Assembly: GCA_020852295.1 (NCBI GenBank) | Contig: JADZBC010000016.1 | Coordinates: forward strand, 294 to 64,293 | DNA length: 64,000 nt | Direction of reading: 5' to 3' | Origin: a bacterium | Lineage (GTDB): Bacteria; Patescibacteriota; Saccharimonadia; CAILAD01; JADZBC01 | Part shown: piece by piece, positions 1 through 64,000 of the stretch | Layout of the letters: each line of letters starts with the position of its first letter | Position numbering within the stretch: position 1 is the first letter of the stretch | The notes under the pieces: generated by a model | Database searches by the model: none | What the model saw: only the letters and a program-made list of their open reading frames with translations | Told to the model about the DNA's origin: nothing | Program-made: the position numbers and the translations under genes

Positions 1-3000
1 TCATCAGATGGGTCTCTCGCGACAGCCCATCTTATTGCCTTTAACCAAGTCAGTAACCCAAACTTACGGGTTAGCGCAGATGGAAATTTCATCTACGTCG
101 CAGATGCCTACAATTTATACAAATATGATGTCGCACAGGATGCCACAAATTCAGTGGGAGTGTCGGCTCAAACTAGGTTGAATATTGCCGACTCACGCAC
201 GGCTCGTGATCAGATGTCGCTGAACCCGGCCGAAACACGACTCTACCTCGGTGGTGGCGACAAGATTGAGATATTTGATGTCACTTCAAACACTCCAGTA
301 TCTCTCGGCCACATGGACAGCGCTGCAGCCAATCCACGCCATGATCTTGTGTTTAGTGCCGACGGTAAACGGGCCTTTATGGCCTACGCTGCGCCGGTCA
401 ATAGTCAGCCGGGCATCGTCGTGGCGGAGTTTGATACTCAAAATAATCTCCCAATGGGCGTACTGAACGTCGACAAAAATCCTCTCACCGGAGCCGGCCT
501 AGTCCTATCCAATAACGTCACCGTTGTGGAATCAGCTACAGTTTCTTTCGACGTCAATCAACCAGTTATCTACGATACGAATGGTAGCTTTGAGTTCATC
601 AAGAACAATCCAACTACTCAAGATGTTGCAACCCGCTACGCCCTCGGCGCCCTGTCAATAAACGTGACTGGTGGCAATGTGCCAGATGGTATGACATTTG
701 GAATCTGTAATTACGGCCCCGAACAAAGACCCTGTTTCCAAGGTACTCCAGTCACGCCCGGAAGCTACACGTTTACTGCATCCATATCAGATGGCATCAC
801 GAACTCCGAGAAAGAATTCAATGTGACGATCAATAACGGCATCGAGTTTCTCAATCCAAACAACGAGTCACCCAACATCCAAACGACAACCGGCGTAACT
901 GGCCAGTCTTACTCGGCGACATTCAGTGTACGTCATCGAGTGGGTAACAGCACCATCTCCTTGATTAATGGCACCCTGCCCCCTGGTCTCAACTTCACCC
1001 AGGTTGATAATGACACGGCCACCATTACCGGGACGATTGACCAGAATCAGCCAATCGAAGGTGTATGTTTCACGTTACAAGCCACCGATGACTACAACTC
1101 AAACGAGCAGGGTTTCTGCATGAATATTGTCGCCACCCCATTGAGTATCACGACCGGTTCACTCCCTGATGGAACATTCACTACGCCATATAACCAAACT
1201 GTCTATACTGCTGGGGGCGATGCTCCGACAAGCTTTAGTGTCATAAGCGGTAGTCTACCAAGTGGGCTCGAACTCGACAGCGGCACTGGCGTGATATCTG
1301 GCACACCATCATCGCCGGGAACCTATACATTTACTATCCGCGCCACCGATCGTACGGGTAGTGTTGAGCAAGAGTACGTGCTGGTCATTCAAAGTGGGGT
1401 GAACAACAACGCCGAGATCACCACTACAAGTTTATCCCGTGGACGCATCAACATCCGCTACACCGGCGACTACGTGCAGCGTATTCAGGCCGCCAACTTC
1501 ACGGGCGACGTATCTTGGTCGGTGGTGACTGGAGACCTCCCGGCCGGTCTGAGTCTCTACCAAGATGGCAATGACGCCATCATCGACGGTACGCCAACCG
1601 AGTCGGGGATCTTTACCTTTACGGTCGCCGCGAGTGATGGCATCAATGACCGCACCAAAGAACTCAGTATCCGCATAGATCCAAACCCACCTGAGCCAGC
1701 TCGTACCTCTGTAACCATCACCTCACCGACCAACGGCGTCTCACTGGGTGGCCCAACCCAACTTGTCACCGGTACCGCCTCTCCGGCTGGATCAATCATC
1801 CAGCTCTCTATCGACAATGATAACCCGTTTGACGTCCAGGTGGGCGGCGACGGTAAGTGGAGCTTTGAGGCCAAAGGACTGACCTCGGGCCCCCACACCT
1901 TCCGCGCGAGCATCAAACAATCGGCCCGCGAGTACGCCTACGTACCAAACACCTATACTCACGACGTCAATATCATCAACACCGTCACCGATACCGTCGT
2001 CGGTACTATAAAAACACCAAACCCCAATCTGTTTACGGGAGGCGCCTGGGCAACCAAAGATGGTAAAACCGTCTACGTTGGAGGAGGTGACGTTCAGACT
2101 GATCCGGTATTCTCAATTTCCACCCTCATCTACGAGCTCGACACTGCGACCAACACATTTAAGCGTTCGATTCGGCTCGAAAATGATCAATTGAATTCAT
2201 TTGTGATCGACGCCAGCGACCGCTATGCCTACACCTCAACAATCGACACTACAAACGGCACAAAGAAACTCGTTAAGATCGACCTCAAAAATATGCAGAT
2301 CGTGAAAACTACTACCGTGCCATCGCTTGGTAACTACAGTCCCTATTTGCCGTTCGGCTACAGTGCACTGTCTGATGACGAATCAAAGCTCTTTATTCCT
2401 TACAGTGCAAGTAATTTTGTAAGTATCGTTGACACGAATACCCTCACCGTCATCGGCAGCACCGACATCGGCCGTCCATCCATCCAGTTGCAGGCACTTC
2501 CTGACGATAAGATCGTAGCTATGCCTTTCCTGGAGGTCCCTACTGCCAATCCAGTTATTACAATCCTCAACCAAAGTGGACAGGTCGCATCAACTGTTAC
2601 GACAGATACTCAGGGCACCCAGGTGCTTTATCTTGGTTCACTGCTTTCGTCGGATAACCAATACATCATCAATAGATTTTCAATACCGTCCGAAAATCTC
2701 AATGGTATTTCTATTGCGAACCCAACTACCCTATCTAACGTCGGCGTACTGACCGGGATCGGTTTTGGCTTTGGCATGTCAGCCACTGCGGACAGCCAGA
2801 AAGTCTATGTCGTAAATGGCAACCGCGACCCAGTAGGTGGTGGCTTTGGCTGGGGCTCAGTCGATGTCATAAAAAATCCAACCGGCATGTTGGTTGGTAG
2901 TAAATACCCCATCCAAGTCGGCCTATTCACCCAGGCACTCGGTAACTGGATCGCCAATATACCCGAAACCACCATTAGTACCTCAACGTCAGTCAATATC

Positions 3001-4551
3001 TATGGTGGCGTCAAGCCAAGCTCAGGTGGCACAACCGTCATCACACTCCCCGGCTTTAGGTTGCCAAATATTAGCTTGCCCAACATCAAGCCATTCAACC
3101 TACCGTCTTACAACTTCAATCCAAACCTCAATCTGCCAAACCTCGCTCCAATCACTGGCCTACCAACTGACAAAGTATCAGTGAGCAAAACCAACGCTGG
3201 AGTTCTCGATAACCTGCTTGGTACGCTCAAAACCAGTGTCAGCCTGGTACCTACCAAGGTCGCGCTTGCCTTCCCGTACCTGATGCTACTGGTACTTATC
3301 GTCATGATCTTGAGCCTGCTCGCACAGACCCGCGACGAGCTCGAGAAAGCCCGTGAGATCAAGCGCATCATTGCCAAGCGCAAGAGCCTCGAAGAAGAGC
3401 GTAATAACTTCATTAGCCTCATCTCGCACTACCTCAATACACCAATTAGTATGATGCAAGGTGGAGTTGATCTGATCGCCACCCTCCAGCGCGCACCAAA
3501 GAGCATGACTGATAGCCTGCAAAAAACGCTCAGCTCACTCGGTCAGAAGATCAAGAGCATGCTGACAAGCACTGCCCAAAGCAGCTTGGACAAGCCGGTC
3601 GATACGAAAAACCCTATCATGATCAAGCCATACAAGTCATTTGCGGTGATGGCGCCCGTAATACTCGTGGCCGTCTTCACTGCTGCGACCAACTGGCTGT
3701 TCAACGCTGCAGGGGTCGTCGATATCTCGATCATCAATATCTTCACCCAAATCATGGCCTTTGCCCTACTGATCCAGGCGCTTTTCTCTACATACAAGCA
3801 CCACGAAAATGCCAAGCACAACCTTGCCCTCGCCCAAGCCTCGCTCGACAACGAGGTGACCATGGCACAGGCTCGCCTCCACTTCCTGAGTGGCTCAGTC
3901 GAAGAACTCAAGACTGAAGTAGCCGGGCTGCGACGCAATCTCCCTGGGCTGGCTGCCGCGCCAAATGCCAAGGCCGTAAAAGATGGTTATGCCCGCCTCC
4001 AGAGTATTCTAAGCCGGCTGCAGCTTTTGACCGAAATCGAACAAGACAAGCATCGTGGCGAGATCAAGAGCTTCAATCTCCGCCGCGCCGTCGAGAACGT
4101 CATAAGTCAGTACAAACCACAGTTGGCCGCTCGCAATATCACCGTCGATATCGACGTCACCAAGTCGCTCTACATCAAGCAAGATCAGCAAATGCTCGAG
4201 CTAGTCATCAGCTCTCTGATCGATAATGCGATCAAATTTGTGCCAAAATCTGACGGCTACATCAAGATCGCCTCACGCGTCAACAAGGGTCGTATCAGCT
4301 TGACGGTCAGCGACAACGGCGCTGGTATCGCCAAGACCAAGCTCAAGCAGCTCTTTAAGCCATTCTCGCGAGCCGAAAGCGCCCTCCGCTTCAACTACGA
4401 AGGCCTTGGACTCAGTCTCTACCTCGACAAAGTCATCGTCGAAAAGCTCGGTGGAACTATCCAGATTGAATCAAGTAAAGGTAGTGGCACGACTGTCACC
4501 ATCGACCTTTCACCGCAACACAAACCAGTCAGCACGCCAAAAAAACGCTAA
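1..4551 (+). CDS. Giant membrane sensor histidine kinase, 5'-truncated at the window edge: large ectodomain, TM segments, C-terminal HisKA-like helix plus HATPase_c
   Basis: Frame 1 is open from nt 1, so the ORF continues upstream. N-terminal YVTN-type beta-propeller-like repeats (e.g. DGKRAFMAYAA, GKTVYVGGG, SDRYAYTSTID). Several putative-Ig-like repeats (GSLPSGL...GTPSSPGTYTFT). TM helix ALAFPYLMLLVLIVMILSLLA followed by an H-box-like SHYLNTPI, then two more TM helices. C-terminus has N-box DNAIKF, G1 DNGAGI and G2 GLGLSL of a HATPase_c domain. Confidence 0.75.
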   Translation, partial: SSDGSLATAHLIAFNQVSNPNLRVSADGNFIYVADAYNLYKYDVAQDATNSVGVSAQTRLNIADSRTARDQMSLNPAETRLYLGGGDKIEIFDVTSNTPVSLGHMDSAAANPRHDLVFSADGKRAFMAYAAPVNSQPGIVVAEFDTQNNLPMGVLNVDKNPLTGAGLVLSNNVTVVESATVSFDVNQPVIYDTNGSFEFIKNNPTTQDVATRYALGALSINVTGGNVPDGMTFGICNYGPEQRPCFQGTPVTPGSYTFTASISDGITNSEKEFNVTINNGIEFLNPNNESPNIQTTTGVTGQSYSATFSVRHRVGNSTISLINGTLPPGLNFTQVDNDTATITGTIDQNQPIEGVCFTLQATDDYNSNEQGFCMNIVATPLSITTGSLPDGTFTTPYNQTVYTAGGDAPTSFSVISGSLPSGLELDSGTGVISGTPSSPGTYTFTIRATDRTGSVEQEYVLVIQSGVNNNAEITTTSLSRGRINIRYTGDYVQRIQAANFTGDVSWSVVTGDLPAGLSLYQDGNDAIIDGTPTESGIFTFTVAASDGINDRTKELSIRIDPNPPEPARTSVTITSPTNGVSLGGPTQLVTGTASPAGSIIQLSIDNDNPFDVQVGGDGKWSFEAKGLTSGPHTFRASIKQSAREYAYVPNTYTHDVNIINTVTDTVVGTIKTPNPNLFTGGAWATKDGKTVYVGGGDVQTDPVFSISTLIYELDTATNTFKRSIRLENDQLNSFVIDASDRYAYTSTIDTTNGTKKLVKIDLKNMQIVKTTTVPSLGNYSPYLPFGYSALSDDESKLFIPYSASNFVSIVDTNTLTVIGSTDIGRPSIQLQALPDDKIVAMPFLEVPTANPVITILNQSGQVASTVTTDTQGTQVLYLGSLLSSDNQYIINRFSIPSENLNGISIANPTTLSNVGVLTGIGFGFGMSATADSQKVYVVNGNRDPVGGGFGWGSVDVIKNPTGMLVGSKYPIQVGLFTQALGNWIANIPETTISTSTSVNIYGGVKPSSGGTTVITLPGFRLPNISLPNIKPFNLPSYNFNPNLNLPNLAPITGLPTDKVSVSKTNAGVLDNLLGTLKTSVSLVPTKVALAFPYLMLLVLIVMILSLLAQTRDELEKAREIKRIIAKRKSLEEERNNFISLISHYLNTPISMMQGGVDLIATLQRAPKSMTDSLQKTLSSLGQKIKSMLTSTAQSSLDKPVDTKNPIMIKPYKSFAVMAPVILVAVFTAATNWLFNAAGVVDISIINIFTQIMAFALLIQALFSTYKHHENAKHNLALAQASLDNEVTMAQARLHFLSGSVEELKTEVAGLRRNLPGLAAAPNAKAVKDGYARLQSILSRLQLLTEIEQDKHRGEIKSFNLRRAVENVISQYKPQLAARNITVDIDVTKSLYIKQDQQMLELVISSLIDNAIKFVPKSDGYIKIASRVNKGRISLTVSDNGAGIAKTKLKQLFKPFSRAESALRFNYEGLGLSLYLDKVIVEKLGGTIQIESSKGSGTTVTIDLSPQHKPVSTPKKR

Positions 4552-4773
4552 CTATTGCTGCGCTATCTGATCGGCGCGCTGAATTGCGTCAACATAAATT
4601 GTGCGAACTTGATCTACTTTTTGTAGAGCCCTGTCAGTATTCGACTTTAAGTATTGTGCGTAACCACAGATAACCACAAGTACGATAACGAGCTTTATTT
4701 TCCAGGCCATCGCCTTCCCCACGTATACGCAACTATCCTAGGACCGACGGCAAACTTATGCAAGCATAGCTAG

Positions 4774-6207
4774 TTATGATTCGATCGGCAGACTCGATTG
4801 GGCCGAGCGTTCGAACTCAATCCGCTTCACTTCAGCAGCACGCTCTGCCAAATCGATTGGGTATTCCCCCGTAAAACAAGCCAAGCAAAGCGACTCGGCG
4901 GGCCGATCAATGGCGCCGAGCATGCCTTCGATCGACATATACCCCAGACTGTCAGCTCCGATCTCGGCTGCAACTTGCTGGGTCGAATGCAAACGCCCAG
5001 CGATGAGCTTGGTCTGATCAGGTGTATTGATGCCGTAGAAATCAGGATACAGCACTGGGGGTGAACTCACTCGGACATGAACCTCACGCGCGCCCGCCTC
5101 GCGCACCATCGCTACAATCTGTTTTGTGGTTGTACCACGCACGATCGAATCATCCACCAGGACGACCCGGCGATCTTTAACCACCTCAGGTAGTGGGTTG
5201 AGCTTCATCTGAACCGCCCGTTCGCGCAATTGCTGACCAGGGCTAATGAAGGTTCGGTGGATGTAGCGATTCTTGATAAGGCCATGGTCAAACTCGATAT
5301 TGAGCGCCTCGGCATAACCCAATGCCGCCGGAATCGAGGAATCAGGTACCGGAATCACAACATCGGCCTCAACCGGCTCTTCAAGCGCCAGAGTGTGTCC
5401 AAGCCGGCGACGGACTTCATTGACGCGCTGTCCCTGAAGTAAGCTATCTGGGCGCGCGAAGTAAATATATTCAAAAATCTCGAGCTTTTCTTTCGCTGGA
5501 CGAACGATGGTACTCGTCAGCTCGCCATCAATTATCTCGATAAGCTCTCCAGGCAGCACATCGCGCTCAAATTGAGCGCCAATAATATCAAAGGCACAGG
5601 TTTCGGACGCCACCACATAGCCTCCATCGGCTAGTCGCCCAATCGAGAGTGGCCGAATGCCATGTTCATCCCGAAAAGCGATCAAGCTATCACGAGTCAG
5701 CAGCACACAAGAAAAAGCGCCGGTAAATAGTGGCCAGACTTCACGTACTGCTTCGTGCGTGGTTTTTCCATGGTAGCGCCAGTATCGGATTGCATCCGCC
5801 ATCATCTCCGTGTCATTGCTGCCACGCTTGAAGACTTTGCGCTCCATAAGATAGTTTTTGAGTGCCTTCGTCGAAGGAATATTGCCATTGTGTGCCAGCG
5901 CAATCAGGTCGTCACTGCGCAAAACCGGCTGTACATGTGCATCATGCGCAGCGCCAGATGTTGCATATCGGTTGTGCCCAACGGCCGCAAACCCTTTTAG
6001 CTGATCAAGCGTAGCATCACTATAGACCTGAGCCACGAGCCCTGGCCCAACATGAGAACGAAACTGTTCGCCATCGGTAACTACAATACCTGAACTCTCT
6101 TGGCCACGGTGCTGAAGCGCAGATAGGCCATAGTAAGTAAGACGCGCCACATCTGATTTTGGCGCGTAAACTGCAAACACCGCACATTTTTCTGTGAGTT
6201 CACCCAT
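4774..6207 (-). CDS. purF: Amidophosphoribosyltransferase (glutamine-PRPP amidotransferase), class-II Ntn amidotransferase plus PRTase domain
   Basis: PRPP-binding motif VVLVDDSIVRGTT. N-terminal MGELTEKCAVF carries the Cys that would be exposed by a short propeptide. C-terminal CLACF cysteines as in Fe-S PurF. The ORF-track N-terminal extension (to 6321) overlaps tRNA-Pro, so I place the start at the ATG at 6207. Confidence 0.7.
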   Translation of the reverse strand: MGELTEKCAVFAVYAPKSDVARLTYYGLSALQHRGQESSGIVVTDGEQFRSHVGPGLVAQVYSDATLDQLKGFAAVGHNRYATSGAAHDAHVQPVLRSDDLIALAHNGNIPSTKALKNYLMERKVFKRGSNDTEMMADAIRYWRYHGKTTHEAVREVWPLFTGAFSCVLLTRDSLIAFRDEHGIRPLSIGRLADGGYVVASETCAFDIIGAQFERDVLPGELIEIIDGELTSTIVRPAKEKLEIFEYIYFARPDSLLQGQRVNEVRRRLGHTLALEEPVEADVVIPVPDSSIPAALGYAEALNIEFDHGLIKNRYIHRTFISPGQQLRERAVQMKLNPLPEVVKDRRVVLVDDSIVRGTTTKQIVAMVREAGAREVHVRVSSPPVLYPDFYGINTPDQTKLIAGRLHSTQQVAAEIGADSLGYMSIEGMLGAIDRPAESLCLACFTGEYPIDLAERAAEVKRIEFERSAQSSLPIES

Positions 6208-6251
6208 TAGCTTTAGTGTACTACGATCTTGGGATTGAATATAGATGAGAT

Positions 6252-6327
6252 TGGTCAGGGTGACAGGACTTGAACCTGCGACCTCACGGCCCCCAGCCGT
6301 ACGCGCTACCAGCTGCGCCACACCCTG
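6252..6327 (-). tRNA. tRNA-Pro (anticodon GGG), CCA encoded
   Basis: Hand-folded cloverleaf: 7-bp acceptor CAGGGTG/CACCCTG, D-stem GCGC/GCGC, anticodon stem TACGG/CCGTG, loop CTGGGGG with G37, T-loop TTCAAGT; total 76 nt. Confidence 0.8.
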
Positions 6328-6409
6328 ATAAAGATATTGTACTATGTTTCTCGATCAAAAATAGCTTTCAACTTTACATGATTGTCATGCTAAGGCATAA
6401 TACTTATGT

Positions 6410-6952
6410 ATGTTTAAGGTTGTTAAATCGCTGGAAGCACTCGAGATAGTGGGCCAAAAGAACGTCAGCTCACTCTCTGAGTTGGTGGACCACAAGCAGC
6501 TTCGATCGGTCTTTGCCACCAGCTCCGCTGGGGCGACCCGCCGTCGCATCATTGATACAATGGCAATTCTGTCGCGGCAGGGCTTTGTCTCGGTTGGCCA
6601 GCTCGACGGCGAAAAGATCTATAAGCTCTCAGCCAAAGGCAAAAAACATCTAGCCACATATAGTATCCTCAAGACGGGTGTGGTTCGGCCCGCTCGCTGG
6701 GATGGTAACTGGTACCTGGTCACGTTTGATATTCCGGAGCGCCAGAAGGTTGCCCGCAATAGTCTTATCAGTCATCTGAAAAATCAGGGTTTTATCAATT
6801 ACACCAAGGGTATCTGGATTCTTCCGTATAATCCGAAACGTTTCTTGACTGATCTCGCCCAGCATCTCGGTCTTACGTCCCAGATCAAGCTTATTGAAGC
6901 CCGCAAAATCGACGACGAGGCAAGATATAAGCGTCACTTCCGGCTCAAATAA
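6410..6952 (+). CDS. Hypothetical protein: N-terminal wHTH-like region and C-terminal Cas2/VapD-like or PaaX-like segment
   Basis: C-terminal segment WYLVTFDIPERQKVARNSLISHLKNQGFINYTKGIWILP follows the Cas2/PaaX_C-like pattern (hydrophobic-x-YDI...R...L...G...Q.SV). No Cas1 or CRISPR array nearby. Confidence 0.35.
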   Translation: MFKVVKSLEALEIVGQKNVSSLSELVDHKQLRSVFATSSAGATRRRIIDTMAILSRQGFVSVGQLDGEKIYKLSAKGKKHLATYSILKTGVVRPARWDGNWYLVTFDIPERQKVARNSLISHLKNQGFINYTKGIWILPYNPKRFLTDLAQHLGLTSQIKLIEARKIDDEARYKRHFRLK

Positions 6953-7161
6953 AAAACAGGCACCTTGGGCGCCTGAGAATGAATATAATGCCGGCTCCGC
7001 TCAAGAACCGCGTTCGTCACAACTCTTCCTGGACCACGCCAGGTGGGTGTCCGCAGCATGCACGCCTATAGCGAGCAGCAATCTAGGTCTCCCAAAATGA
7101 TACTTAAGCAGAAAAGTTGCGACGTTAAAGTGCGAGAGCAGCAGAGCTTACGCTCAGTATA

Positions 7162-7797
7162 TCATAAAATACCGCGACCCAGCAGGAGTGAGGCAAGGCC
7201 ACCAATGATACCCCCGAGGACTGGCTGCAAGAAGCTATAGAACAAGAAGAAGATGAAAAATACGCCGATTAGTCCGGTTGATTCAAACCGATCCATAGCA
7301 TCGGCCAGCGGATCGGGCGCAATTGCATAAATCAGCCGTGAACCGTCCAGGGGTGGGATCGGGATCATGTTAAAAACAAAAAAGCCCAGGTTAATCAGTA
7401 CGAAACCGACCAATATCTCATAGCCGAGCCCCGTGATTGCGAAGACACGCAGATAGATTGCCACAAACGCCGCCATCAAGAAGTTACTCAGCGGACCAGC
7501 AAACGCCACCATCGCAGCTCCGAATTTGCCGTATTTGACCGCATACGGGTTGAATGGTACTGGCTTAGCGGCTCCGAACACAATTGGTGAGCCAACCAGG
7601 ATGAGGATAATCGGCAACAGGAGTGTCAGGAAGGGATCAATGTGCGCCATCGGATTAAGCGTCAGTCTACCCTCTCGCTTCGCGGTCACATCTCCAAGGG
7701 CATGGCCTGCCCAAGCATGGGAAAACTCGTGAACCGTGATCACGATACCGACGATTCCGATATAAGCTAGGATGCTAATGAGGTTAAGATTTGCCAT
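7162..7797 (-). CDS. Site-2 protease family (M50) zinc metalloprotease, multi-pass membrane
   Basis: HEFSH (HExxH) motif inside the first TM region; several hydrophobic helices; size typical of short M50 proteases. Confidence 0.7.
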   Translation of the reverse strand: MANLNLISILAYIGIVGIVITVHEFSHAWAGHALGDVTAKREGRLTLNPMAHIDPFLTLLLPIILILVGSPIVFGAAKPVPFNPYAVKYGKFGAAMVAFAGPLSNFLMAAFVAIYLRVFAITGLGYEILVGFVLINLGFFVFNMIPIPPLDGSRLIYAIAPDPLADAMDRFESTGLIGVFFIFFLFYSFLQPVLGGIIGGLASLLLGRGIL

Positions 7798-7841
7798 GGC
7801 CCTATTCTAGCCTATTTCCAGTCCTCTCACCAGTCGAACAG

Positions 7842-7870
7842 TTGCACTTATCAGGATAAAATGCTATGAT
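7842..7870 (+). promoter_or_regulatory. Sigma70-like promoter upstream of rpmB
   Basis: TTGCAC, 17-nt spacer, TATGAT, lying 32 nt upstream of the rpmB ATG. Confidence 0.45.
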
Positions 7871-7901
7871 AACGCAGTTATATCACTAGGGTAAAAATAT
7901 T

Positions 7902-8123
7902 ATGTCTCACAAATGTGATCTTACAGGTAAAGGCAAGCAGTTCGGCTCAAACGTCAGCCACTCGATGCGCCACACCAAGAAAGTGTGGAAGCCAAACCTG
8001 CAAACCAAAACTCTCATCATCGATGGCCAGGCTGTACGTCTCAAGTTGGCCGCTTCGACGATCCGAACACTGAAGAAATATCAGGCACAAGAAGCTGCCC
8101 GCGCTGAAAAAGCTCAGGCGTAG
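7902..8123 (+). CDS. rpmB: 50S ribosomal protein L28
   Basis: MSHKCDLTGKGKQFGSNVSHSMRHTKKVWKPNLQ matches the L28 N-terminal signature; 73 aa. Confidence 0.85.
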   Translation: MSHKCDLTGKGKQFGSNVSHSMRHTKKVWKPNLQTKTLIIDGQAVRLKLAASTIRTLKKYQAQEAARAEKAQA

Positions 8124-8137
8124 ATAGCTCTCGCCTC

Positions 8138-8668
8138 TTACTGAAGAACTGTCAGGACCGTATCGTCCGGCAGTTCTTTTTTGGTGACTTTTAACTTTTC
8201 GACTGGCTCGACGGTGACACCCATATCTTTAGCGAGCGCAGCGAGCGCGGCGTCGTCGAAATTCATCGGGATTACTATAGAAGGCTCTATAGCTGCAATC
8301 TGCTTCGTAATATCGTCCGTCTTGAGCTTATCAAGGCTAATGACCAGTACATCGATCGCACCAAGCTGCTCCACCTGCTGATCGGTCAACGGGCTTTCGA
8401 GATCACCCAAAATACCAAGCTTAAGATCATCAACTGAGATTTGATACGCCGTATTTGAAGCGCTGGTCACGACACCAGTCACCATGCAGCTTTTGACTTC
8501 ATACTCACCTGGCCCATCAAAAACAACTTCGCCATCAGCAGCCTGGCCGGTCATTGCTTGGCTTAGTAGTCGCAGATCGACTTTGCTTTTTTGCTTATCG
8601 CCGTAAGCGATGGTGAGCTGTTTTGTATTAAATTTAAAGTTGTCGGGAGAAGTAAATGTAATATCCAT
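8138..8668 (-). CDS. Hypothetical protein
   Basis: 176-aa ORF with coding-like composition and no recognisable catalytic motif; lies between rpmB and the AI-2E transporter. Confidence 0.4.
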   Translation of the reverse strand: MDITFTSPDNFKFNTKQLTIAYGDKQKSKVDLRLLSQAMTGQAADGEVVFDGPGEYEVKSCMVTGVVTSASNTAYQISVDDLKLGILGDLESPLTDQQVEQLGAIDVLVISLDKLKTDDITKQIAAIEPSIVIPMNFDDAALAALAKDMGVTVEPVEKLKVTKKELPDDTVLTVLQ

Positions 8669-8691
8669 AGCTTGTTTATTGTAGCAAACTA

Positions 8692-9753
8692 TCAGGTGTT
8701 TCGCGAGCTATCTACCGGAGTAGCACGCAACCTTGGGTGGTTTGCAATAACATCCTCGGCGACCACAGCGATTACTGCTGCAACTGGAGCTGCTAGAAGC
8801 ACCCCGATAAATCCAAGCAGCTTGCCACCAACTAATACTGCTGTGAATATTACAATAGGTGGTACGCCAAGCGCGCGTTTCATAACTTGCGGCGTTATGA
8901 TATTACCCTGGAACTGCTGCATGAGCAGATAACCGAGTGCAACCAGGGCGGCTTGCGTCGGGGAACCTGTCGTAAATGCAACGAGCACGGCGGGTAATGC
9001 ACCGAGGTAGGCTCCAAGCAGTGGCACTAACTCCATAATGCCTGCGATGAGCGCTAACGTAAGCGCGTAGTCCACACCAAGCACCGTCAGGATGATCAAA
9101 GAGAGAATGAAAATTGATAATGACAGCAGTGCCTGGCCCCGAAGCCACCCCCCGAGCCTTGAGGATATGCGTAATCCCAAATCGACGATACGTTTCTGTA
9201 GGCTTTTGTCTGGAACGAGCTCAACGACACTCATGCCGAGTTTTTTTCCGCCAATGAGCATATAGAAGGTCAGTACAAGAAAAGTCAAAAAGCCAAATAT
9301 ACTGCCGAACACACCGAAGGTCAGTGAGAGGGCTTGGGTGTTGTACTGATCACCAATGTTGGTTGCTGCCCGACCAACCCGTCGCCAGATGTCCTCCAGC
9401 ACCGGCTGCCCGGTTATGGTTTGTTGAATGCGCGCTTGATAGGTCGGAATATTCTGCGAGATTGTATTGATTTGCGCCGTCACTGCTGGCACAAGCAAGT
9501 AAACTGCCAGGCCGATCAGCGAAATAAAGGCGAGATAGATTGATACAATCGCCAGCCAGCGTGGAACGCCGAGGCGGCTGATTGCCTTGACGGATGGATC
9601 AAGTGCGGCCGCCACGATCATACAGAGAAACAGCAGCACCAAGATATCAGCTACCTGCCAAGCGAGCCAGATTGCGCCTAGGAAAAGAAAAAGATACGCG
9701 AAGCTTGATGCCGAGATTCGTATTGTAGTTGTAGAATTTGACTGGTTAGTCAC
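8692..9753 (-). CDS. AI-2E family (PerM/UPF0118) membrane transporter
   Basis: About eight TM helices and the characteristic MELVPLLGAYLGALPAVLVAF segment. Confidence 0.7.
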   Translation of the reverse strand: MTNQSNSTTTIRISASSFAYLFLFLGAIWLAWQVADILVLLFLCMIVAAALDPSVKAISRLGVPRWLAIVSIYLAFISLIGLAVYLLVPAVTAQINTISQNIPTYQARIQQTITGQPVLEDIWRRVGRAATNIGDQYNTQALSLTFGVFGSIFGFLTFLVLTFYMLIGGKKLGMSVVELVPDKSLQKRIVDLGLRISSRLGGWLRGQALLSLSIFILSLIILTVLGVDYALTLALIAGIMELVPLLGAYLGALPAVLVAFTTGSPTQAALVALGYLLMQQFQGNIITPQVMKRALGVPPIVIFTAVLVGGKLLGFIGVLLAAPVAAVIAVVAEDVIANHPRLRATPVDSSRNT

Positions 9754-10459
9754 GTCTTATCTGGGCAGCAAAACTGGCTGCTTGCTCCGCGGTTATCTCA
9801 GCACTGGGTGCTGATACGTTTATGGTGTGCGCGGCGCCCATATCGTCACTATCGGCTTCTTCGTCACTTTTCTTAAAAACTTCAAGCTGATCGAGCAGGA
9901 TGATCTTTTTTGCATCAAGGATGTCCGATAAAAAGCGATCATTGAGGTTGCGACGGTAATCAAAGTCTTCTATCCGCATACAGGTATAGTTCAGTTCACG
10001 CGCCATGTCGCTTTCGAGTTCACCGATCAGATGCGACAGCTTAGTTTTATTAACATCGCCAACGATAAATATGTCGATCATCTGATTACTACCTCGAACA
10101 AATGCCCCAGACAAAAAGACCATCTTAACGTTTCCAGCTTTCATGATGCGCTTGAGAATCTGATCCTCTTCTTTGGTCTCCTTGATCTCTTTTGTCTTGG
10201 CCGGAATCTTTGAGAAGATCGACTGGAGTTCGTTATAAAACTTATATTTTGTGTTGACCTCGTAGTACAGACGATTCGACTGACTAACAGATTTTACGAT
10301 TCCGATTGTGAGCAAGTTCTGCAGTTCACGACGAACTGAGTTGATCTGCTCGTTAATTTTACGGGTGATCTCTCGCACATAAAACGGCCGCTCGGGATTG
10401 TTATAAAACAAGCTGAGAAGCTTGACGCGTGTCTTTGAGCCAAAAAGTTGATCAAACAT
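9746..10459 (-). CDS. wHTH transcriptional-regulator-like protein fused to a Pol-beta-type nucleotidyltransferase (MNT-like) domain
   Basis: N-terminal ERPFYVREITRKINEQINSVRRELQNLLTIGIV reads as a wHTH. Central VFLSGAFVRGSNQMIDIFIVGDVN matches the GS...D.D nucleotidyltransferase fold. Confidence 0.5.
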   Translation of the reverse strand: MFDQLFGSKTRVKLLSLFYNNPERPFYVREITRKINEQINSVRRELQNLLTIGIVKSVSQSNRLYYEVNTKYKFYNELQSIFSKIPAKTKEIKETKEEDQILKRIMKAGNVKMVFLSGAFVRGSNQMIDIFIVGDVNKTKLSHLIGELESDMARELNYTCMRIEDFDYRRNLNDRFLSDILDAKKIILLDQLEVFKKSDEEADSDDMGAAHTINVSAPSAEITAEQAASFAAQIRRD

Positions 10460-10588
10460 TATGCTGATTTCGCCTCCAGAATAATTGTGTCCATTGGCTT
10501 CAATTTAACCACCAATTAACTCGATTATAAACCTAATGCCATGACAAATCTAGCACCGAACACATTTTTTTACATGCAGTTTTGAGCG

Positions 10589-11314
10589 TTATTGGGGGCG
10601 CTTTGAGGCAAGCTCTGAAGCCTTTTTTTCTAGCGAGTCATCGAGCTCCGTAAGTACGGCTTCGTAGCCCGCTCGAGCAAGCGCAGCGGAAATCAAGAAG
10701 TCGGCGACGGCCGGATTTTTTGGCAAGAATGAGCCGTGAAGATATGTACCAATCGCGTTTTTGTACAATGCGCCCTCGACACCATCCTCGCCATTATTAC
10801 CCCCGCCCTGCACAACTTGACCAAGCGGCTCAAGGCTCGCTGCAAGTTTCGTCAGGCCACTATGATTCTCAAACCCAACGAGTTTCCCAAAGCGTTGACT
10901 ACGAACTACAACATTACCAATTAGCCGTCGGTTTGAGGCATCGGTAGCGGCATTAAACACGCCAATTCCCGGTAACTTTTTACCGGCGCTCGTCTTGAAG
11001 TAATGGCCAAAAAGCTGGTAGCCCCCACAGATTACCAGTGCAGGCAACCCAGCCTCGATCGAAGCCTTGATTTGGTGGCCTTTCTGAAAAAGATCATCAG
11101 CAACGAGCTCTTGCCCTCGATCTTGCCCACCGCCCATAAACAGCAGGTCATAATCCTCGGGTAGCTTCATGCCAACACCAACTGGCACAACTTCAATATC
11201 GATACCGCGCCACCGAGCACGCTGCTGTAAACATAATACATTGCCTCGGTCCCCATAAAGATTCATAAGATCAGGATAGAGATGGACAAGCTTAAGTTTA
11301 TGTTTCGACTTCAT
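10589..11314 (-). CDS. gatD: Lipid II isoglutaminyl synthase, glutaminase subunit (CobQ/GATase-1 type)
   Basis: GATase1-like LVICGGYQLFGHYF with the catalytic Cys. Its start overlaps the stop of the upstream Mur-ligase-family gene, as in characterised murT-gatD pairs. Confidence 0.7.
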   Translation of the reverse strand: MKSKHKLKLVHLYPDLMNLYGDRGNVLCLQQRARWRGIDIEVVPVGVGMKLPEDYDLLFMGGGQDRGQELVADDLFQKGHQIKASIEAGLPALVICGGYQLFGHYFKTSAGKKLPGIGVFNAATDASNRRLIGNVVVRSQRFGKLVGFENHSGLTKLAASLEPLGQVVQGGGNNGEDGVEGALYKNAIGTYLHGSFLPKNPAVADFLISAALARAGYEAVLTELDDSLEKKASELASKRPQ

Positions 11315-12672
11315 TTCCAGTAGTCCTCCATTTCGGTTTCCTTAACGAGAAAACGACGGATCTCTAGCATAGCCGTATAGGTTGGCAGGATATATACCGG
11401 CTCGCCCTCCTTTGTGACGTCAATGGCGCGGTCAAGACAAGCCGTTAGCTCATCGACGACCTGACCTGTCTTACCGGCATATTTGAGCCTCAATGCCATA
11501 TCGTAGCGCCTGAGTCCGCCAACAATTATCCTGCCCGAACGAATATCCTCTATAGCTGCATCCCACAGCCATGAAACGTCACGACCGTCGGCAAAGTTGT
11601 CATTAATAGCCAAGACAAGAGTCTGCTTTTTATCTTGTAAGTATGTTTGGATTGCCTGATTGAAGCCAGTTGGATTCTTGATCAAGACTATCACGACATC
11701 TCGATCCCTGTAGCGAATTTTCTCGTAGCGCCCGAAAGCGGCGGTGCTGTTTTTTAAGACTTTTGTTGTACTTTTCTCATCAATTCCCTGCGTTTCAGCT
11801 ACGGCAATGGCGGCTATTGCATTGTATATGTTGTATATACCCGGTAGACTCAGATCAATTTCCTGACTCTGGGCGGTTTCAGACTGCAGCATGAAGCGTG
11901 AGCCCTCAGTGTCAAAATTTTTCATTTTTATGAGCTCCCAGTCCGGCTTTGGCCGCACGAAATCACCATTCTTACTCTTATAAACTCCCATGTGACTAAA
12001 GTACTTCTTAGAGTAAACTAGGGGTGCATTGGATATCGGACTATGCACAGAGTCGGCAGTATAGTCATGCTTGAGAACCGGACCATTAAAGTCAGAAATC
12101 CCGAAAAACATATAAGTATTGCCGTCATTGTCCGCTAAGCTGGCGACGAGCGGATCATCGGCATTGAGTAGTATTGTCGCACCCTGTTGACTGGCAAGGC
12201 CTTTTTTAATCATCTGGGCGGTGGTCTGCAGCTCACCATAGCGATCGAGCTGATCCCGGAACAGATTGGTCACTAAAATGGTTCGCGCGTTGAGCTGAGA
12301 CAATACTGCAGGAATACTTGCCTCATCAACCTCAAGGAGCGCTACCTGAGCATCGATCCGACCGCGCCAATTGGCTCGCCGAAGCATTTCTGAGACAATA
12401 CCTCGCTCCAGATTTGACCCGGTCTTGTTGTGAAGATATGAGATGTCACTCACCTCTAAAATGTCGGCGATCAGTTTCGTTGTAGTGGTTTTGCCATTCG
12501 TGCCTGTCACAACGATAATTCCATCGGGGAAATTGTTCCAACAGAGATGTAATAATATTTGATCGTCTATCTTCTTAGCTATTAGTCCAGGCAAGGCAGC
12601 TCCACCGGTGCCGGTCAGGCGATTGAGCTTGAAAATTATCTTCGCTGATAGTATGGCGATAATCTGTAGCAT
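11311..12672 (-). CDS. murT: Lipid II isoglutaminyl synthase, Mur-ligase-family subunit
   Basis: Mur ligase central-domain P-loop IIVVTGTNGKTTTTKLIADIL and a DUF1727-like C-terminus; translationally coupled to gatD. Confidence 0.7.
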   Translation of the reverse strand: MLQIIAILSAKIIFKLNRLTGTGGAALPGLIAKKIDDQILLHLCWNNFPDGIIVVTGTNGKTTTTKLIADILEVSDISYLHNKTGSNLERGIVSEMLRRANWRGRIDAQVALLEVDEASIPAVLSQLNARTILVTNLFRDQLDRYGELQTTAQMIKKGLASQQGATILLNADDPLVASLADNDGNTYMFFGISDFNGPVLKHDYTADSVHSPISNAPLVYSKKYFSHMGVYKSKNGDFVRPKPDWELIKMKNFDTEGSRFMLQSETAQSQEIDLSLPGIYNIYNAIAAIAVAETQGIDEKSTTKVLKNSTAAFGRYEKIRYRDRDVVIVLIKNPTGFNQAIQTYLQDKKQTLVLAINDNFADGRDVSWLWDAAIEDIRSGRIIVGGLRRYDMALRLKYAGKTGQVVDELTACLDRAIDVTKEGEPVYILPTYTAMLEIRRFLVKETEMEDYWK

Positions 12673-12686
12673 AGCTATATTGTATA

Positions 12687-13604
12687 TCAGTCCTTGATTG
12701 AAAGGTAATCAGTAATCACCTCTAGGGCATATCTATCTGATTCACACCAAACAATGTATGGATTGCGCCTTAGCCAGGTCATCTGACGTCGCGCTAGCTG
12801 ATAGTCGTCACGGGTAAATCGCTCGCGTAGTTCGTCTAAAGTTATGCGACCAGACAAATATTCCACAGCATGACGATAGCCAATGATTGATAGTTGGGGA
12901 CAATCCTTGCCGTATCGATTTATTAATTTCTCAACCTCTTGAATAAAACCATTGTTCAACATTTCATCAACGCGAATTGCTATTTTTTGCTTTAAAATAG
13001 GCATTTCTGGTTTTTTTGCGACAATAATTCCACCAATTTTTAATTGCTGGCGATCGGCCTGTATCGCGGGTCCGAGGCGCAATATCTTGATGAGTCTTTG
13101 TCGATTTTTCCGTTCCGATAGCGGTACTGCATCAGCATATCGCTCAGCAACAAGATTTGATAATTCAGCAGTGCTCAATGTATCAAAATTATCAACTACA
13201 TTCGAAGAGGCTTGGCTGCGAAAAGTATAGCCAAACAACAAAGCGTCGATATATAAGCCGGTGCCACCAACTATGATGGGCAGGTGCCCACGCTGCCTTA
13301 TCTGATCGATAACGTGCTCTGCATCCCACTGGAAGTCAGCCGCACTATAATTCTCACCCGGATTACGGATATCAAGCAGATGATGCGGGACACCGAACTG
13401 TTCCTCGAGACTCGGTTTGGCCGTACCAATATCGAAGCCTCTATAGATCGTGCGTGAATCCGCTGCAATCACTTCACCGTTATAGCGTTTTGCGACCTCG
13501 ATAGCGAGCGCTGTTTTACCGCTTGCGGTCGGCCCTGCAATTACTACGAGTTTAGAGCTGTGCCCGGGATGAAACTTCATCTGTAACTCGTTCGACAAAA
13601 TCAT
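12687..13604 (-). CDS. miaA: tRNA dimethylallyltransferase
   Basis: P-loop VVIAGPTASGKTALAIEVAK and DSRTIYRGFDIGTAKPS motifs. The start may be an internal Met, since the N-terminus overlaps the thrS 3' end. Confidence 0.8.
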   Translation of the reverse strand: MILSNELQMKFHPGHSSKLVVIAGPTASGKTALAIEVAKRYNGEVIAADSRTIYRGFDIGTAKPSLEEQFGVPHHLLDIRNPGENYSAADFQWDAEHVIDQIRQRGHLPIIVGGTGLYIDALLFGYTFRSQASSNVVDNFDTLSTAELSNLVAERYADAVPLSERKNRQRLIKILRLGPAIQADRQQLKIGGIIVAKKPEMPILKQKIAIRVDEMLNNGFIQEVEKLINRYGKDCPQLSIIGYRHAVEYLSGRITLDELRERFTRDDYQLARRQMTWLRRNPYIVWCESDRYALEVITDYLSIKD

Positions 13605-15369
13605 CGACGCTGATCACTCCAAGGTCACCCTCGCCATATTTCCGAACGGCAACAGCCTGCGCGGTTGCTTCTTTCTCGCCCACGACCAGCGTGTAGGGTA
13701 CCTTCATGAGCTCAGCGGAGCGTATTCTTTTGCCAAGGGACTCACTATCGCTATCCAGGACTACGCGTACGCCTTTTTGCTTAAGAGCCTCAACCACCTT
13801 TTGAGCGTAATCACTAAACTGATCAGATACTGGCAAAACACGAACCTGTTCAGGTGCTAGCCATACCGGAAAAGCACCAGCCACGTGCTCAATATATACC
13901 GAGAGAAAGCGCTCGATGGAGCCGAGCAGCGCAAAATGAATCATTACCGGCGTTTTGGCTGAGCCATCACTGTCGACGTATGTCAATCCGAATCGTTCTG
14001 GCTGCACAAAATCCAACTGTGGAGTCGCAAGCTGGTGCTCCCGACCGAGCGCATCGGTTGCCATAAAATCGATTTTTGGCCCATAAAACGCAGCCTCACC
14101 CTGCTCTTCGTAGTAATCGAGCTTGAGTTCAGTCACGACGTCGCGCAGGATTTGCTCAGCCTGTCGCCATAGTCCCGCATCACCAAGATACGCATCAGAA
14201 TCATCACGCAGCGACAGCCGGGCGCGGAGAGGCATACCAAGCGTTGTGTAAAATTCTTTTGTGATGCGCCCCAACATCATAAGGACGTCCTTAATCTGAT
14301 CTGGAGTACAGAATGTATGGCTATCATCTTGTGTGATCGAACGCACTCGTGACAAGCCATTGAGCTCCCCTGACTTCTCGTCGCGATAAACCGTTGTGGT
14401 CTCCATGTATTTTATTGGGAGGTCTTTATAGCTCCGTGGCTTCGAAGCATAAATCTGCTGGTGGTGCGGACAATTCATTGGCTTCAAAACGAGCTCGTCT
14501 GATGTTTCCTGGCTCTTAACGAGCATCAGTTCATCACCAAACTTCGCCCAGTGACCAGACGTTTCGTAGAGATGCTTTTTCGTCAGATGAGGCACCCAAA
14601 CCTTTTCAAAGCCCTCGGCGGTGCGCAAGGCCTGCGAATAAGCGTTGAGCTCTTCGCGCAGTATCGTGCCGCGAGGTGTAAAGAGCGGTAAACCTGAGCC
14701 AACCTGTTCGGAAAAAGTGAAGAGATCGAGTTCACGCCCTAGCTTACGATGATCGCGTTTCAATGCCTCCTCCTGGTTTGCCAGAAATTCATCTAGTTGC
14801 GGCTGATTCTCAAATGCTACGCCATAAACCCGCTGCATCTGTGGATTCTTGTCATTGCCTCGCCAGTACGCACCCGACACCTTCGTAAGCTTAAATGCAC
14901 CAACCTGACCTGCTGTATCGACGTGCGGACCCCTACAAAGATCTACAAAATCCCCAGTCTTGTAGATAGAAACCGTGTCGACCTTGGCAGCACCACTCTC
15001 GATGCCAAGTTCACTTGAACCAACATCTTTGAGGTTTGTAGTGCCTTTCTCGGCCAGATCTCGTAGCAGCTCTACCTTGTAGAGCTGATTGTGGCTCGTA
15101 AAATAGTCTATTGCTTCTTGTATCGGCCAATCTTCATGCTCAAAGGCCACGTCAGACTCAACGATTTTTTTCATGTCGGACTCAATCGATACAAGGTCAT
15201 CAGTTGATAACGGCTTCTCAAGGTCAATATCATAGTAAAAACCATTGTCGATAACTGGTCCAACGCCAAACTTGGCCTCTGGGTGCCGCTTAGCGATCGC
15301 TGCTGCCATAATATGCGCCAAGCTGTGTCGCATGGCGTGAAGCTGCTGATCTTGATCTGAAAGACTCAT
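13552..15369 (-). CDS. thrS: Threonyl-tRNA synthetase (short form lacking the N-terminal TGS domain)
   Basis: Editing-domain HxxxH (MRHSLAHIMAAA), class-II motifs and an anticodon-binding C-terminus; 605 aa. Confidence 0.85.
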   Translation of the reverse strand: MSLSDQDQQLHAMRHSLAHIMAAAIAKRHPEAKFGVGPVIDNGFYYDIDLEKPLSTDDLVSIESDMKKIVESDVAFEHEDWPIQEAIDYFTSHNQLYKVELLRDLAEKGTTNLKDVGSSELGIESGAAKVDTVSIYKTGDFVDLCRGPHVDTAGQVGAFKLTKVSGAYWRGNDKNPQMQRVYGVAFENQPQLDEFLANQEEALKRDHRKLGRELDLFTFSEQVGSGLPLFTPRGTILREELNAYSQALRTAEGFEKVWVPHLTKKHLYETSGHWAKFGDELMLVKSQETSDELVLKPMNCPHHQQIYASKPRSYKDLPIKYMETTTVYRDEKSGELNGLSRVRSITQDDSHTFCTPDQIKDVLMMLGRITKEFYTTLGMPLRARLSLRDDSDAYLGDAGLWRQAEQILRDVVTELKLDYYEEQGEAAFYGPKIDFMATDALGREHQLATPQLDFVQPERFGLTYVDSDGSAKTPVMIHFALLGSIERFLSVYIEHVAGAFPVWLAPEQVRVLPVSDQFSDYAQKVVEALKQKGVRVVLDSDSESLGKRIRSAELMKVPYTLVVGEKEATAQAVAVRKYGEGDLGVISVDDFVERVTDEVSSRAQL

Positions 15370-15560
15370 TTTTTTTCTCCTATAAATACAAAAACCACCT
15401 AGAATACCCGGTCCCAGTCCGACTGGGAGGTTCCACCGGGTTTATCCAAAGGTGGATCACTCTTTTGTCCGATACGCCCGAACAAGCGGGACACATGAGT
15501 TGGTGAGTCTCATGTCTTGTCCTCTTCGACTAGGTATATTATATACACTCAGCCTTATCT
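15370..15560 (-). promoter_or_regulatory. Candidate T-box riboswitch leader of thrS
   Basis: On the minus strand the leader contains GGUGGAACC, matching the T-box core GGUGGNACC with a UGGA bulge. It is followed by the hairpin CCCAGUC-G-GACUGGG and a U-rich tract before the RBS-like GGAG and the ATG. An ACC Thr codon sits in an upstream stem. Confidence 0.4.
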
Positions 15561-15562
15561 GC

Positions 15563-16195
15563 TCAAGATGTTGCAGCTTTGGCCTTCCCATAATCAGTAT
15601 TAATCGGCACGCCTTTTTTGCATAAACTACATGCTTTAGCATCATATATGTGTAATTTTAGCTTTATCAAACTATATAGCTCTGGTATCTGCAAACTGTG
15701 AGCGTCGTGAGAATATCGATTGATAAGGCAGCCCGCCCCAACCAGCTTACCATCGTGCTGGGCAACCAGGTCACGCATGGCACGAATTGAGGTGCCCATA
15801 TTGAGCACATCGTCCACTATCAATACTCGCTTGTGGGCAATCGCCTTATCATAGCCACGCTTAACGATAAATCGTGGCGCCTGATCGGTCGAACCCTTAG
15901 CTTTATCCGCATAAATTGCCAGTACATCCCTATCCTGTAGTTTGCTTAGGTGATTGGCGACCCACTGCCCCATGATGACACCGCCTGCCACTGGGCCGAT
16001 TACAATATCGACCGCTTGGTGCACAAAATGCCGAGCAATCTGTTCGCAGAGCCGAGCAGTAAGCTCGGTATGCATAAAAACAGCATCTTTATTGAAATAG
16101 GTATCCCCATGTGCACCCGAAGTATAGACAAAGTGCCCATCTGAAATAAGCGCTCCCGTCGCCCGTATGGCTGCGAGAGTCTGCGTTTCACTCAT
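15563..16195 (-). CDS. Phosphoribosyltransferase, orotate-PRTase (PyrE)-like
   Basis: PRPP-binding motif RVLIVDDVLNMGTS; 210 aa, typical of type I PRTases. Confidence 0.55.
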   Translation of the reverse strand: MSETQTLAAIRATGALISDGHFVYTSGAHGDTYFNKDAVFMHTELTARLCEQIARHFVHQAVDIVIGPVAGGVIMGQWVANHLSKLQDRDVLAIYADKAKGSTDQAPRFIVKRGYDKAIAHKRVLIVDDVLNMGTSIRAMRDLVAQHDGKLVGAGCLINRYSHDAHSLQIPELYSLIKLKLHIYDAKACSLCKKGVPINTDYGKAKAATS

Positions 16196-16946
16196 CCGTC
16201 ATTGCCGCGACTGTTACTAAGCGACCCTCTGGCTCCGAAGTATGTGCCGAGACATAATGCGAAAAAAAGTTGCTATCGCTACCAGTATCGATTGGTGACA
16301 CCTCGATATTTTGCCGAGTCAGACCGCACTCCTCCAGCTGTGCCACATTGAAGCCAACCAGGTCGATGGCATACCGTCCGTCCGATCGTCGATGAACATA
16401 TGGCTGCCAGTCAGGTAGATCTTTCTGTACTGCATCGTCAAAAACATACGACTGAGCCTTAATGGATGGTCCAATCCAAGCTAGTAGCTCCGCTGGTGCA
16501 ACCGAGCAGTGCTCTTGCAGATATTCGACGACTAATTTTGCAAAGTTCTTGTCAGCATTGCGCCAACCGATGTGCACAAGCGCCAATACACGACGTCGGG
16601 GCGAGTAGAGAATAAGCGGGATACAGTCAGCGGTGAGCAAACTCAATGCAACACCAACATCGGTAGTAACCAGGCAGTCCAATTCGAAACTATCCTTGCC
16701 ATCGGTCATGCCCCGCCCCCTATCCGACGAGCCCACTTTTGCTATCTTCAAACCGTGCAAGCAGGCGATCATCGCGCCGGCGGACAGGTCAATCCCTAGG
16801 GCATCAAAAAACGCTTCTCGGCTTGCGAGAACGTCACTATACTCCCCGCGGATGAACGACATATTGCCAAATTCCTTACTAGAACTGCCATGCAGCAAGC
16901 CAGGCTGAGCCTGGAGTAATTTTGATCGAGCGATTTGTTTTACCAT
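16188..16946 (-). CDS. pgeF: Purine nucleoside phosphorylase / peptidoglycan editing factor, YfiH/DUF152 family
   Basis: TADCIPLIL (TADCxP), HIGWRN and SHY motifs of the YfiH family. Confidence 0.65.
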   Translation of the reverse strand: MVKQIARSKLLQAQPGLLHGSSSKEFGNMSFIRGEYSDVLASREAFFDALGIDLSAGAMIACLHGLKIAKVGSSDRGRGMTDGKDSFELDCLVTTDVGVALSLLTADCIPLILYSPRRRVLALVHIGWRNADKNFAKLVVEYLQEHCSVAPAELLAWIGPSIKAQSYVFDDAVQKDLPDWQPYVHRRSDGRYAIDLVGFNVAQLEECGLTRQNIEVSPIDTGSDSNFFSHYVSAHTSEPEGRLVTVAAMTDE

Positions 16947-16994
16947 ACAACCATATTGTACAGGACATCAGGATTTTTCTGATAAAATCGAATC

Positions 16995-17915
16995 ATGTTT
17001 TCTGCCCTACTCACCATTGCTGGCCTCAGTGTGTTTGAGATCGTTTCGAGTATCGACAATGCCATTATCAATGCCGAGGTGCTCGGCACTATGGGTAAGC
17101 GTGCACGGCGCTGGTTTCTAACTTGGGGGCTGTTTTTCGCCGTTTTTGTTGCGAGAGGCCTACTGCCCTGGTTGATCGTGTGGGCAACCGCGCCACAGCT
17201 TGGCCCCGTTGGCGCATTTACGGCAGCGCTGAGCGGCAATGAAGCACTCCATGCACTGATCGAATCGGCCGCACCACCCCTACTGGTTGGCGGTGGCACA
17301 TTTCTGATATTCCTATTTTTCCATTGGATATTTCTGGAACCAAAAAATTTCGGGTTAGCTAGAGTAGAGCGTTTTTTCAGCTCAAAAGGGGTGTGGTTTT
17401 ATGCGATCGTATCGATCATTTTAACTGTTATTGTCTATGAGGCGCTCCAATTCAATCCTATCGTTGCTCTGGGTGCCGTTGTGGGATCAACAGCGTTTTT
17501 TATAACTCACGGCTTCAAACAAAATGCCGAACAATCCGAAGCAAAGCTACTCGCCAAGTCAGGCAGTATGACGGACGTAAGCAAGCTTCTGTTTCTTGAG
17601 ATCATTGACCTCACCTTCTCAATCGATGGCGTGCTTGGAGCATTCGCTTTCACCCTCTCAGTACCACTCATCTTGATCGGTAACGGTGTGGGTGCGCTCG
17701 TCGTGCGCCAGCTCACGATGGGTAACATCGAGAAAATTAAGCAATACGCCTATCTGAAGAATGGGGCGATGTACTCCATCTTGGCACTCGGCACCATAAT
17801 GTTACTTGATGGCTTTGGTGTGCACATACCTGCCTGGGTCTCGCCGCTCGTTACAGCCGGCTGCGTTGGCTACTTCTTTGTCAGGTCACGCCGCGAGATT
17901 GCAGCTGCGCGTTGA
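16995..17915 (+). CDS. TerC/DUF475-family integral membrane protein
   Basis: Multi-pass membrane protein with an SIDNAII motif in the first helix, as in the TerC family. Confidence 0.45.
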   Translation: MFSALLTIAGLSVFEIVSSIDNAIINAEVLGTMGKRARRWFLTWGLFFAVFVARGLLPWLIVWATAPQLGPVGAFTAALSGNEALHALIESAAPPLLVGGGTFLIFLFFHWIFLEPKNFGLARVERFFSSKGVWFYAIVSIILTVIVYEALQFNPIVALGAVVGSTAFFITHGFKQNAEQSEAKLLAKSGSMTDVSKLLFLEIIDLTFSIDGVLGAFAFTLSVPLILIGNGVGALVVRQLTMGNIEKIKQYAYLKNGAMYSILALGTIMLLDGFGVHIPAWVSPLVTAGCVGYFFVRSRREIAAAR

Positions 17916-17950
17916 CGAGCGCCCAAGATTTAAGTAGAGTATTGGCTTGA

Positions 17951-18027
17951 GGGCGATTAGCTCAGTTGATTAGAGCGCTTCCTTGACGTGGAAGAGGTCA
18001 CAGGTTTGAATCCTGTATCGCCCACCA
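17951..18027 (+). tRNA. tRNA-Val (anticodon GAC), CCA encoded
   Basis: Cloverleaf GGGCGAT/ATCGCCC, anticodon loop TTGACGT, T-loop TTTGAAT; 77 nt. Confidence 0.8.
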
Positions 18028-18031
18028 TATT

Positions 18032-18054
18032 ATGCCCATCGGGGCATTTTTTTA
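18032..18054 (+). terminator. Rho-independent terminator after tRNA-Val
   Basis: Hairpin ATGCCC-ATCG-GGGCAT followed by TTTTTTT. Confidence 0.6.
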
Positions 18055-18765
18055 TTCTGAAATCATTCGCTGCATCATGCAGAAAAATAAACACTTCGCC
18101 TGATGAAAATTGGTAAGATCTATGCCGGTCTGAGCTTGAATACGGCGCAGTCGGTATGACAGCGTATTGCGATGCGTATTGAGTCGACGAGCCGCCTGCG
18201 CCAAGTTGAGATCGGCACTAAGAACCGCCTCCATGGTGCGCTTCAGGACAGGATCAGCCCAGATAGGCCCGCCGATAAGACCCAATAATTGTCGTGTATC
18301 CTCCGGCGCCATGCCACTCATATTAAGCCAAGCTAATGCTGTCGTAAGCTCACTACAAACACCCTGCGCTGGTCGTGCCTCGTGCAGGCGAGCAAACAGC
18401 CTCAATACTACGCCAAGCTGATCATGCGTATATAGTTTTGAGTGCACGCAATAGATAGAGTGCCGATATCGCGCAAGAGCCTCCCCTATACTAGTTATGA
18501 CGCCATCTTGTTGTGCTGCATCAACCAGTAGCCAATAGCGTCGGCGATCTACTGTGTAGCCACCAATATGCATCGCAAAAGCACCTGAGTCCAGCATCCT
18601 TTCGATCTGCTGTTGTGCCTCACTAGACTGCACAGCCACCAACATAGGCCGGTATCGGTCCACCTCGGTAACTGCTGAGTTTAGAAAGTGCGCCAAATCA
18701 AGATCTGAGACTGGACTGTCTGGCTCAATTGCAGCCTGTACTAGTTCAAACGGTAGCCTAACCAC
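18052..18765 (-). CDS. PucR/CdaR-family transcriptional regulator (C-terminal HTH)
   Basis: C-terminal LNLAQAARRLNTHRNTLSYRLRRIQAQTGIDL matches the PucR-type HTH (HrNTl.YRL). Confidence 0.55.
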   Translation of the reverse strand: MVRLPFELVQAAIEPDSPVSDLDLAHFLNSAVTEVDRYRPMLVAVQSSEAQQQIERMLDSGAFAMHIGGYTVDRRRYWLLVDAAQQDGVITSIGEALARYRHSIYCVHSKLYTHDQLGVVLRLFARLHEARPAQGVCSELTTALAWLNMSGMAPEDTRQLLGLIGGPIWADPVLKRTMEAVLSADLNLAQAARRLNTHRNTLSYRLRRIQAQTGIDLTNFHQAKCLFFCMMQRMISE

Positions 18766-19513
18766 TTATCTTACCGACAATTAGCTCAGACAGTATAACT
18801 GCATCTACGAAATTTACTGGGTTTAAACCTGTTAGCTGATAAAGCTTGGTGAGACGATAAAGCACGGTGTTGCGATGTAGGCCAAGCTGACGAGCAGCGT
18901 CCGTCAGGTTCATGTTTTCATCCAAAAAACACTTCAAGGTAACAAGTAGTGTCTGATCACTGAGCCAAGCCGACGACACTTTCTTCTCTTCAGCTAGTGC
19001 TCCGTTCAGTATTGCACTCAACCCCTTGTACGATCGAGTTGCATGAAGCCTCTTACCAAAGATCATAGCTAAGCCTTCTTCCACCAGACTCGCTCGATAC
19101 ATTTCAGCAAGCCTCCGGAGCGACAACATCAATTCATTCGCCTTGTGTGACGAGCTGTTATTCCAGGTCAATATCAGATCATTTCCCAAGACCGAATGAA
19201 TTATCAACTGCTGCCGACCAGAAATTTTCCATCTTTTTTGTTGATTTATTTTCAACGTTTTTATCGGCATAGAGTCACTAATAACACCCTGTAAAATGAG
19301 CCTGCTTGAAGGCTTTAGACCAATCGAGAGTAGTGCAGCGTGGAGCTGGCGCTCTACTCTGCTCTGACGCCCGGTCGAGCATACAAGACTTGCCATCAAA
19401 ATCCGTATCTTGAGCTGCTCTTCAGTCGCTGGTTCGATGCGCTTTGCGTGCATCAAGCTACCTAGTGTGCGTTCACCCTGCCCAAACTTTCTTGCAATAG
19501 CAGTACTGGTCAT
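18758..19513 (-). CDS. PucR/CdaR-family transcriptional regulator (paralog of the upstream gene)
   Basis: C-terminal LTDAARQLGLHRNTVLYRLTKLYQLTGLNP. Confidence 0.55.
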   Translation of the reverse strand: MTSTAIARKFGQGERTLGSLMHAKRIEPATEEQLKIRILMASLVCSTGRQSRVERQLHAALLSIGLKPSSRLILQGVISDSMPIKTLKINQQKRWKISGRQQLIIHSVLGNDLILTWNNSSSHKANELMLSLRRLAEMYRASLVEEGLAMIFGKRLHATRSYKGLSAILNGALAEEKKVSSAWLSDQTLLVTLKCFLDENMNLTDAARQLGLHRNTVLYRLTKLYQLTGLNPVNFVDAVILSELIVGKISG

Positions 19514-19574
19514 TCTTGATACCTTATTACTACCCAGCTTACCATCTGTTATTTTTTGTCGACAAGCATGTCAA

Positions 19575-20801
19575 CTATGTAGCCTTGCCGAAGCCAACTC
19601 TATCAGGCACGATATCGGCCCCCAGCCAGCTTGCCCGGCCAATTGCCCTGTTGCCGAAGCGGTCCAGTATCTCATCGCCTGCTCGACTGATAGCCTGACT
19701 ACCCTGCTCGCCAAAAATACTGAGTTGGCCCTCAGGTACTAAATCAAAAAGAGTTAGGCCAAGCCGACGCACCGGCCATAGCCCCCAGTACTGCCTCAAC
19801 AGATCAAAGCTTGCAAGAATAATCTCGTTATCCCCCGTCATTCTCATGGTGCCGCGCGCCACGGCCTTAACCCCTTGATGATATTGGTTGCCACCAAGCC
19901 ACAACATGAGTGATCGTGCGACCATTTCGTGCTGACGAAGCCGACGCCCAGCTTTAGAGGCGAGCTTAGTGAGAACGGTCCGTACACCGCTCTCATCGAC
20001 CAGGGGTTCACCTAAAATAGTCGTCTGGTGACCAATTGAACGAGGCGGTTTAAGCTGCGGCTCGAAGTCCACCTCATAGCCACGCATCCTCAAAAACCAC
20101 TTCTGGCCAACCAAGCCAAAATGACGAACCAAGAAATCTATCGGTGCATGGTACAGATCAAGCGTAGAATATATTCTGACTGCATACAGTCGACGCAACA
20201 TACGATAGTTTATGCCAGTTAACTTCATAAGTGGCAATCCAGCATAAAACCGCTCTAGATCGCTAATTTCCAGTAATTTAAAGCCATTGGGCTTTGCTGA
20301 GCTTGCCGCCATCTTAGCCAACCACATGTTTGTACTGACCCCAATCGAACACTTTATATAGTCACCAACACCATGGGCAAAAGTGCCTTTTATTGCTTTT
20401 TGTAAAGCAAAAATTGATTGTGGACGTCGTGCATATGACGGAATTATGAGGCATGCCTCATCGACACTTTTTGGCAAAACTTTACAGTACGTATCTTCGA
20501 GGATGGTCATTAAACGCCGGCTAATTGATCGATACAGCGCAGCATTGTCACGCACCAACGCAATTTCGGGGCACCGTCGGCGCGCCTCTGCAATGCGTAC
20601 ACCGACGCGAATACCAAGCCGTTTTGCCTCATAGGATGAGGCAATAACTGCGCAACCATCACCAAGACAAGGACAGACTGCCACCGGACGATTACGTAGC
20701 TCTGGTCGAAACTGCTGCTCGACAGAGGCGAAGAAAGCATCCATATCGACATACATCGTACTCAAGGCAGCGGGTGGTTTCTCTAAAAATTGATCTAGCA
20801 T
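19575..20801 (-). CDS. dinB: Y-family DNA polymerase (DNA polymerase IV-like)
   Basis: N-terminal MYVDMDAFFASVEQ catalytic motif and palm/finger regions (SIGVSTNMWLAKMAS). The start could be the internal MYVDMD Met. Confidence 0.75.
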   Translation of the reverse strand: MLDQFLEKPPAALSTMYVDMDAFFASVEQQFRPELRNRPVAVCPCLGDGCAVIASSYEAKRLGIRVGVRIAEARRRCPEIALVRDNAALYRSISRRLMTILEDTYCKVLPKSVDEACLIIPSYARRPQSIFALQKAIKGTFAHGVGDYIKCSIGVSTNMWLAKMAASSAKPNGFKLLEISDLERFYAGLPLMKLTGINYRMLRRLYAVRIYSTLDLYHAPIDFLVRHFGLVGQKWFLRMRGYEVDFEPQLKPPRSIGHQTTILGEPLVDESGVRTVLTKLASKAGRRLRQHEMVARSLMLWLGGNQYHQGVKAVARGTMRMTGDNEIILASFDLLRQYWGLWPVRRLGLTLFDLVPEGQLSIFGEQGSQAISRAGDEILDRFGNRAIGRASWLGADIVPDRVGFGKAT

Positions 20802-20877
20802 ATGAGATATAATACTAGAATAAACCTGTTTTTACAAACAAAATACGAACAGTATTTATGACTCCCCTAGATGGGTT

Positions 20878-22107
20878 CTACTCGTGACGCAGGGCTTCGA
20901 TGGGATTGATATGGCTAGCACGGCGAGCTGGGAAATACACCACCACAAAACCGACAATAGTAACAAACACGAAAGTAGCGGCAATGATCCATGGCTGCAA
21001 GTCAAAGGCTGTAATGCGATCAGGCACTCCCCGGCTCGCCGCCCAGCTATTGAGCACCAAATCAACGACTCGACCGCTCATATAGGCGCCAATCAGGCCG
21101 ATGAGGCCACCAAGGTGCGAGAGCGTAATCGACTCCATGATGAACAGCCGGCGGACATCACGCTGACGAGCACCAAGCGAAATCATCAGTCCAATTTCGC
21201 GAGTACGCTCCAGCAGCGAAATGGTCAGAGTGTTGAACATACCCAAGACAGCGATGATCATGCCGATGCCACCGAATCCAACAAGTATAAAGTTGAACAG
21301 GTTAAATATCTGGTTAATCTGGTCGAGCGTATCAAGTGGCGAACTAGATGTCAGACCAAAAGCCTCGATCTGCTTCTTGAGTTCAGGCACAGACTGTTGT
21401 GATTTTGCCAACACTTTTAATTGACTAGCGTTGACCACTCCTGAAGCAAGAAAACCTTTGCTATCGAGATAAACTTCCGCACCAGAGCCGCTCTCAATCA
21501 CGCCGACGATCTGAGCTGAAAGTGTAATATTCTTCTTAGCCCCAGCTTTGGTGTCATCAACGATTTCAACATTCACATTAAGATCCTTTTGCAGAGCAGA
21601 CTTTGTGTCGCTAATACCGACCGCTTTGAGAAGTGACAGATTCACCAAAGCTTGGCCGTCAGCTAGAGTCTGACCACTCCCCTCGACCACCTTAAGATTG
21701 CCGAGTTCGAGATAATCAGAGTCCACCCCAAAGACAATTGAGTCAGTCTTTGAGGTACCGATATTCGCCCGACCACCAAAATTGTATACCTTGGCCACCT
21801 TCTCAACTTCAGAAAGACTGGCAATGGATTTGACCGTCTCTGGATCAAGCTTAATAACCTTGGACTTCGTGGAGCTTACATCGATCGTTTTAACTGAGTT
21901 TGAGCCCACCACCTGCCGATTGACAAGCTTCTGGAGGCCCAGACCCAAAGAAACGAGAAATACGATAGAGCCAACCCCGATGACGACACCAAGTACTGTC
22001 AACGAGGTGCGCAGTTTCTTGAAAAACAGGTTCTTCAGTGACATATGTGCAAGAATCTGTGGCTTGATCACGCCGCGCAAACGATGGTGCTTGATCATTT
22101 CCTCCAC
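20878..22107 (-). CDS. ABC transporter permease, MacB/FtsX type, with a large extracytoplasmic domain between TM1 and TM2
   Basis: TM1 near the N-terminus, an extracytoplasmic domain of about 230 aa, then three C-terminal TM helices with an FtsX-like LERTREIGLMISLGA motif. Confidence 0.7.
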   Translation of the reverse strand: MEEMIKHHRLRGVIKPQILAHMSLKNLFFKKLRTSLTVLGVVIGVGSIVFLVSLGLGLQKLVNRQVVGSNSVKTIDVSSTKSKVIKLDPETVKSIASLSEVEKVAKVYNFGGRANIGTSKTDSIVFGVDSDYLELGNLKVVEGSGQTLADGQALVNLSLLKAVGISDTKSALQKDLNVNVEIVDDTKAGAKKNITLSAQIVGVIESGSGAEVYLDSKGFLASGVVNASQLKVLAKSQQSVPELKKQIEAFGLTSSSPLDTLDQINQIFNLFNFILVGFGGIGMIIAVLGMFNTLTISLLERTREIGLMISLGARQRDVRRLFIMESITLSHLGGLIGLIGAYMSGRVVDLVLNSWAASRGVPDRITAFDLQPWIIAATFVFVTIVGFVVVYFPARRASHINPIEALRHE

Positions 22108-22895
22108 TACACCCTCCTCTTGCGTTTGACGGGTGATTTTTTGGCATCGATGGCATCTGACATGGTGTTGCGCGCCTTGGTGAGTGTGGCTGATGACGCC
22201 TGATAGTGACCGCTATCTTCGGTCACGACACCGTCCTTTATGCTAATACGGTGATCACTGAGTGGAAGGTACTCGAGGTTGTGGGTAACTAACACTACAG
22301 TGGTATTGAAGTCATCGCGAAACTGCTGCAGCAGGTTCATAACCACATCGCCGTTCTTGGTATCTAGGTTGCCAGTTGGCTCATCCGCAATCAGCAAGGT
22401 CGGACTTACAACAGTAGCCCGCGCCAAGGAGATGCGCTGCTGCTGACCACCAGAGAGGAGCGTCGGGCGGTAATTGGCAAATTTCTCCAGACCAACCCGT
22501 GCGAGACTCAACTTTGCCTCACCAATTGCCTCGCCCTTCGATCGCCCCGTCAAATACAGCGGTAAGGCGATGTTTTCGAGCGCCGACAAAGATGCAACCC
22601 AGTAGTTGCTCTGATAGACCATACCGATCGTGTTGGCACGATAACGAGCCCGTTCGTCGGCGTTGAGCGCGTAAATATCGACTCCATCAACCATCACCTT
22701 TCCGGAAGTTGGTCGCTCGAGGCCAACCAAGACATTGAGTAATGTTGACTTACCCGAACCAGATGGACCGTAGATGATCGTGAAGCTGCCCCGCTTCACC
22801 TCGAAGTTGAGATCACGCAAAACCATGCTGGGACCTTCAGCGGTCTCAAACTGCTTATTAACGTTGGCAAATGATATGAGTACGTCGTCTTTCAT
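22107..22895 (-). CDS. ABC transporter ATP-binding protein (MacB/LolD-like)
   Basis: Walker A GPSGSGKST, signature LSGGQQQR, Walker B LLIADEPTGNLD; overlaps the start of the permease gene. Confidence 0.8.
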   Translation of the reverse strand: MKDDVLISFANVNKQFETAEGPSMVLRDLNFEVKRGSFTIIYGPSGSGKSTLLNVLVGLERPTSGKVMVDGVDIYALNADERARYRANTIGMVYQSNYWVASLSALENIALPLYLTGRSKGEAIGEAKLSLARVGLEKFANYRPTLLSGGQQQRISLARATVVSPTLLIADEPTGNLDTKNGDVVMNLLQQFRDDFNTTVVLVTHNLEYLPLSDHRISIKDGVVTEDSGHYQASSATLTKARNTMSDAIDAKKSPVKRKRRV

Positions 22896-22950
22896 CGATA
22901 GCTAGCTTTTCCCATATTATAGCATAAGCATTTTCGGCAAAGGAGCAATT

Positions 22951-25900
22951 CTAGCTCGAAAATCCAAATATGCGACGGAGGGCGTTAAAGATAATACTAA
23001 GCACACTGTCGGTGGCTCGCCCGACAATTGCCGACTGGGCTTCACCTTGGGTCAGATTTTTTGCCCTATCGCGAGACAGCGGTTGAACCTGATAGACATT
23101 GGATGGCGACAGGTCAGAAATTACCACCACGTGATCAGTTGTCAGCTTGTCGTCTTCAGCGGTTCGGCTCGTAAAGTTGCCACTATTGCCAACCCCGTAT
23201 GCGACCGCCGAAGTTGCCGGCTCATCTGTCTTCCAGGAAACGACGATCTGACCCCGAGCCTCTGAACCGCTGCCCTTCACGGCAACCTCCACTGATATAT
23301 CGCTAATCTTTGGTGAGCGAGTATCAAGCGCCGTACGGAAGTTCTGCTCATCAGATACTGCCGTGTTGCCAAACTCGTCACGAGAACGCGCTACGAGCGT
23401 GTAGTCACTATCGTCAAGCAGACCGCGCACGACAATTTCATGACTGGTGGTCCGGCCTGAGCTCAGCTCTTCAGCCTGTTTCTGCCCTTTTGGCCCATAA
23501 ACTATCTCGGTTGAAGCGGGGACATTTGTGTCCCAGCTAATCTTAAGTGTACTTGATGGCTCGCCGGCAACTGGTCGAAGAGACAGGTTGCTAATCCGTG
23601 GTCGGGCTAACGTCGTGAATGAGTTGGTATTGCCCTCGTACTCATTGCCATCAGCATCGACGCTGTTGATCTTGTAGAAATACTTGGTGCCGTCGTCTAG
23701 GCCATCGAGCACCACCGAGTAGGTACTTTCGTTGGCGGAAGTGTTTATCTTCTTAACGCCGCCGAATCCATCGCTTTTACCGTAGTAAATGATTGCTTGA
23801 GAAGCAGCTTTGACTGTAAAGTTTGTTGTAGCTTTATCTACATTTATCTGGGTTGTGGTGATTTCCTTCACTAGCGGTGCGGGTAGCGTCGTAAATGATA
23901 CTTCTTTACTGATCCCCGTATTGCCATCTTCGTCAGTCCACTTGGTGACAAAGTAGTAGGTAGTGCCCGGCTGGAGGTTGCTCAGCGTTACTGAGTGATT
24001 CGTCACCTGGGCTGAGCTGCCGACCTCTTCGGTGGCGTATTGGCCAGGATTTTTCCCAATCGAAACCTTACTGTCAGACTCACGATCGGTAAACCATACA
24101 ATCGTAGCTCTGCGGTTACCGATGTTCTCAGCGCGTGGCTGGTTAGTATCGGCTGTTAGATTTGCGGGTGAGGTGAAGCGTCCCGATGGCTTCTTGCTCA
24201 CAGTATTGCTCGCCACACTGCAGCTACCGGCATCGTCGCAGGCCTTAACCTGGTAGTAGTAAAGAACCTGACTCAAGCCAGAATCGATAAAGCTGAGATT
24301 GGTCGGCGAGGTTGAGCCTACCTGGGTAAAGTTTACATTGTCAGTCGATCGATAGACCCGATAGCTCGCTATCCCCGCACCTGGCTGTGTAGCTTCATTC
24401 CAGGATAATGCCAACTTCCAGGCCGATGTAGCTCGAATTGATATATCGGACACATCCAGGTTCTGCGGTGGACCCGGCGCCACGGTCGATGCCGAGAAGG
24501 TCACGCTCGCGTACTGAGTGCCATCAAAGTTGCCTGAGAGGTCTCTAGAGGACACATACATCGTGTTTACTCCCTGCTTGGTCGCATAGGCGCCTGAAGC
24601 AAGCTGGGTAATGCCCTCGCCTGTCCAGTTACAGTTGCTGCCATCCGCCGCGATCGGTGTATTGACGCTCCAGCAGTAGTTGATCGTGCCCGTACCGCCA
24701 AACGACATGGCTGGCGGGTCCCAGGTAAAGGCAAAATCATTTGTGCTATTACTACTCGGTGTAACCTGCAGATTTGTCGCGGCCCCGGCTGCTTGGTAGG
24801 TGATGGTGAAAATGAATCCCGGAGGACCCGAGTTAATGATATTGCCCGCATTATCAACCAGCGCAATGATCATACCGTTGATGCCGAAGAGTCCACCTCC
24901 CGCAATGCTGTCGTCTAGGCGTGCAGCATCCGCCACTGCCGTGCTGAGCGTGCCGTCAGTATACGGAAACACATCGCTCGTATCGGAAGCTTGGCCTGAG
25001 GTGTGGTTCTTACCATACCAGTTATTGTCATTCTCGCCGCAGCCTGAAAAACCATCTATCAATCTTGCAACACAGTACTTAAAGCCAGCAATACCAGATG
25101 TAGCATCAAACGATGGCGCCATCGGTAACCAAGTTGCAGATACGATTTTGCTATTTGTAACCGCTTTTGGCGGGGTGACGATTGTAGCGAGGGTTGGGTC
25201 GTCATTGTCATAGCGGAAGCTGATCACAGTCGCTGCGCTCGCCAGGTTGCCGGAGTTGTCGATGGGTCGCACCCCGACATAGTAGGTCGTTCCATTACTG
25301 AGGCTGGCCATTGATGAAATTGCCGCCAGATCGAGTGAAGTGCCGCTAATCGCGTACTCACAGGCGCCACCAGTATTGAGTGGGCTGGGATCCCCAATCA
25401 TATCTTTTGTCAGGCCATCGGGCGTAGTCGTATTTTGAGTGAGTCCAATGCAATAACCACCAACACCACTACCACCAATATTATCGGTGGCTGCCGACCA
25501 GCTCAGGTACGGCTTCTGATTGACCCAGGCATTGTTGGCCAGTGACTGGCCACCGTTAAAACGGTTCATATTGATTGAGCTGAGGATATTTGGCCCGGTG
25601 CTATCATTGCCGTGCTCAATCGTTACGGAGCTGACGGCTGCATCATGGGTACCATCATCAGAGAGCACTATCTGGTATTGCATATACTGCTGGCCAATAC
25701 CATAGCAACTCGAGCTCGTTATCGCGTCTCCGCTTGTCATATTTGAGCAATACCGAAAGTCAGTTGCTCCACTCATATCCGAACTAGCTGACGTACGTAT
25801 CCGAACTGTCTTTATGCCCGATCCGCTTGAATCGTAATTTAGATTGCCGTAGAAAGCATTGGCGCCCATATCAATGACCGATGAGGTCAATGTGCCATAC

Positions 25901-27312
25901 CGACCTGCCTGCCATTGGTAAACTCCTGTCTGCGAGCTGACGGCTGTTGAGCGAGCATACAGATACAGATTGCGGATCTGTATCTGTCGCCAGTCGGTCG
26001 AGAAAAGCAGAGCCGAGTCAAACTGCTGGGTGTTATTCGGGAAGAGCGGTCCAATTTGTGAGTAGTTTGCGCCGTTGTCAGTGCTGTAATACAGCTCTAC
26101 ACCACCGCTCAGCCTATTGATCAAGCGAAAACGCACATAGGCAGACTGACTGAACTGGGGTGAATTCTGCGGTGCAAAGTATGCCGACAGATTAGGGTCT
26201 CCCTCAAATCCAGCAATATTTACTGTTGAAACGTACCATTTCGCATTGGCACCACAATTATTTTGATCAGGTACGAGATTTGTGCCAACAGTTATTTGGT
26301 CATTTGGAGCCGCCGAATTCACGGTAAGCTTGAAATAGTTACCAGGACTGCCTTGCGAACAGTCGTTGAGAGAGCTAAAGTCCTGCCGATAGTCAAACTC
26401 CGTCACAAGATCGGTATCCGATAGACTGTACTGATAGTACGGTGACTGGGCGGTCAGGTTACATGCGGGGCCGGTCGTTGCGACACCACCATTGAAATCC
26501 GTTTCATTGCAACCATACCAGTAAGGGTTACCGTTATTACCGCTTAGTTCGTTAAAGTGATCTGCAAATAACATTGTATTATTTACATCAGAAACTGAAT
26601 TTGCGTTTGCGTTACCAAAATATACATACAAATTTGTGCTACCTTGTGGCAAGCTAGGGATCTTTACATAAACATCGGCCGACTGTCCGTTGTAGTCATG
26701 CGCAAGAAAATGACTGTAGTCTGTATCGCCCGCCTCATTGGTAAATCGTAGGTCTCGAAAATCTGACTGCATTCCGGTATCAGTTGTGATCGTAATTTTC
26801 GCCTGATAATTGGTAAAGGTTTGACTGGCCGTGTTTTTTACCGTGATAAGCTTACGGGCCGTCCAGTTTGTGTCACAATTTGGCGTGTTGCACCAATTGG
26901 CATGGTCAGAGGCACCAATACTCACGCTGCCAGCTGCTGGTACAGTATTATCAGCTTCAGCGTACTGGTTGACCGTGCTGCTACCTACCCCACCCGACCA
27001 GTCAGCTTGAACAAACTGATCAAATGCACCGGCAACTCTGGTGAAACCAATCATGGCAATGAGCGACATACCGATATACATCGCAAAAATACCGACGTGT
27101 ACCTTGTGGTGGTGTCGATGATTGTGCCAGCGGTCATACCAGCCAACTCGCTGACGGATCCGTTGATGTGGCCGATGTACGAGCACATGATGGGCGCGGC
27201 CAACACCATGCACGACCAAGTGAACTACCTCGGCAGGAGCCGCAATAGCATGGTGGGCAATGTGGTTAACTTTTCGCTTTATTCGCTTATGCTTTTTCAC
27301 CATTACCATCAT
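22951..27312 (-). CDS. Giant (1453-aa) N-terminally membrane-anchored surface protein, paralog B: His/Trp-rich cytoplasmic head, DUF2341-like plus LamG-like domains, C-terminal FN3 array
   Basis: His-rich N-terminus, then the TM helix IFAMYIGMSLIAMIGF. Conserved DWSGGVG...AEADN and a W..R..ItI...DlRF...vYVKiP...YYGN block resembling DUF2341. At least four FN3-like repeats at the C-terminus (e.g. PGPPQNL...YYYQVKACD and TLSNLQPGTTYYF). About 50% identical to the upstream paralog. Confidence 0.7.
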   Translation of the reverse strand: MMVMVKKHKRIKRKVNHIAHHAIAAPAEVVHLVVHGVGRAHHVLVHRPHQRIRQRVGWYDRWHNHRHHHKVHVGIFAMYIGMSLIAMIGFTRVAGAFDQFVQADWSGGVGSSTVNQYAEADNTVPAAGSVSIGASDHANWCNTPNCDTNWTARKLITVKNTASQTFTNYQAKITITTDTGMQSDFRDLRFTNEAGDTDYSHFLAHDYNGQSADVYVKIPSLPQGSTNLYVYFGNANANSVSDVNNTMLFADHFNELSGNNGNPYWYGCNETDFNGGVATTGPACNLTAQSPYYQYSLSDTDLVTEFDYRQDFSSLNDCSQGSPGNYFKLTVNSAAPNDQITVGTNLVPDQNNCGANAKWYVSTVNIAGFEGDPNLSAYFAPQNSPQFSQSAYVRFRLINRLSGGVELYYSTDNGANYSQIGPLFPNNTQQFDSALLFSTDWRQIQIRNLYLYARSTAVSSQTGVYQWQAGRYGTLTSSVIDMGANAFYGNLNYDSSGSGIKTVRIRTSASSDMSGATDFRYCSNMTSGDAITSSSCYGIGQQYMQYQIVLSDDGTHDAAVSSVTIEHGNDSTGPNILSSINMNRFNGGQSLANNAWVNQKPYLSWSAATDNIGGSGVGGYCIGLTQNTTTPDGLTKDMIGDPSPLNTGGACEYAISGTSLDLAAISSMASLSNGTTYYVGVRPIDNSGNLASAATVISFRYDNDDPTLATIVTPPKAVTNSKIVSATWLPMAPSFDATSGIAGFKYCVARLIDGFSGCGENDNNWYGKNHTSGQASDTSDVFPYTDGTLSTAVADAARLDDSIAGGGLFGINGMIIALVDNAGNIINSGPPGFIFTITYQAAGAATNLQVTPSSNSTNDFAFTWDPPAMSFGGTGTINYCWSVNTPIAADGSNCNWTGEGITQLASGAYATKQGVNTMYVSSRDLSGNFDGTQYASVTFSASTVAPGPPQNLDVSDISIRATSAWKLALSWNEATQPGAGIASYRVYRSTDNVNFTQVGSTSPTNLSFIDSGLSQVLYYYQVKACDDAGSCSVASNTVSKKPSGRFTSPANLTADTNQPRAENIGNRRATIVWFTDRESDSKVSIGKNPGQYATEEVGSSAQVTNHSVTLSNLQPGTTYYFVTKWTDEDGNTGISKEVSFTTLPAPLVKEITTTQINVDKATTNFTVKAASQAIIYYGKSDGFGGVKKINTSANESTYSVVLDGLDDGTKYFYKINSVDADGNEYEGNTNSFTTLARPRISNLSLRPVAGEPSSTLKISWDTNVPASTEIVYGPKGQKQAEELSSGRTTSHEIVVRGLLDDSDYTLVARSRDEFGNTAVSDEQNFRTALDTRSPKISDISVEVAVKGSGSEARGQIVVSWKTDEPATSAVAYGVGNSGNFTSRTAEDDKLTTDHVVVISDLSPSNVYQVQPLSRDRAKNLTQGEAQSAIVGRATDSVLSIIFNALRRIFGFSS

Positions 27313-27315
27313 ACC

Positions 27316-30300
27316 CTATCCTCCGAACCCAAAGATACGACTGAGCGCGTTAAAGATGATACTGAGGATACTATCTGAAGCTCGACCAACGATGGCAGAC
27401 TGACTTTCGCTCATGGCTTTGTTTCGTGCCTTATCGTACGAGATTGCTCGTACCTGATAGACACTTGATGGCGATAGGTCTGAGAGTACCACGACATGGT
27501 CTTTGGTGAGACGACCGTCTTCTGCTGTCTGCGAAGTAGCTGCCGACACATCCGTACCGATCCCATAGCCAACAGCTGAACTGGTTGGCTCATCAGTCTT
27601 CCAGGAAACGACGACCTGTCCGCGCGCCGATGCTCCGGTACCGCGTACGCCAACCTCTACATTGAAGTCTGATATCTTCGCGGGCCGGGTATCGAGTGCT
27701 GTGCGAAAGACCTGTTGACTTGATGTAGCGAGATTGCCGCTCGCATCACGGGAACGTGCGACGAGGCTATACTCTGTATCGTCCTCAAGATTACGGATGA
27801 TGAGCTCATGCTTGGTCGTAAGAGACGAATTGATAAGATCTTTTGGCGTAGCACCAACTGGTCCATACGAGACTTCGGAAGACGACGGCACGTTGGTCTC
27901 CCACGTCACTCGTTGAGTGCTCGATGGCTCTCCCTCGACTGTGTCAAAACGCAGATTTTGTATCTTTGGCAGTGGCAAAGTCGTGAAGGAATAAATGTTA
28001 CCAAAATACTGATTCCCATCTGAATCCGCCCCGTCGATTCTGAACAAATATTTTGTACCGTCGGTCAATTCAGGGAGTTCGACAGCATAGCTACTTTCGC
28101 GGGTCGATGTATTGAGTGTTTTGATACCACCGAACGTGTCGGTGCGACCGTAGTATATCTTGACAGCACTCGCCGAGCTGACAGTGAAGTTGATCGTTGC
28201 GCGATCAACGTTAATGTTAGTGGCGGCTGCTTCCTTGACGGTCGGTGCCGGCAACGTCGTAAAGCTGACTTCTGGTGAAACACCCGTATTGCCGTCGGTG
28301 TCTGTCCATTTGGTGACATAGTAGTACTTTGTACCTGGATTGAGATTATCGAGATTGACTCGGTGACTCGTGACTTGGTCTGAATTGCCGATCTCTTCAG
28401 TTGCATACTGTCCACTTGTTGTGCCAATCGCAACACGACTGTCTGATTCTCGATCGGTAAACCAGACAATACTAGCCTTTCGCGCTGTTATGTTTTCGGC
28501 ACGCGGCTGGTTCGCATCGCTGGTAAGGTTCGGTGGTGTCGTATACTTACCTGTTGGCTTCTTGCTTGAGATATTGCTTGCTACACCACAAGCATCCGCA
28601 TTGTCACAGGCCAGGACTTTATAATAGTACGTAACTTGGTTGAGACCCGAATCAATGAAGCTCAGGTTACTTGCCGAGGTAGATCCGACTTGAGTGAAGG
28701 TGCTATTGTCGGTTGACCGATAGATCTTGTAAGAGCTAATCCCTGCCCCGACGCTGACCGGCGCATCCCATGACATGGCAAGCCGCCAGGTACTTGTCGC
28801 CTTAATCGAGGCGTCTGCCACATCGAGATTGGTTGGTGCGCCAGGTGCTACCGTACTTGCTTCAAACTCAACCGTCGCAGCCTGGGTGCCATCAAAGTTG
28901 CCGGTATCATCCTTACCAGATATATACATGATGTTAGTGCCCTGCAGCGTTGCATATGGCCCGGCGGCAAGCTGTGTGATGCCTTTGCCGGTCCATTTAC
29001 AGTTACTGCCATCCTGGGCGATAGGCTCATTCACACTCCAGCAGTAGTTAATGTTTGACGGTGCCCCAACAAAGAAGCCCGGCTGATCCCAGCTAAAACT
29101 AAAGCTGTTTGCACTATTTGAGGTGGGGCTGACCGTCAAATTTGTTGGTGCACCGGCAGGGTGCTGCGTAATAAGAACCACTGCGTTGCTGCCATTATTG
29201 GCATTCCATAGGTTGCCGGCATTGTCGACGCCGACATAGTATACAAAGTTCACTCCGACACTAAACGGCCCACCGAGGTCAAGTCGATCGGCATCCGCCT
29301 CACTGGTTGAGGCGATGCCCTCGGCAAACGTAAAAACATCCGAGACGTCATCAATCCGGCCAGAGGTGTGATTCTTGCCATACCAGTTGTTGTCATTTTG
29401 AGTGCAGCCAGAAAAACCAAGATTTGCATTGGTGACGCAGTATTTAAAGCCAGCGAAGCCTGAGTCTGCCTCGATAACATTACCAAGCGTCAGCCAAGTA
29501 GCAGAAAACACCGCGCTATTTGTGGCAGCTGGCGGTGCGTTAAAGAGTGTCTGAACATCTGGAGCAACAGTATCGAGCTTCCAGCTCCGCTGTACAGAAC
29601 CAGTTGAAACATTGCCGGCATAATCAATGCTGCGCAGCGTTATATAGTATGTACTGCCATTATTCATCGAGCCATGACCGACCGAAGCAAGGTCAAGATT
29701 GGTATTGGCCGTAGCATACTGGCAAGCACCACCTGTATTAAGTGGACTTGGGTCAGTAATTATCCCCTTTGTAGTAGCTGGATCGTCGGTATTATTATCA
29801 CCAATATAGACACAGTATCCGGCAACCCCGGAACCACCGAGATTATCGCTCGCAGCATCCCAGCTGATGTATGGATTTTGGGTATTGATCCAGCCACCAT
29901 CTGCTATTGCTGTACCACTTGGTGATTTTTTTACAACGATATTTGCTGGTGTATCTGGAGCGTCCGGATCATCAAGGTACTCAATATCGACACTTTGCAC
30001 CGCGATATCACCACCTGCAGGCTGACTCATGAGTATCTGATACTGTACGTAGGGCTCGTTTGGCTCTACGCAACTCGATGTACTTATCGCTGCTCCCGAA
30101 TTAATAATATTGCAACTATCAAAGCCCTGCGCATCACTCATGTCGGAGTTTTGGGCAGTTCGGATGCGAACACCAACTACCCCACCACCAGATTGACCAA
30201 GAGTTAACGTTCCAAAGTATGGCTTCGTGCCCGCCTGGAAGGTGGCAGAGCTCAATGAACCGATAGCTCCACCCTGAGACTGCTCAAGACCAAAGAGCAC

Positions 30301-31665
30301 ATTAGTGCTGGCACCAGTCTTGTAGATCCGCACCGTATCAAGATTGAAGTTCGTATTAGTATAAGCGGTACCCACATATATGGTCGGCGCGAGTGGACTT
30401 CGGCTCATCGTAGGGGTATTGGGTGCAGTATACGTATCCCAGTTTACCCAGTTATTGCTCGCGTGATACTTTGCCCCTGTAGCTGTCGGCTCGATCGCAT
30501 AGCGACGCCACCAATTTGTCTGGCCTTCCTGTAGGCCCTGCATATCGGCAGGGTTAATGCTGTAGGGTTGGCCGTTCAGATAATCGTAGAAGGCGCCATA
30601 ATAATTACTATCGTTACCCGCTTCACAGCCAAAATAAGCACTGTGTTGATCGACAGCATTTCCCCAATCAATCACATTATACATGTTGGGCTGGAATGAT
30701 GTGCAAGTGCCGTTACTCTGATTTCCTAGCGACATAACGTTGACGCTAAACTCGAACCGCTTAGGATCGTTTCGGTCAATCTGATCGGTTATTGGGGTTA
30801 AGCCGCCGTTACCAGCACTATTGCCAGCGCTGTTATCAAAATGCAGTACTCCGTCGCTCACGCTTATCGCCGGATCAAGCGAGGCGCTTACATTCCACTT
30901 ACCGAGATCGATGCTATTACCATTGAAGTCATCGTAAAAAGAAAATACATCCTGGTCCCAGCTGGAGCCTGCGGCAGAATTACCATAATACATGTAGATC
31001 TTAGTAACCCCCTGTGCGAGCGTTGGGATTTTAACAAAGACCTCGTCCGATGTGGCGTTTTGAGTGTTCTCGTGCCACATTGACAGGAGTGTGCCATCTG
31101 TCAACGTGAAGCGCAGATCGGCAAAGTCAGACTTCATATTGCCGTTGTATGGCACGGTAAACTTCACTGGATAGTCTGTGCGGGCCTGATCACTATTGAT
31201 GTTAATCTGCTGCCGGTACTGCCAGTCACTATCACAGGAGCTAGGAATGTTACACCAGTCACTGATCGTCGTCGCGCCGACTGTGAGCTGGTTTGGCGTA
31301 CTAGTGACGATGTTATCAGCTTCCGCGAACTGATTTGAGTGATTAGTGCCGACACCACCACTCCAATCAGATTGGAGCCAGTTATCAAAGGCCTGGGCAA
31401 CGCGCCCAAAACCAAGCGACAACACCGCCATGACTGCCACGCTCACGACAAGGGCCGAATAGTGTACAACTCGATGACGAGGCTGTTCGTGCCAATTACG
31501 ATACCACTCCAGATGACGCACCAACCCCTCGTGGGTATTGTGGACGATCACTTCATGGCCCTTTTTGATTACCCTTACAGGAATATATAAAACACCTATC
31601 AGGCCAGAAGCCGTACCGGTACTGGACATTTTTGTCTTACTTTTTCTTTTCGGGTCTTTGGACAC
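27316..31665 (-). CDS. Giant (1449-aa) N-terminally membrane-anchored surface protein, paralog A of the same family
   Basis: Same architecture; shared strings include DNNWYGKNHTSG, NYCWSVN.PIA.DGSNC.WTG.GITQLA and the C-terminal QSAIVGRA.DS.LSIIFNAL.RIFGF. Its stop lies 3 nt from the start of paralog B. Confidence 0.7.
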   Translation of the reverse strand: MSKDPKRKSKTKMSSTGTASGLIGVLYIPVRVIKKGHEVIVHNTHEGLVRHLEWYRNWHEQPRHRVVHYSALVVSVAVMAVLSLGFGRVAQAFDNWLQSDWSGGVGTNHSNQFAEADNIVTSTPNQLTVGATTISDWCNIPSSCDSDWQYRQQININSDQARTDYPVKFTVPYNGNMKSDFADLRFTLTDGTLLSMWHENTQNATSDEVFVKIPTLAQGVTKIYMYYGNSAAGSSWDQDVFSFYDDFNGNSIDLGKWNVSASLDPAISVSDGVLHFDNSAGNSAGNGGLTPITDQIDRNDPKRFEFSVNVMSLGNQSNGTCTSFQPNMYNVIDWGNAVDQHSAYFGCEAGNDSNYYGAFYDYLNGQPYSINPADMQGLQEGQTNWWRRYAIEPTATGAKYHASNNWVNWDTYTAPNTPTMSRSPLAPTIYVGTAYTNTNFNLDTVRIYKTGASTNVLFGLEQSQGGAIGSLSSATFQAGTKPYFGTLTLGQSGGGVVGVRIRTAQNSDMSDAQGFDSCNIINSGAAISTSSCVEPNEPYVQYQILMSQPAGGDIAVQSVDIEYLDDPDAPDTPANIVVKKSPSGTAIADGGWINTQNPYISWDAASDNLGGSGVAGYCVYIGDNNTDDPATTKGIITDPSPLNTGGACQYATANTNLDLASVGHGSMNNGSTYYITLRSIDYAGNVSTGSVQRSWKLDTVAPDVQTLFNAPPAATNSAVFSATWLTLGNVIEADSGFAGFKYCVTNANLGFSGCTQNDNNWYGKNHTSGRIDDVSDVFTFAEGIASTSEADADRLDLGGPFSVGVNFVYYVGVDNAGNLWNANNGSNAVVLITQHPAGAPTNLTVSPTSNSANSFSFSWDQPGFFVGAPSNINYCWSVNEPIAQDGSNCKWTGKGITQLAAGPYATLQGTNIMYISGKDDTGNFDGTQAATVEFEASTVAPGAPTNLDVADASIKATSTWRLAMSWDAPVSVGAGISSYKIYRSTDNSTFTQVGSTSASNLSFIDSGLNQVTYYYKVLACDNADACGVASNISSKKPTGKYTTPPNLTSDANQPRAENITARKASIVWFTDRESDSRVAIGTTSGQYATEEIGNSDQVTSHRVNLDNLNPGTKYYYVTKWTDTDGNTGVSPEVSFTTLPAPTVKEAAATNINVDRATINFTVSSASAVKIYYGRTDTFGGIKTLNTSTRESSYAVELPELTDGTKYLFRIDGADSDGNQYFGNIYSFTTLPLPKIQNLRFDTVEGEPSSTQRVTWETNVPSSSEVSYGPVGATPKDLINSSLTTKHELIIRNLEDDTEYSLVARSRDASGNLATSSQQVFRTALDTRPAKISDFNVEVGVRGTGASARGQVVVSWKTDEPTSSAVGYGIGTDVSAATSQTAEDGRLTKDHVVVLSDLSPSSVYQVRAISYDKARNKAMSESQSAIVGRASDSILSIIFNALSRIFGFGG

Positions 31666-31792
31666 CAGGTTAACCTTGAGCGTTATCTATTAGGACTATT
31701 ATAAGATGCCCCTTATGGTTACGCAAGCTCAAATAGCAACGACTTTTTTCCACATACCGCAAGAGTTTTCCACTGGTATTTTTTATAGTTAT

Positions 31793-31810
31793 ATGACAAT
31801 ATATTGTCAT
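31793..31810. promoter_or_regulatory. Perfect 18-bp palindrome (NrdR-box-like) overlapping the nrdR start codon
   Basis: ATGACAATATATTGTCAT is exactly self-complementary; its AT-rich core ACAATATATTGT resembles NrdR-box operators. It sits in the divergent region between nrdR and the giant-protein operon. Confidence 0.45.
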
Positions 31811-32252
31811 GAAATGCGCATATTGTGGTTCAACAAAAACCGAGGTATTCAACTCTCGATCAACGCGTAGTGGCACGCAGATTTGGCGACGTCGTCGCTG
31901 TCAGGATTGTGGCGAGGTAATGACCAGCTACGAACGTCCTGACCTCTCTGCAGTCCTCTACATCGATACAGGGGCCAAAAAGAAGACGCGCTATAGCCGG
32001 GCAAAACTCCTCATCAGCCTGGTGCGTGCCTTCGAGCAGAGCAACAAGCTCACTGACCTAGAAAACATTATCGACACAATTGAGCAGCGGCTTATGGCAC
32101 TCAAGACAGAGTATGTCACTTCGGCCGAACTGACCGAGGTAGTCTTGCGCACGATCAAGCCAGTCGATACCGCTGCATTCGTCAAATACCTTGCTGCATA
32201 CGGTGATATTGCCTCCTCGCGTGAACTCAACAAACTCATGAAAAAATACTAG
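31809..32252 (+). CDS. nrdR: Transcriptional repressor NrdR (zinc ribbon plus ATP-cone)
   Basis: MKCAYCGSTKTEVFNSRSTRSGTQIWRRRRCQDCGEVMTSYER is the canonical NrdR N-terminus; 147 aa. Confidence 0.85.
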   Translation: MKCAYCGSTKTEVFNSRSTRSGTQIWRRRRCQDCGEVMTSYERPDLSAVLYIDTGAKKKTRYSRAKLLISLVRAFEQSNKLTDLENIIDTIEQRLMALKTEYVTSAELTEVVLRTIKPVDTAAFVKYLAAYGDIASSRELNKLMKKY

Positions 32253-32314
32253 CTCCAGATTAGGAGCTAGTATTTTTTACATAGTTGTTATGCTAAAGCA
32301 TGAAGATCAAGTTG

Positions 32315-32974
32315 CTATTCGCCAGCCTTTTCTTGCTCACCCTCAGCGGCCTCTTCACTGCCCTCTTCGGCAGGAATGTTTTCCACGATCTCTTCATCGA
32401 GTGCTTCGAGCTCTTCGTCACTGCGTGGCGGCTCGACTCGCGCAACCAACTCTTCGGCATCAGTCAGTAGCTTCACATCAGCCGGTAGTTTGACGTCAGC
32501 CACGGTAATTGTCTTCTCGAAGTCATCTAGTACTGAGATATCAACCTCAATCTGTTGAGGAAGATTGCCAGGAAGAGCCTCAATCTCGAGCGCCTCCAGG
32601 TTAGTTATAAGGCTACCATCCTGCTGAAAGACAGCGGTCGATTCACCGACGAAATGCAGTGGTACTTCTGTACGGATCACCTCATCCATCTTCACCAGAT
32701 AGATATCAGCGTGGATTGGCTCTGATTTGACGACATCAAAAGCAACGTCCTGTATAAGCACATTGTACTTCTTACCATCAAGCGAAAGCTCGAGGATACT
32801 ACTGTAGCCTGCCTGATTCAAGATACGGCCAAACTCCTTGGCATCAAGCGTAATGTTCTTGTTCTCGGCGCCACGGCCATACAGCACCGCAGGCACCTTA
32901 CCTGATTCGCGCAGTTTTTTTACAGCCTTTCCTGCTTCTTGACGCAGGTCAGCCGACAAAATGATCTTATCCAT
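32315..32974 (-). CDS. rplY: 50S ribosomal protein L25, general stress protein Ctc form
   Basis: N-terminal LSADLRQEAGKAVKKLRESGKVPAVLYGRG matches L25, with a two-domain Ctc-type body and an acidic C-terminal tail. Confidence 0.8.
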   Translation of the reverse strand: MDKIILSADLRQEAGKAVKKLRESGKVPAVLYGRGAENKNITLDAKEFGRILNQAGYSSILELSLDGKKYNVLIQDVAFDVVKSEPIHADIYLVKMDEVIRTEVPLHFVGESTAVFQQDGSLITNLEALEIEALPGNLPQQIEVDISVLDDFEKTITVADVKLPADVKLLTDAEELVARVEPPRSDEELEALDEEIVENIPAEEGSEEAAEGEQEKAGE

Positions 32975-32990
32975 TTTTTCCTAAATCTTA

Positions 32991-33338
32991 TTATTTGGTC
33001 TGTTTGTGCTTGGTAAGCTTCAGGTGGAACTCAGCGATTTCAGTCGAAGAAATCGCGCCCTTAGCCTTAAACTTAGCTTTTTCGCGTGGCTTGAGGTCAG
33101 TTTTCTTATGGTACGACTTTGGTTTAGCTGGTTCAGCTTCAACCTGTTCGGCACCACTCAACATGACCGTGGCCAGTACTGGCAGAGAACACTCGTGACA
33201 GCTTAACTGCATAAAGCAGCTAGAATCTACCTTACCCAAGAACTTAATATCATCAAAGTGATAGCTCGCGCCACAGGAGGGACATTTATAAAAAATCTGC
33301 AGATTACGAATAAGTTCTTGAAAGTTTTTTCTGTTCAA
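32991..33338 (-). CDS. Hypothetical zinc-ribbon protein with a lysine-rich C-terminus
   Basis: CPSCG...CHEC pairs of cysteines and a basic tail. Confidence 0.4.
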   Translation of the reverse strand: MNRKNFQELIRNLQIFYKCPSCGASYHFDDIKFLGKVDSSCFMQLSCHECSLPVLATVMLSGAEQVEAEPAKPKSYHKKTDLKPREKAKFKAKGAISSTEIAEFHLKLTKHKQTK

Positions 33339-33411
33339 TGACGTACTCCCTCTTAGCTACGAGAATACCACTTTTCTCCTGTAAGGTCAATCTAAACTGC
33401 GGTGGTCTAGC

Positions 33412-34473
33412 CTACGATGAAGTGTTTTTTCGGCGACGTAGCAGCGTCAGGAAAACAACAGAAGTCACCATCAGGAAGATGAGAGTCGCAATGGCGATCA
33501 CCTTCTGTCCGGTATTGGCGATGAGTGCAATCAGCCCGAAGGTTATCGAGATCGCATATATCAGAAGGACCGCTTGGCGCTGGCTCAAGCCAACATCGAT
33601 CAAAAGATGATGGAAATGCCCTCGATCGGCACTAAATGGCGAACGGCCGGTTGCAATACGGCGAATAAACGCCCATATTGCGTCAAAAATCGGCACACCA
33701 AGCACTAAAGCGGCAGTAGCAAGCTTGGCACCCGAGAAAATTGCCAAAATACCAAGCGTCATACCGAGAAAATAAGCACCACTATCGCCATTGAAGATCT
33801 TTGCTGGGTAAAAGTTGTATACAAGGTAACCCAGAGAGGCGCCCGTGAGCGTAATTGCGATGAGTGCTGTGTCGGGTTGGTTGACCGAGGGGCTAATCGC
33901 CAGGAGAAAGACTATAAATGCCGCGATAGCCGACACGCCTCCAGATAGGCCATCGAGACCATCAAGTAGGTTGATCGTATTGGTGATGCCGACCAGCCAG
34001 ATGATCGACAATACTGTGGCGATAAGCCCCGCCCCAACCTGAAATGGACCGATCGCCAGGGGCGGAACTTTGCTCGACAAAGAAATAGCCTGCCCGAAAG
34101 GATTTGTAATCGTGTCGATACTAATGCCGAAGCCAACCACCGCTACTGCAGCCGCCAGGATCTGAAAACACAACTTAATCCACGGACTCAAGCCTTTGAC
34201 GTCATCATACAGGCCGACCAGTAGTACAATCGTGCCCGCCAGCAACAGCCCTATGAAGTTCTGCGTGATCTTAGGAAGGAGTACTAAACAAACCAGTACG
34301 AAGCTCAGATAGATCGCCACGCCCCCAGCGCGAGGCACGGCATGCTTGTGTATCTTGCGCTCTTCCCGTCCAGCGTGATCAATCGCTCCAAATTGCGTGG
34401 CATAACGGATGACGATTGGCACTAAGATCGCAGCTACGATCAGGCTCAAGACGAGAGCAGCCCAGTACATCAT
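33412..34473 (-). CDS. Polyprenyl-phosphate N-acetylhexosamine-1-phosphate transferase (GT4 family, WecA/MraY-like)
   Basis: LYDDVKGL, NLLDGLDGLSGG and IFNGDSGAYFLG motifs; 10-11 TM helices. Confidence 0.7.
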   Translation of the reverse strand: MMYWAALVLSLIVAAILVPIVIRYATQFGAIDHAGREERKIHKHAVPRAGGVAIYLSFVLVCLVLLPKITQNFIGLLLAGTIVLLVGLYDDVKGLSPWIKLCFQILAAAVAVVGFGISIDTITNPFGQAISLSSKVPPLAIGPFQVGAGLIATVLSIIWLVGITNTINLLDGLDGLSGGVSAIAAFIVFLLAISPSVNQPDTALIAITLTGASLGYLVYNFYPAKIFNGDSGAYFLGMTLGILAIFSGAKLATAALVLGVPIFDAIWAFIRRIATGRSPFSADRGHFHHLLIDVGLSQRQAVLLIYAISITFGLIALIANTGQKVIAIATLIFLMVTSVVFLTLLRRRKNTSS

Positions 34474-36176
34474 TTCTTCACAGCCTTATCTGTTACACGA
34501 AACTCTAGATACTTGCCAAACATCAGGCGTGTCTGTGCATTGATGGCGGCTAGGGCGCCGAAGCATAGGGTTGTGACCGGTAGTAGTACCCACTGTGCCA
34601 CCATAAAGATGGTACGGGACTTCTTATAGCGGGCCGGGCGTGGCGGCAGCAAGATGATACTGATCCAGATAGTCACGAACATTCCCAGTGCGGCAAGAGT
34701 TAGGATCCGGCTCGCAATCACCGGCAATTGATGTGCCACCACCAAGGTTGCGAAGTCTTGGTTGACCAGCAGCGGTATCCAAGCTACGAAGGTCAGAATG
34801 ATTGGTGCGGTTGCCCAGCTGTAGTGCCCCTCAAATAGTCGACCGATCGAAACCAGCTTCTTACCGAGCGGAATGCGGTTGTTTTTGAGCGAGTGCTTGA
34901 CCACAAAAGCAAAGTCCGAGGCTCCCCAGGCCCAGCGCTGAAGCTGCTTAAACTGCGCCACGATGGTTTTGCGGTAGTTGTCCGATAGTACGGCATCTTG
35001 ATAGATCGGGATAAAGAGCGGCTCAACCGTATGATCGCCATCGTAGGCAAAAAATGTCCGCCAGTACTGGTGGCCGTCTTCGACGATCGTGTGGACAGAC
35101 CAGAAATCCGTGTCAATCAGGGTAGCGAGACCCTGTGCGTGAGCGGCAAAGTTACGCAAGCGATGTGGTCGTACCATCTCAATCATGGTCCAGAAGGAGT
35201 TACCAGTAGCGATTACTCGCATCGGCGCCGGACAATCCCAGATATTGTTAAAAAACATCGGGATCGGCTGATATGACTTGTGGCGCCGGTTTGGATCGGT
35301 GGCGTAGGCGTAGGTTAGGTAGCTAAAGTACTGGCGATCGACCCGATGGTCGGAGTCTAAAGTCGTCACAATAACGTGCTCTGGATCGATCTGCTTCTCC
35401 TTTACGTAGGTCAGGAAATGCTTACCAGCATAGGTAATGTTGGGACCCTTCCCTGTTTTGAGCTCACCCGGCAGGTTGGCCGGATGCTTGATAGTAATAA
35501 AATCGTAAAAAGTCGTACCAAACTCTTTCTTGAGCACTTCGGCATTTTTCTCTGTTTGCTCGCCACCCCGCTCTTCATAGGCCAGGATCACGATCATTTT
35601 CTTCAGATCATAGTCAGCCTCAGTCAGTGCCTGAATTGATGGACGAAGAATATCGATAGACTCATTGTAGGTAGCAACAATCACCGCCTGATAGATATCT
35701 TTGGGGCGCAACAGAGTCTGTGAGCGCTGATCTAGCAGCTGCAGCTCGGCGACATACTGCTGTAGGTCACGAGCTTTCTGATAGTGCTGTAGCCTTTGAC
35801 GGTCAAAACTAAACCGCTGCATAAAGCCAATCCGTTCGCTACGCTCATAGCGACGCTGATATTTCTCAAGCGCTTCATCAAGCTGATTGAGCTCAGAGAG
35901 TCGATCCGACCAATTCATTTTCATCGCCGCCTTGAAGTTGCGGTAGGCCTTGATCTGATACCAGCTCATGCGAAATGATTTCATCATCCAAAGCAAATCA
36001 AAGGCGATAATGAAATACGCAATCACGATCGGGCTGAACAGGCTCAGGATAATTGCCGCGACGATAGTTCCCCAGCTCATAAATCCTGGAAAAATCTCGA
36101 GCACTCGATAGAACCAGCGGCTATCCACGAAGCCTAGTGCCGTATAGTCGATCTTTTTTAGTCTAAACCGCGCCAT
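34470..36176 (-). CDS. Processive family-2 glycosyltransferase (cellulose/chitin/hyaluronan-synthase-like) with flanking TM helices
   Basis: QLQRWAWG (QxxRW) motif, TTLDSDH (D,D,D) motif, an N-terminal TM pair and a C-terminal TM cluster; overlaps the GT4 gene. Confidence 0.65.
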   Translation of the reverse strand: MARFRLKKIDYTALGFVDSRWFYRVLEIFPGFMSWGTIVAAIILSLFSPIVIAYFIIAFDLLWMMKSFRMSWYQIKAYRNFKAAMKMNWSDRLSELNQLDEALEKYQRRYERSERIGFMQRFSFDRQRLQHYQKARDLQQYVAELQLLDQRSQTLLRPKDIYQAVIVATYNESIDILRPSIQALTEADYDLKKMIVILAYEERGGEQTEKNAEVLKKEFGTTFYDFITIKHPANLPGELKTGKGPNITYAGKHFLTYVKEKQIDPEHVIVTTLDSDHRVDRQYFSYLTYAYATDPNRRHKSYQPIPMFFNNIWDCPAPMRVIATGNSFWTMIEMVRPHRLRNFAAHAQGLATLIDTDFWSVHTIVEDGHQYWRTFFAYDGDHTVEPLFIPIYQDAVLSDNYRKTIVAQFKQLQRWAWGASDFAFVVKHSLKNNRIPLGKKLVSIGRLFEGHYSWATAPIILTFVAWIPLLVNQDFATLVVAHQLPVIASRILTLAALGMFVTIWISIILLPPRPARYKKSRTIFMVAQWVLLPVTTLCFGALAAINAQTRLMFGKYLEFRVTDKAVKK

Positions 36177-36546
36177 AATTCACCGATGTAAAACCAAAAA
36201 GAATTGCCGTAGACAAAATTGCCACCAGCAAGCTAATAAATAGGAGAAATATCGCCATGAGCCGGCTCTTCTTGTAGAGGACGATGCCCAGTGCCAGGTT
36301 AGTCAAGAACGTTGCCAGAGAGATTATCACCAATTCATACAGTTCGTACCACTTTCCAAGCTCGAAATTCTGCAAACTCGTATAGTGAACCGGGATAAGT
36401 AATTCGGTTTGCCGGATATGTGTGATTGACCAGATAAACTCGAAGGCAATAACTAAAGCCGAGAAAAACAAAAAGCCCACAATCCAACCATCTTGGAAAA
36501 AGGCGTGACTCTTAATACCTTCGCGTGCTTTTTTCAGCCTACTCAT
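36163..36546 (-). CDS. Small polytopic membrane protein co-transcribed with the GT2 synthase
   Basis: 127 aa with 3-4 hydrophobic helices; overlaps the GT2 start. Confidence 0.45.
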   Translation of the reverse strand: MSRLKKAREGIKSHAFFQDGWIVGFLFFSALVIAFEFIWSITHIRQTELLIPVHYTSLQNFELGKWYELYELVIISLATFLTNLALGIVLYKKSRLMAIFLLFISLLVAILSTAILFGFTSVNYGAV

Positions 36547-36567
36547 GTGAGCTTATTATACTACTAA

Positions 36568-36643
36568 TGGAGCCACCTAGCGGGATCGAACCGCTGACCT
36601 ACGCTTTACGAAAGCGCCGCTCTACCAGCTGAGCTAAGGTGGC
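36568..36643 (-). tRNA. tRNA-Thr (anticodon CGT), discriminator U73, CCA encoded
   Basis: Cloverleaf GCCACCT/AGGTGGC, anticodon loop TTCGTAA, T-loop TTCGATC; 76 nt. Confidence 0.8.
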
Positions 36644-36671
36644 ATGGTTATTTCACTCAGGTCGCAAAATA

Positions 36672-36745
36672 TGGAGCGGGTAGCGGGAATCGAACCCGCA
36701 TCTCAACCTTGGGAAGGTCGCGTTCTACCACTAAACTATACCCGC
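36672..36745 (-). tRNA. tRNA-Gly (anticodon CCC), CCA encoded
   Basis: Cloverleaf GCGGGTA/TACCCGC, anticodon loop TTCCCAA, T-loop TTCGATT; 74 nt. Confidence 0.8.
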
Positions 36746-37181
36746 AGATACAAATTACTGGATTATTTTAGCATATTGGGCTGCCACACCGCTGATGTGG
36801 CGCAAAATACCCTATTTTATCCCCTTTGGACGCAAGAAAAACGTTTTGCCAAATTTTTTTGGCTGCTTTTTGCGTAAGTCCGTTGGGTCAAGATTTTTAA
36901 TTGCCATCATGTGTCTATCTGTCGAGATCCGACTCACCGCAACTTGCTTCTCGTCACGAGCGCTGCTATTGTTCATTGATTGCATAACTTTTGTACCCAA
37001 TTACAATTTATTGTTCAAAGCCATTTATCTAGTGTTCAAAAAGCTAATGTTTTGCTTTAAAATAAGCGTTTTTGTGTATTTTTAGTTATTTTACACCTGT
37101 AGAGTGCATAATTACAGCGTAACTACCTTGTGAATTGATCTATAGGGCCATTTCTGCTACCATATTTGGGTTATATGACGC

Positions 37182-37258
37182 GGGCTCGTGGTGTAGAGGC
37201 CTAACATGCCTCCCTGTCACGGAGGAGATCGCCGGTTCGAATCCGGTCGAGCCCGCCA
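37182..37258 (+). tRNA. tRNA-Asp (anticodon GTC), CCA encoded
   Basis: Cloverleaf GGGCTCG/CGAGCCC, anticodon stem CCTCC/GGAGG, loop CTGTCAC, T-loop TTCGAAT; 77 nt. Confidence 0.75.
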
Positions 37259-37264
37259 GAAAAG

Positions 37265-37293
37265 ACACTGAGCTAGTCTCGGTGTTTTTTCTT
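37265..37293 (+). terminator. Rho-independent terminator after tRNA-Asp
   Basis: Hairpin ACACTGAG-CTAGT-CTCGGTGT followed by TTTTT. Confidence 0.5.
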
Positions 37294-37464
37294 TGAAGCG
37301 TTCAAATTCCTGACAATAAAACTAAGAAGCGACCTCCCAGGTGATTTGGAGAAACTCCACCTTTGTAGTTCAGATACTTTACTATTGACTTTTGTACAAT
37401 ACATGTTAATATGTATGACTAGCTGGCAATCCGGCCTGCTAATGAGAGAATAGAGGTACCTCAC

Positions 37465-37838
37465 ATGACCACCCCAACCCTCACCCTGAACCTGGAGCGC
37501 GACCCGCTCATGCGAGAGGGCGTCACCTTCAGGGAGACCGTCCCGGCAGGGATCACCGAAGTCCGCATCGGGCGTGAAGCTCCGCTGCCGGGCGAGGTCG
37601 GTGACAACGTGCAGTTCTACTACATCCCTTGGGGCACCGTCTCCGCGGTGCACCTGATCATCCGACTAGAGGCCGATCGCTGGGTCCTCTACGACCCACG
37701 ATCGACCAATGGAACCTTCTGGCTGGAGGGCTCCGTTCCACCCCGCAAGCTGGAGAACGGCGTCCCCTACGTCCTGGAGGACGGTGCGCGTACCGGGTGG
37801 CCACCGGAGGGATCCTCAACATCGCCCTCGGCGAGTAG
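37465..37838 (+). CDS. FHA-domain protein in a high-GC segment, probably frameshifted (the frame-1 ORF runs to 38124; the FHA C-terminus continues in another frame to a stop at 37838)
   Basis: FHA signature RIGREAP...DNVQF...VSAVHLIIRLEADRWVLYDPRSTNGTFW. About 64% GC against a 48-50% background. After ...PYVLEDGA the FHA-like ending ...ATGGILNIALGE* continues in a different frame (the same frame as the 69-aa ORF 37629..37838). The remaining frame-1 tail is S/P/R-rich and antisense to the neighbouring gene. Confidence 0.5.
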
Positions 37839-37915
37839 GAAGGCACCTCTCCCCCGCCTCCGCGGGTTCATTATTCGTTTCACGACGAATGAAGAGCCCA
37901 AGGAGGCTTCTTCAT

Positions 37916-39034
37916 TTATTTCGAGTCAGCCTTCACCTCAACACTTATCAGATGAACGTAGCCCTTCCAGTTGCCCTCATCGCGATAGTACGAGATCGAG
38001 AGAGTATTGTCTTTGCTTAATTCAGGGTGCAAATAGGCGGCATATATGCCACTTGGCGCCGTGTAGGCCGTCACAGGGGTCGACCAGGGCCCTTCTGGGC
38101 GCTGCGCAGTACGCAGCTCTATAATTTTCGAGAATGCTGGTACCTTGACCGACACATAGGACTTGAGCGACTCACTGTACATCACCGAGAAGCCAGATGT
38201 AGAGCCAGGCACGACAGCCTTGGACTGAGCAAGGTCGGCAACCCAAGCACTACCCGTCCAAAAACTATACTTGTCCCGATTGAGGATATCCCCCGTCCTA
38301 ACTCGCGCTACCCGACAATATGACTCCAGGCTGCCAGCCACAATGTCGCAGCCATACAGGTAGGTGTAACCATCACGCTGTACATAGGCATGCTCAAACC
38401 TAGTTCCCTTCCCCGTAAAAAGATTGTCAACCAATCGATCTGCCTTAGTCTCGCCCGCTCGCACGCGCGCAACACCAGTGCCAATACCCTCGTAATTGAG
38501 ATAGCCTGGGTGCACCTTGAGCCGATCATAGAAAACAAGTGCGCTGTCTTTTGACTCGGGCACCATGAATCCAGGCCAGATGGCGTAGCGCTCATCTGGT
38601 TTACCGCTCGCCCGGTTGTAAGCGAGCTCCTCGGCATTAAAGTCTATAAACTGATACGGAACCCCGTTCTTGTCGAGCGGCTCTGAGAGCTGCGTAGGGT
38701 TGGCATATGTGCTGTAAGCGGCGGTGTTAGAGCGTCCATTACTCTTATCATCTACCGACTTACGAGCAAAGAGCGTATCGCCAAACATCCAGAGGATTTT
38801 GTCACCCAGCGGAACGCTGGCGCCGCCGTCTCGAAGTATGTAGCCCGTACTCGGATTGGTAAGCTCACCCACCTCGGCAACGTTGACGACAGATAGCTGC
38901 GGGGGCTTAGGGGTGATAAAAGCCGAGACAAACGAATAGGCCCCCGCCAAAACGACGAGCAGAAACAATCCACCAAGTGCAACCTGCTTACGAAGCGACT
39001 GCTTATTCATGCGTGCAGTATAGCGCATCTTCAC
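37916..39034 (-). CDS. Membrane-anchored DUF4185-like (sialidase/beta-propeller-like) protein
   Basis: N-terminal TM anchor, then the KILWMFGDT motif characteristic of DUF4185, a family found mainly in Actinobacteria; about 53% GC. Confidence 0.5.
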   Translation of the reverse strand: MKMRYTARMNKQSLRKQVALGGLFLLVVLAGAYSFVSAFITPKPPQLSVVNVAEVGELTNPSTGYILRDGGASVPLGDKILWMFGDTLFARKSVDDKSNGRSNTAAYSTYANPTQLSEPLDKNGVPYQFIDFNAEELAYNRASGKPDERYAIWPGFMVPESKDSALVFYDRLKVHPGYLNYEGIGTGVARVRAGETKADRLVDNLFTGKGTRFEHAYVQRDGYTYLYGCDIVAGSLESYCRVARVRTGDILNRDKYSFWTGSAWVADLAQSKAVVPGSTSGFSVMYSESLKSYVSVKVPAFSKIIELRTAQRPEGPWSTPVTAYTAPSGIYAAYLHPELSKDNTLSISYYRDEGNWKGYVHLISVEVKADSK

Positions 39035-39110
39035 TGATTATCCTATTACAAACATTGACAATTAACCATAATAATGTTAATATAATAGCCCATCGATCAA
39101 GGAGGTGCGC

Positions 39111-39371
39111 GTGCAAATCACGCTTCCCCAGATGTTCATCGCGCTCGGCGCCTGCATGGTGTTGTGCCTGATCGGCCTGCTGCTCGTGCACTACGAGCTG
39201 TTGCGCCGGCGGCGCGCCAAGAGCGATCCACTAGTGCGCGGCATTCGTGTCAGCAAGGGCGAGGCTGCCTACGTGCAGACTGTTGAAAACACCCTGCTCG
39301 GCATCGAGTACCTGGTCCACCTCTTCAACGAGGCACCCTGGATGAAGGCCCGCAAGAACAAGCGTCGATGA
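39111..39371 (+). CDS. Small high-GC membrane protein (GTG start, strong SD AAGGAGG)
   Basis: AAGGAGG lies 8 nt upstream of the GTG at 39111; one TM helix (FIALGACMVLCLIGLLLV) and a basic tail; about 62% GC. Confidence 0.45.
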   Translation: MQITLPQMFIALGACMVLCLIGLLLVHYELLRRRRAKSDPLVRGIRVSKGEAAYVQTVENTLLGIEYLVHLFNEAPWMKARKNKRR

Positions 39372-39440
39372 ACCCCCGGATCCCCGAAAGGAGCAATCCA
39401 CAGGGTGATCCGGGCACCCACAGCAATCATTACAAAAAAA

Positions 39441-39463
39441 GAGCCCCCGGGGGCTCTTTTTTT
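39441..39463. terminator. Bidirectional rho-independent terminator
   Basis: GAGCCCCCGGGGGCTC palindrome flanked by an A-run upstream and a T-run downstream; lies between convergent genes. Confidence 0.6.
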
Positions 39464-39466
39464 GTA

Positions 39467-40543
39467 CTAGATCTTGATATATTCGGCTATCTTAGCCTTG
39501 CTACGCTGATCCTTGAGCCAACTATCGAGGTCGGTCGCCTTGATAAGTATCTGCGAGATACGGACCTGATCATCTTTCTTTTCGGTAACCTTAATGATGT
39601 GGTAACCGTACTGGGTCTTGATAATGTCGCTGTATTTACCAACTTCCAGCTTAAAGGCAGCGTCTTCGAGCTCAGGAACTCCGAGCTGACCACGGCCCAC
39701 AAAACCGAGATCACCACCGTTACTCGCGTAGCCATCAGTTGAAGTCTTTTTGGCAAGTTCGGCAAAGTCCGCACCAGACCCAAGCTGCTTGAGGACATCA
39801 TCGGCCTGCTTCTTGGCAGTCGCGTTGAGCTTGTCATCTTTCACGATCTTGTCGCCAAGCTTTTGCTGCAAGATTCCATCGCGAATCTTGTCTTTGAAGT
39901 CAGCTACCGTCCAGCCATAAAGTTTGTCTAGAGTTGTTTTTACTTTGTCTGGACCACCTGCTTCTTTGACGATGTTGTTGTACTGATCTTCGATCTCTTT
40001 TTGAGAAACAGTAATACTATACTTACGTGCGCCCTGGGCGTAGATGATGTTGTTTTCGAGACGCGTCAGGATCTCCTTCTTCATTTTGGCAAGCTGTTCT
40101 TTGCCTTCTTTTGAGTTGAGGTCAGTGCCCTGGTACTGCAAGTATTTTTTGATTGAGTTTACTTCAAAAAGATACTGTCGATAGGTTGCGACGTTCCACA
40201 GTACGCTACCGTTGACGCTCACTACTGGATACGGCACGATCATGGCAGCGATCTCAACGGCTCGGCTCTCGCTCTTATTCTTGTAAATGAGTACACCAAA
40301 AGTCACGAGCGTTACTACCAGCGCCGCCAATGCCCCGACACCGATAATCACTGCAAGCTTTTTGTTTGGTTCACGCTTCACTCCAAGCTTTTTGAGCCGC
40401 TCTGAAAAACCCGGCTTTGTAGGGGTCTCAACTTTAGCAGCAGCTGGCTTTGTAGTCTTAGCTGGAGTCGATTTTGTAGTAGCTTTGACTGGCTTCTTGG
40501 CTGAGGTTGATTTTGGTTTTTTACTATCTGATGCGGTGGCCAT
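39467..40543 (-). CDS. Membrane-anchored parvulin-type peptidyl-prolyl isomerase (PrsA/SurA-like foldase)
   Basis: Lys/Ala/Thr-rich N-terminus, TM anchor and a C-terminal PpiC domain ([44 protein letters not shown]). Confidence 0.7.
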
Positions 40544-40578
40544 ATTTCTTCCTCTTAGATTTCATGCTCTATCATATA

Positions 40579-41136
40579 CTACCTGGTTGGGTGTGTCGAA
40601 TCAAAAGCCTGAACGGCATCAAGAATCTTCTGCTGAAACTTGGCTGGTCGGTGTACAAAGTCCATATTGAATCCGCCACTTCCAGAAAGCGTTTCAACCA
40701 CAACATCGCCATAACCGAAAGCGGAAGCCTGAAAGCCGTCGATTTTATAGTTAACGCTCTGAATATTGTTGAGTGCAAGGTCAGACACTGACCTTCGGAA
40801 GAACCCGCGCTGGGTAATAACGGTCAGCTTTGTTGAAGTCAGCAGATAAATGCTATAGTACCAACCGACCCACTCGCGCAGCCAGTACCACGCCAAAACA
40901 GCGAAAGCCACAAACATCCAGTTGTAAGCCATACCGAGCCAGTCCGCTCCAGTATTCATAGCAAATGCCCACGGAATCATACCTACTAGTATAATGAGCA
41001 TGCCATGTATTAAGGGCCAGCGCATGACCACCGGAAAACGACGAACGACGGCAATTACGTCTTCGTCACTGTCTTGTTGATGTTGTCGCTTTGTTACGTC
41101 GCGCTTAACTGGTCGATCCATAACTACATTGTACAA
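40579..41136 (-). CDS. Bacterial PH-domain (bPH_2/YdbT-like) membrane protein
   Basis: Two TM helices followed by a PH-like domain of about 80 aa, the typical DUF304 layout. Confidence 0.5.
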   Translation of the reverse strand: MYNVVMDRPVKRDVTKRQHQQDSDEDVIAVVRRFPVVMRWPLIHGMLIILVGMIPWAFAMNTGADWLGMAYNWMFVAFAVLAWYWLREWVGWYYSIYLLTSTKLTVITQRGFFRRSVSDLALNNIQSVNYKIDGFQASAFGYGDVVVETLSGSGGFNMDFVHRPAKFQQKILDAVQAFDSTHPTR

Positions 41137-41211
41137 TAATTCAGATCCTAAAGCGGAAACCCGACCGTCGTTGGTCGGGCTGGTGGCAATATGAAACCGC
41201 CATGTCCGCTT

Positions 41212-41688
41212 TTACAGGTGCCACTCGTAGTAGATCTTGTCTCCCTTCTGCTCGATGACGACCCGGTCCGAAGAGCGCGGCAGCTCTCGGATATCTGCCT
41301 GACACAGCCGTACAGACTCACGAGCCATCCGACTCGTGTAACTGTAGACACGTTCCGCAGAACGACCTCTGGTATAAAGCGTGATGCGCTTCTGCGCCAG
41401 ATAGTCGAGCAGCTGCTTGATGGCCGCCGTCTTGCTCGTTGCCAGTATCCAGAAGTACTCTTCGCGCCCTGAGTTGATGGCAAGCAAGTAGTACTGCTCG
41501 GTTCGGACCCGAGTTGGGTGCCGCGACCGCGCAGCCTGGACTTCCTCGGGCTCTGGCACGAGCTCGAGCCACGGCTCGTCAAAGTCGAGATCGCTGACGT
41601 CTTCGTCGCACGCAGGGCAGATCGTCGTCTCGGGAGAGATCGACGCCCCACAGTTTAGACAACGGTACATAGGACGGATCACCTCCAC
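41212..41688 (-). CDS. Hypothetical zinc-ribbon protein in a high-GC segment beside tRNA-Arg
   Basis: CLNCG...CPAC N-terminal zinc ribbon; about 57% GC. Preferred over the overlapping R/S-rich alternative frame (41148..41651). Confidence 0.45.
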   Translation of the reverse strand: MEVIRPMYRCLNCGASISPETTICPACDEDVSDLDFDEPWLELVPEPEEVQAARSRHPTRVRTEQYYLLAINSGREEYFWILATSKTAAIKQLLDYLAQKRITLYTRGRSAERVYSYTSRMARESVRLCQADIRELPRSSDRVVIEQKGDKIYYEWHL

Positions 41689-41781
41689 TACACTTGTAAA
41701 GCTACGGACGCCCCAAAACTACAATCATAAGTAATTTATGTCAAGCTGATATCTTACACTTTGGTATAATAGTCTTGCCCT

Positions 41782-41857
41782 ACCCCGGTAGCTCAGTGGA
41801 TAGAGCGTCTCCGTCCTAAGGAGAGCGTCGGGGGTTCGATTCCCTCCCGGGGTACCA
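41782..41857 (+). tRNA. tRNA-Arg (anticodon CCT), CCA encoded
   Basis: Cloverleaf ACCCCGG/CCGGGGT, anticodon stem TCTCC/GGAGA, loop GTCCTAA, T-loop TTCGATT; 76 nt. Confidence 0.8.
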
Positions 41858-41861
41858 AAAA

Positions 41862-41890
41862 ACACTCCATTATTAGAGTGTTTTTCTTTT
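41862..41890. terminator. Bidirectional terminator between tRNA-Arg and ndk
   Basis: Hairpin ACACTC-CATTATTA-GAGTGT with an A-run upstream and a TTTTCTTTTT run downstream. Confidence 0.55.
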
Positions 41891-41899
41891 TCGGACGAT

Positions 41900-42427
41900 C
41901 TATCCTTCCGAGCGGGGCTGGGTGTAGGCTTCGTGGAGCGTAGTATACTCAAAGAGTTCTGACTCAGCAAACCAGTGAGCGATTTCCTGCTTGGCTTCAT
42001 CGGCATCACCAGAGGCGTGAATAAGGTTTGGAATGCCAATCTTTTGGGCATCACCGTGCGCATAGCTCATGTGGGCATAGTCACCACGAATCGTGCCTGG
42101 TTCAGCTGATTTTGGCTCGGTACCACCAACCATCTTACGTACCAGGCTGGCCGCTTCAATGCCCTCGAGCACCATTGCCAGCACTGGTCCGCGATTCATA
42201 AACTTGAGCGTCGCATCAAACACTTCCTCACCGCGACGCGACACCATCTTGCCGATCGTCTCGTAGTGATGATAGTAGTCATCACGACTCGGCTGGATCA
42301 TTTTGGCGCCGACTATCTTCAGACCAACTTTTTCAAATCGGTTTACAATCTCACCAACGATGCCGCGCTGCAAAGCATCTGGTTTGAGGATAATTAGTGT
42401 CTGTTCAACTGTCTCTGGCTTACTCAT
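41900..42427 (-). CDS. ndk: Nucleoside diphosphate kinase
   Basis: TLIILKPDALQRGIVGEIVNRFEKVGLKIVGAKM and the active-site NLIHASGD motif. Confidence 0.85.
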   Translation of the reverse strand: MSKPETVEQTLIILKPDALQRGIVGEIVNRFEKVGLKIVGAKMIQPSRDDYYHHYETIGKMVSRRGEEVFDATLKFMNRGPVLAMVLEGIEAASLVRKMVGGTEPKSAEPGTIRGDYAHMSYAHGDAQKIGIPNLIHASGDADEAKQEIAHWFAESELFEYTTLHEAYTQPRSEG

Positions 42428-42436
42428 ATCTTCTCC

Positions 42437-43717
42437 TTATTGGGTAATCAATTTTTCGTACTTGGCCTTAGCTGAATCATCAAACGGGCCAATCATCGCC
42501 AAACGCAGATTATCCTTCGCAAGATAATTCTGAGCGACGCGCGCCACATCTGCAGCAGTAACGGCATCTATTTTACGAAGCATTTGCTCGAGCGTCCAGA
42601 TCTTTCCGGTCAAAATAAGATCCGTCCCCATGTCATCCGCAACCGAAAAGTTATTTTCGAGGCCCATAATCATCCGGCCCTTTACCTGCTCGACTGCTTT
42701 TTGTAGCTCGGCACTTGGCACTGGCTCGTCAATGATTTTCTTGAGCTCCTCGCCGATCGCCACAAGCGCCTGCTCGGCCTTGTCTTTATTGACCCCAGCA
42801 TAGATCTCAAACTTACCACTATCGACAAAACCATTGCCGGTCGAGTAAATGGTGTAAGCCAAACCTTTGCGCTCACGGACATTGAGAAATAGTCGTGAGC
42901 TCATACCCCCGCCCAAAATGGCCGACATAACACGCATCGGTGCTTCGTCCTCACTCTCGAGTATCGCGCCTCGAGCACAAACCACCATGTGCACCTGGTT
43001 GGTGTCCTGGTTCACAATGTTTGACCGCTGGTCGGATATTCCACCTTTGATGTGTTCGTAGCCACGACTCGCTTTGGTCTGTAGCTCGCCCAATTTAGCT
43101 TGGGCGGCAGCCACTACATCAGCGTGCTCAACATTGCCCGCCACCGAGACAACCATGTTATCGACCGTATAGAGCGACTTGTAGTAGTCAGCGATGGTCG
43201 AGCGCTGCATGCCGGTAATGATCTCAGCTGTACCAATCACATTGGTGCGCAGCGTGTCCTCAGGCCAAAGCAGATCGCCTACCAGATCAAACACAAAGCG
43301 TGCCGGATCGTCTTTATACACATTCATCTCTTCGAGGATCACGCCTCGTTCGCGCTCGATCTCATCGGGGTCAAACAGTGGATCGGTCAGGATGTCACTG
43401 AGGATATCAAAGGCCAATGTAAAATGCTGCTTGGGTAGCTTGATGTAGTAGGCCGTGTGATCTTCCGTCGTATAGGCGTTCATCAGCCCGCCAACGCTAT
43501 CGACCTCTTCGGCAATGATTTTGGCCGAGGGTCGCTTGGTTGTGCCCTTGAAGAGCAAGTGCTCGAGAAAATGCGCCGCGCCATACTCGGTGGTCATATC
43601 TTCGTAGCGACCGCCCGCCCCTACATAAAATCCAATCGTAACCGAGTCGTTATCTTCCATGCGTCGTGTTACTACGCGCAATCCGTTACTAAGCTTTTCA
43701 ATCTGATGTTTGGTCAT
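42437..43717 (-). CDS. M16-family (insulinase/pitrilysin-like) zinc peptidase
   Basis: Inverted zinc motif HFLEHLLFKGT (HxxEH) and the downstream conserved Glu region. Confidence 0.8.
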   Translation of the reverse strand: MTKHQIEKLSNGLRVVTRRMEDNDSVTIGFYVGAGGRYEDMTTEYGAAHFLEHLLFKGTTKRPSAKIIAEEVDSVGGLMNAYTTEDHTAYYIKLPKQHFTLAFDILSDILTDPLFDPDEIERERGVILEEMNVYKDDPARFVFDLVGDLLWPEDTLRTNVIGTAEIITGMQRSTIADYYKSLYTVDNMVVSVAGNVEHADVVAAAQAKLGELQTKASRGYEHIKGGISDQRSNIVNQDTNQVHMVVCARGAILESEDEAPMRVMSAILGGGMSSRLFLNVRERKGLAYTIYSTGNGFVDSGKFEIYAGVNKDKAEQALVAIGEELKKIIDEPVPSAELQKAVEQVKGRMIMGLENNFSVADDMGTDLILTGKIWTLEQMLRKIDAVTAADVARVAQNYLAKDNLRLAMIGPFDDSAKAKYEKLITQ

Positions 43718-44331
43718 TTTGTATCCTTTTTACTGTTCATTTTTCTGCCGACGAACCTGACGAGGAAAAGTACTACTGCCAATATTACCAAATAGTCGAC
43801 GTAGTGGAGGTATTCATAATAATCACGCCAGCTCTCGCCGAGTGCGTAGCCAAGGCTCACGAAAACCGCCGACCAGACCAGCGAACCAAGAAATGTATCC
43901 CGTAAAAATACGCGGACATCCATCCCAAACGTGCCGGCCGGGAAACTAATAAAGGTACGGATCACTGGGGTGAGACGCGATATAAAGATAGCCTTACTGC
44001 CCCGTTTCTTAAACCACGCCTCGGCTTTCTCGTAGTCATGGGCCGATATCAGCAGGTACTTGCCATATTTCTTCACCAGCGGACCACCACCATACTTACC
44101 GATAGCATAAGCCAGTCCCGCACCAACAGTCTGCGCAAATGCCCCTAGAAGGATCACAATCCAGAAGTTAAACTTCCCAACCCGTGCCTGCGAGCCAGCG
44201 AGAGCCAGGACTGCCTCTGACGGGATCGGCACACCGCAGTTATCGACAATCAGTATGATCGTAATGCCCAAGTAGCCGATACGATCGATAAAACCAATGG
44301 CAAATTCAAGTAGACTGGCGGTCAAGTTCAA
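43714..44331 (-). CDS. DedA/SNARE-associated (TVP38) family membrane protein
   Basis: NCGVPIPSEAVLALAG DedA signature; overlaps the M16 gene. Confidence 0.7.
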   Translation of the reverse strand: MNLTASLLEFAIGFIDRIGYLGITIILIVDNCGVPIPSEAVLALAGSQARVGKFNFWIVILLGAFAQTVGAGLAYAIGKYGGGPLVKKYGKYLLISAHDYEKAEAWFKKRGSKAIFISRLTPVIRTFISFPAGTFGMDVRVFLRDTFLGSLVWSAVFVSLGYALGESWRDYYEYLHYVDYLVILAVVLFLVRFVGRKMNSKKDTK

Positions 44332-44358
44332 CGGCGCGCTTCCTGGTTAAAATGCTTG

Positions 44359-46233
44359 TTATAGTTTAGCAGTTTTGTTGTGGTGGTGGATAGCCACCAT
44401 CAGAATACTCAGATCGGCCGGCGTGATCCCCTGCACCAGCTCCGCCTGTGCGAGCGAGCTTGGGCGAACCTCCATGAGTCGCTCGCGCGCCTCATTGCGC
44501 AGGCCCTTAACCGTCTTGTAGTCAAGTTCGGCGGGGATTTTGTGAGTGCGGCGCTGCTGCAGCTTTTGCGCATCTCGCTGCTGCTTTGCAAAGTAACCAC
44601 TGTATTTGACCTCATTCTCAACACAACTCGCGATGTCGCTTGGCAAATGCTCGAGACCATATGCTTGGCAGGTAGCCGCAAAATCATGTTCCGGACGTGT
44701 GAGGTACTGATAAGCCGTTACCTTGCGACCATCGATCGTCTTACTACTCGTGTGAAGGAGTGCAATGTAGTCATCAATGGCGCGCTGCTTGGTTATTACC
44801 CGTTCGTAGGCGAGCCGCCCCAGCAAACCAAGCTTATAGCCATATTTACTGAGCCGTAGATCGGCATTGTCATTGCGCAGCAGCAAGCGAAACTCGGCAC
44901 GCGAAGTAAACATGCGATATGGCTCAACGTGGATTTTGGTTACCAAATCTTCAATTAATACACCGATATAACTTTCGCTTCGCTCGAGCGTGAATGGCTT
45001 TTTGCCGAGTGCCTTGCGAGCTGCATTTATACCTGATATGAGACCCTGGGCAGCTGCCTCTTCGTAGCCAGTTGTACCATTGAGTTGGCCCGCCAAAAAC
45101 AGATTTTGAACAACTTTTGTTTCCAATGTAAGACCGAGTTGATGTGGCATAAAAAAGTCATACACCACGGCATAGCCCGGTGCTAAAAACTTGGCATTTT
45201 CCAATCCCGGAATGGTGCGAATGATTTTTTCTTGTAGCTCAGCCGGAAACGCCAACGAACCACCCTGTATATACATACGCTCGCCATCAGGCCCGTCAGC
45301 TCGCCCCTCTGGCTCAATAAAGATCGGATGACGGCTCTTCTCCGGAAAATTAGCTACCTTGCGATCAAGTGATGGGCAGCTCCGTGGCGCGCGCTCGGTG
45401 ATGAGTCCTGAAAAAATCGGTGACTTTTTGAGGTTATCGAGAATAAGCTGGTGCGTCTTCTCGTTGGTATAGGTCAGATAGCAAGGTTCTTGCTCGCTGA
45501 GTGACATCAACTCTGTATCGGGATATGAGAAGCTCACTGCCCCACCACTCCCGGATGCCACTTCCATCTGATCATAATCAATGCTATCGCGAGCGATCCG
45601 TGGTGGTGTCCCGGTTTTTAACCGGCCCGACTTGAGTCCAAGCGCCAAGAGAGACTCGGTCAGGCCCTCACTTGCCTTCTCGTCCATTCGTCCACCCTTT
45701 TTGACCACCTCATCGCCGATGATAATCTCCCCATTGAGAAAAGTGCCACCACAGACCACGACAGCCTTGGTGTCAATCTCGCCTGTTTCAGCTGTTTTGA
45801 CGGCTTCTACGACGCCATTGGGCGCCACCACTGCCTTGACCTCATCCTGAAGCAGATCAAGCCCATCGGTGGTCATCAGCACCTCGAGCATATGCTCGTT
45901 GTAGAGCGTCTTATCGAGCTGGGCACGGTAGGCACGAACTGCCGGCCCTTTGCTGGTATTGAGCTGCTTGATCTGTATCGCGCTCTTGTCGGCCACCTCG
46001 GCCATAATGCCGCCAAGGGCACCTATTTCACGCACCAAGTGCCCCTTGCCAGGCCCACCGATGCTTGGATTACATGGCAAAGTCGCCACTTTCTGGAGAT
46101 TGGTGGTAATTAACAGGGTCTGGGCGCCAAGCTTGGCGGCGGCTACAGCGGCTTCACAGCCTGCATGACCAGCACCAACGACGATAACATCGTACATTTT
46201 ATCTGTTTGCATGACACTCATTATACTAGCCAC
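44359..46233 (-). CDS. mnmG: tRNA uridine-5-carboxymethylaminomethyl modification enzyme
   Basis: FAD-binding [24 protein letters not shown] and conserved MnmG core and C-terminal helical domain. Confidence 0.85.
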
Positions 46234-46271
46234 ACCTTGACCAACAAAATCGTAGCCCTTAAGCTTAAGGC

Positions 46272-47183
46272 ATGTTCTCCGAATACCTCAGTGATTTTTT
46301 GGACTATCTTGAAGTCGAGCGCGGCCGTAGCCTGAAGACAATCGAAAATTATTCGCACTATCTCAACCGTTTTATAGATTTTACAGATGACGTGCAGGTT
46401 AAAAAGATTGATGTTGAGCTGATCAGTAAATGGCGCCAGTGGCTCAATCGTCTCAAGCTTGAGGATGGCCGCGAGGTCAGCCGCACAACTCAAAACTATC
46501 ACCTGATCGCAATGCGGAGTTTTCTCAAATACCTAGCCAAGCGCAATATCCCCTCTTTAGGCCCCGAGAAGATTGAACTTGCCACCACCAAGCGCCCCCA
46601 AGTAAGCTTTCTGACTAAGGAAGAGATTGAGAGGCTCTTTAGTACGGTGGCCAATATTGAGTCCCCTATCGGACGGCGCGACTACGCCATCCTGAGTATG
46701 CTTTTTAGTACGGGCTTACGGGTATCCGAGCTTACTAATCTCAATGTCGAGAATATCAACCTACAGCGTGGCGAGTTTACCGTCCGTGGAAAGGGCCAAA
46801 AAGATCGACCTGTCTTCCTTACAAAAGGGGCAACAATCGCGCTTGAGCGGTACCTAGATGGTCGCCATGACAAGTATGAGCCACTTTTCATCCACTACAG
46901 CGGCAGCAAAAGTGAACTTGATGGGAACTACACCCGACTTACGCCCCGTAGTATCCAGCGCATCGTCGAGAAATACGCCAAGGCGGCCGGCATCACGAAG
47001 CATGTCACGCCACACACACTCCGACACTCTTTTGCGACCGACCTACTTATCAACGGTGCTGATCTTCGTAGCGTCCAGTCCCTCCTTGGACATAGCAATA
47101 TCGCTACGACACAGGTGTATACGCACTTGACCGACCCTCAGCTGCGTGAAGTTCACAAAAAGTTTCATTCAGATAACGAATAG
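46272..47183 (+). CDS. Tyrosine site-specific recombinase, XerC/XerD family
   Basis: R..HxxR..Y catalytic residues: [37 protein letters not shown]. Confidence 0.8.
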
Positions 47184-47184
47184 T

Positions 47185-48240
47185 CTAGTTCTCGCAGGTT
47201 GGGTCATTTTTGCCGGCATTTGGACCAGCACCGCTGTAATCGCTATAGACCTGCATGGTTTTACAAAGGTTTTTGCCGGAGTAGAGGACATTTGATACAA
47301 AATCAAATGTCGTGTATTCGATTGGCTTCGTAGCCTGTACCCGACGATAGGTCTGGCCTGACCGAGCAGTGACATCGATCACGGCGTACGGAAAACGCAC
47401 ATTCGACGGGTTGCCTGCGGAGTCGGCAAAACGCATAGAGTAACTCGTGCCGGTATATCGAGACGTAACTCGGATGACAACATTTTTACCCGATGGAATA
47501 CCAAGTGTTGCTAGGTCAACATAGCCGGTACCGTTCGCATTTGGATAGCCACATTGATAATTATTCATTGCAGCTGGCGGATTTGGGTTGCAGCCACTTG
47601 GGCTGAGCAGAATAGTCTTCATTGGAAGGCTGCCGCCAGAAAAGTCTGAAGCGTTGAACTTATCGGGATCTCCCACATTGCCATACCAGACAAATGTGAG
47701 CTCTAGCGTCGCAGGACGCGAACCATAAGCACTCAAGACTGGATAGTATGGATTTGGTGCTGCTGGTAGTCCTGAGGCAGCACCGTCTGTGCCCTTTAGG
47801 CCCCAGTTTAGGCGTAAGTTTCGAACATCCGAAACTCGCGACAAATCAACCTGAACTGTATTGTCGCGATCGATTTGACCACTCATACTGTCACCTTGAT
47901 TGGTTACCGTGGCGCACGTCACCGCTACATCACCCTGAGCATCATTGATTTTCTGTTCAGGCTGCTGGCTACCGGTGTCGCCAAAGTCGTTACATTTCTC
48001 AAATGTCTTACTTGGATCGGCCGCGATCTGCTGCGCCAACTCCTGCACCTTCGATTGAGCACCATTGAGCGCACGGTTACTCTGGTCAGTGTTACTTGCT
48101 TGGCGACTCTCTTGGTTTGAAAGCAACGTAAGCCCGGCAATCATACCAACAACAACAATGCTCAATATGATCGTAACCAGGATTGAGGCTGCACCAGTTT
48201 TTTTCTTGAAAAGCTTACTCATATGCTTTGATTGGTCCAC
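47185..48240 (-). CDS. Pilus-associated protein with a non-canonical N-terminal TM, Cys/Gly/Pro-rich; possible minor pilin or tip-associated protein
   Basis: Hydrophobic N-terminus lacking the G-F-T-L-E class III motif; sits at the 3' end of the minor-pilin gene string. Confidence 0.4.
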   Translation of the reverse strand: MDQSKHMSKLFKKKTGAASILVTIILSIVVVGMIAGLTLLSNQESRQASNTDQSNRALNGAQSKVQELAQQIAADPSKTFEKCNDFGDTGSQQPEQKINDAQGDVAVTCATVTNQGDSMSGQIDRDNTVQVDLSRVSDVRNLRLNWGLKGTDGAASGLPAAPNPYYPVLSAYGSRPATLELTFVWYGNVGDPDKFNASDFSGGSLPMKTILLSPSGCNPNPPAAMNNYQCGYPNANGTGYVDLATLGIPSGKNVVIRVTSRYTGTSYSMRFADSAGNPSNVRFPYAVIDVTARSGQTYRRVQATKPIEYTTFDFVSNVLYSGKNLCKTMQVYSDYSGAGPNAGKNDPTCEN

Positions 48241-48284
48241 TTCTTTATGCTTATGCTATCACTTATCGCCCACCGCTGCAATCA

Positions 48285-48950
48285 CTATTGATTGAGTCCA
48301 AAGAACGCTACATGGACAGTTAACGTGTTTTGAAACTTCTGCGGCGAGCCAAAAAGAGATACTGGCGGCCCCTTGCGCTTTACGCCGAGCAGTAGATCAA
48401 CTGAATAAGTTTTTGAGCCACCAGATCCCGGCGCCGGGGATGTAGTTACAATTGTCGGATCAAACACGTTCACACTGACACTCTCTGCGCTCACTACTGC
48501 TGCTCCGGTAGCCCTTGTGCCAACCTCATTGTTCAGAGCTGTCTCTTCTGGAGATCCGGCGATGGCCGGGGCGCAGGTTGTAACTGCTGTAGTCAGCTCT
48601 TTTCGCAATAATCTGACCGTAGTATCTGGCGCAGCATAATCAGCTGGGCTGACTACGCTCGTAAAATAGAGGAGTGCTCTCTGGCTTGAGGGCTTCAAAC
48701 AGAGCACCTTGGCACCACCAGAGTTGATAACCTTCATGTCCTGGGAAAATTCGGCTCGTCGGCCAATTTCTTCAGTAATATTACGAACGGCCTGCTGATT
48801 ATCTCGTGAAGAGTTTGCTCCTGCATAGATAGTAAGTGAGTTCACGAACGCGCCAATGGCAGCTATGAGTAGAAAGCTAAACATGGCGGCAGCAATAATC
48901 GCTTCAACTAAGGTGAATCCCGGGCGTTTTTTCCTATAGAGCCGCTTCAT
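48285..48950 (-). CDS. Minor pilin / pseudopilin with class III signal peptide
   Basis: KKRPGFTLVEAIIAAAMFSFLL prepilin leader. Confidence 0.65.
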   Translation of the reverse strand: MKRLYRKKRPGFTLVEAIIAAAMFSFLLIAAIGAFVNSLTIYAGANSSRDNQQAVRNITEEIGRRAEFSQDMKVINSGGAKVLCLKPSSQRALLYFTSVVSPADYAAPDTTVRLLRKELTTAVTTCAPAIAGSPEETALNNEVGTRATGAAVVSAESVSVNVFDPTIVTTSPAPGSGGSKTYSVDLLLGVKRKGPPVSLFGSPQKFQNTLTVHVAFFGLNQ

Positions 48951-49417
48951 TAGTTAAGATCCCCCAGTCTCACAAATAGCGTTACTTCGTCGGAGGCATC
49001 CCCTACATTTGGTCGGACGGAACTTTGCCACTTCACCGATACAGTAAAGTTGCAGTACGTCACTCCAGCTGGGCAGTCAGGGGTGATTTTTTGTTCAAAT
49101 GGAGTTTCGGTCGTAAGTGCGCCTGATTGCCTTACCCAACCTGCGGCCGGATTGGCAGTATCAAATGACATATAAAAACTTGAGCCCCCTACTTCGCTCT
49201 TAAACGCAGCCCACAGCTTGCTCTTCTTGTATGCCTTGAGTGCATCCGCTTGGCGTTGCGCCAACCCAGTAGCCTTTGTCCGTTCACCCGCAAGTCGCGA
49301 CGCACGCCAGGCATTGAGCGAGCCAGATGTCGCGATCGTAATGACGCTCGCCAGAATTGCCAGACTGATCACTACCTCAATGAGGGTATCGCCACGCCTC
49401 ACGCCTAGATGCTGCAC
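48950..49417 (-). CDS. Minor pilin / pseudopilin
   Basis: RRGDTLIEVVISLAILASV leader. Confidence 0.6.
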   Translation of the reverse strand: MQHLGVRRGDTLIEVVISLAILASVITIATSGSLNAWRASRLAGERTKATGLAQRQADALKAYKKSKLWAAFKSEVGGSSFYMSFDTANPAAGWVRQSGALTTETPFEQKITPDCPAGVTYCNFTVSVKWQSSVRPNVGDASDEVTLFVRLGDLN

Positions 49418-50163
49418 TTTGCACCTCCTGGATACTGCTGTATGTCATTTGCAGCTAAATTAATGATAATGCACGCGCTTAAGCCCGGATCTTTGGTACC
49501 TTTGAGTTTGAGCATAATCTTTTGTGCGGCACTACTATTGTAGCCATTGGAACCTGATGTCGGAATGAGCTCCATGTCGCTAGTGCGCGAGTAACCAAGG
49601 TCGTCAGAAAATACTTTTGTCTGTATTGGCAGTGTAGTTGAATCCTTGCTTAGCTTATAAAACACTACAAAAACCGAGTTCTTCGAACAGCTCGTGAGCG
49701 ATGCGCCCGCTCTTACCTGATAACAGTCATACCCCATTTCCGCAGGCAGAATCTTGCCACTCGCTGCATATGGCAGGACGCTACCGGCTGATCCGACTTT
49801 CAAACGACGCTCTTGATAATTGGTTACTAACCCTGCATCGGTAGTAAAGTTAAAGCCGCTGTGTGTACCACCGGCGCCATTAAAATGCAACGCCTCACCA
49901 AAAAGCAGATCGCCCGGCTGAAGCGGGCACGACGACCCACCCGGACAGTTGCTATCCGGCTCTGGGCCGATTCCTGCCTCGGCACGGTTGAGTGAAAGAC
50001 GTAGCGAGCTTTGTAGTTGCTGTGTATTGATATCGAATTTTGCGCGATCATTGTTGCCAAGAGCGGAAAATGCCGCAGGCACCATTAGTGCGGTGATAGC
50101 AAGTACGATAACTAGCTCGATAAGAGTTACACCTGGTCGAAGTTGTAAGGTTGAGCGCTTCAT
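49405..50163 (-). CDS. Minor pilin / pseudopilin
   Basis: RPGVTLIELVIVLAITALM leader. Confidence 0.6.
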   Translation of the reverse strand: MKRSTLQLRPGVTLIELVIVLAITALMVPAAFSALGNNDRAKFDINTQQLQSSLRLSLNRAEAGIGPEPDSNCPGGSSCPLQPGDLLFGEALHFNGAGGTHSGFNFTTDAGLVTNYQERRLKVGSAGSVLPYAASGKILPAEMGYDCYQVRAGASLTSCSKNSVFVVFYKLSKDSTTLPIQTKVFSDDLGYSRTSDMELIPTSGSNGYNSSAAQKIMLKLKGTKDPGLSACIIINLAANDIQQYPGGAKCSI

Positions 50164-50202
50164 ATTTTAGGCTATTATACCACTTATGCTATCTACGGAC
50201 AC

Positions 50203-50979
50203 CTAATACAGCCGTAGCTTGTCCGCAAAAATCAAGCCAAAGTAGAGGCCAAATATCAGATACGGCCCAAATGCGATGTGGTCGGTGCGCTTCTTGCGGC
50301 CAGTCAGTAGCAACACAACTGCCACGACTGCACCGGCATTAAATCCTGCCACCGTCGCGACGGCTAGCTGCCAGGGATGCAGCAGCATACCCATGATGGC
50401 CGCCAAGCGAATATCCCCGTCCCCCATCGCCTTACCACCAGAGAAACGCCACAGTCCGTAGAAAAAGAATGTCACGACCGCAATGCCGGCCAGACGCGGC
50501 CAGAGCTGCGACGGGTCAGCAGCAATAATCACAAGCAAGTACAGCGCGGATAGGGCCAGCGCGGGCGTCGTGAAGACGTCTGGCAGCAATGAGTGCTTTT
50601 GGTCGTAGCTGCATGCACCGACGAGCAGTACCGTGATAGCTAGGAGTGTCACGAGCTTCACCCACCCTAGCAAATTGGTTGGGTCGAAGTAGCTAAAGAG
50701 AACCAGAAAGAGCGCAGCCGTCATTGACTCTACTATCGGATACCGTGGCGAGATAGGCTTGCGGCACATCCGGCACTTACCCGCCAGGACGGCGTAGCTC
50801 AGTACTGGCACCAAGTCATACCACTTCAGTGGTTTTTTGCAATGAGGACACATCGAGTGACCCTTGGCGATACTACGCTCAGTCTCGATGCGCCATACCC
50901 AGGCGTTGATAAAGCTCCCAAAGATAAGACCGAGGCCTGTCGCAAAAACCGCCCCTACAATGAAGTAATCACCTGTCAT
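50203..50979 (-). CDS. pilD: Prepilin peptidase (A24 family)
   Basis: N-terminal CxxC...CxxC tetracysteine plus polytopic membrane domain (CPHCKKPL...CRMCRKPI). Confidence 0.8.
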   Translation of the reverse strand: MTGDYFIVGAVFATGLGLIFGSFINAWVWRIETERSIAKGHSMCPHCKKPLKWYDLVPVLSYAVLAGKCRMCRKPISPRYPIVESMTAALFLVLFSYFDPTNLLGWVKLVTLLAITVLLVGACSYDQKHSLLPDVFTTPALALSALYLLVIIAADPSQLWPRLAGIAVVTFFFYGLWRFSGGKAMGDGDIRLAAIMGMLLHPWQLAVATVAGFNAGAVVAVVLLLTGRKKRTDHIAFGPYLIFGLYFGLIFADKLRLY

Positions 50980-50985
50980 AATTAC

Positions 50986-51435
50986 CTACTGACTACTCGT
51001 CAGTGTGTAGACACCGCCCTCAATACACATTTTAAGAGTAAAGTCTCTTGGTGAACCTGCATTGGAATTTTTATAGAATATCTTGGCATTCTCAGTTGAG
51101 CTGATATTTGTACAGGTTGGGTCGCCATATGCATAGCTATAGTTGCCACCATTGGGTCGCGGATCATTGATCGAGCCTGCTTTCCAGTAGCCTTCAGAAA
51201 CAAATCGACCGGCTGTACCGCTCCAGTCCGTCCCCCAGACTGGGTATTTTCCACTGTTGTTGTCAGCCCACTGCTCTAGCGCAGTTGAGAGTTTATTGAC
51301 ATCAGCCCGGCGACGCGTATCGCGTTGACTTCGTTCAGCACCCTGGGCGCTCAGTAATACAGTGGAGGTGATTAGCGCACCTATAGCCAACGCTATTATT
51401 AGCTCAAGAAGTGTAAATCCAGACCTTTTCTTCAT
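50986..51435 (-). CDS. Type IV pilin (second pilin gene)
   Basis: KRSGFTLLELIIALAIGALI leader; 149 aa with C-terminal Cys residues. Confidence 0.65.
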   Translation of the reverse strand: MKKRSGFTLLELIIALAIGALITSTVLLSAQGAERSQRDTRRRADVNKLSTALEQWADNNSGKYPVWGTDWSGTAGRFVSEGYWKAGSINDPRPNGGNYSYAYGDPTCTNISSTENAKIFYKNSNAGSPRDFTLKMCIEGGVYTLTSSQ

Positions 51436-51479
51436 TACTCTTATGTTAGCACATTTACCCGTCTAAACAAAAAGGATTA

Positions 51480-51509
51480 AAAAAAGACGCCGGATGGCGT
51501 CTTTTTTTA
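51480..51509. terminator. Hairpin terminator between the two pilin genes
   Basis: GACGCC-GGAT-GGCGTC flanked by A- and T-runs. Confidence 0.55.
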
Positions 51510-51521
51510 ATTTCTGATTTA

Positions 51522-51932
51522 CTATTGTGCGTTGTAAGTAGCTCCACCTTCGAGACATACACTAGCCTTGTCAGGTGCAAACTCGATGCGGATAACTGTT
51601 GGTGCCGCTGTGGCAGAACAGCTCAATGCTCCAGCCTGGTACGTATAGGCTACCAGGCCCGCATTACTGTCAACTGGACCACGCTTATCTGGCACTGCCG
51701 CTTCAACTTGAGCAACAGTCGGAGTGCCGCCGTTTACCCCAAGATTTGCACGAGCATCAGTGATAGCAGCACGTGACTTGTCCGCCAAAGCACGACGACC
51801 ATCATTACGCTGTGAACGTTGGGCCCCAGTAACCCCCAGTAATACGATCACAATAATCAAGGCCGCAATAGCTAGTGCAATTACGATTTCAATCAGTGTG
51901 AAACCCTTTTTAGTTGATAATGTCTTTTGCAT
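51522..51932 (-). CDS. pilA: Type IV major pilin candidate
   Basis: KKGFTLIEIVIALAIAALII class III leader; 136 aa with a C-terminal Cys pair; strong SD (AGGAGGGTG) and its own terminator. Confidence 0.65.
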   Translation of the reverse strand: MQKTLSTKKGFTLIEIVIALAIAALIIVIVLLGVTGAQRSQRNDGRRALADKSRAAITDARANLGVNGGTPTVAQVEAAVPDKRGPVDSNAGLVAYTYQAGALSCSATAAPTVIRIEFAPDKASVCLEGGATYNAQ

Positions 51933-52014
51933 ATTTATTCACCCTCCTGGTGTGATTATTTTTTATAAAATGCTTGTGCTTAATGTACCTAAATTAGCCT
52001 CTTGAGTCAACTTC

Positions 52015-53274
52015 TTACTTGGCTTGAGTCGAGGACGAACTAGATGAACTACCAAAGTTATCAAGTCCACCACCTACAAGGCTGTAGATTGGGAAAAGGA
52101 CAGCACCAATGATGAAAAACACCATGCCGCCAAGCACTACTATCATAAATGGCTCAATGATTGTACTAAGATTCTTGACCTGCTGATCTACTTCCTCTTC
52201 ATAGAAGCTAGCGGTCTTGTCAAGCATATCGCCGAGCGTACCAGAGTCCTCGCCGATGCGTATCATCTGCGGGACAAGGGTAAGAAAATACTCATTGTTT
52301 GCCAGAACGGCTGAGAGGGACTTGCCGCCCTTTACGCTTTCGGCACCTCGCAGGACGATATCGCGGATAATGACATTATTGACCGCCTCTGAGACAATCT
52401 CAAGTGATTCGAGAATCGGCACGCCACTATTTACCAATGATGCCATGGTACGCGAAAATCGAGCCATGTACATCTTCTTAAAAAGCATGCCGATGACCGG
52501 AATGCGCATCTTAGTACGATCTTTGAGCTTACGGCCAGCCGGTGTATGAAAATAAGATCTCACACCAGCAAATACAGCTATCAAAATAAGTATTGTTAGC
52601 CACCAATAGTTTGTGACGAAATTTGCCACAGCCAAAAGAAAAGCAGTCGTGAAGGGCAAAGACTTACCGAGGCTCTCATACAAACTAGATACTTGAGGCA
52701 GGATCGACACAAGCATGAAAATAATCACCAGGATAATTACCACCATTACGATGGCTGGATAAATCAGCGCACCACGAACCTTGCTAATAATCGCCTGCTC
52801 CTTCTCGAGCTCGTCAGCCAGGCGAAGCATGGCCTTATCGAGAGTACCAGAGGTCTCGCCAGCCGCTACAAGACTAATAAATACGTGACTAAAAATGTCT
52901 GGGTGCTCAGCAAAGGCATCGGCCAGCGATGAACCACCCTCCACTGAAGCGACTACCTGATCGAGTGCCTGGCGGAGCTTCTTACTCTGAACTTGCTCAA
53001 CGGCAGTGGTTAAAGCCTGGGTAATGGGTAAGCCAGCTCTTATGAGCGTCGAGAGCTGACGGGTAAAGATAACCTTATCTTTACCACTAACCCGATTTAA
53101 GCCATTGAGGTTGATCCCAAGAAACGACTGCTCGCCCGCGACCTGGATCTTTATCGGAAAAAGATTTTTTTCCATCAAAAGCCGAGCTGCGATAGAATCG
53201 TTGTCAGCCTGAATCTGCCCCTTTACAACCTTCCCGTTGGTGTTGTCTTTTGCGGTGTAGCGATAATCTCGCAT
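52015..53274 (-). CDS. pilC: Type IV pilus platform protein (GspF/PilC family)
   Basis: Two T2SSF repeats and three TM segments. Confidence 0.8.
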   Translation of the reverse strand: MRDYRYTAKDNTNGKVVKGQIQADNDSIAARLLMEKNLFPIKIQVAGEQSFLGINLNGLNRVSGKDKVIFTRQLSTLIRAGLPITQALTTAVEQVQSKKLRQALDQVVASVEGGSSLADAFAEHPDIFSHVFISLVAAGETSGTLDKAMLRLADELEKEQAIISKVRGALIYPAIVMVVIILVIIFMLVSILPQVSSLYESLGKSLPFTTAFLLAVANFVTNYWWLTILILIAVFAGVRSYFHTPAGRKLKDRTKMRIPVIGMLFKKMYMARFSRTMASLVNSGVPILESLEIVSEAVNNVIIRDIVLRGAESVKGGKSLSAVLANNEYFLTLVPQMIRIGEDSGTLGDMLDKTASFYEEEVDQQVKNLSTIIEPFMIVVLGGMVFFIIGAVLFPIYSLVGGGLDNFGSSSSSSSTQAK

Positions 53275-53276
53275 CG

Positions 53277-54494
53277 CTATTTCCTCATCAGACGGTCAAG
53301 TTCCTCAAGGTCGACCGCGAAGTTTTTGGCTTCTTCGTAGGTAATCTTGCCGGAGTGAATGAGCTCAACCAGAGTCTTGTCCATGCTAACCATACCGTGC
53401 TCCGCCCCGGTCTGGATAACTGCATCTAGCTGGTGAGACTTAGCCTCGCGAATGATATTGCGAACGGCTGGTGTCACTACCAGAATCTCCGCTGCAGCAA
53501 TACGACCACCACCTACCATCGGGATAAGGCGCTGAGCGACGATGCCCTGCAATACCCCGGCTAACTGGATGCGAATCTGCTGCTGTTGGTGTGGCGGAAA
53601 GACATCGATCATACGATCGATCGAACCGGCGGCCGAGTTGGTATGTAGAGTAGCCAGTACTAAGTGGCCAGTTTCGGCAATCGTAATAGCCGTGGCGATG
53701 GTTTCAAGGTCACGCATCTCACCGATGAGAACAACGTCTGGATCTTCACGCAGGGCACTACGCAGGGCTGCACCAAATGAATTACTATCGAAGTGAATCT
53801 CACGCTGTACAACGATCGACTTCTTGTGATGGTGTTGATACTCAACTGGATCCTCGATCGTGATAATGTGCATGGCCTTCTCTGAGTTGATCAGATCGAT
53901 CATGGCGGCGAGGGTCGTGGACTTACCAGAACCAGTTGGACCAGTTACGAGCACGAGGCCGCGCGGAAACTGGGTGAAGTTTTTGACGACCTGCGGCATA
54001 CCGAGTTCTTCGAGCGTGCGGATCTTGGTCGGGATAAGACGCAAGGCGGCGGCCAGGCTCCCCTTTTCGTGGAAGGCATTGACACGAAAACGCCCAAGAT
54101 CACCAAAGGCAAACGAAAAGTCGAGCTCTTTGTCTTCAATAAGCATCTTTTTCTGCTTCTCATCAAGCAGCGGCAAAATAAGATTTTCTATGGTGGCGTC
54201 ATCGACCGGAGCAACGTCACCAATTGGTTTGAGCGCGCCATCGATACGGAGCATTGGCGGCAAACCTACCTGAAGGTGTAAGTCAGATGCATCACGACGG
54301 ATAACCTCCTCAAGGTATGGCTCAATCCGCGGCAAGCTCTCGCTTGCCTGCGTTGCGGCTGGCGCGGCGTCTTGTGGCACCATTGGCGGCGCGTCAGCCG
54401 CCGGTGGTGGCGGTGGTGGTGCCTGGTTGGCTACCGGAGCTCCATCGACTGGGCTGGCTGGAATATTGTTTTGTGTCTGATCAGTTGGCTGCAT
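53277..54494 (-). CDS. pilT: Type IV pilus retraction ATPase with a Pro/Ala-rich N-terminal extension
   Basis: GPTGSGKSTT, HIITIEDPVEY and LREDPDVVLIGEMRDLETI...TGHLVLATLHTNSAAG motifs. Confidence 0.8.
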   Translation of the reverse strand: MQPTDQTQNNIPASPVDGAPVANQAPPPPPPAADAPPMVPQDAAPAATQASESLPRIEPYLEEVIRRDASDLHLQVGLPPMLRIDGALKPIGDVAPVDDATIENLILPLLDEKQKKMLIEDKELDFSFAFGDLGRFRVNAFHEKGSLAAALRLIPTKIRTLEELGMPQVVKNFTQFPRGLVLVTGPTGSGKSTTLAAMIDLINSEKAMHIITIEDPVEYQHHHKKSIVVQREIHFDSNSFGAALRSALREDPDVVLIGEMRDLETIATAITIAETGHLVLATLHTNSAAGSIDRMIDVFPPHQQQQIRIQLAGVLQGIVAQRLIPMVGGGRIAAAEILVVTPAVRNIIREAKSHQLDAVIQTGAEHGMVSMDKTLVELIHSGKITYEEAKNFAVDLEELDRLMRK

Positions 54495-56278
54495 TAGTAA
54501 TCACTCGCTACCCTTGCTACTTCTTCTATAGTTGTGACTGCGGTTAGTGCCTTGAGAAGACCATCCTGTTTCATGGTAAGCATGCCATCTTTCATAGCTT
54601 GCTCTTGAATCTGCGTCGTGGTCGCATGATTGACCAGCAGATGCTCCATGGCATCGTTCATCTCAAAGACTTCAAATATACCTACACGGCCCTTATAGCC
54701 ATCAGTACACTCTTCGCATCCCGCCCCCTTATATAAAGTATAAGCGTTTTGGTTAAAGAGTGGCAAGTTTTCGTAGCCAACCCAAGCCTCAATCTTCGCC
54801 CGATCGGCTTCACTCTTTGGCAAGACGTAACCGAGTGACTGATTGATCATCTGGGTAGCAGCTGGGGTTGTCTGAAATGGCTGCCGACACTTGTCGCAAA
54901 CTCGTCGCACCAGTCGCTGACCAATCACCGTGTTGATGGTAGAAGCAACTAGGAAAGGTTCGATACCCATATCTAAAAGACGTGGCAGTACTCCGGAAGC
55001 CGAGTTGGTGTGCAGCGTGGAAAGCACGATGTGTCCAGTTAGCGCAGCTTGTACCGCCAAGTCGGCTGTTTCGTGGTCACGAATCTCGCCAACCATGATG
55101 ACATTCGGGTCCTGACGCAAGATGGAGCGCAATCCGCTCGCAAAAGTGAGACCCACCGCCGTATTGACCTGAATCTGGTTAATGCCGTCCATTTTGTACT
55201 CAACCGGGTCTTCGAGGGTGACGATGTTGATCTTGACCGATTTAATCTCCTGAATGACCGCATACAGGGTGGTTGACTTACCAGAACCAGTCGGACCAGT
55301 TGAGAGAATCATGCCGTGCGGCTTGGACATACCATTTTTGATCAGTCGGTAGGCTTGCCCGCGGAAGCCGAGGGTGTCCAGGCTAATCATCTGGTCATTC
55401 TTATCAAGAATACGAATCACGACCTGCTCGCCATAGGTCAGTGGTGCGATGGCGATACGAAGATCGACTTCGCGACCATTGATCTTGTACTGCGCCTGAC
55501 CATCCTGCGGGATACGGTGTTCATCGATCTTGAGGTTGGACATAATCTTAATACGCGATATTAGCGCCGGCTCGGTGCTCTTTGGGAGTGTCATCGCCTC
55601 TTGCAAGATTCCATCGATACGAAAACGAATCTTGAGCTCATGCTCGCGCGGCTCTACGTGAATGTCCGAGGCTTTCGAGTTGATCGCATACTCAAAAATG
55701 GCATTGAGCGCCCGAGTGATTGGTGCGTCCTGTACGATCGTCTCGACCTTCTTAGAGGTCTCTTTATCGACTTTCTGTCCCTCAACCGTGGTCTGCTGCT
55801 GTTGAGCAGTGTCGAGCTCTTTAGCGACCTCAGCGCCAAGATTGGCCACATAGCCACCAATGATCTTCTCAATCTGTCGGTGCGATGCCATGAATGGATT
55901 GACGTAGTAACCCGTTTTCTTCGAGATAAAGTCAATTGCCTGCAGATCTTGCGGATCAGCCATAGCCAAGTTGAGTTTGCCATCGACCATACCAATTGGC
56001 ACAGCCATGTAGCGCTGCGCAACATCGCGTGGCACTAGACGGAGAACCTCTTCAGGAATCTGCTGGTTCGTAAGATCAACGTATGGCACATGTGAAGCAA
56101 TGGCCGTAAGCTTGACTGAGTCTTCTTCTTTGAGGAGTTTCTGCTCAATCAGAATGTCTATAGTGGTCTTGCCAACCTTGGCCGCCTCGATGCGCGCCAG
56201 CTCCATAGCGTGTGAGTCCACAATATTGTTATCGAGGATCAACTGCTCTATCTTGTGGAGAGTTTCGTTACTGAGCAT
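54494..56278 (-). CDS. pilB: Type IV pilus assembly ATPase (GspE family)
   Basis: T2SSE_N domain, GPTGSGKSTTLYA, TLEDPVEY, GHIVLSTLHTNSASG and a C-terminal tetracysteine CDKC...CEEC. Confidence 0.85.
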   Translation of the reverse strand: MLSNETLHKIEQLILDNNIVDSHAMELARIEAAKVGKTTIDILIEQKLLKEEDSVKLTAIASHVPYVDLTNQQIPEEVLRLVPRDVAQRYMAVPIGMVDGKLNLAMADPQDLQAIDFISKKTGYYVNPFMASHRQIEKIIGGYVANLGAEVAKELDTAQQQQTTVEGQKVDKETSKKVETIVQDAPITRALNAIFEYAINSKASDIHVEPREHELKIRFRIDGILQEAMTLPKSTEPALISRIKIMSNLKIDEHRIPQDGQAQYKINGREVDLRIAIAPLTYGEQVVIRILDKNDQMISLDTLGFRGQAYRLIKNGMSKPHGMILSTGPTGSGKSTTLYAVIQEIKSVKINIVTLEDPVEYKMDGINQIQVNTAVGLTFASGLRSILRQDPNVIMVGEIRDHETADLAVQAALTGHIVLSTLHTNSASGVLPRLLDMGIEPFLVASTINTVIGQRLVRRVCDKCRQPFQTTPAATQMINQSLGYVLPKSEADRAKIEAWVGYENLPLFNQNAYTLYKGAGCEECTDGYKGRVGIFEVFEMNDAMEHLLVNHATTTQIQEQAMKDGMLTMKQDGLLKALTAVTTIEEVARVASDY

Positions 56279-56289
56279 AGGTGACCCCC

Positions 56290-56541
56290 TTAGTTGATAA
56301 CTGGTTTTGGCGTAGCGCTTGCGTCTGGCTTAAGCTCTTGAGAGAAGTCTTTGATCTTCTTGTCGTTTTTGAGTGCACCCATTTGTTCACTGTTTGGCAG
56401 ATCTGTCTTGACTGGTCGCGGCACAATAACCTTGATGCCCGAATCAGCTGGTGGCGGTACTACAATACGGTACACCATGGCACTCGCAACAATCAGGATG
56501 ATGGTCGAAATGACGATTGTGATGATATCTTTTCGTTTCAT
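56290..56541 (-). CDS. Small single-pass membrane protein within the pilus operon
   Basis: 83 aa with one TM and a Pro/Lys-rich tail. Confidence 0.35.
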   Translation of the reverse strand: MKRKDIITIVISTIILIVASAMVYRIVVPPPADSGIKVIVPRPVKTDLPNSEQMGALKNDKKIKDFSQELKPDASATPKPVIN

Positions 56542-57245
56542 TACTTCAGGTCCTCTTCACGATCTTCGATATTTGCTTTGTCCTGGTAGTAAGACAAGAA
56601 ATCAATTTCAGCTTTTACTTCGGCCGACGAGCCGTCGAGTTTCATCTTACGAAAGTTGATGACGCGAGCTGACTTTTCGGTATTGGCCAAGAAATCCAAT
56701 AGGGCCGGGTATGAGCCGATGATAGTGACAGTAAAGGCCACTGGCTTGGGAGACTGCGGTTCACCAGGGCCGCCACCGGTATTCTCAGTAGTGCTCGTAC
56801 TGGTGCTGGCCGCCTGATCAGTCTGCTTCACTTCCTGCATCTTCACGTTGGCCTGTTTAGCCATTTCTTCAAGCATGGCGTAGAGATTCTTCTGATCTTG
56901 CGTGTATGGCAAAGCTCGCAAAATCAGTTCTGCGTCACTCACCTTAGCATCTCCGCGCACTTGCTTCACTTCTTTGTATGCACCATTTTTGAGTGTCTCA
57001 AGATCGTTCTTCTTGGTCTCCAAGAGGCCCTTCTGTTTCTCGAGTGCCTTGAGCTTATTGGAAGACTCCAGGAAGCTATTTGTTAAGTTCCAAATGAAGT
57101 AACCGCCGACTAGCAAGATTGCCCCGACGATGATACCGGAGATTACGAGATAGTTGGTTGTGCCCTGGGTATCTTCGAGTGATACCTGGGTATTTGGAAT
57201 ACTTAGCTTTGGTTTCTTTGTAGCTTGCTTGATGTCTTGTTTCAT
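56541..57245 (-). CDS. pilO: Pilus assembly protein PilO-like
   Basis: Single TM, coiled-coil, then a C-terminal domain; position and size match PilO. Confidence 0.55.
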   Translation of the reverse strand: MKQDIKQATKKPKLSIPNTQVSLEDTQGTTNYLVISGIIVGAILLVGGYFIWNLTNSFLESSNKLKALEKQKGLLETKKNDLETLKNGAYKEVKQVRGDAKVSDAELILRALPYTQDQKNLYAMLEEMAKQANVKMQEVKQTDQAASTSTSTTENTGGGPGEPQSPKPVAFTVTIIGSYPALLDFLANTEKSARVINFRKMKLDGSSAEVKAEIDFLSYYQDKANIEDREEDLK

Positions 57246-57934
57246 TGGTTCGTCTCCGTCGTAACGGTTCCTGGGCTGCTACCCTTGATGAGATTACGAT
57301 CGAGTAGGAATGTCATTTCGTAGCTGACTTTGCCGGTCTTCAAATCCTGCGAACTCTTGGTGATGTTGGTCTTACTAAAGAGGGCTTGGCCTGGGTCAAG
57401 GTTGAATCGTTGGCTCTCTGGTCGATCCTTTTTGTACGTCACATTATATGCTTCGATGGCCTGAGCAAACGTACTAACTGCCTTATAGTCATCTGCCAAG
57501 CCCTTGATCGTTGCAAGACTCAAGCTTGATGATGAGTCCGTTGATGAGCTACCGCTGGCAGTATCAGAATCCGATATCTCAAACGAGTTTACTACCACAT
57601 TTGGCTGTATGGTATTGCTTAAGTTGCCAAATACGCTACTGGCAAAGAGTCGGTCAGCATTTAGCTTATAGAATGAATCGAGATGCTCTTGTAAATCGGC
57701 TGCTGTTTGTTCGACATCGCGCAGATCAGCTACATCTTTTTTGAAGCGCTCAATATCCCCTTTTACAAGTGATTCATTGGCGGCATTGGCGGCAAGCAGA
57801 AACAGAAGCGTACCAATGATCGTACCAACCACCAGCGCAACAAAAATAAGTCCCCCTGTAGCAAGCTGCTTGCGACGGCGATTGCGCAGCTTAACGAGTC
57901 GTGCTTCGGGTAATAGATTAACAACGACACTCAT
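57242..57934 (-). CDS. pilN: Pilus assembly protein PilN-like
   Basis: N-terminal VNLLPE motif, TM, coiled-coil. Confidence 0.6.
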   Translation of the reverse strand: MSVVVNLLPEARLVKLRNRRRKQLATGGLIFVALVVGTIIGTLLFLLAANAANESLVKGDIERFKKDVADLRDVEQTAADLQEHLDSFYKLNADRLFASSVFGNLSNTIQPNVVVNSFEISDSDTASGSSSTDSSSSLSLATIKGLADDYKAVSTFAQAIEAYNVTYKKDRPESQRFNLDPGQALFSKTNITKSSQDLKTGKVSYEMTFLLDRNLIKGSSPGTVTTETNQ

Positions 57935-58986
57935 TAGACAAAGTTCCTCATAGCAAGACCAATTGCGCTGGCGTAATTGAGCGAAATCGTTGCAAGCTTA
58001 GGCTGTAATGCGGCCGGGTAGCTCACGTTAACCCATGGGTTACCAATCTCAACCGTAATGCCGGTAGAGTTAGCTAGATAGACCGGTAACTCTGGCAGCG
58101 CTGACGTACCACCCGTAATGATAATCTTCTCGATCTTGTCGCCACCCGAGTGCTCGTGGAAATATGACACCGACTTATTGATCTCTTCAACCACCGTATC
58201 AAGTACAGGCTTGAGCGATTTGTATACTTGCCCCTCGAGTTTGGTCTGGATCAAACCAAACTTGCGCATGAACTGCTCCCCTTGCGCTTCATCGAGGCCA
58301 AGGTTTTGGCTAACTACTCGAATCAGTGCACGCGATCCGACATTAACTGTGCGCACGAGCTTCGGTACTTGATGTGAAATGATGGCCATGTCGGTCGCAA
58401 CCGAGCCAATATCCACGATGATGACCGAGAGATCTTTGTTTGTCGTGAGTGAGCGCGCTTGGGCAATCGGGTTAATTTCGAGCGCGAGTAATTCTAGGCC
58501 AGCTTTTTGAATAATATTGAGGTATTTGTTCGCAACAGAATTTGGCGCAGCAACCAGTAGTACCTCTACCTCCTCGGCATTTCTTCCTGGACCGACGACA
58601 GTCCAGTCGAGTTTCACCTGGTCAATGGCCATCGGTATATACTTGTCGGCCTGAAAACGAATAGAACTGGCCAGCTCATCATGTGAGAGCTTTGGTGTAT
58701 TGATAACTGCTACATATGAACTTACTGAGGGCAAAGCCGCCACCACGTTCTTTGTCGAAACACGAGCGTCGTCAGCTAGTTTGCGTACGATATCGCTCAG
58801 GCGATCCTGATCGACGGGAGAATCAGAATTGAGCAGTCCAGTAGGCGTCTGGATGTCCCCGTAGGTCACCAAACTAGGCTTGCCGTGCAGATTCTTCAAC
58901 TGCACTAGCTTTATACTACTCGCCCCCAAATCGAGTCCAAAATAATTTTCTTCTTCTTCAAAGAGACTCATAGCTGATCCTAGCAT
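57934..58986 (-). CDS. pilM: Pilus assembly protein PilM (actin-like ATPase fold)
   Basis: YFGLDLGASSIKLVQL phosphate-1 motif and actin-like fold length. Confidence 0.75.
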   Translation of the reverse strand: MLGSAMSLFEEEENYFGLDLGASSIKLVQLKNLHGKPSLVTYGDIQTPTGLLNSDSPVDQDRLSDIVRKLADDARVSTKNVVAALPSVSSYVAVINTPKLSHDELASSIRFQADKYIPMAIDQVKLDWTVVGPGRNAEEVEVLLVAAPNSVANKYLNIIQKAGLELLALEINPIAQARSLTTNKDLSVIIVDIGSVATDMAIISHQVPKLVRTVNVGSRALIRVVSQNLGLDEAQGEQFMRKFGLIQTKLEGQVYKSLKPVLDTVVEEINKSVSYFHEHSGGDKIEKIIITGGTSALPELPVYLANSTGITVEIGNPWVNVSYPAALQPKLATISLNYASAIGLAMRNFV

Positions 58987-59010
58987 AACAACTTTTGTCT
59001 GAAATGTGAA

Positions 59011-62000
59011 CTAAAAACGAGGATTTAATTCACCGTACAAGTACTGTACTTCCGTTGCACTCGGTGTGTAGCGATCCTCAAAACCTGGGGCTGGGTAAAT
59101 TAGCCCCTGGGCAGCACCCGCGAAAAGCTCTGCCGGCTGATTGCTACTGCGATTTGGCCCACTGGTTGCATAGAAGTTTCTCCCGAGTTCAAAACCACGA
59201 GTCGCACCAACTGATCCAACCACACTGAGCGATTGATTACAGCTCTGAGATGGATATCCTTCGCAGGTCTTAATCTTGCCGCTGGCGTAGAGCATTGCGT
59301 CGATACGGCCAACATTGCTGCGGATAATGATGTCACCCTCAACGATGATGCCGAGATTTGGCAGTAAGTTTTCATTATAGTTACCCCCCTGTGCGGCAAA
59401 GTCATTGCGGATATCACCGGTAATCGTAAGATTACCCTTGATCCAAAGTGTCGCCCTACCCTGCGTGATCGTCAGTCCACCAATCGTGCGGTCGCCATCA
59501 GCTGGACGCCAGATTTTCGCACAGTTTGCGTTAGAGTTGATGACGCCGCTCGTGATCATAGAGTTTTCGACTTGGTAAGGATTCTCAATACCGTCAGATG
59601 GCGTTGCCGGACAGCTCGTGATACCCGCCGGACGGTTGCCATACTTGTTGATATTGCGATAGATATCGTCTTCTGGGGAGACATTCGGCGCGTAGAGCTT
59701 ATTCTTGCAGGAATCAAGATCGCTACTAGCCTCAAGTCCGAATGCCATGCGATTGAGACTGCAGAAGTTGGTAGAGATGCGAGACATGATAACGTACTCC
59801 GCTTCTTTTGTACTGACATCGGCCGTGTTGCGGCCACCGTTGATACCGGTCGTCTGACCGATTATCTGGTCCTTCACCATCACGTCACCACGCTTAGTCT
59901 GTACCCATGGGTTGAAGCGACGTCGATAGCGCACCACCACATCATCACTTGAGTCGCCGCCATCACCACTACATATAATCCGGTATCTGACTTCTCGATC
60001 ATCAACCGAGGCGTCACTCGAGCGATTCTCGTTGCCGCCGCCTACGGCCTTCGGTCCGGACCATGGTGAGCCGATCGCTGGGCCACTCAATACTGCAGTG
60101 GAAGCCGTGCAGCTCTTAGCTGGCCCGCCACCCACGGTCCAGCGTACCCCTACCGACGTATCGGACTCAATTTCAACTGGGCTCGGTGGATTATCGAGAC
60201 CATTAACCGTCAAATCTACATTTGGTGGCGGTAATTTACGGAAATATACCGTCACATACGTGCGCTTACCTGCTGCAAGATACGGGGTGACCTGAAGCTC
60301 AGTCCAGCCATAGGGGCTATCTGGATACTGCACCACTACCCTATCGACCACCCAACCAGTGTTGGGGGCCACCAATGTCGAGACACCGAAGTAACCTGTG
60401 TTAGTTGACGACAGGGGTCCTTTTAGTACCGGTTCGCTGTTGGATTTGCAGAAGTTACCCGGTATCTGCAGACAGGCTCCTGCTGCAACTGGCGGATTAT
60501 TGAAGCTCGGACTCACATTACCATTTTGGTCTATCGTCTTAAATCCGATATAGGCTTCTGATTTCCCTGCTTGGCAGTTGAGCCGTACGGTGTGAAAGGC
60601 TGGTGAATATCTTCCATTAGATTGACCGGCTACCGAAACAAGCTTAAATGTCAGCCCCGAGAAATCGGCACCACCGGGATTACCCTGACTATATTGGACC
60701 GAGGCGATACTACAGCCTGCTGGCACATTTGAGATAGTCGCCTGCCACAATACATAGCAGCTATATTCTCGCGAAGTCAGAAAACCGCCAGACGCATTCG
60801 TGGTGGTACTTCCGGATGTTAAGCCACCACAGAAGTCGCCAGCGGGTTCACCGCCACGCTGAGTGATAGTAAGGGTCGCATTTGCAACGGGCGCACCACC
60901 GCTATCAAGTATTTGCCCGCCATATCCCGTCCAGTGGTTTGGCCCTGGGGTACCTGGACACGCTTCGGCCGGCTGCGGCAATATGAAAGCCAACACTCTC
61001 GAAAAGACCGATTGCCCTGAATCAGCTGAGCGACATTGGTACTGTGAGCCTGTGCTAGCGATAAGGATCTGTGGCGATAAGCCAGTCCCAAAAATCCGTG
61101 CCCTCGCCAGTGCATCTTTTGTGTAGCTTTCCCAGTCTGCAAATTGACCACCAGTTTTATTTTCGAGCCGGTAGATATAATAGTAGCCGCCCTCTGACCG
61201 TGTTACCGAGGTGTAATCACCGATGTTCTTGAGTGCGAGTATCGCTTCTTTGTCTTTTGGGTCAGCAAACTGCTTCAGTCCAACTGATGCGCTTAATCCT
61301 GTCAGTACTTCGCTATACGCTGTGTCTGGATTGATTTTATAGTCCTCATTCTCTTCGTAATTTTTGATCGTGACACTATTTTGCAGTATCTCCTCAGTAC
61401 TGGCTTTACGCTCAAACAGCGGAAGATACCGTTTTTCGAGTGTCTCTTTCGCTTTACGATCTACCTCTTCGTCGCTCACCTGCGGCCGATTGGGGTTGTA
61501 ATCCCAGCGCGTGGTGACACTAAGCACATCTACGGTACTCAATAGCTTATTGGCTAGTTTCTTCTGAAGGACAGAGATCCTAATGGGGCGCAGTGCATTG
61601 TCGGCAGACAGTTCATTTGCTTGAGCCTGGACCACTTGGTACTGACGAATTGCTTCTGCATCATCAGCAGATGTAATTTTTGGATCGGTGGATCTGACTT
61701 CACTTGCAATCTCACCTGTAAGCAACGGAACATTATTGGCCCTCGCATCATTCTCGAGACTCTTCTCTAGAATGAGTTGCTCACGGGTATATTTCTCAAC
61801 ATCGTCATTAATAACTGTGTTTTGGCTTCGCTTACCATAGCTCCGATACGAATCCAACGCAGCGCCGTATTGCTGCTTCGTGATCACCTGGGTGCCAACG
61901 CGAGCGTACACATCTTTATTGCGGATAAACATGACCGCAACGTAGCAAACTAGCACAGCAATAATACCGATGCCAAGCCACTTCTTTGACTGCTTGCGCA

Positions 62001-62076
62001 GCTGAGCGGTCTTCTTGACCTTCTGCTGGTCGATTAATTCTTCAGCTTTCGGTGTATTGGAAACTGGTTCCACCAA
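59011..62076 (-). CDS. Large (1021-aa) membrane-anchored extracytoplasmic protein at the head of the pilus operon, with a beta-helix-like C-terminal module ending ...APGFED...GELNPRF
   Basis: N-terminal TM, a SurA_N-like chaperone segment and Cys-rich Gly/Ser-rich domains. C-terminal 250 aa are shared with the next gene (VRYRIICSGDGGDSSDD..VRYRRRF, TITQGRATLWIKGNLTI, ...NPRF). Confidence 0.55.
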   Translation of the reverse strand: MVEPVSNTPKAEELIDQQKVKKTAQLRKQSKKWLGIGIIAVLVCYVAVMFIRNKDVYARVGTQVITKQQYGAALDSYRSYGKRSQNTVINDDVEKYTREQLILEKSLENDARANNVPLLTGEIASEVRSTDPKITSADDAEAIRQYQVVQAQANELSADNALRPIRISVLQKKLANKLLSTVDVLSVTTRWDYNPNRPQVSDEEVDRKAKETLEKRYLPLFERKASTEEILQNSVTIKNYEENEDYKINPDTAYSEVLTGLSASVGLKQFADPKDKEAILALKNIGDYTSVTRSEGGYYYIYRLENKTGGQFADWESYTKDALARARIFGTGLSPQILIASTGSQYQCRSADSGQSVFSRVLAFILPQPAEACPGTPGPNHWTGYGGQILDSGGAPVANATLTITQRGGEPAGDFCGGLTSGSTTTNASGGFLTSREYSCYVLWQATISNVPAGCSIASVQYSQGNPGGADFSGLTFKLVSVAGQSNGRYSPAFHTVRLNCQAGKSEAYIGFKTIDQNGNVSPSFNNPPVAAGACLQIPGNFCKSNSEPVLKGPLSSTNTGYFGVSTLVAPNTGWVVDRVVVQYPDSPYGWTELQVTPYLAAGKRTYVTVYFRKLPPPNVDLTVNGLDNPPSPVEIESDTSVGVRWTVGGGPAKSCTASTAVLSGPAIGSPWSGPKAVGGGNENRSSDASVDDREVRYRIICSGDGGDSSDDVVVRYRRRFNPWVQTKRGDVMVKDQIIGQTTGINGGRNTADVSTKEAEYVIMSRISTNFCSLNRMAFGLEASSDLDSCKNKLYAPNVSPEDDIYRNINKYGNRPAGITSCPATPSDGIENPYQVENSMITSGVINSNANCAKIWRPADGDRTIGGLTITQGRATLWIKGNLTITGDIRNDFAAQGGNYNENLLPNLGIIVEGDIIIRSNVGRIDAMLYASGKIKTCEGYPSQSCNQSLSVVGSVGATRGFELGRNFYATSGPNRSSNQPAELFAGAAQGLIYPAPGFEDRYTPSATEVQYLYGELNPRF

Positions 62077-62134
62077 ATAAACTCACAATTCTTATGCTTA
62101 CTATGCTAGCGCAAACTCGGTTTGCTCACAAGCG

Positions 62135-64000
62135 CTAGAACCGCGGATTTGCCTCACCGCTTGAGTACTTCACTGCAGTGGCGTCGTCGCTCAAGATATC
62201 TTCGAATCCTGGCGGCGGGAAGACGATCGATTGGGCGGTACCAATGAGGCTTTCGGCAGGTACTGTGCCGGTGCGGTCTGCCCTATTGGCAGCACCTAGA
62301 TCAACGGCATTTCGACCGAAGTAAAAGCCACCTTCTGCACCCATAATTCCGAGAACAGTAAGCGCTCGATTACAGGATGGACTTGATGGAGTAGCATAGG
62401 CTGAGCATGTTCTGATTTTCCCGTTTGTGGAGTCGGTGTCATTGTCTCGGTAGGCGTAGAGGGCAGCCTGAACATTTGTAACGCTCGGTTCAATAACGAT
62501 ATTTTTGGCAATAAAAGCAACATTTGGATACTGGTTGGTTGTATAGCTCGCCTCTCCCGTCGGATTCGTCAGCACATTTCCGCGTATTGTAAGGGTGCCC
62601 TTCACCCATACTGTAGCACGACCTCGTTTAATGCTGTATCCATCAAGCGTGTAGTTACCGTTGATGACCCATATTTTTGCACACACCTTGTCTAGCGCAC
62701 CACCGTCAACCAATTTTCCGCTGTTTGGTAAATCTGATACAAAGGATACATCGTATGGACGCTTAGAACTTTCAGGATCATTAGGAGGCGCACAGGAGAT
62801 ATTGCTGCTGCCAGGAGCATATTTCTCTAAACTCGCCTTAACTAAGTTGCTTGGGTTGTTCTCCGGCACATAGGCTCCTGCTTCACATGGGTAAGCCTGT
62901 GTTTTAGGAGGCACCATGCCGAAAAGTGCAGGATAACGACTACAGAAATATTTTGACAATGTAGACATGACGACATAGTCAGCCGATCCTTCAGAGCTGC
63001 TATATGAACCTGCTTTTTTATCTGAAGCAGATGATGCTCCTGAAACCTTGATCTCGTTCATGATCGAGACGTCGCCGTTTTGGGTCTTAATGTATGGATA
63101 GAATTTTCGACGATAACGAACCGCGACCGTCGATGTATCGGAATCTCCGCCTGGCCCAGTACATTTAATTGAATACTTAATTGTGCGGTCATTGGTGTCG
63201 CTATCAATCGCGCGATCTTCTGTTCGCTCGGCTTGAGTACCATCACCCCTACGTGCACCCGTCCAACTGACACCAGAGTCATTACTTGCCGTACATCCCG
63301 TTACAATTCCGCCCGGCTCCCAGGTGAGATCGGCTTGGTGCTGCCCTGGCGTGCGATCTGCTTCAATCAATACCGGATTTTCGGTTGCATTTGTTTTGCC
63401 ATTCATCTTCAAGACTACCGTTGGCTTAGGTGCCTGTTTGTAAAATGTACTAAGCACAGCATCCACTGCACCACCAGCGCAATTGTCGGCCACGGTTATG
63501 GTTGCGACCGTGACAAAACCACCACCAGGAGCATACCCCCATGGACCGGCTAAGCCACCACCACACGGATAATAGATTTCAAAATGGTCAAATACCCAGC
63601 CAGATGCAGGCTTAGGCGCTCCGCCGCCATTACTCACAACCATGGCGCCATAATCCTGAGCAACGAGCTCATAAGTTGTGGTGGCAGTGGGGGTGTCATT
63701 TGTATTACATGCCCACAGCGGTGCGGTTACAAACACATTGGACATGCACGTCATGACCCCTCTATTTTCCGTCTGCGGTATATTGGCCTTGACTCTCGTA
63801 CCATCGTTCTTAATTTGCCAATGCTCAATTGATATTTGCCCATTACGCTGCACACAGTCCATGACCAGCCAAGTATTTGGATCATCGGTGCCATTTGCGC
63901 CACTCTGCAGTGTCATTGGCGCCTCGTAGGTACAGCCAGCGTACGAAACGATAACTTTCCAGTACATATAGCAACTAAAGTCGCGACCAGATCGCCACCA
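62135..64000 (-). CDS. Paralog of the preceding large pilus-linked protein, truncated at the window end (its N-terminus lies beyond 64000)
   Basis: The reading frame is open to the window edge. C-terminus IKYSIKCTGPGGDSDTS.VAVRYRRKF, IKRGRATVWVKGTLTI and ...PPGFEDILSDDATAVKYSSGEANPRF parallel the upstream gene. Confidence 0.55.
   Translation of the reverse strand, partial: WWRSGRDFSCYMYWKVIVSYAGCTYEAPMTLQSGANGTDDPNTWLVMDCVQRNGQISIEHWQIKNDGTRVKANIPQTENRGVMTCMSNVFVTAPLWACNTNDTPTATTTYELVAQDYGAMVVSNGGGAPKPASGWVFDHFEIYYPCGGGLAGPWGYAPGGGFVTVATITVADNCAGGAVDAVLSTFYKQAPKPTVVLKMNGKTNATENPVLIEADRTPGQHQADLTWEPGGIVTGCTASNDSGVSWTGARRGDGTQAERTEDRAIDSDTNDRTIKYSIKCTGPGGDSDTSTVAVRYRRKFYPYIKTQNGDVSIMNEIKVSGASSASDKKAGSYSSSEGSADYVVMSTLSKYFCSRYPALFGMVPPKTQAYPCEAGAYVPENNPSNLVKASLEKYAPGSSNISCAPPNDPESSKRPYDVSFVSDLPNSGKLVDGGALDKVCAKIWVINGNYTLDGYSIKRGRATVWVKGTLTIRGNVLTNPTGEASYTTNQYPNVAFIAKNIVIEPSVTNVQAALYAYRDNDTDSTNGKIRTCSAYATPSSPSCNRALTVLGIMGAEGGFYFGRNAVDLGAANRADRTGTVPAESLIGTAQSIVFPPPGFEDILSDDATAVKYSSGEANPRF

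Follow-up and report, generated by a model that had tools for sequence, protein, structure and literature searches.

The two large genes at the end of the stretch of DNA analysed here (64,000 nucleotides, hereafter the window) belong to a conserved, unannotated gene family that heads the pilus operon of environmental Saccharibacteria. We tentatively favour the explanation that their products, P1 and P2, are accessory, surface-exposed envelope proteins, co-expressed and functionally coupled with the type IV pilus (T4P) and standing outside its core machine.

Two paralogous genes upstream of pilM

P1 is a minus-strand open reading frame at positions 59011–62076, which has a TTG start and encodes 1021 amino acids. 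Its NCBI entry, MCC7289534.1, carries the name "carboxypeptidase regulatory-like domain-containing protein". P2 lies upstream on the same strand, at 62135–63967 counted from the first ATG. Its frame is open up to base 64000 and thus comprises at least 621 codons (62135–64000), the C-terminal part of a P1 paralog of about 1070 residues whose gene continues beyond the window end. An earlier note on this DNA had given the same size for P1 and had P2 running past the window end, and the coordinates bear this out. Residues 432–1021 of P1 and 2–621 of P2 are 30% identical (BLASTP, E 2e-68), a likeness far above chance, and by their sequences the two are paralogs. The motifs quoted in the earlier note (VRYR..C.G.GGDS, GRAT.W.KG.LTI, PGFED and NPRF) all occur in this alignment. 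The shared part had been put at about 250 residues; it is actually about 600 residues within the window and, judging by the P2 ortholog P0002 (1072 residues, 79% identical to P2), extends over the whole length, P0002 being 33% identical to P1 over 1088 columns. The module conserved throughout the family is about 300 residues long (717–1021 in P1).

Both proteins had been described as membrane-anchored paralogs. The paralogy and the anchor of P1 stand, whereas that of P2 is not visible in the window, where a hydropathy scan found no hydrophobic segment in P2. The N-terminus of P2 lies outside the window, and P2 is probably anchored like its relatives: P0002 has an N-terminal transmembrane (TM) helix at about 32–55 followed by a PrsA-like region, and the positional equivalent of P2 in the related locus L027 is 1068 residues long. 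Pfam scans (E up to 0.01) gave no match in P2 and only SurA_N and CarboxypepD_reg in P1, and NCBIfam scans gave none in either.

The spacer between P1 and pilM is 24 nt long (58987–59010) and that between P2 and P1 58 nt (62077–62134; folding energy against shuffled sequences, z -0.53). Neither junction shows a terminator-like site on the minus strand or folds better than shuffled sequence. P1 and P2 are therefore probably co-transcribed with the pilus genes that follow, all on the minus strand: pilM (57934–58986; Pfam PilM_2, 158 bits), a pilN-like gene (57242–57934), recognised by its position, the N-terminus MSVVVNLLPE and PilN Pfam matches in its equivalents, and a pilO-like gene (56541–57245) with a weak T2SSM_b match. 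The equivalent of the latter, SEML1_0106, has a T2SSM_b domain, and its closest named relatives include "Pilus assembly protein PilO". A pilB-pilT-pilC block with T2SSE/T2SSF Pfam matches follows at 52015–56278 (pilB 54494–56278, pilT 53277–54494, pilC 52015–53274). The remainder of the locus (47185–51932) holds PilD (50203–50979; Pfam Peptidase_A24), two pilins and three further prepilin-like genes (Pfam N_methyl), and ends with a gene of 351 aa.

In 19 of 20 informative related loci the gene immediately preceding pilM encodes the module, and this count includes all three look-ups seeded with PilM instead of the module. PilM identity across these loci ranges from 99% down to 33% in the distant lineage L018. 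We looked for signs of a separate transcription unit and for a lack of co-occurrence with T4P genes; terminators were absent and the synteny was kept, and the assignment of P1 and P2 to the T4P locus holds. This bears on the possibility that they are ordinary components of the wall or surface layer, functionally unconnected with the pilus, in which the module would anchor a variable protein to the wall and the synteny would reflect shared expression or history. A conserved terminal module with a variable remainder, fast evolution and paralogy are typical of such proteins, and one locus (L013) has a module gene without pilM after it. We nevertheless consider this reading very unlikely, given a position before pilM kept over such a range of PilM identities, the short spacers without a terminator, and a predicted fold resembling that of the pilus-linked proteins ComZ and tapirins. 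In a further locus (L017), three weak tandem copies of the module were seen with no pil genes in view, which is again in line with a surface-layer protein.

The T4P1 locus of Southlakia epibionticum is collinear with the one described here, except that ychF (102732–103880) abuts pilM (103892–). We found no module gene at this locus, nor in the text of the published structure-based annotation. The T4P genes of this cultured organism are essential, and a pilM directly preceded by ychF suggests that the P1/P2 family is accessory. As the earlier note had said, the family is outside canonical T4P models: it corresponds to no Pfam or NCBIfam model and is not mentioned in the accounts of Saccharibacteria T4P consulted here, which concern oral strains.

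Domain architecture

Hydropathy scanning of P1 revealed one TM helix, a signal anchor at residues 33–51 (61924–61980), with a 32-residue Lys-rich cytoplasmic tail ahead of it. The extracytoplasmic part contains 16 Cys. Residues 64–308 (61153–61887) form a PrsA/PpiD-like region, consisting of a SurA_N-like chaperone domain and a parvulin remnant. The Pfam SurA_N_3 match in P1 scores 24.1 bits, under the cut-off of 27.2, and four relatives (P0012, P0015, P0030 and P0035) exceed the Pfam SurA_N cut-offs. Furthermore, the window encodes a stand-alone PrsA-like foldase (39467–40543, minus strand; tail, TM helix, SurA_N and intact parvulin by Pfam and hhalign), to which P1 and P2 are homologous over their N-terminal third; the P1 region matches it with an hhalign probability of 96.9% (E 1.5e-10). 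The sole PDB sequence matches to the region are SurA-like structures (best E 2e-4). The SurA_N-like segment noticed earlier in P1 is thus real. No Rotamase Pfam match was found in P1, and GYHIIKV of the foldase aligns with GYYYIYRL in P1 and with GYYxIxRLE in the family consensus. By this alignment the parvulin part of P1 is a remnant in which the histidine of GYHII has been replaced (GYYYI).

These likenesses could suggest that P1 and P2 are pilus-dedicated extracytoplasmic chaperones, in which the PrsA/PpiD-like part would do the work, holding or folding pilins or the large minor pilin beside the platform, and the remainder would be accessory. The homology to the genome's own foldase over both SurA_N and parvulin, the relatives above cut-off, the SurA-like PDB matches and a PpiD/PrsA topology of tail, TM helix and chaperone agree with it. 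The family, however, is defined by its C-terminal module, which is also its best-conserved part, and the parvulin histidine is lost. Of 150 listed representatives, most have what looks like a signal peptide at the N-terminus, and tests of signal-peptide-type genes revealed no PrsA-like region in them. The small anchor genes upstream in such loci do not match the PrsA-like profile either. We regard a chaperone role as rather improbable.

The middle region of P1 (residues 341–611; 60244–61056) consists of Cys-containing beta-rich domains, with a weak CarboxypepD_reg-like Pfam match (20.7 bits). It is the most divergent part, 25% identical to the positional equivalent P0004. It is followed by a probably Ig-like domain, common to P2 (residues 612–716 of P1; 59929–60243), which ends in VVVRYRRRF and is 41% identical to P0004. 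The best-kept part of P1 is the C-terminal module (residues 717–1021; 59014–59928), at 57% identity to P0004 against 25% for the middle region. The module of P2 (62135–63112; 281 bits with profile A2) ends in GEANPRF, followed by the stop codon. Six Cys are invariant in the module.

The module is predicted to be a triangular beta-solenoid of the ice-binding/ComZ type; the predicted structure matches a triangular right-handed beta-solenoid with a flanking helix, as in DUF3494 ice-binding proteins. This agrees with the beta-helix-like C-terminus proposed earlier. Structural alignments with DUF3494 ice-binding proteins and DUF7305 give 8–16% identity. None of 28 members matched the DUF3494 family (PF11999) at E up to 1, and one has a very weak match (E 0.78) to pAdhesive_15, a "putative ice-binding-like adhesive domain". 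We see no indication that the family binds ice. The module profile found no match among PDB sequences, including ComZ, at E up to 10.

P1 terminates in a conserved E-L-N-P-R-F-COOH tail (59014–59031). In most of the 150 representatives the protein ends precisely with the motif E-x-x-P-R-F. Among 80 tails, 65 have E at position -6, 71 have R at -2 and 62 have F at -1. The last block of the predicted module structure has a pLDDT of about 35.

Divergence and plasticity

Compared with L027, identities are 95% for PilM, 93% for PilB, 77% for PilN and 64% for PilO, and only 37% and 36% for P1 and P2, making these the fastest-diverging genes of the pilus operon in this sequence comparison. In P2 a hypervariable patch (visible residues 198–270; 63191–63409) corresponds to the presumed Ig-like domain just ahead of the module. 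Here P2 and its strain-level relative P0002 are 32–35% identical, whereas the flanks and module are 98–100% identical, and the nucleotide comparison of the two shows a mosaic pattern. Genomes carry one to three module genes encoding 557–2230 residues, with either a TM/PrsA-type anchor or a cleavable signal peptide at the N-terminus, depending on the genome. Fusion to an anchor and fission with a separate anchor gene are seen beside identical PilM proteins. The samples from which carriers come include wastewater and lake metagenomes.

This pattern has to be weighed against a structural role in the monoderm pilus machine. The protein would then be tethered to the membrane and span the wall as a guide, collar or anchor, replacing PilP, PilQ or TsaP, and would bring the PilMNO platform into line with a passage through the wall or outer layer. 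In favour of this role, nearly all loci seen have one or more genes of the family at the start of the pilMNO operon, a TM anchor with a long beta-domain stalk could span the envelope, and the conserved module could bind a conserved structure of the cell itself. One subgroup also has a conserved motif, MP(K/R)SIDSIGxKP, at the extreme cytoplasmic N-terminus, which may point to a partner in the cytoplasm, as would fit a part of the machine. PilN binds PilM through an N-terminal peptide of the INLLP type. Against this role stand the lack of such a gene ahead of pilM, which ychF abuts, in S. epibionticum, an organism with a functional and essential T4P, by far the fastest evolution in the operon with mosaic replacement at strain level, variable copy number, length and anchoring, and signal-peptide forms without an anchor of their own. 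P1 and P2 also have no Pfam match (E up to 0.01) to Secretin, PilP, AMIN or LysM. We judge a part in the machine unlikely. The specific idea of the earlier note, an envelope-spanning conduit replacing the secretin, is not supported, given the S. epibionticum locus, the variability and the rate of divergence. The scans and the S. epibionticum locus likewise speak against a secretin/PilP/TsaP-type component and a secretin-like obligatory part. The alternative of an adhesin or anchor, raised alongside, fits the variability and fast divergence better.

A possible role at the cell surface

In the accessory role that we prefer, P1 and P2 would be binding proteins working along the lines of tapirins or PilY1, inserted N-in/C-out through the signal-anchor helix. 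The membrane-proximal third would be a duplicated PrsA/PpiD-like chaperone scaffold that has lost a catalytic-site histidine, followed by a stalk of about 380 residues of fast-evolving, disulfide-capable beta-sandwich domains, which in P2 would hold the hypervariable, probably specificity-determining patch. Throughout the family, the conserved beta-solenoid and E-x-x-P-R-F tail may attach the protein to some conserved partner or to a repetitive polymer; the candidates are DNA, a glycan of the wall or of a host, and the pilus itself or the complex at its tip. Relatives may build the same system from a small separate membrane anchor and a secreted module protein.

Two features run counter to this role. 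Many adhesins vary in the distal binding head, whereas here the head is the most conserved part, which suggests that it may bind a structure of the cell itself and lie nearer to a machine-associated role. We also count against an accessory role that the module gene adjoins pilM more tightly than the "proximate" arrangement of tapirins and T4P.

The published T4P gene lists for Saccharibacteria come from oral strains, at least one of which has no module gene at the locus. The family combines the fold of pilus-linked binding proteins with a strain-level hypervariable patch, cassette-like replacement beside identical PilM and an unusual fusion to a PrsA-derived anchor. If coupled to the pilus, it would be a concrete candidate for a specificity determinant and a marker separating environmental from oral pilus loci. 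If it were instead part of the machine, it would be a wall-spanning monoderm pilus component of a type not described in the canonical T4P model or in the Saccharibacteria accounts consulted here.

Comparison with known systems

The N-terminal third of P1 resembles the PpiD/PrsA foldases in having a tail, one TM helix, a SurA_N-like chaperone and a parvulin. Unlike in these foldases, it forms just the initial third of a much larger protein, three times as long, the GYHII histidine is missing, and the family is defined by a different domain, the C-terminal module.

Among proteins associated with pili, the tapirins of Caldicellulosiruptor (e.g. Calkro_0844; PDB 4wa0, 6n2b and 6n2c), cellulose-binding proteins with a C-terminal beta-helix, showed no sequence similarity to the P1/P2 family, and the module matches their fold less well than that of ice-binding proteins. 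In tapirins the N-terminal part is conserved and the C-terminal part variable, the reverse of the polarity seen here. Tapirins are "proximate" to the T4P locus, whereas the P1/P2 family heads the pilM operon, and no PrsA-like region or PRF tail such as that of P1 is described for tapirins.

ComZ, the competence-pilus tip pilin of Thermus thermophilus (PDB 6qvi), has an ice-binding-like beta-solenoid as the module does, with 16% identity in a structure-based alignment. Its solenoid sits inside a pilin fold of the GspK kind and so becomes part of the fibre. P1 and P2, in contrast, combine a signal anchor with a PrsA-like region, P1 has a 32-residue cytoplasmic tail before its TM helix, and no pilin domain, N_methyl or prepilin motif was found in either by Pfam and NCBIfam.

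PilY1 is a large non-pilin protein encoded within a pilus gene cluster, whose conserved C-terminal domain docks on the minor-pilin tip complex and whose variable N-terminal region serves adhesion. PilY1/PilC of diderm T4aP and the P1/P2 family have the same conservation polarity. They differ in the C-terminal domain (a beta-propeller in PilY1, a predicted beta-solenoid here), in location (the minor-pilin operon against upstream of pilM) and in the membrane anchor of P1 and P2, in which no Pfam PilY1 or Neisseria_PilC match was found. A bolder reading, which we hold to be doubtful, is that the family is the Saccharibacterial counterpart of PilY1 or ComZ. The solenoid and its probably flexible tail would attach to the pilus, either to the tip complex or at the point of exit of the fibre from the wall, while the Ig-like patch would pick a host surface or a polymer such as DNA. 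In that case the family would serve as an exchangeable cassette for host range, one that the host-restricted oral lineage gave up.

Two genes leading the pilus operon

The stretch 59011-64000 holds two long open reading frames only, both on the minus strand directly upstream of pilM. P1 (59011-62076) starts with TTG and encodes 1021 aa. The frame of P2, from 62135 onward, has no stop up to base 64000, with at least 621 codons visible, so that P2 continues beyond the window. P1 is followed after a gap of 24 nt by pilM and then, on the same strand, by a gene resembling pilN (N-terminus MSVVVNLLPE), one resembling pilO, an 83-aa ORF, pilB, pilT and pilC; past pilC lie two pilin genes (51522-51932 and 50986-51435), the gene for PilD, another three prepilin-like genes (49405-50163, 48950-49417 and 48285-48950) and, last, a gene of 351 aa. 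No terminator-like sites were found on the minus strand at the P2-P1 and P1-pilM junctions, the folding of these junctions was not better than that of shuffled sequence, and promoter and terminator scans did not rise above shuffles. The spacing and the missing terminators suggest that P1 and P2 are co-transcribed with pilM, in line with the earlier note, and no signal of a separate transcription unit was seen. Both genes are already deposited, but under an uninformative name: the NCBI entry with the sequence of P1, MCC7289534.1, is called 'carboxypeptidase regulatory-like domain-containing protein [bacterium]' and comes from a 121-kb contig.

P1 432-1021 aligns with P2 2-621 (30% identity, E 2e-68). 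All motifs quoted in the earlier note are present in this alignment, but the shared part, there put at 250 aa, extends over about 600 aa. An N-terminal membrane anchor had been proposed for both proteins; it was located in P1 (residues 33-51), whereas the visible part of P2 shows none and its anchor is deduced from relatives. The 1072-aa ortholog P0002 shows 79% identity to the visible P2; its TM helix spans about residues 32-55, and it can be aligned with P1 over its entire length (33% identity). The positional equivalent of P2 in the closely related locus L027 (PilM 95% identical) is 1068 aa long. The anchor and full-length match of P0002, together with the size in L027, indicate that P1 and P2, with about 1020 and 1070 aa, are paralogous over their full length. 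P2 is roughly equidistant from the family representatives P0004 and P0006.

Domain structure of P1

P1 starts with a Lys-rich tail (residues 1-32) and a single TM helix (33-51), followed by a PrsA-like region (64-308) that is a homolog of the genome's own PrsA-like foldase. An hhalign comparison of this foldase with a profile of 14 TM-type family members gave a probability of 96.9% (E 1.5e-10, 200 columns). The Pfam SurA_N match in P1 (24.1 bits) is under the cut-off, which is exceeded in the representatives P0012, P0015, P0030 and P0035, and PDB sequence matches of the region are to SurA-like chains only. The parvulin motif of the foldase, GYHIIKV, is aligned to GYYYIYRL in P1, so one conserved histidine is lost; judged from this alignment, the parvulin remnant of P1 has probably lost PPIase activity. 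A role of P1 and P2 as a chaperone dedicated to the pilus appears quite improbable.

The stand-alone foldase (39467-40543, minus strand) begins with an N-terminal tail of some 60 aa rich in Lys, Pro, Thr and Ala; a TM helix, SurA_N and an intact parvulin domain follow. It is homologous to the N-terminal third of P2 as well as of P1. In published Tn-seq data its positional equivalent in Southlakia epibionticum, SEML1_0121, is classified as ES, with GD for the first time point.

The middle part of P1 (341-716) is Cys-containing and beta-rich with a weak CarboxypepD_reg-like match, and closes with an Ig-like-looking domain ending in VRYRRRF. The family-defining module occupies residues 717-1021. 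A single-sequence AF2 model of P1 612-1021 gave no usable fold (pLDDT 37), PDB sequence searches with P1 and with the module gave no match, and neither did the BFVD viral fold search (best E 0.06).

The module family

An exhaustive profile search over 1.84 billion cluster representatives returned 366 proteins at E <=1e-3, 128 at E <=1e-10 and 26 at E <=1e-30. The full profile of about 600 aa was matched by the six closest representatives only, five of them throughout and one N-terminally truncated (418 aa); nearly all others match just the last 320 or so positions. A word-indexed protein search gave a single match each for P1 and for the module profile.

Proteins of 400-2230 aa carry the module at their very C-terminus. 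The module starts with Y-P-W-L-Q-T-x-x-G-D-V, contains F-C-S, six invariant Cys, GRATxWVxGxLTI, PNLGIxVxGDIxI...IDAxLYATGKIxTC, PAE and PPPGF, and is closed by E-x-x-P-R-F at the C-terminus or at most 2 residues from it. No Pfam or NCBIfam model covering the module was found; weak DUF7305 matches occur in 5 of 28 members (best E 0.0029). A sortase- or exosortase-type sorting signal was considered for the PRF tail and rejected, as the motif lies at most 2 residues from the C-terminus with no hydrophobic helix after it.

Two types of N-terminus precede the module. In the first, a charged tail of 20-90 aa leads into a TM anchor, and most members tested also have a PrsA-like region. The second begins like a signal peptide, in many cases with an AxA-like site, and the forms tested lack a PrsA-like region. 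A TM-type subgroup (P0025, P0030, P0055, P0068, P0081, P0102, P0106, P0107, P0112, P0117 and P0122) carries a conserved cytoplasmic motif, MP(K/R)SIDSIGxKP, at its extreme N-terminus, which is absent from P1 and P2-type members. PilN carries a PilM-binding V/I-NLLP peptide at its N-terminus, which in the PilN of the window reads MSVVVNLLPE, and the location of the subgroup motif corresponds to that of this peptide.

The organism of the window is probably an environmental member of Saccharimonadia. Six of the seven loci from GTDB species genomes belong to MAGs labelled as Saccharibacteria, Saccharimonadia or unclassified bacteria, and the seventh (L006, JBILVK010000212.1, 3.4 kb) to one labelled as Bacteroidia. 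The family member in L006 has an N-terminus nearly identical to that of the Saccharimonadia locus L005, and its assignment to Bacteroidia is probably a binning error rather than a sign of wider taxonomic range.

Gene order around pilM

Related loci were collected from three independent sources: module-seeded pattern scans of GTDB species genomes and JGI metagenomes, look-ups of representatives, and look-ups seeded with PilM homologs. The scan alignments A3 and A4 reach only members with an exact PW[LV]QT..GDV-type pattern, and the locus counts are therefore not prevalence estimates. Where downstream DNA was available, pilM was the next gene after the last module gene in 19 loci, some of them closely related (L001-L005, L009-L012, L015, L018, L019, L022, L025, L026, L027, L029, L031 and L032). 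These include PilM-seeded loci; synteny with pilM is the check that the earlier note had suggested. The exception is L013, where two unassigned ORFs follow the module gene; in L017 three weak tandem module copies run up to the contig end. Tandem pairs as in the window occur in L011, L012, L025 (genes of 1275 and 2230 aa) and L027, and the tail end of an upstream module copy is visible in L001. The arrangement is kept in L018 despite a PilM only 33% identical, and a divergent ychF often adjoins on the upstream side. So tight a placement in the operon speaks for a functional link with the pilus, and a wall or surface-layer protein unrelated to it is a very improbable reading of P1 and P2.

Gene order in the window is the same as in the T4P1 locus of the cultured S. 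epibionticum, starting at pilM and passing PilD, the pilins, an integrase and ndk to reach the PrsA-like gene. In that strain pilM (103892-104944) comes immediately after ychF (102732-103880, minus strand), and Tn-seq shows the T4P1 genes to be essential. A text search of the published structure-based annotation of this strain gave no ice-binding, antifreeze or solenoid entry, and the TM7x pilus paper makes no mention of such a gene.

Divergence and rearrangement

Identity between the window and L027 decreases from PilM (94.9%) and PilB (93.0%) over PilN (76.7%) and PilO (64.5%) to P1 (37.5%) and P2 (35.8%). Between P1 and its positional equivalent, the module is 57% identical, the Ig-like domain 41%, the PrsA-like region 36% and the middle region 25%. 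Between P2 and its strain-level relative P0002, identity is 98-100% in the module and the flanks and falls to 32-35% in visible residues 198-270; at the nucleotide level the pattern is a mosaic.

The loci L031 and L032 encode an identical PilM protein and differ upstream of it, in L031 3723-7975 and L032 3338-7975. One fused TM/PrsA-type gene of 1545 aa stands against a 344-aa anchor gene plus a signal-peptide-type gene of 1074 aa, the split pair being that of L031 (3723-4757 and 4751-7975); the nucleotide sequences are 95% identical from mid-gene onward, and the 5' 2.6 kb are not alignable. A small gene encoding a charged tail plus TM lies directly upstream in several signal-peptide-type loci (L003 8266-8646, L022 75-377, L019 1159-1452, L029 5249-5800 and L005 5153-6094). 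The N-terminus of the small anchor gene resembles that of TM-type members in three loci (L029, L031 and L005), and the anchor proteins of L031 (344 aa) and L005 (313 aa) are related to each other. The small anchor genes were not matched by a PrsA-like-region profile; what they have in common with TM-type members is the tail plus TM only. The L031/L032 pair and the small upstream genes represent a fusion/fission polymorphism, which argues that anchor and module protein work together.

Other genes in the window

The 83-aa ORF between pilO and pilB (56290-56541, minus strand) encodes one TM segment. In the same slot, L027, L029 and L031 have genes of similar size (83, 94 and 87 aa), and S. epibionticum has SEML1_0107, a 75-aa gene that Tn-seq shows to be essential. 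The ORF represents a small pilus-locus component that is conserved but has no name. The pilin cluster closes with the 351-aa gene (47185-48240, minus strand), which has a hydrophobic N-terminal segment and no Pfam match. Its positional equivalent in S. epibionticum, SEML1_0116, was assigned a pilin fold and a galactose-binding-like domain in the published structure-based annotation.

A second duplicated pair of envelope giants is encoded in tandem at 22951-27312 and 27316-31665 (minus strand; 1453 and 1449 aa, 47% identical throughout). Each has a His/Arg-rich N-terminal tail and a TM segment. Pfam matches are to DUF2341, fn3 and Pur_ac_phosph_N, and the two proteins have the C-terminal tail SAIVGRA.DS.LSIIFNAL.RIFGF in common. 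The 1465-aa protein encoded at 154-4551 (plus strand) combines Ig-like repeats of the He_PIG and Y_Y_Y types with a HATPase_c domain at the C-terminus; presumably it is a sensor kinase whose extracytoplasmic part is very large. A 372-aa protein (37916-39034, minus strand) contains a domain of the uncharacterised family DUF4185 (98.9 bits).

Possible function of P1 and P2

The envelope-spanning conduit proposed in the earlier note is not favoured by these data. Five observations speak against an indispensable conduit or a replacement of the secretin: the direct abutment of ychF and pilM in S. epibionticum, a strain with an essential, working pilus; the plasticity in number of copies, in size and in anchoring; a divergence that is the fastest of the operon; the hypervariable patch; and the cassette-like replacement. 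All five fit an accessory, surface-exposed protein under diversifying pressure, and we tentatively favour P1 and P2 as pilus-coupled binding proteins of this kind. The conserved distal head and the cytoplasmic motif conserved in one subgroup would speak for a structural, wall-spanning part of the pilus machine, which we nevertheless regard as unlikely. Membership among secretins, PilP or PilY1 was rejected, as such domains were not found in P1 or P2.

Since the module is conserved and the regions preceding it vary, the shared function of module and tail may be to dock to a conserved partner, and the specificity of the putative binding proteins would lie in the variable region ahead of the module. 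PilY1 has the same polarity of conserved and variable parts. No description of the domain combination of a PrsA-derived anchor, a variable beta stalk, an ice-binding/ComZ-like solenoid and a PRF tail, or of its fixed place before pilM, was found in T4P papers on the Saccharibacteria S. epibionticum and TM7x.

The fold class of the module binds repetitive surfaces or polymers, namely ice in ice-binding proteins, DNA in ComZ and, as a more distant match, cellulose in tapirins. Ice binding itself was rejected, as the sequences are not members of DUF3494 and the same fold is found in ComZ and, at a greater distance, in the tapirins, whose ligands are other polymers. ComZ and tapirins are solenoid-bearing classes linked to pili, and accessory binding proteins that go with a pilus are as a concept already known from tapirins, ComZ and PilY1.
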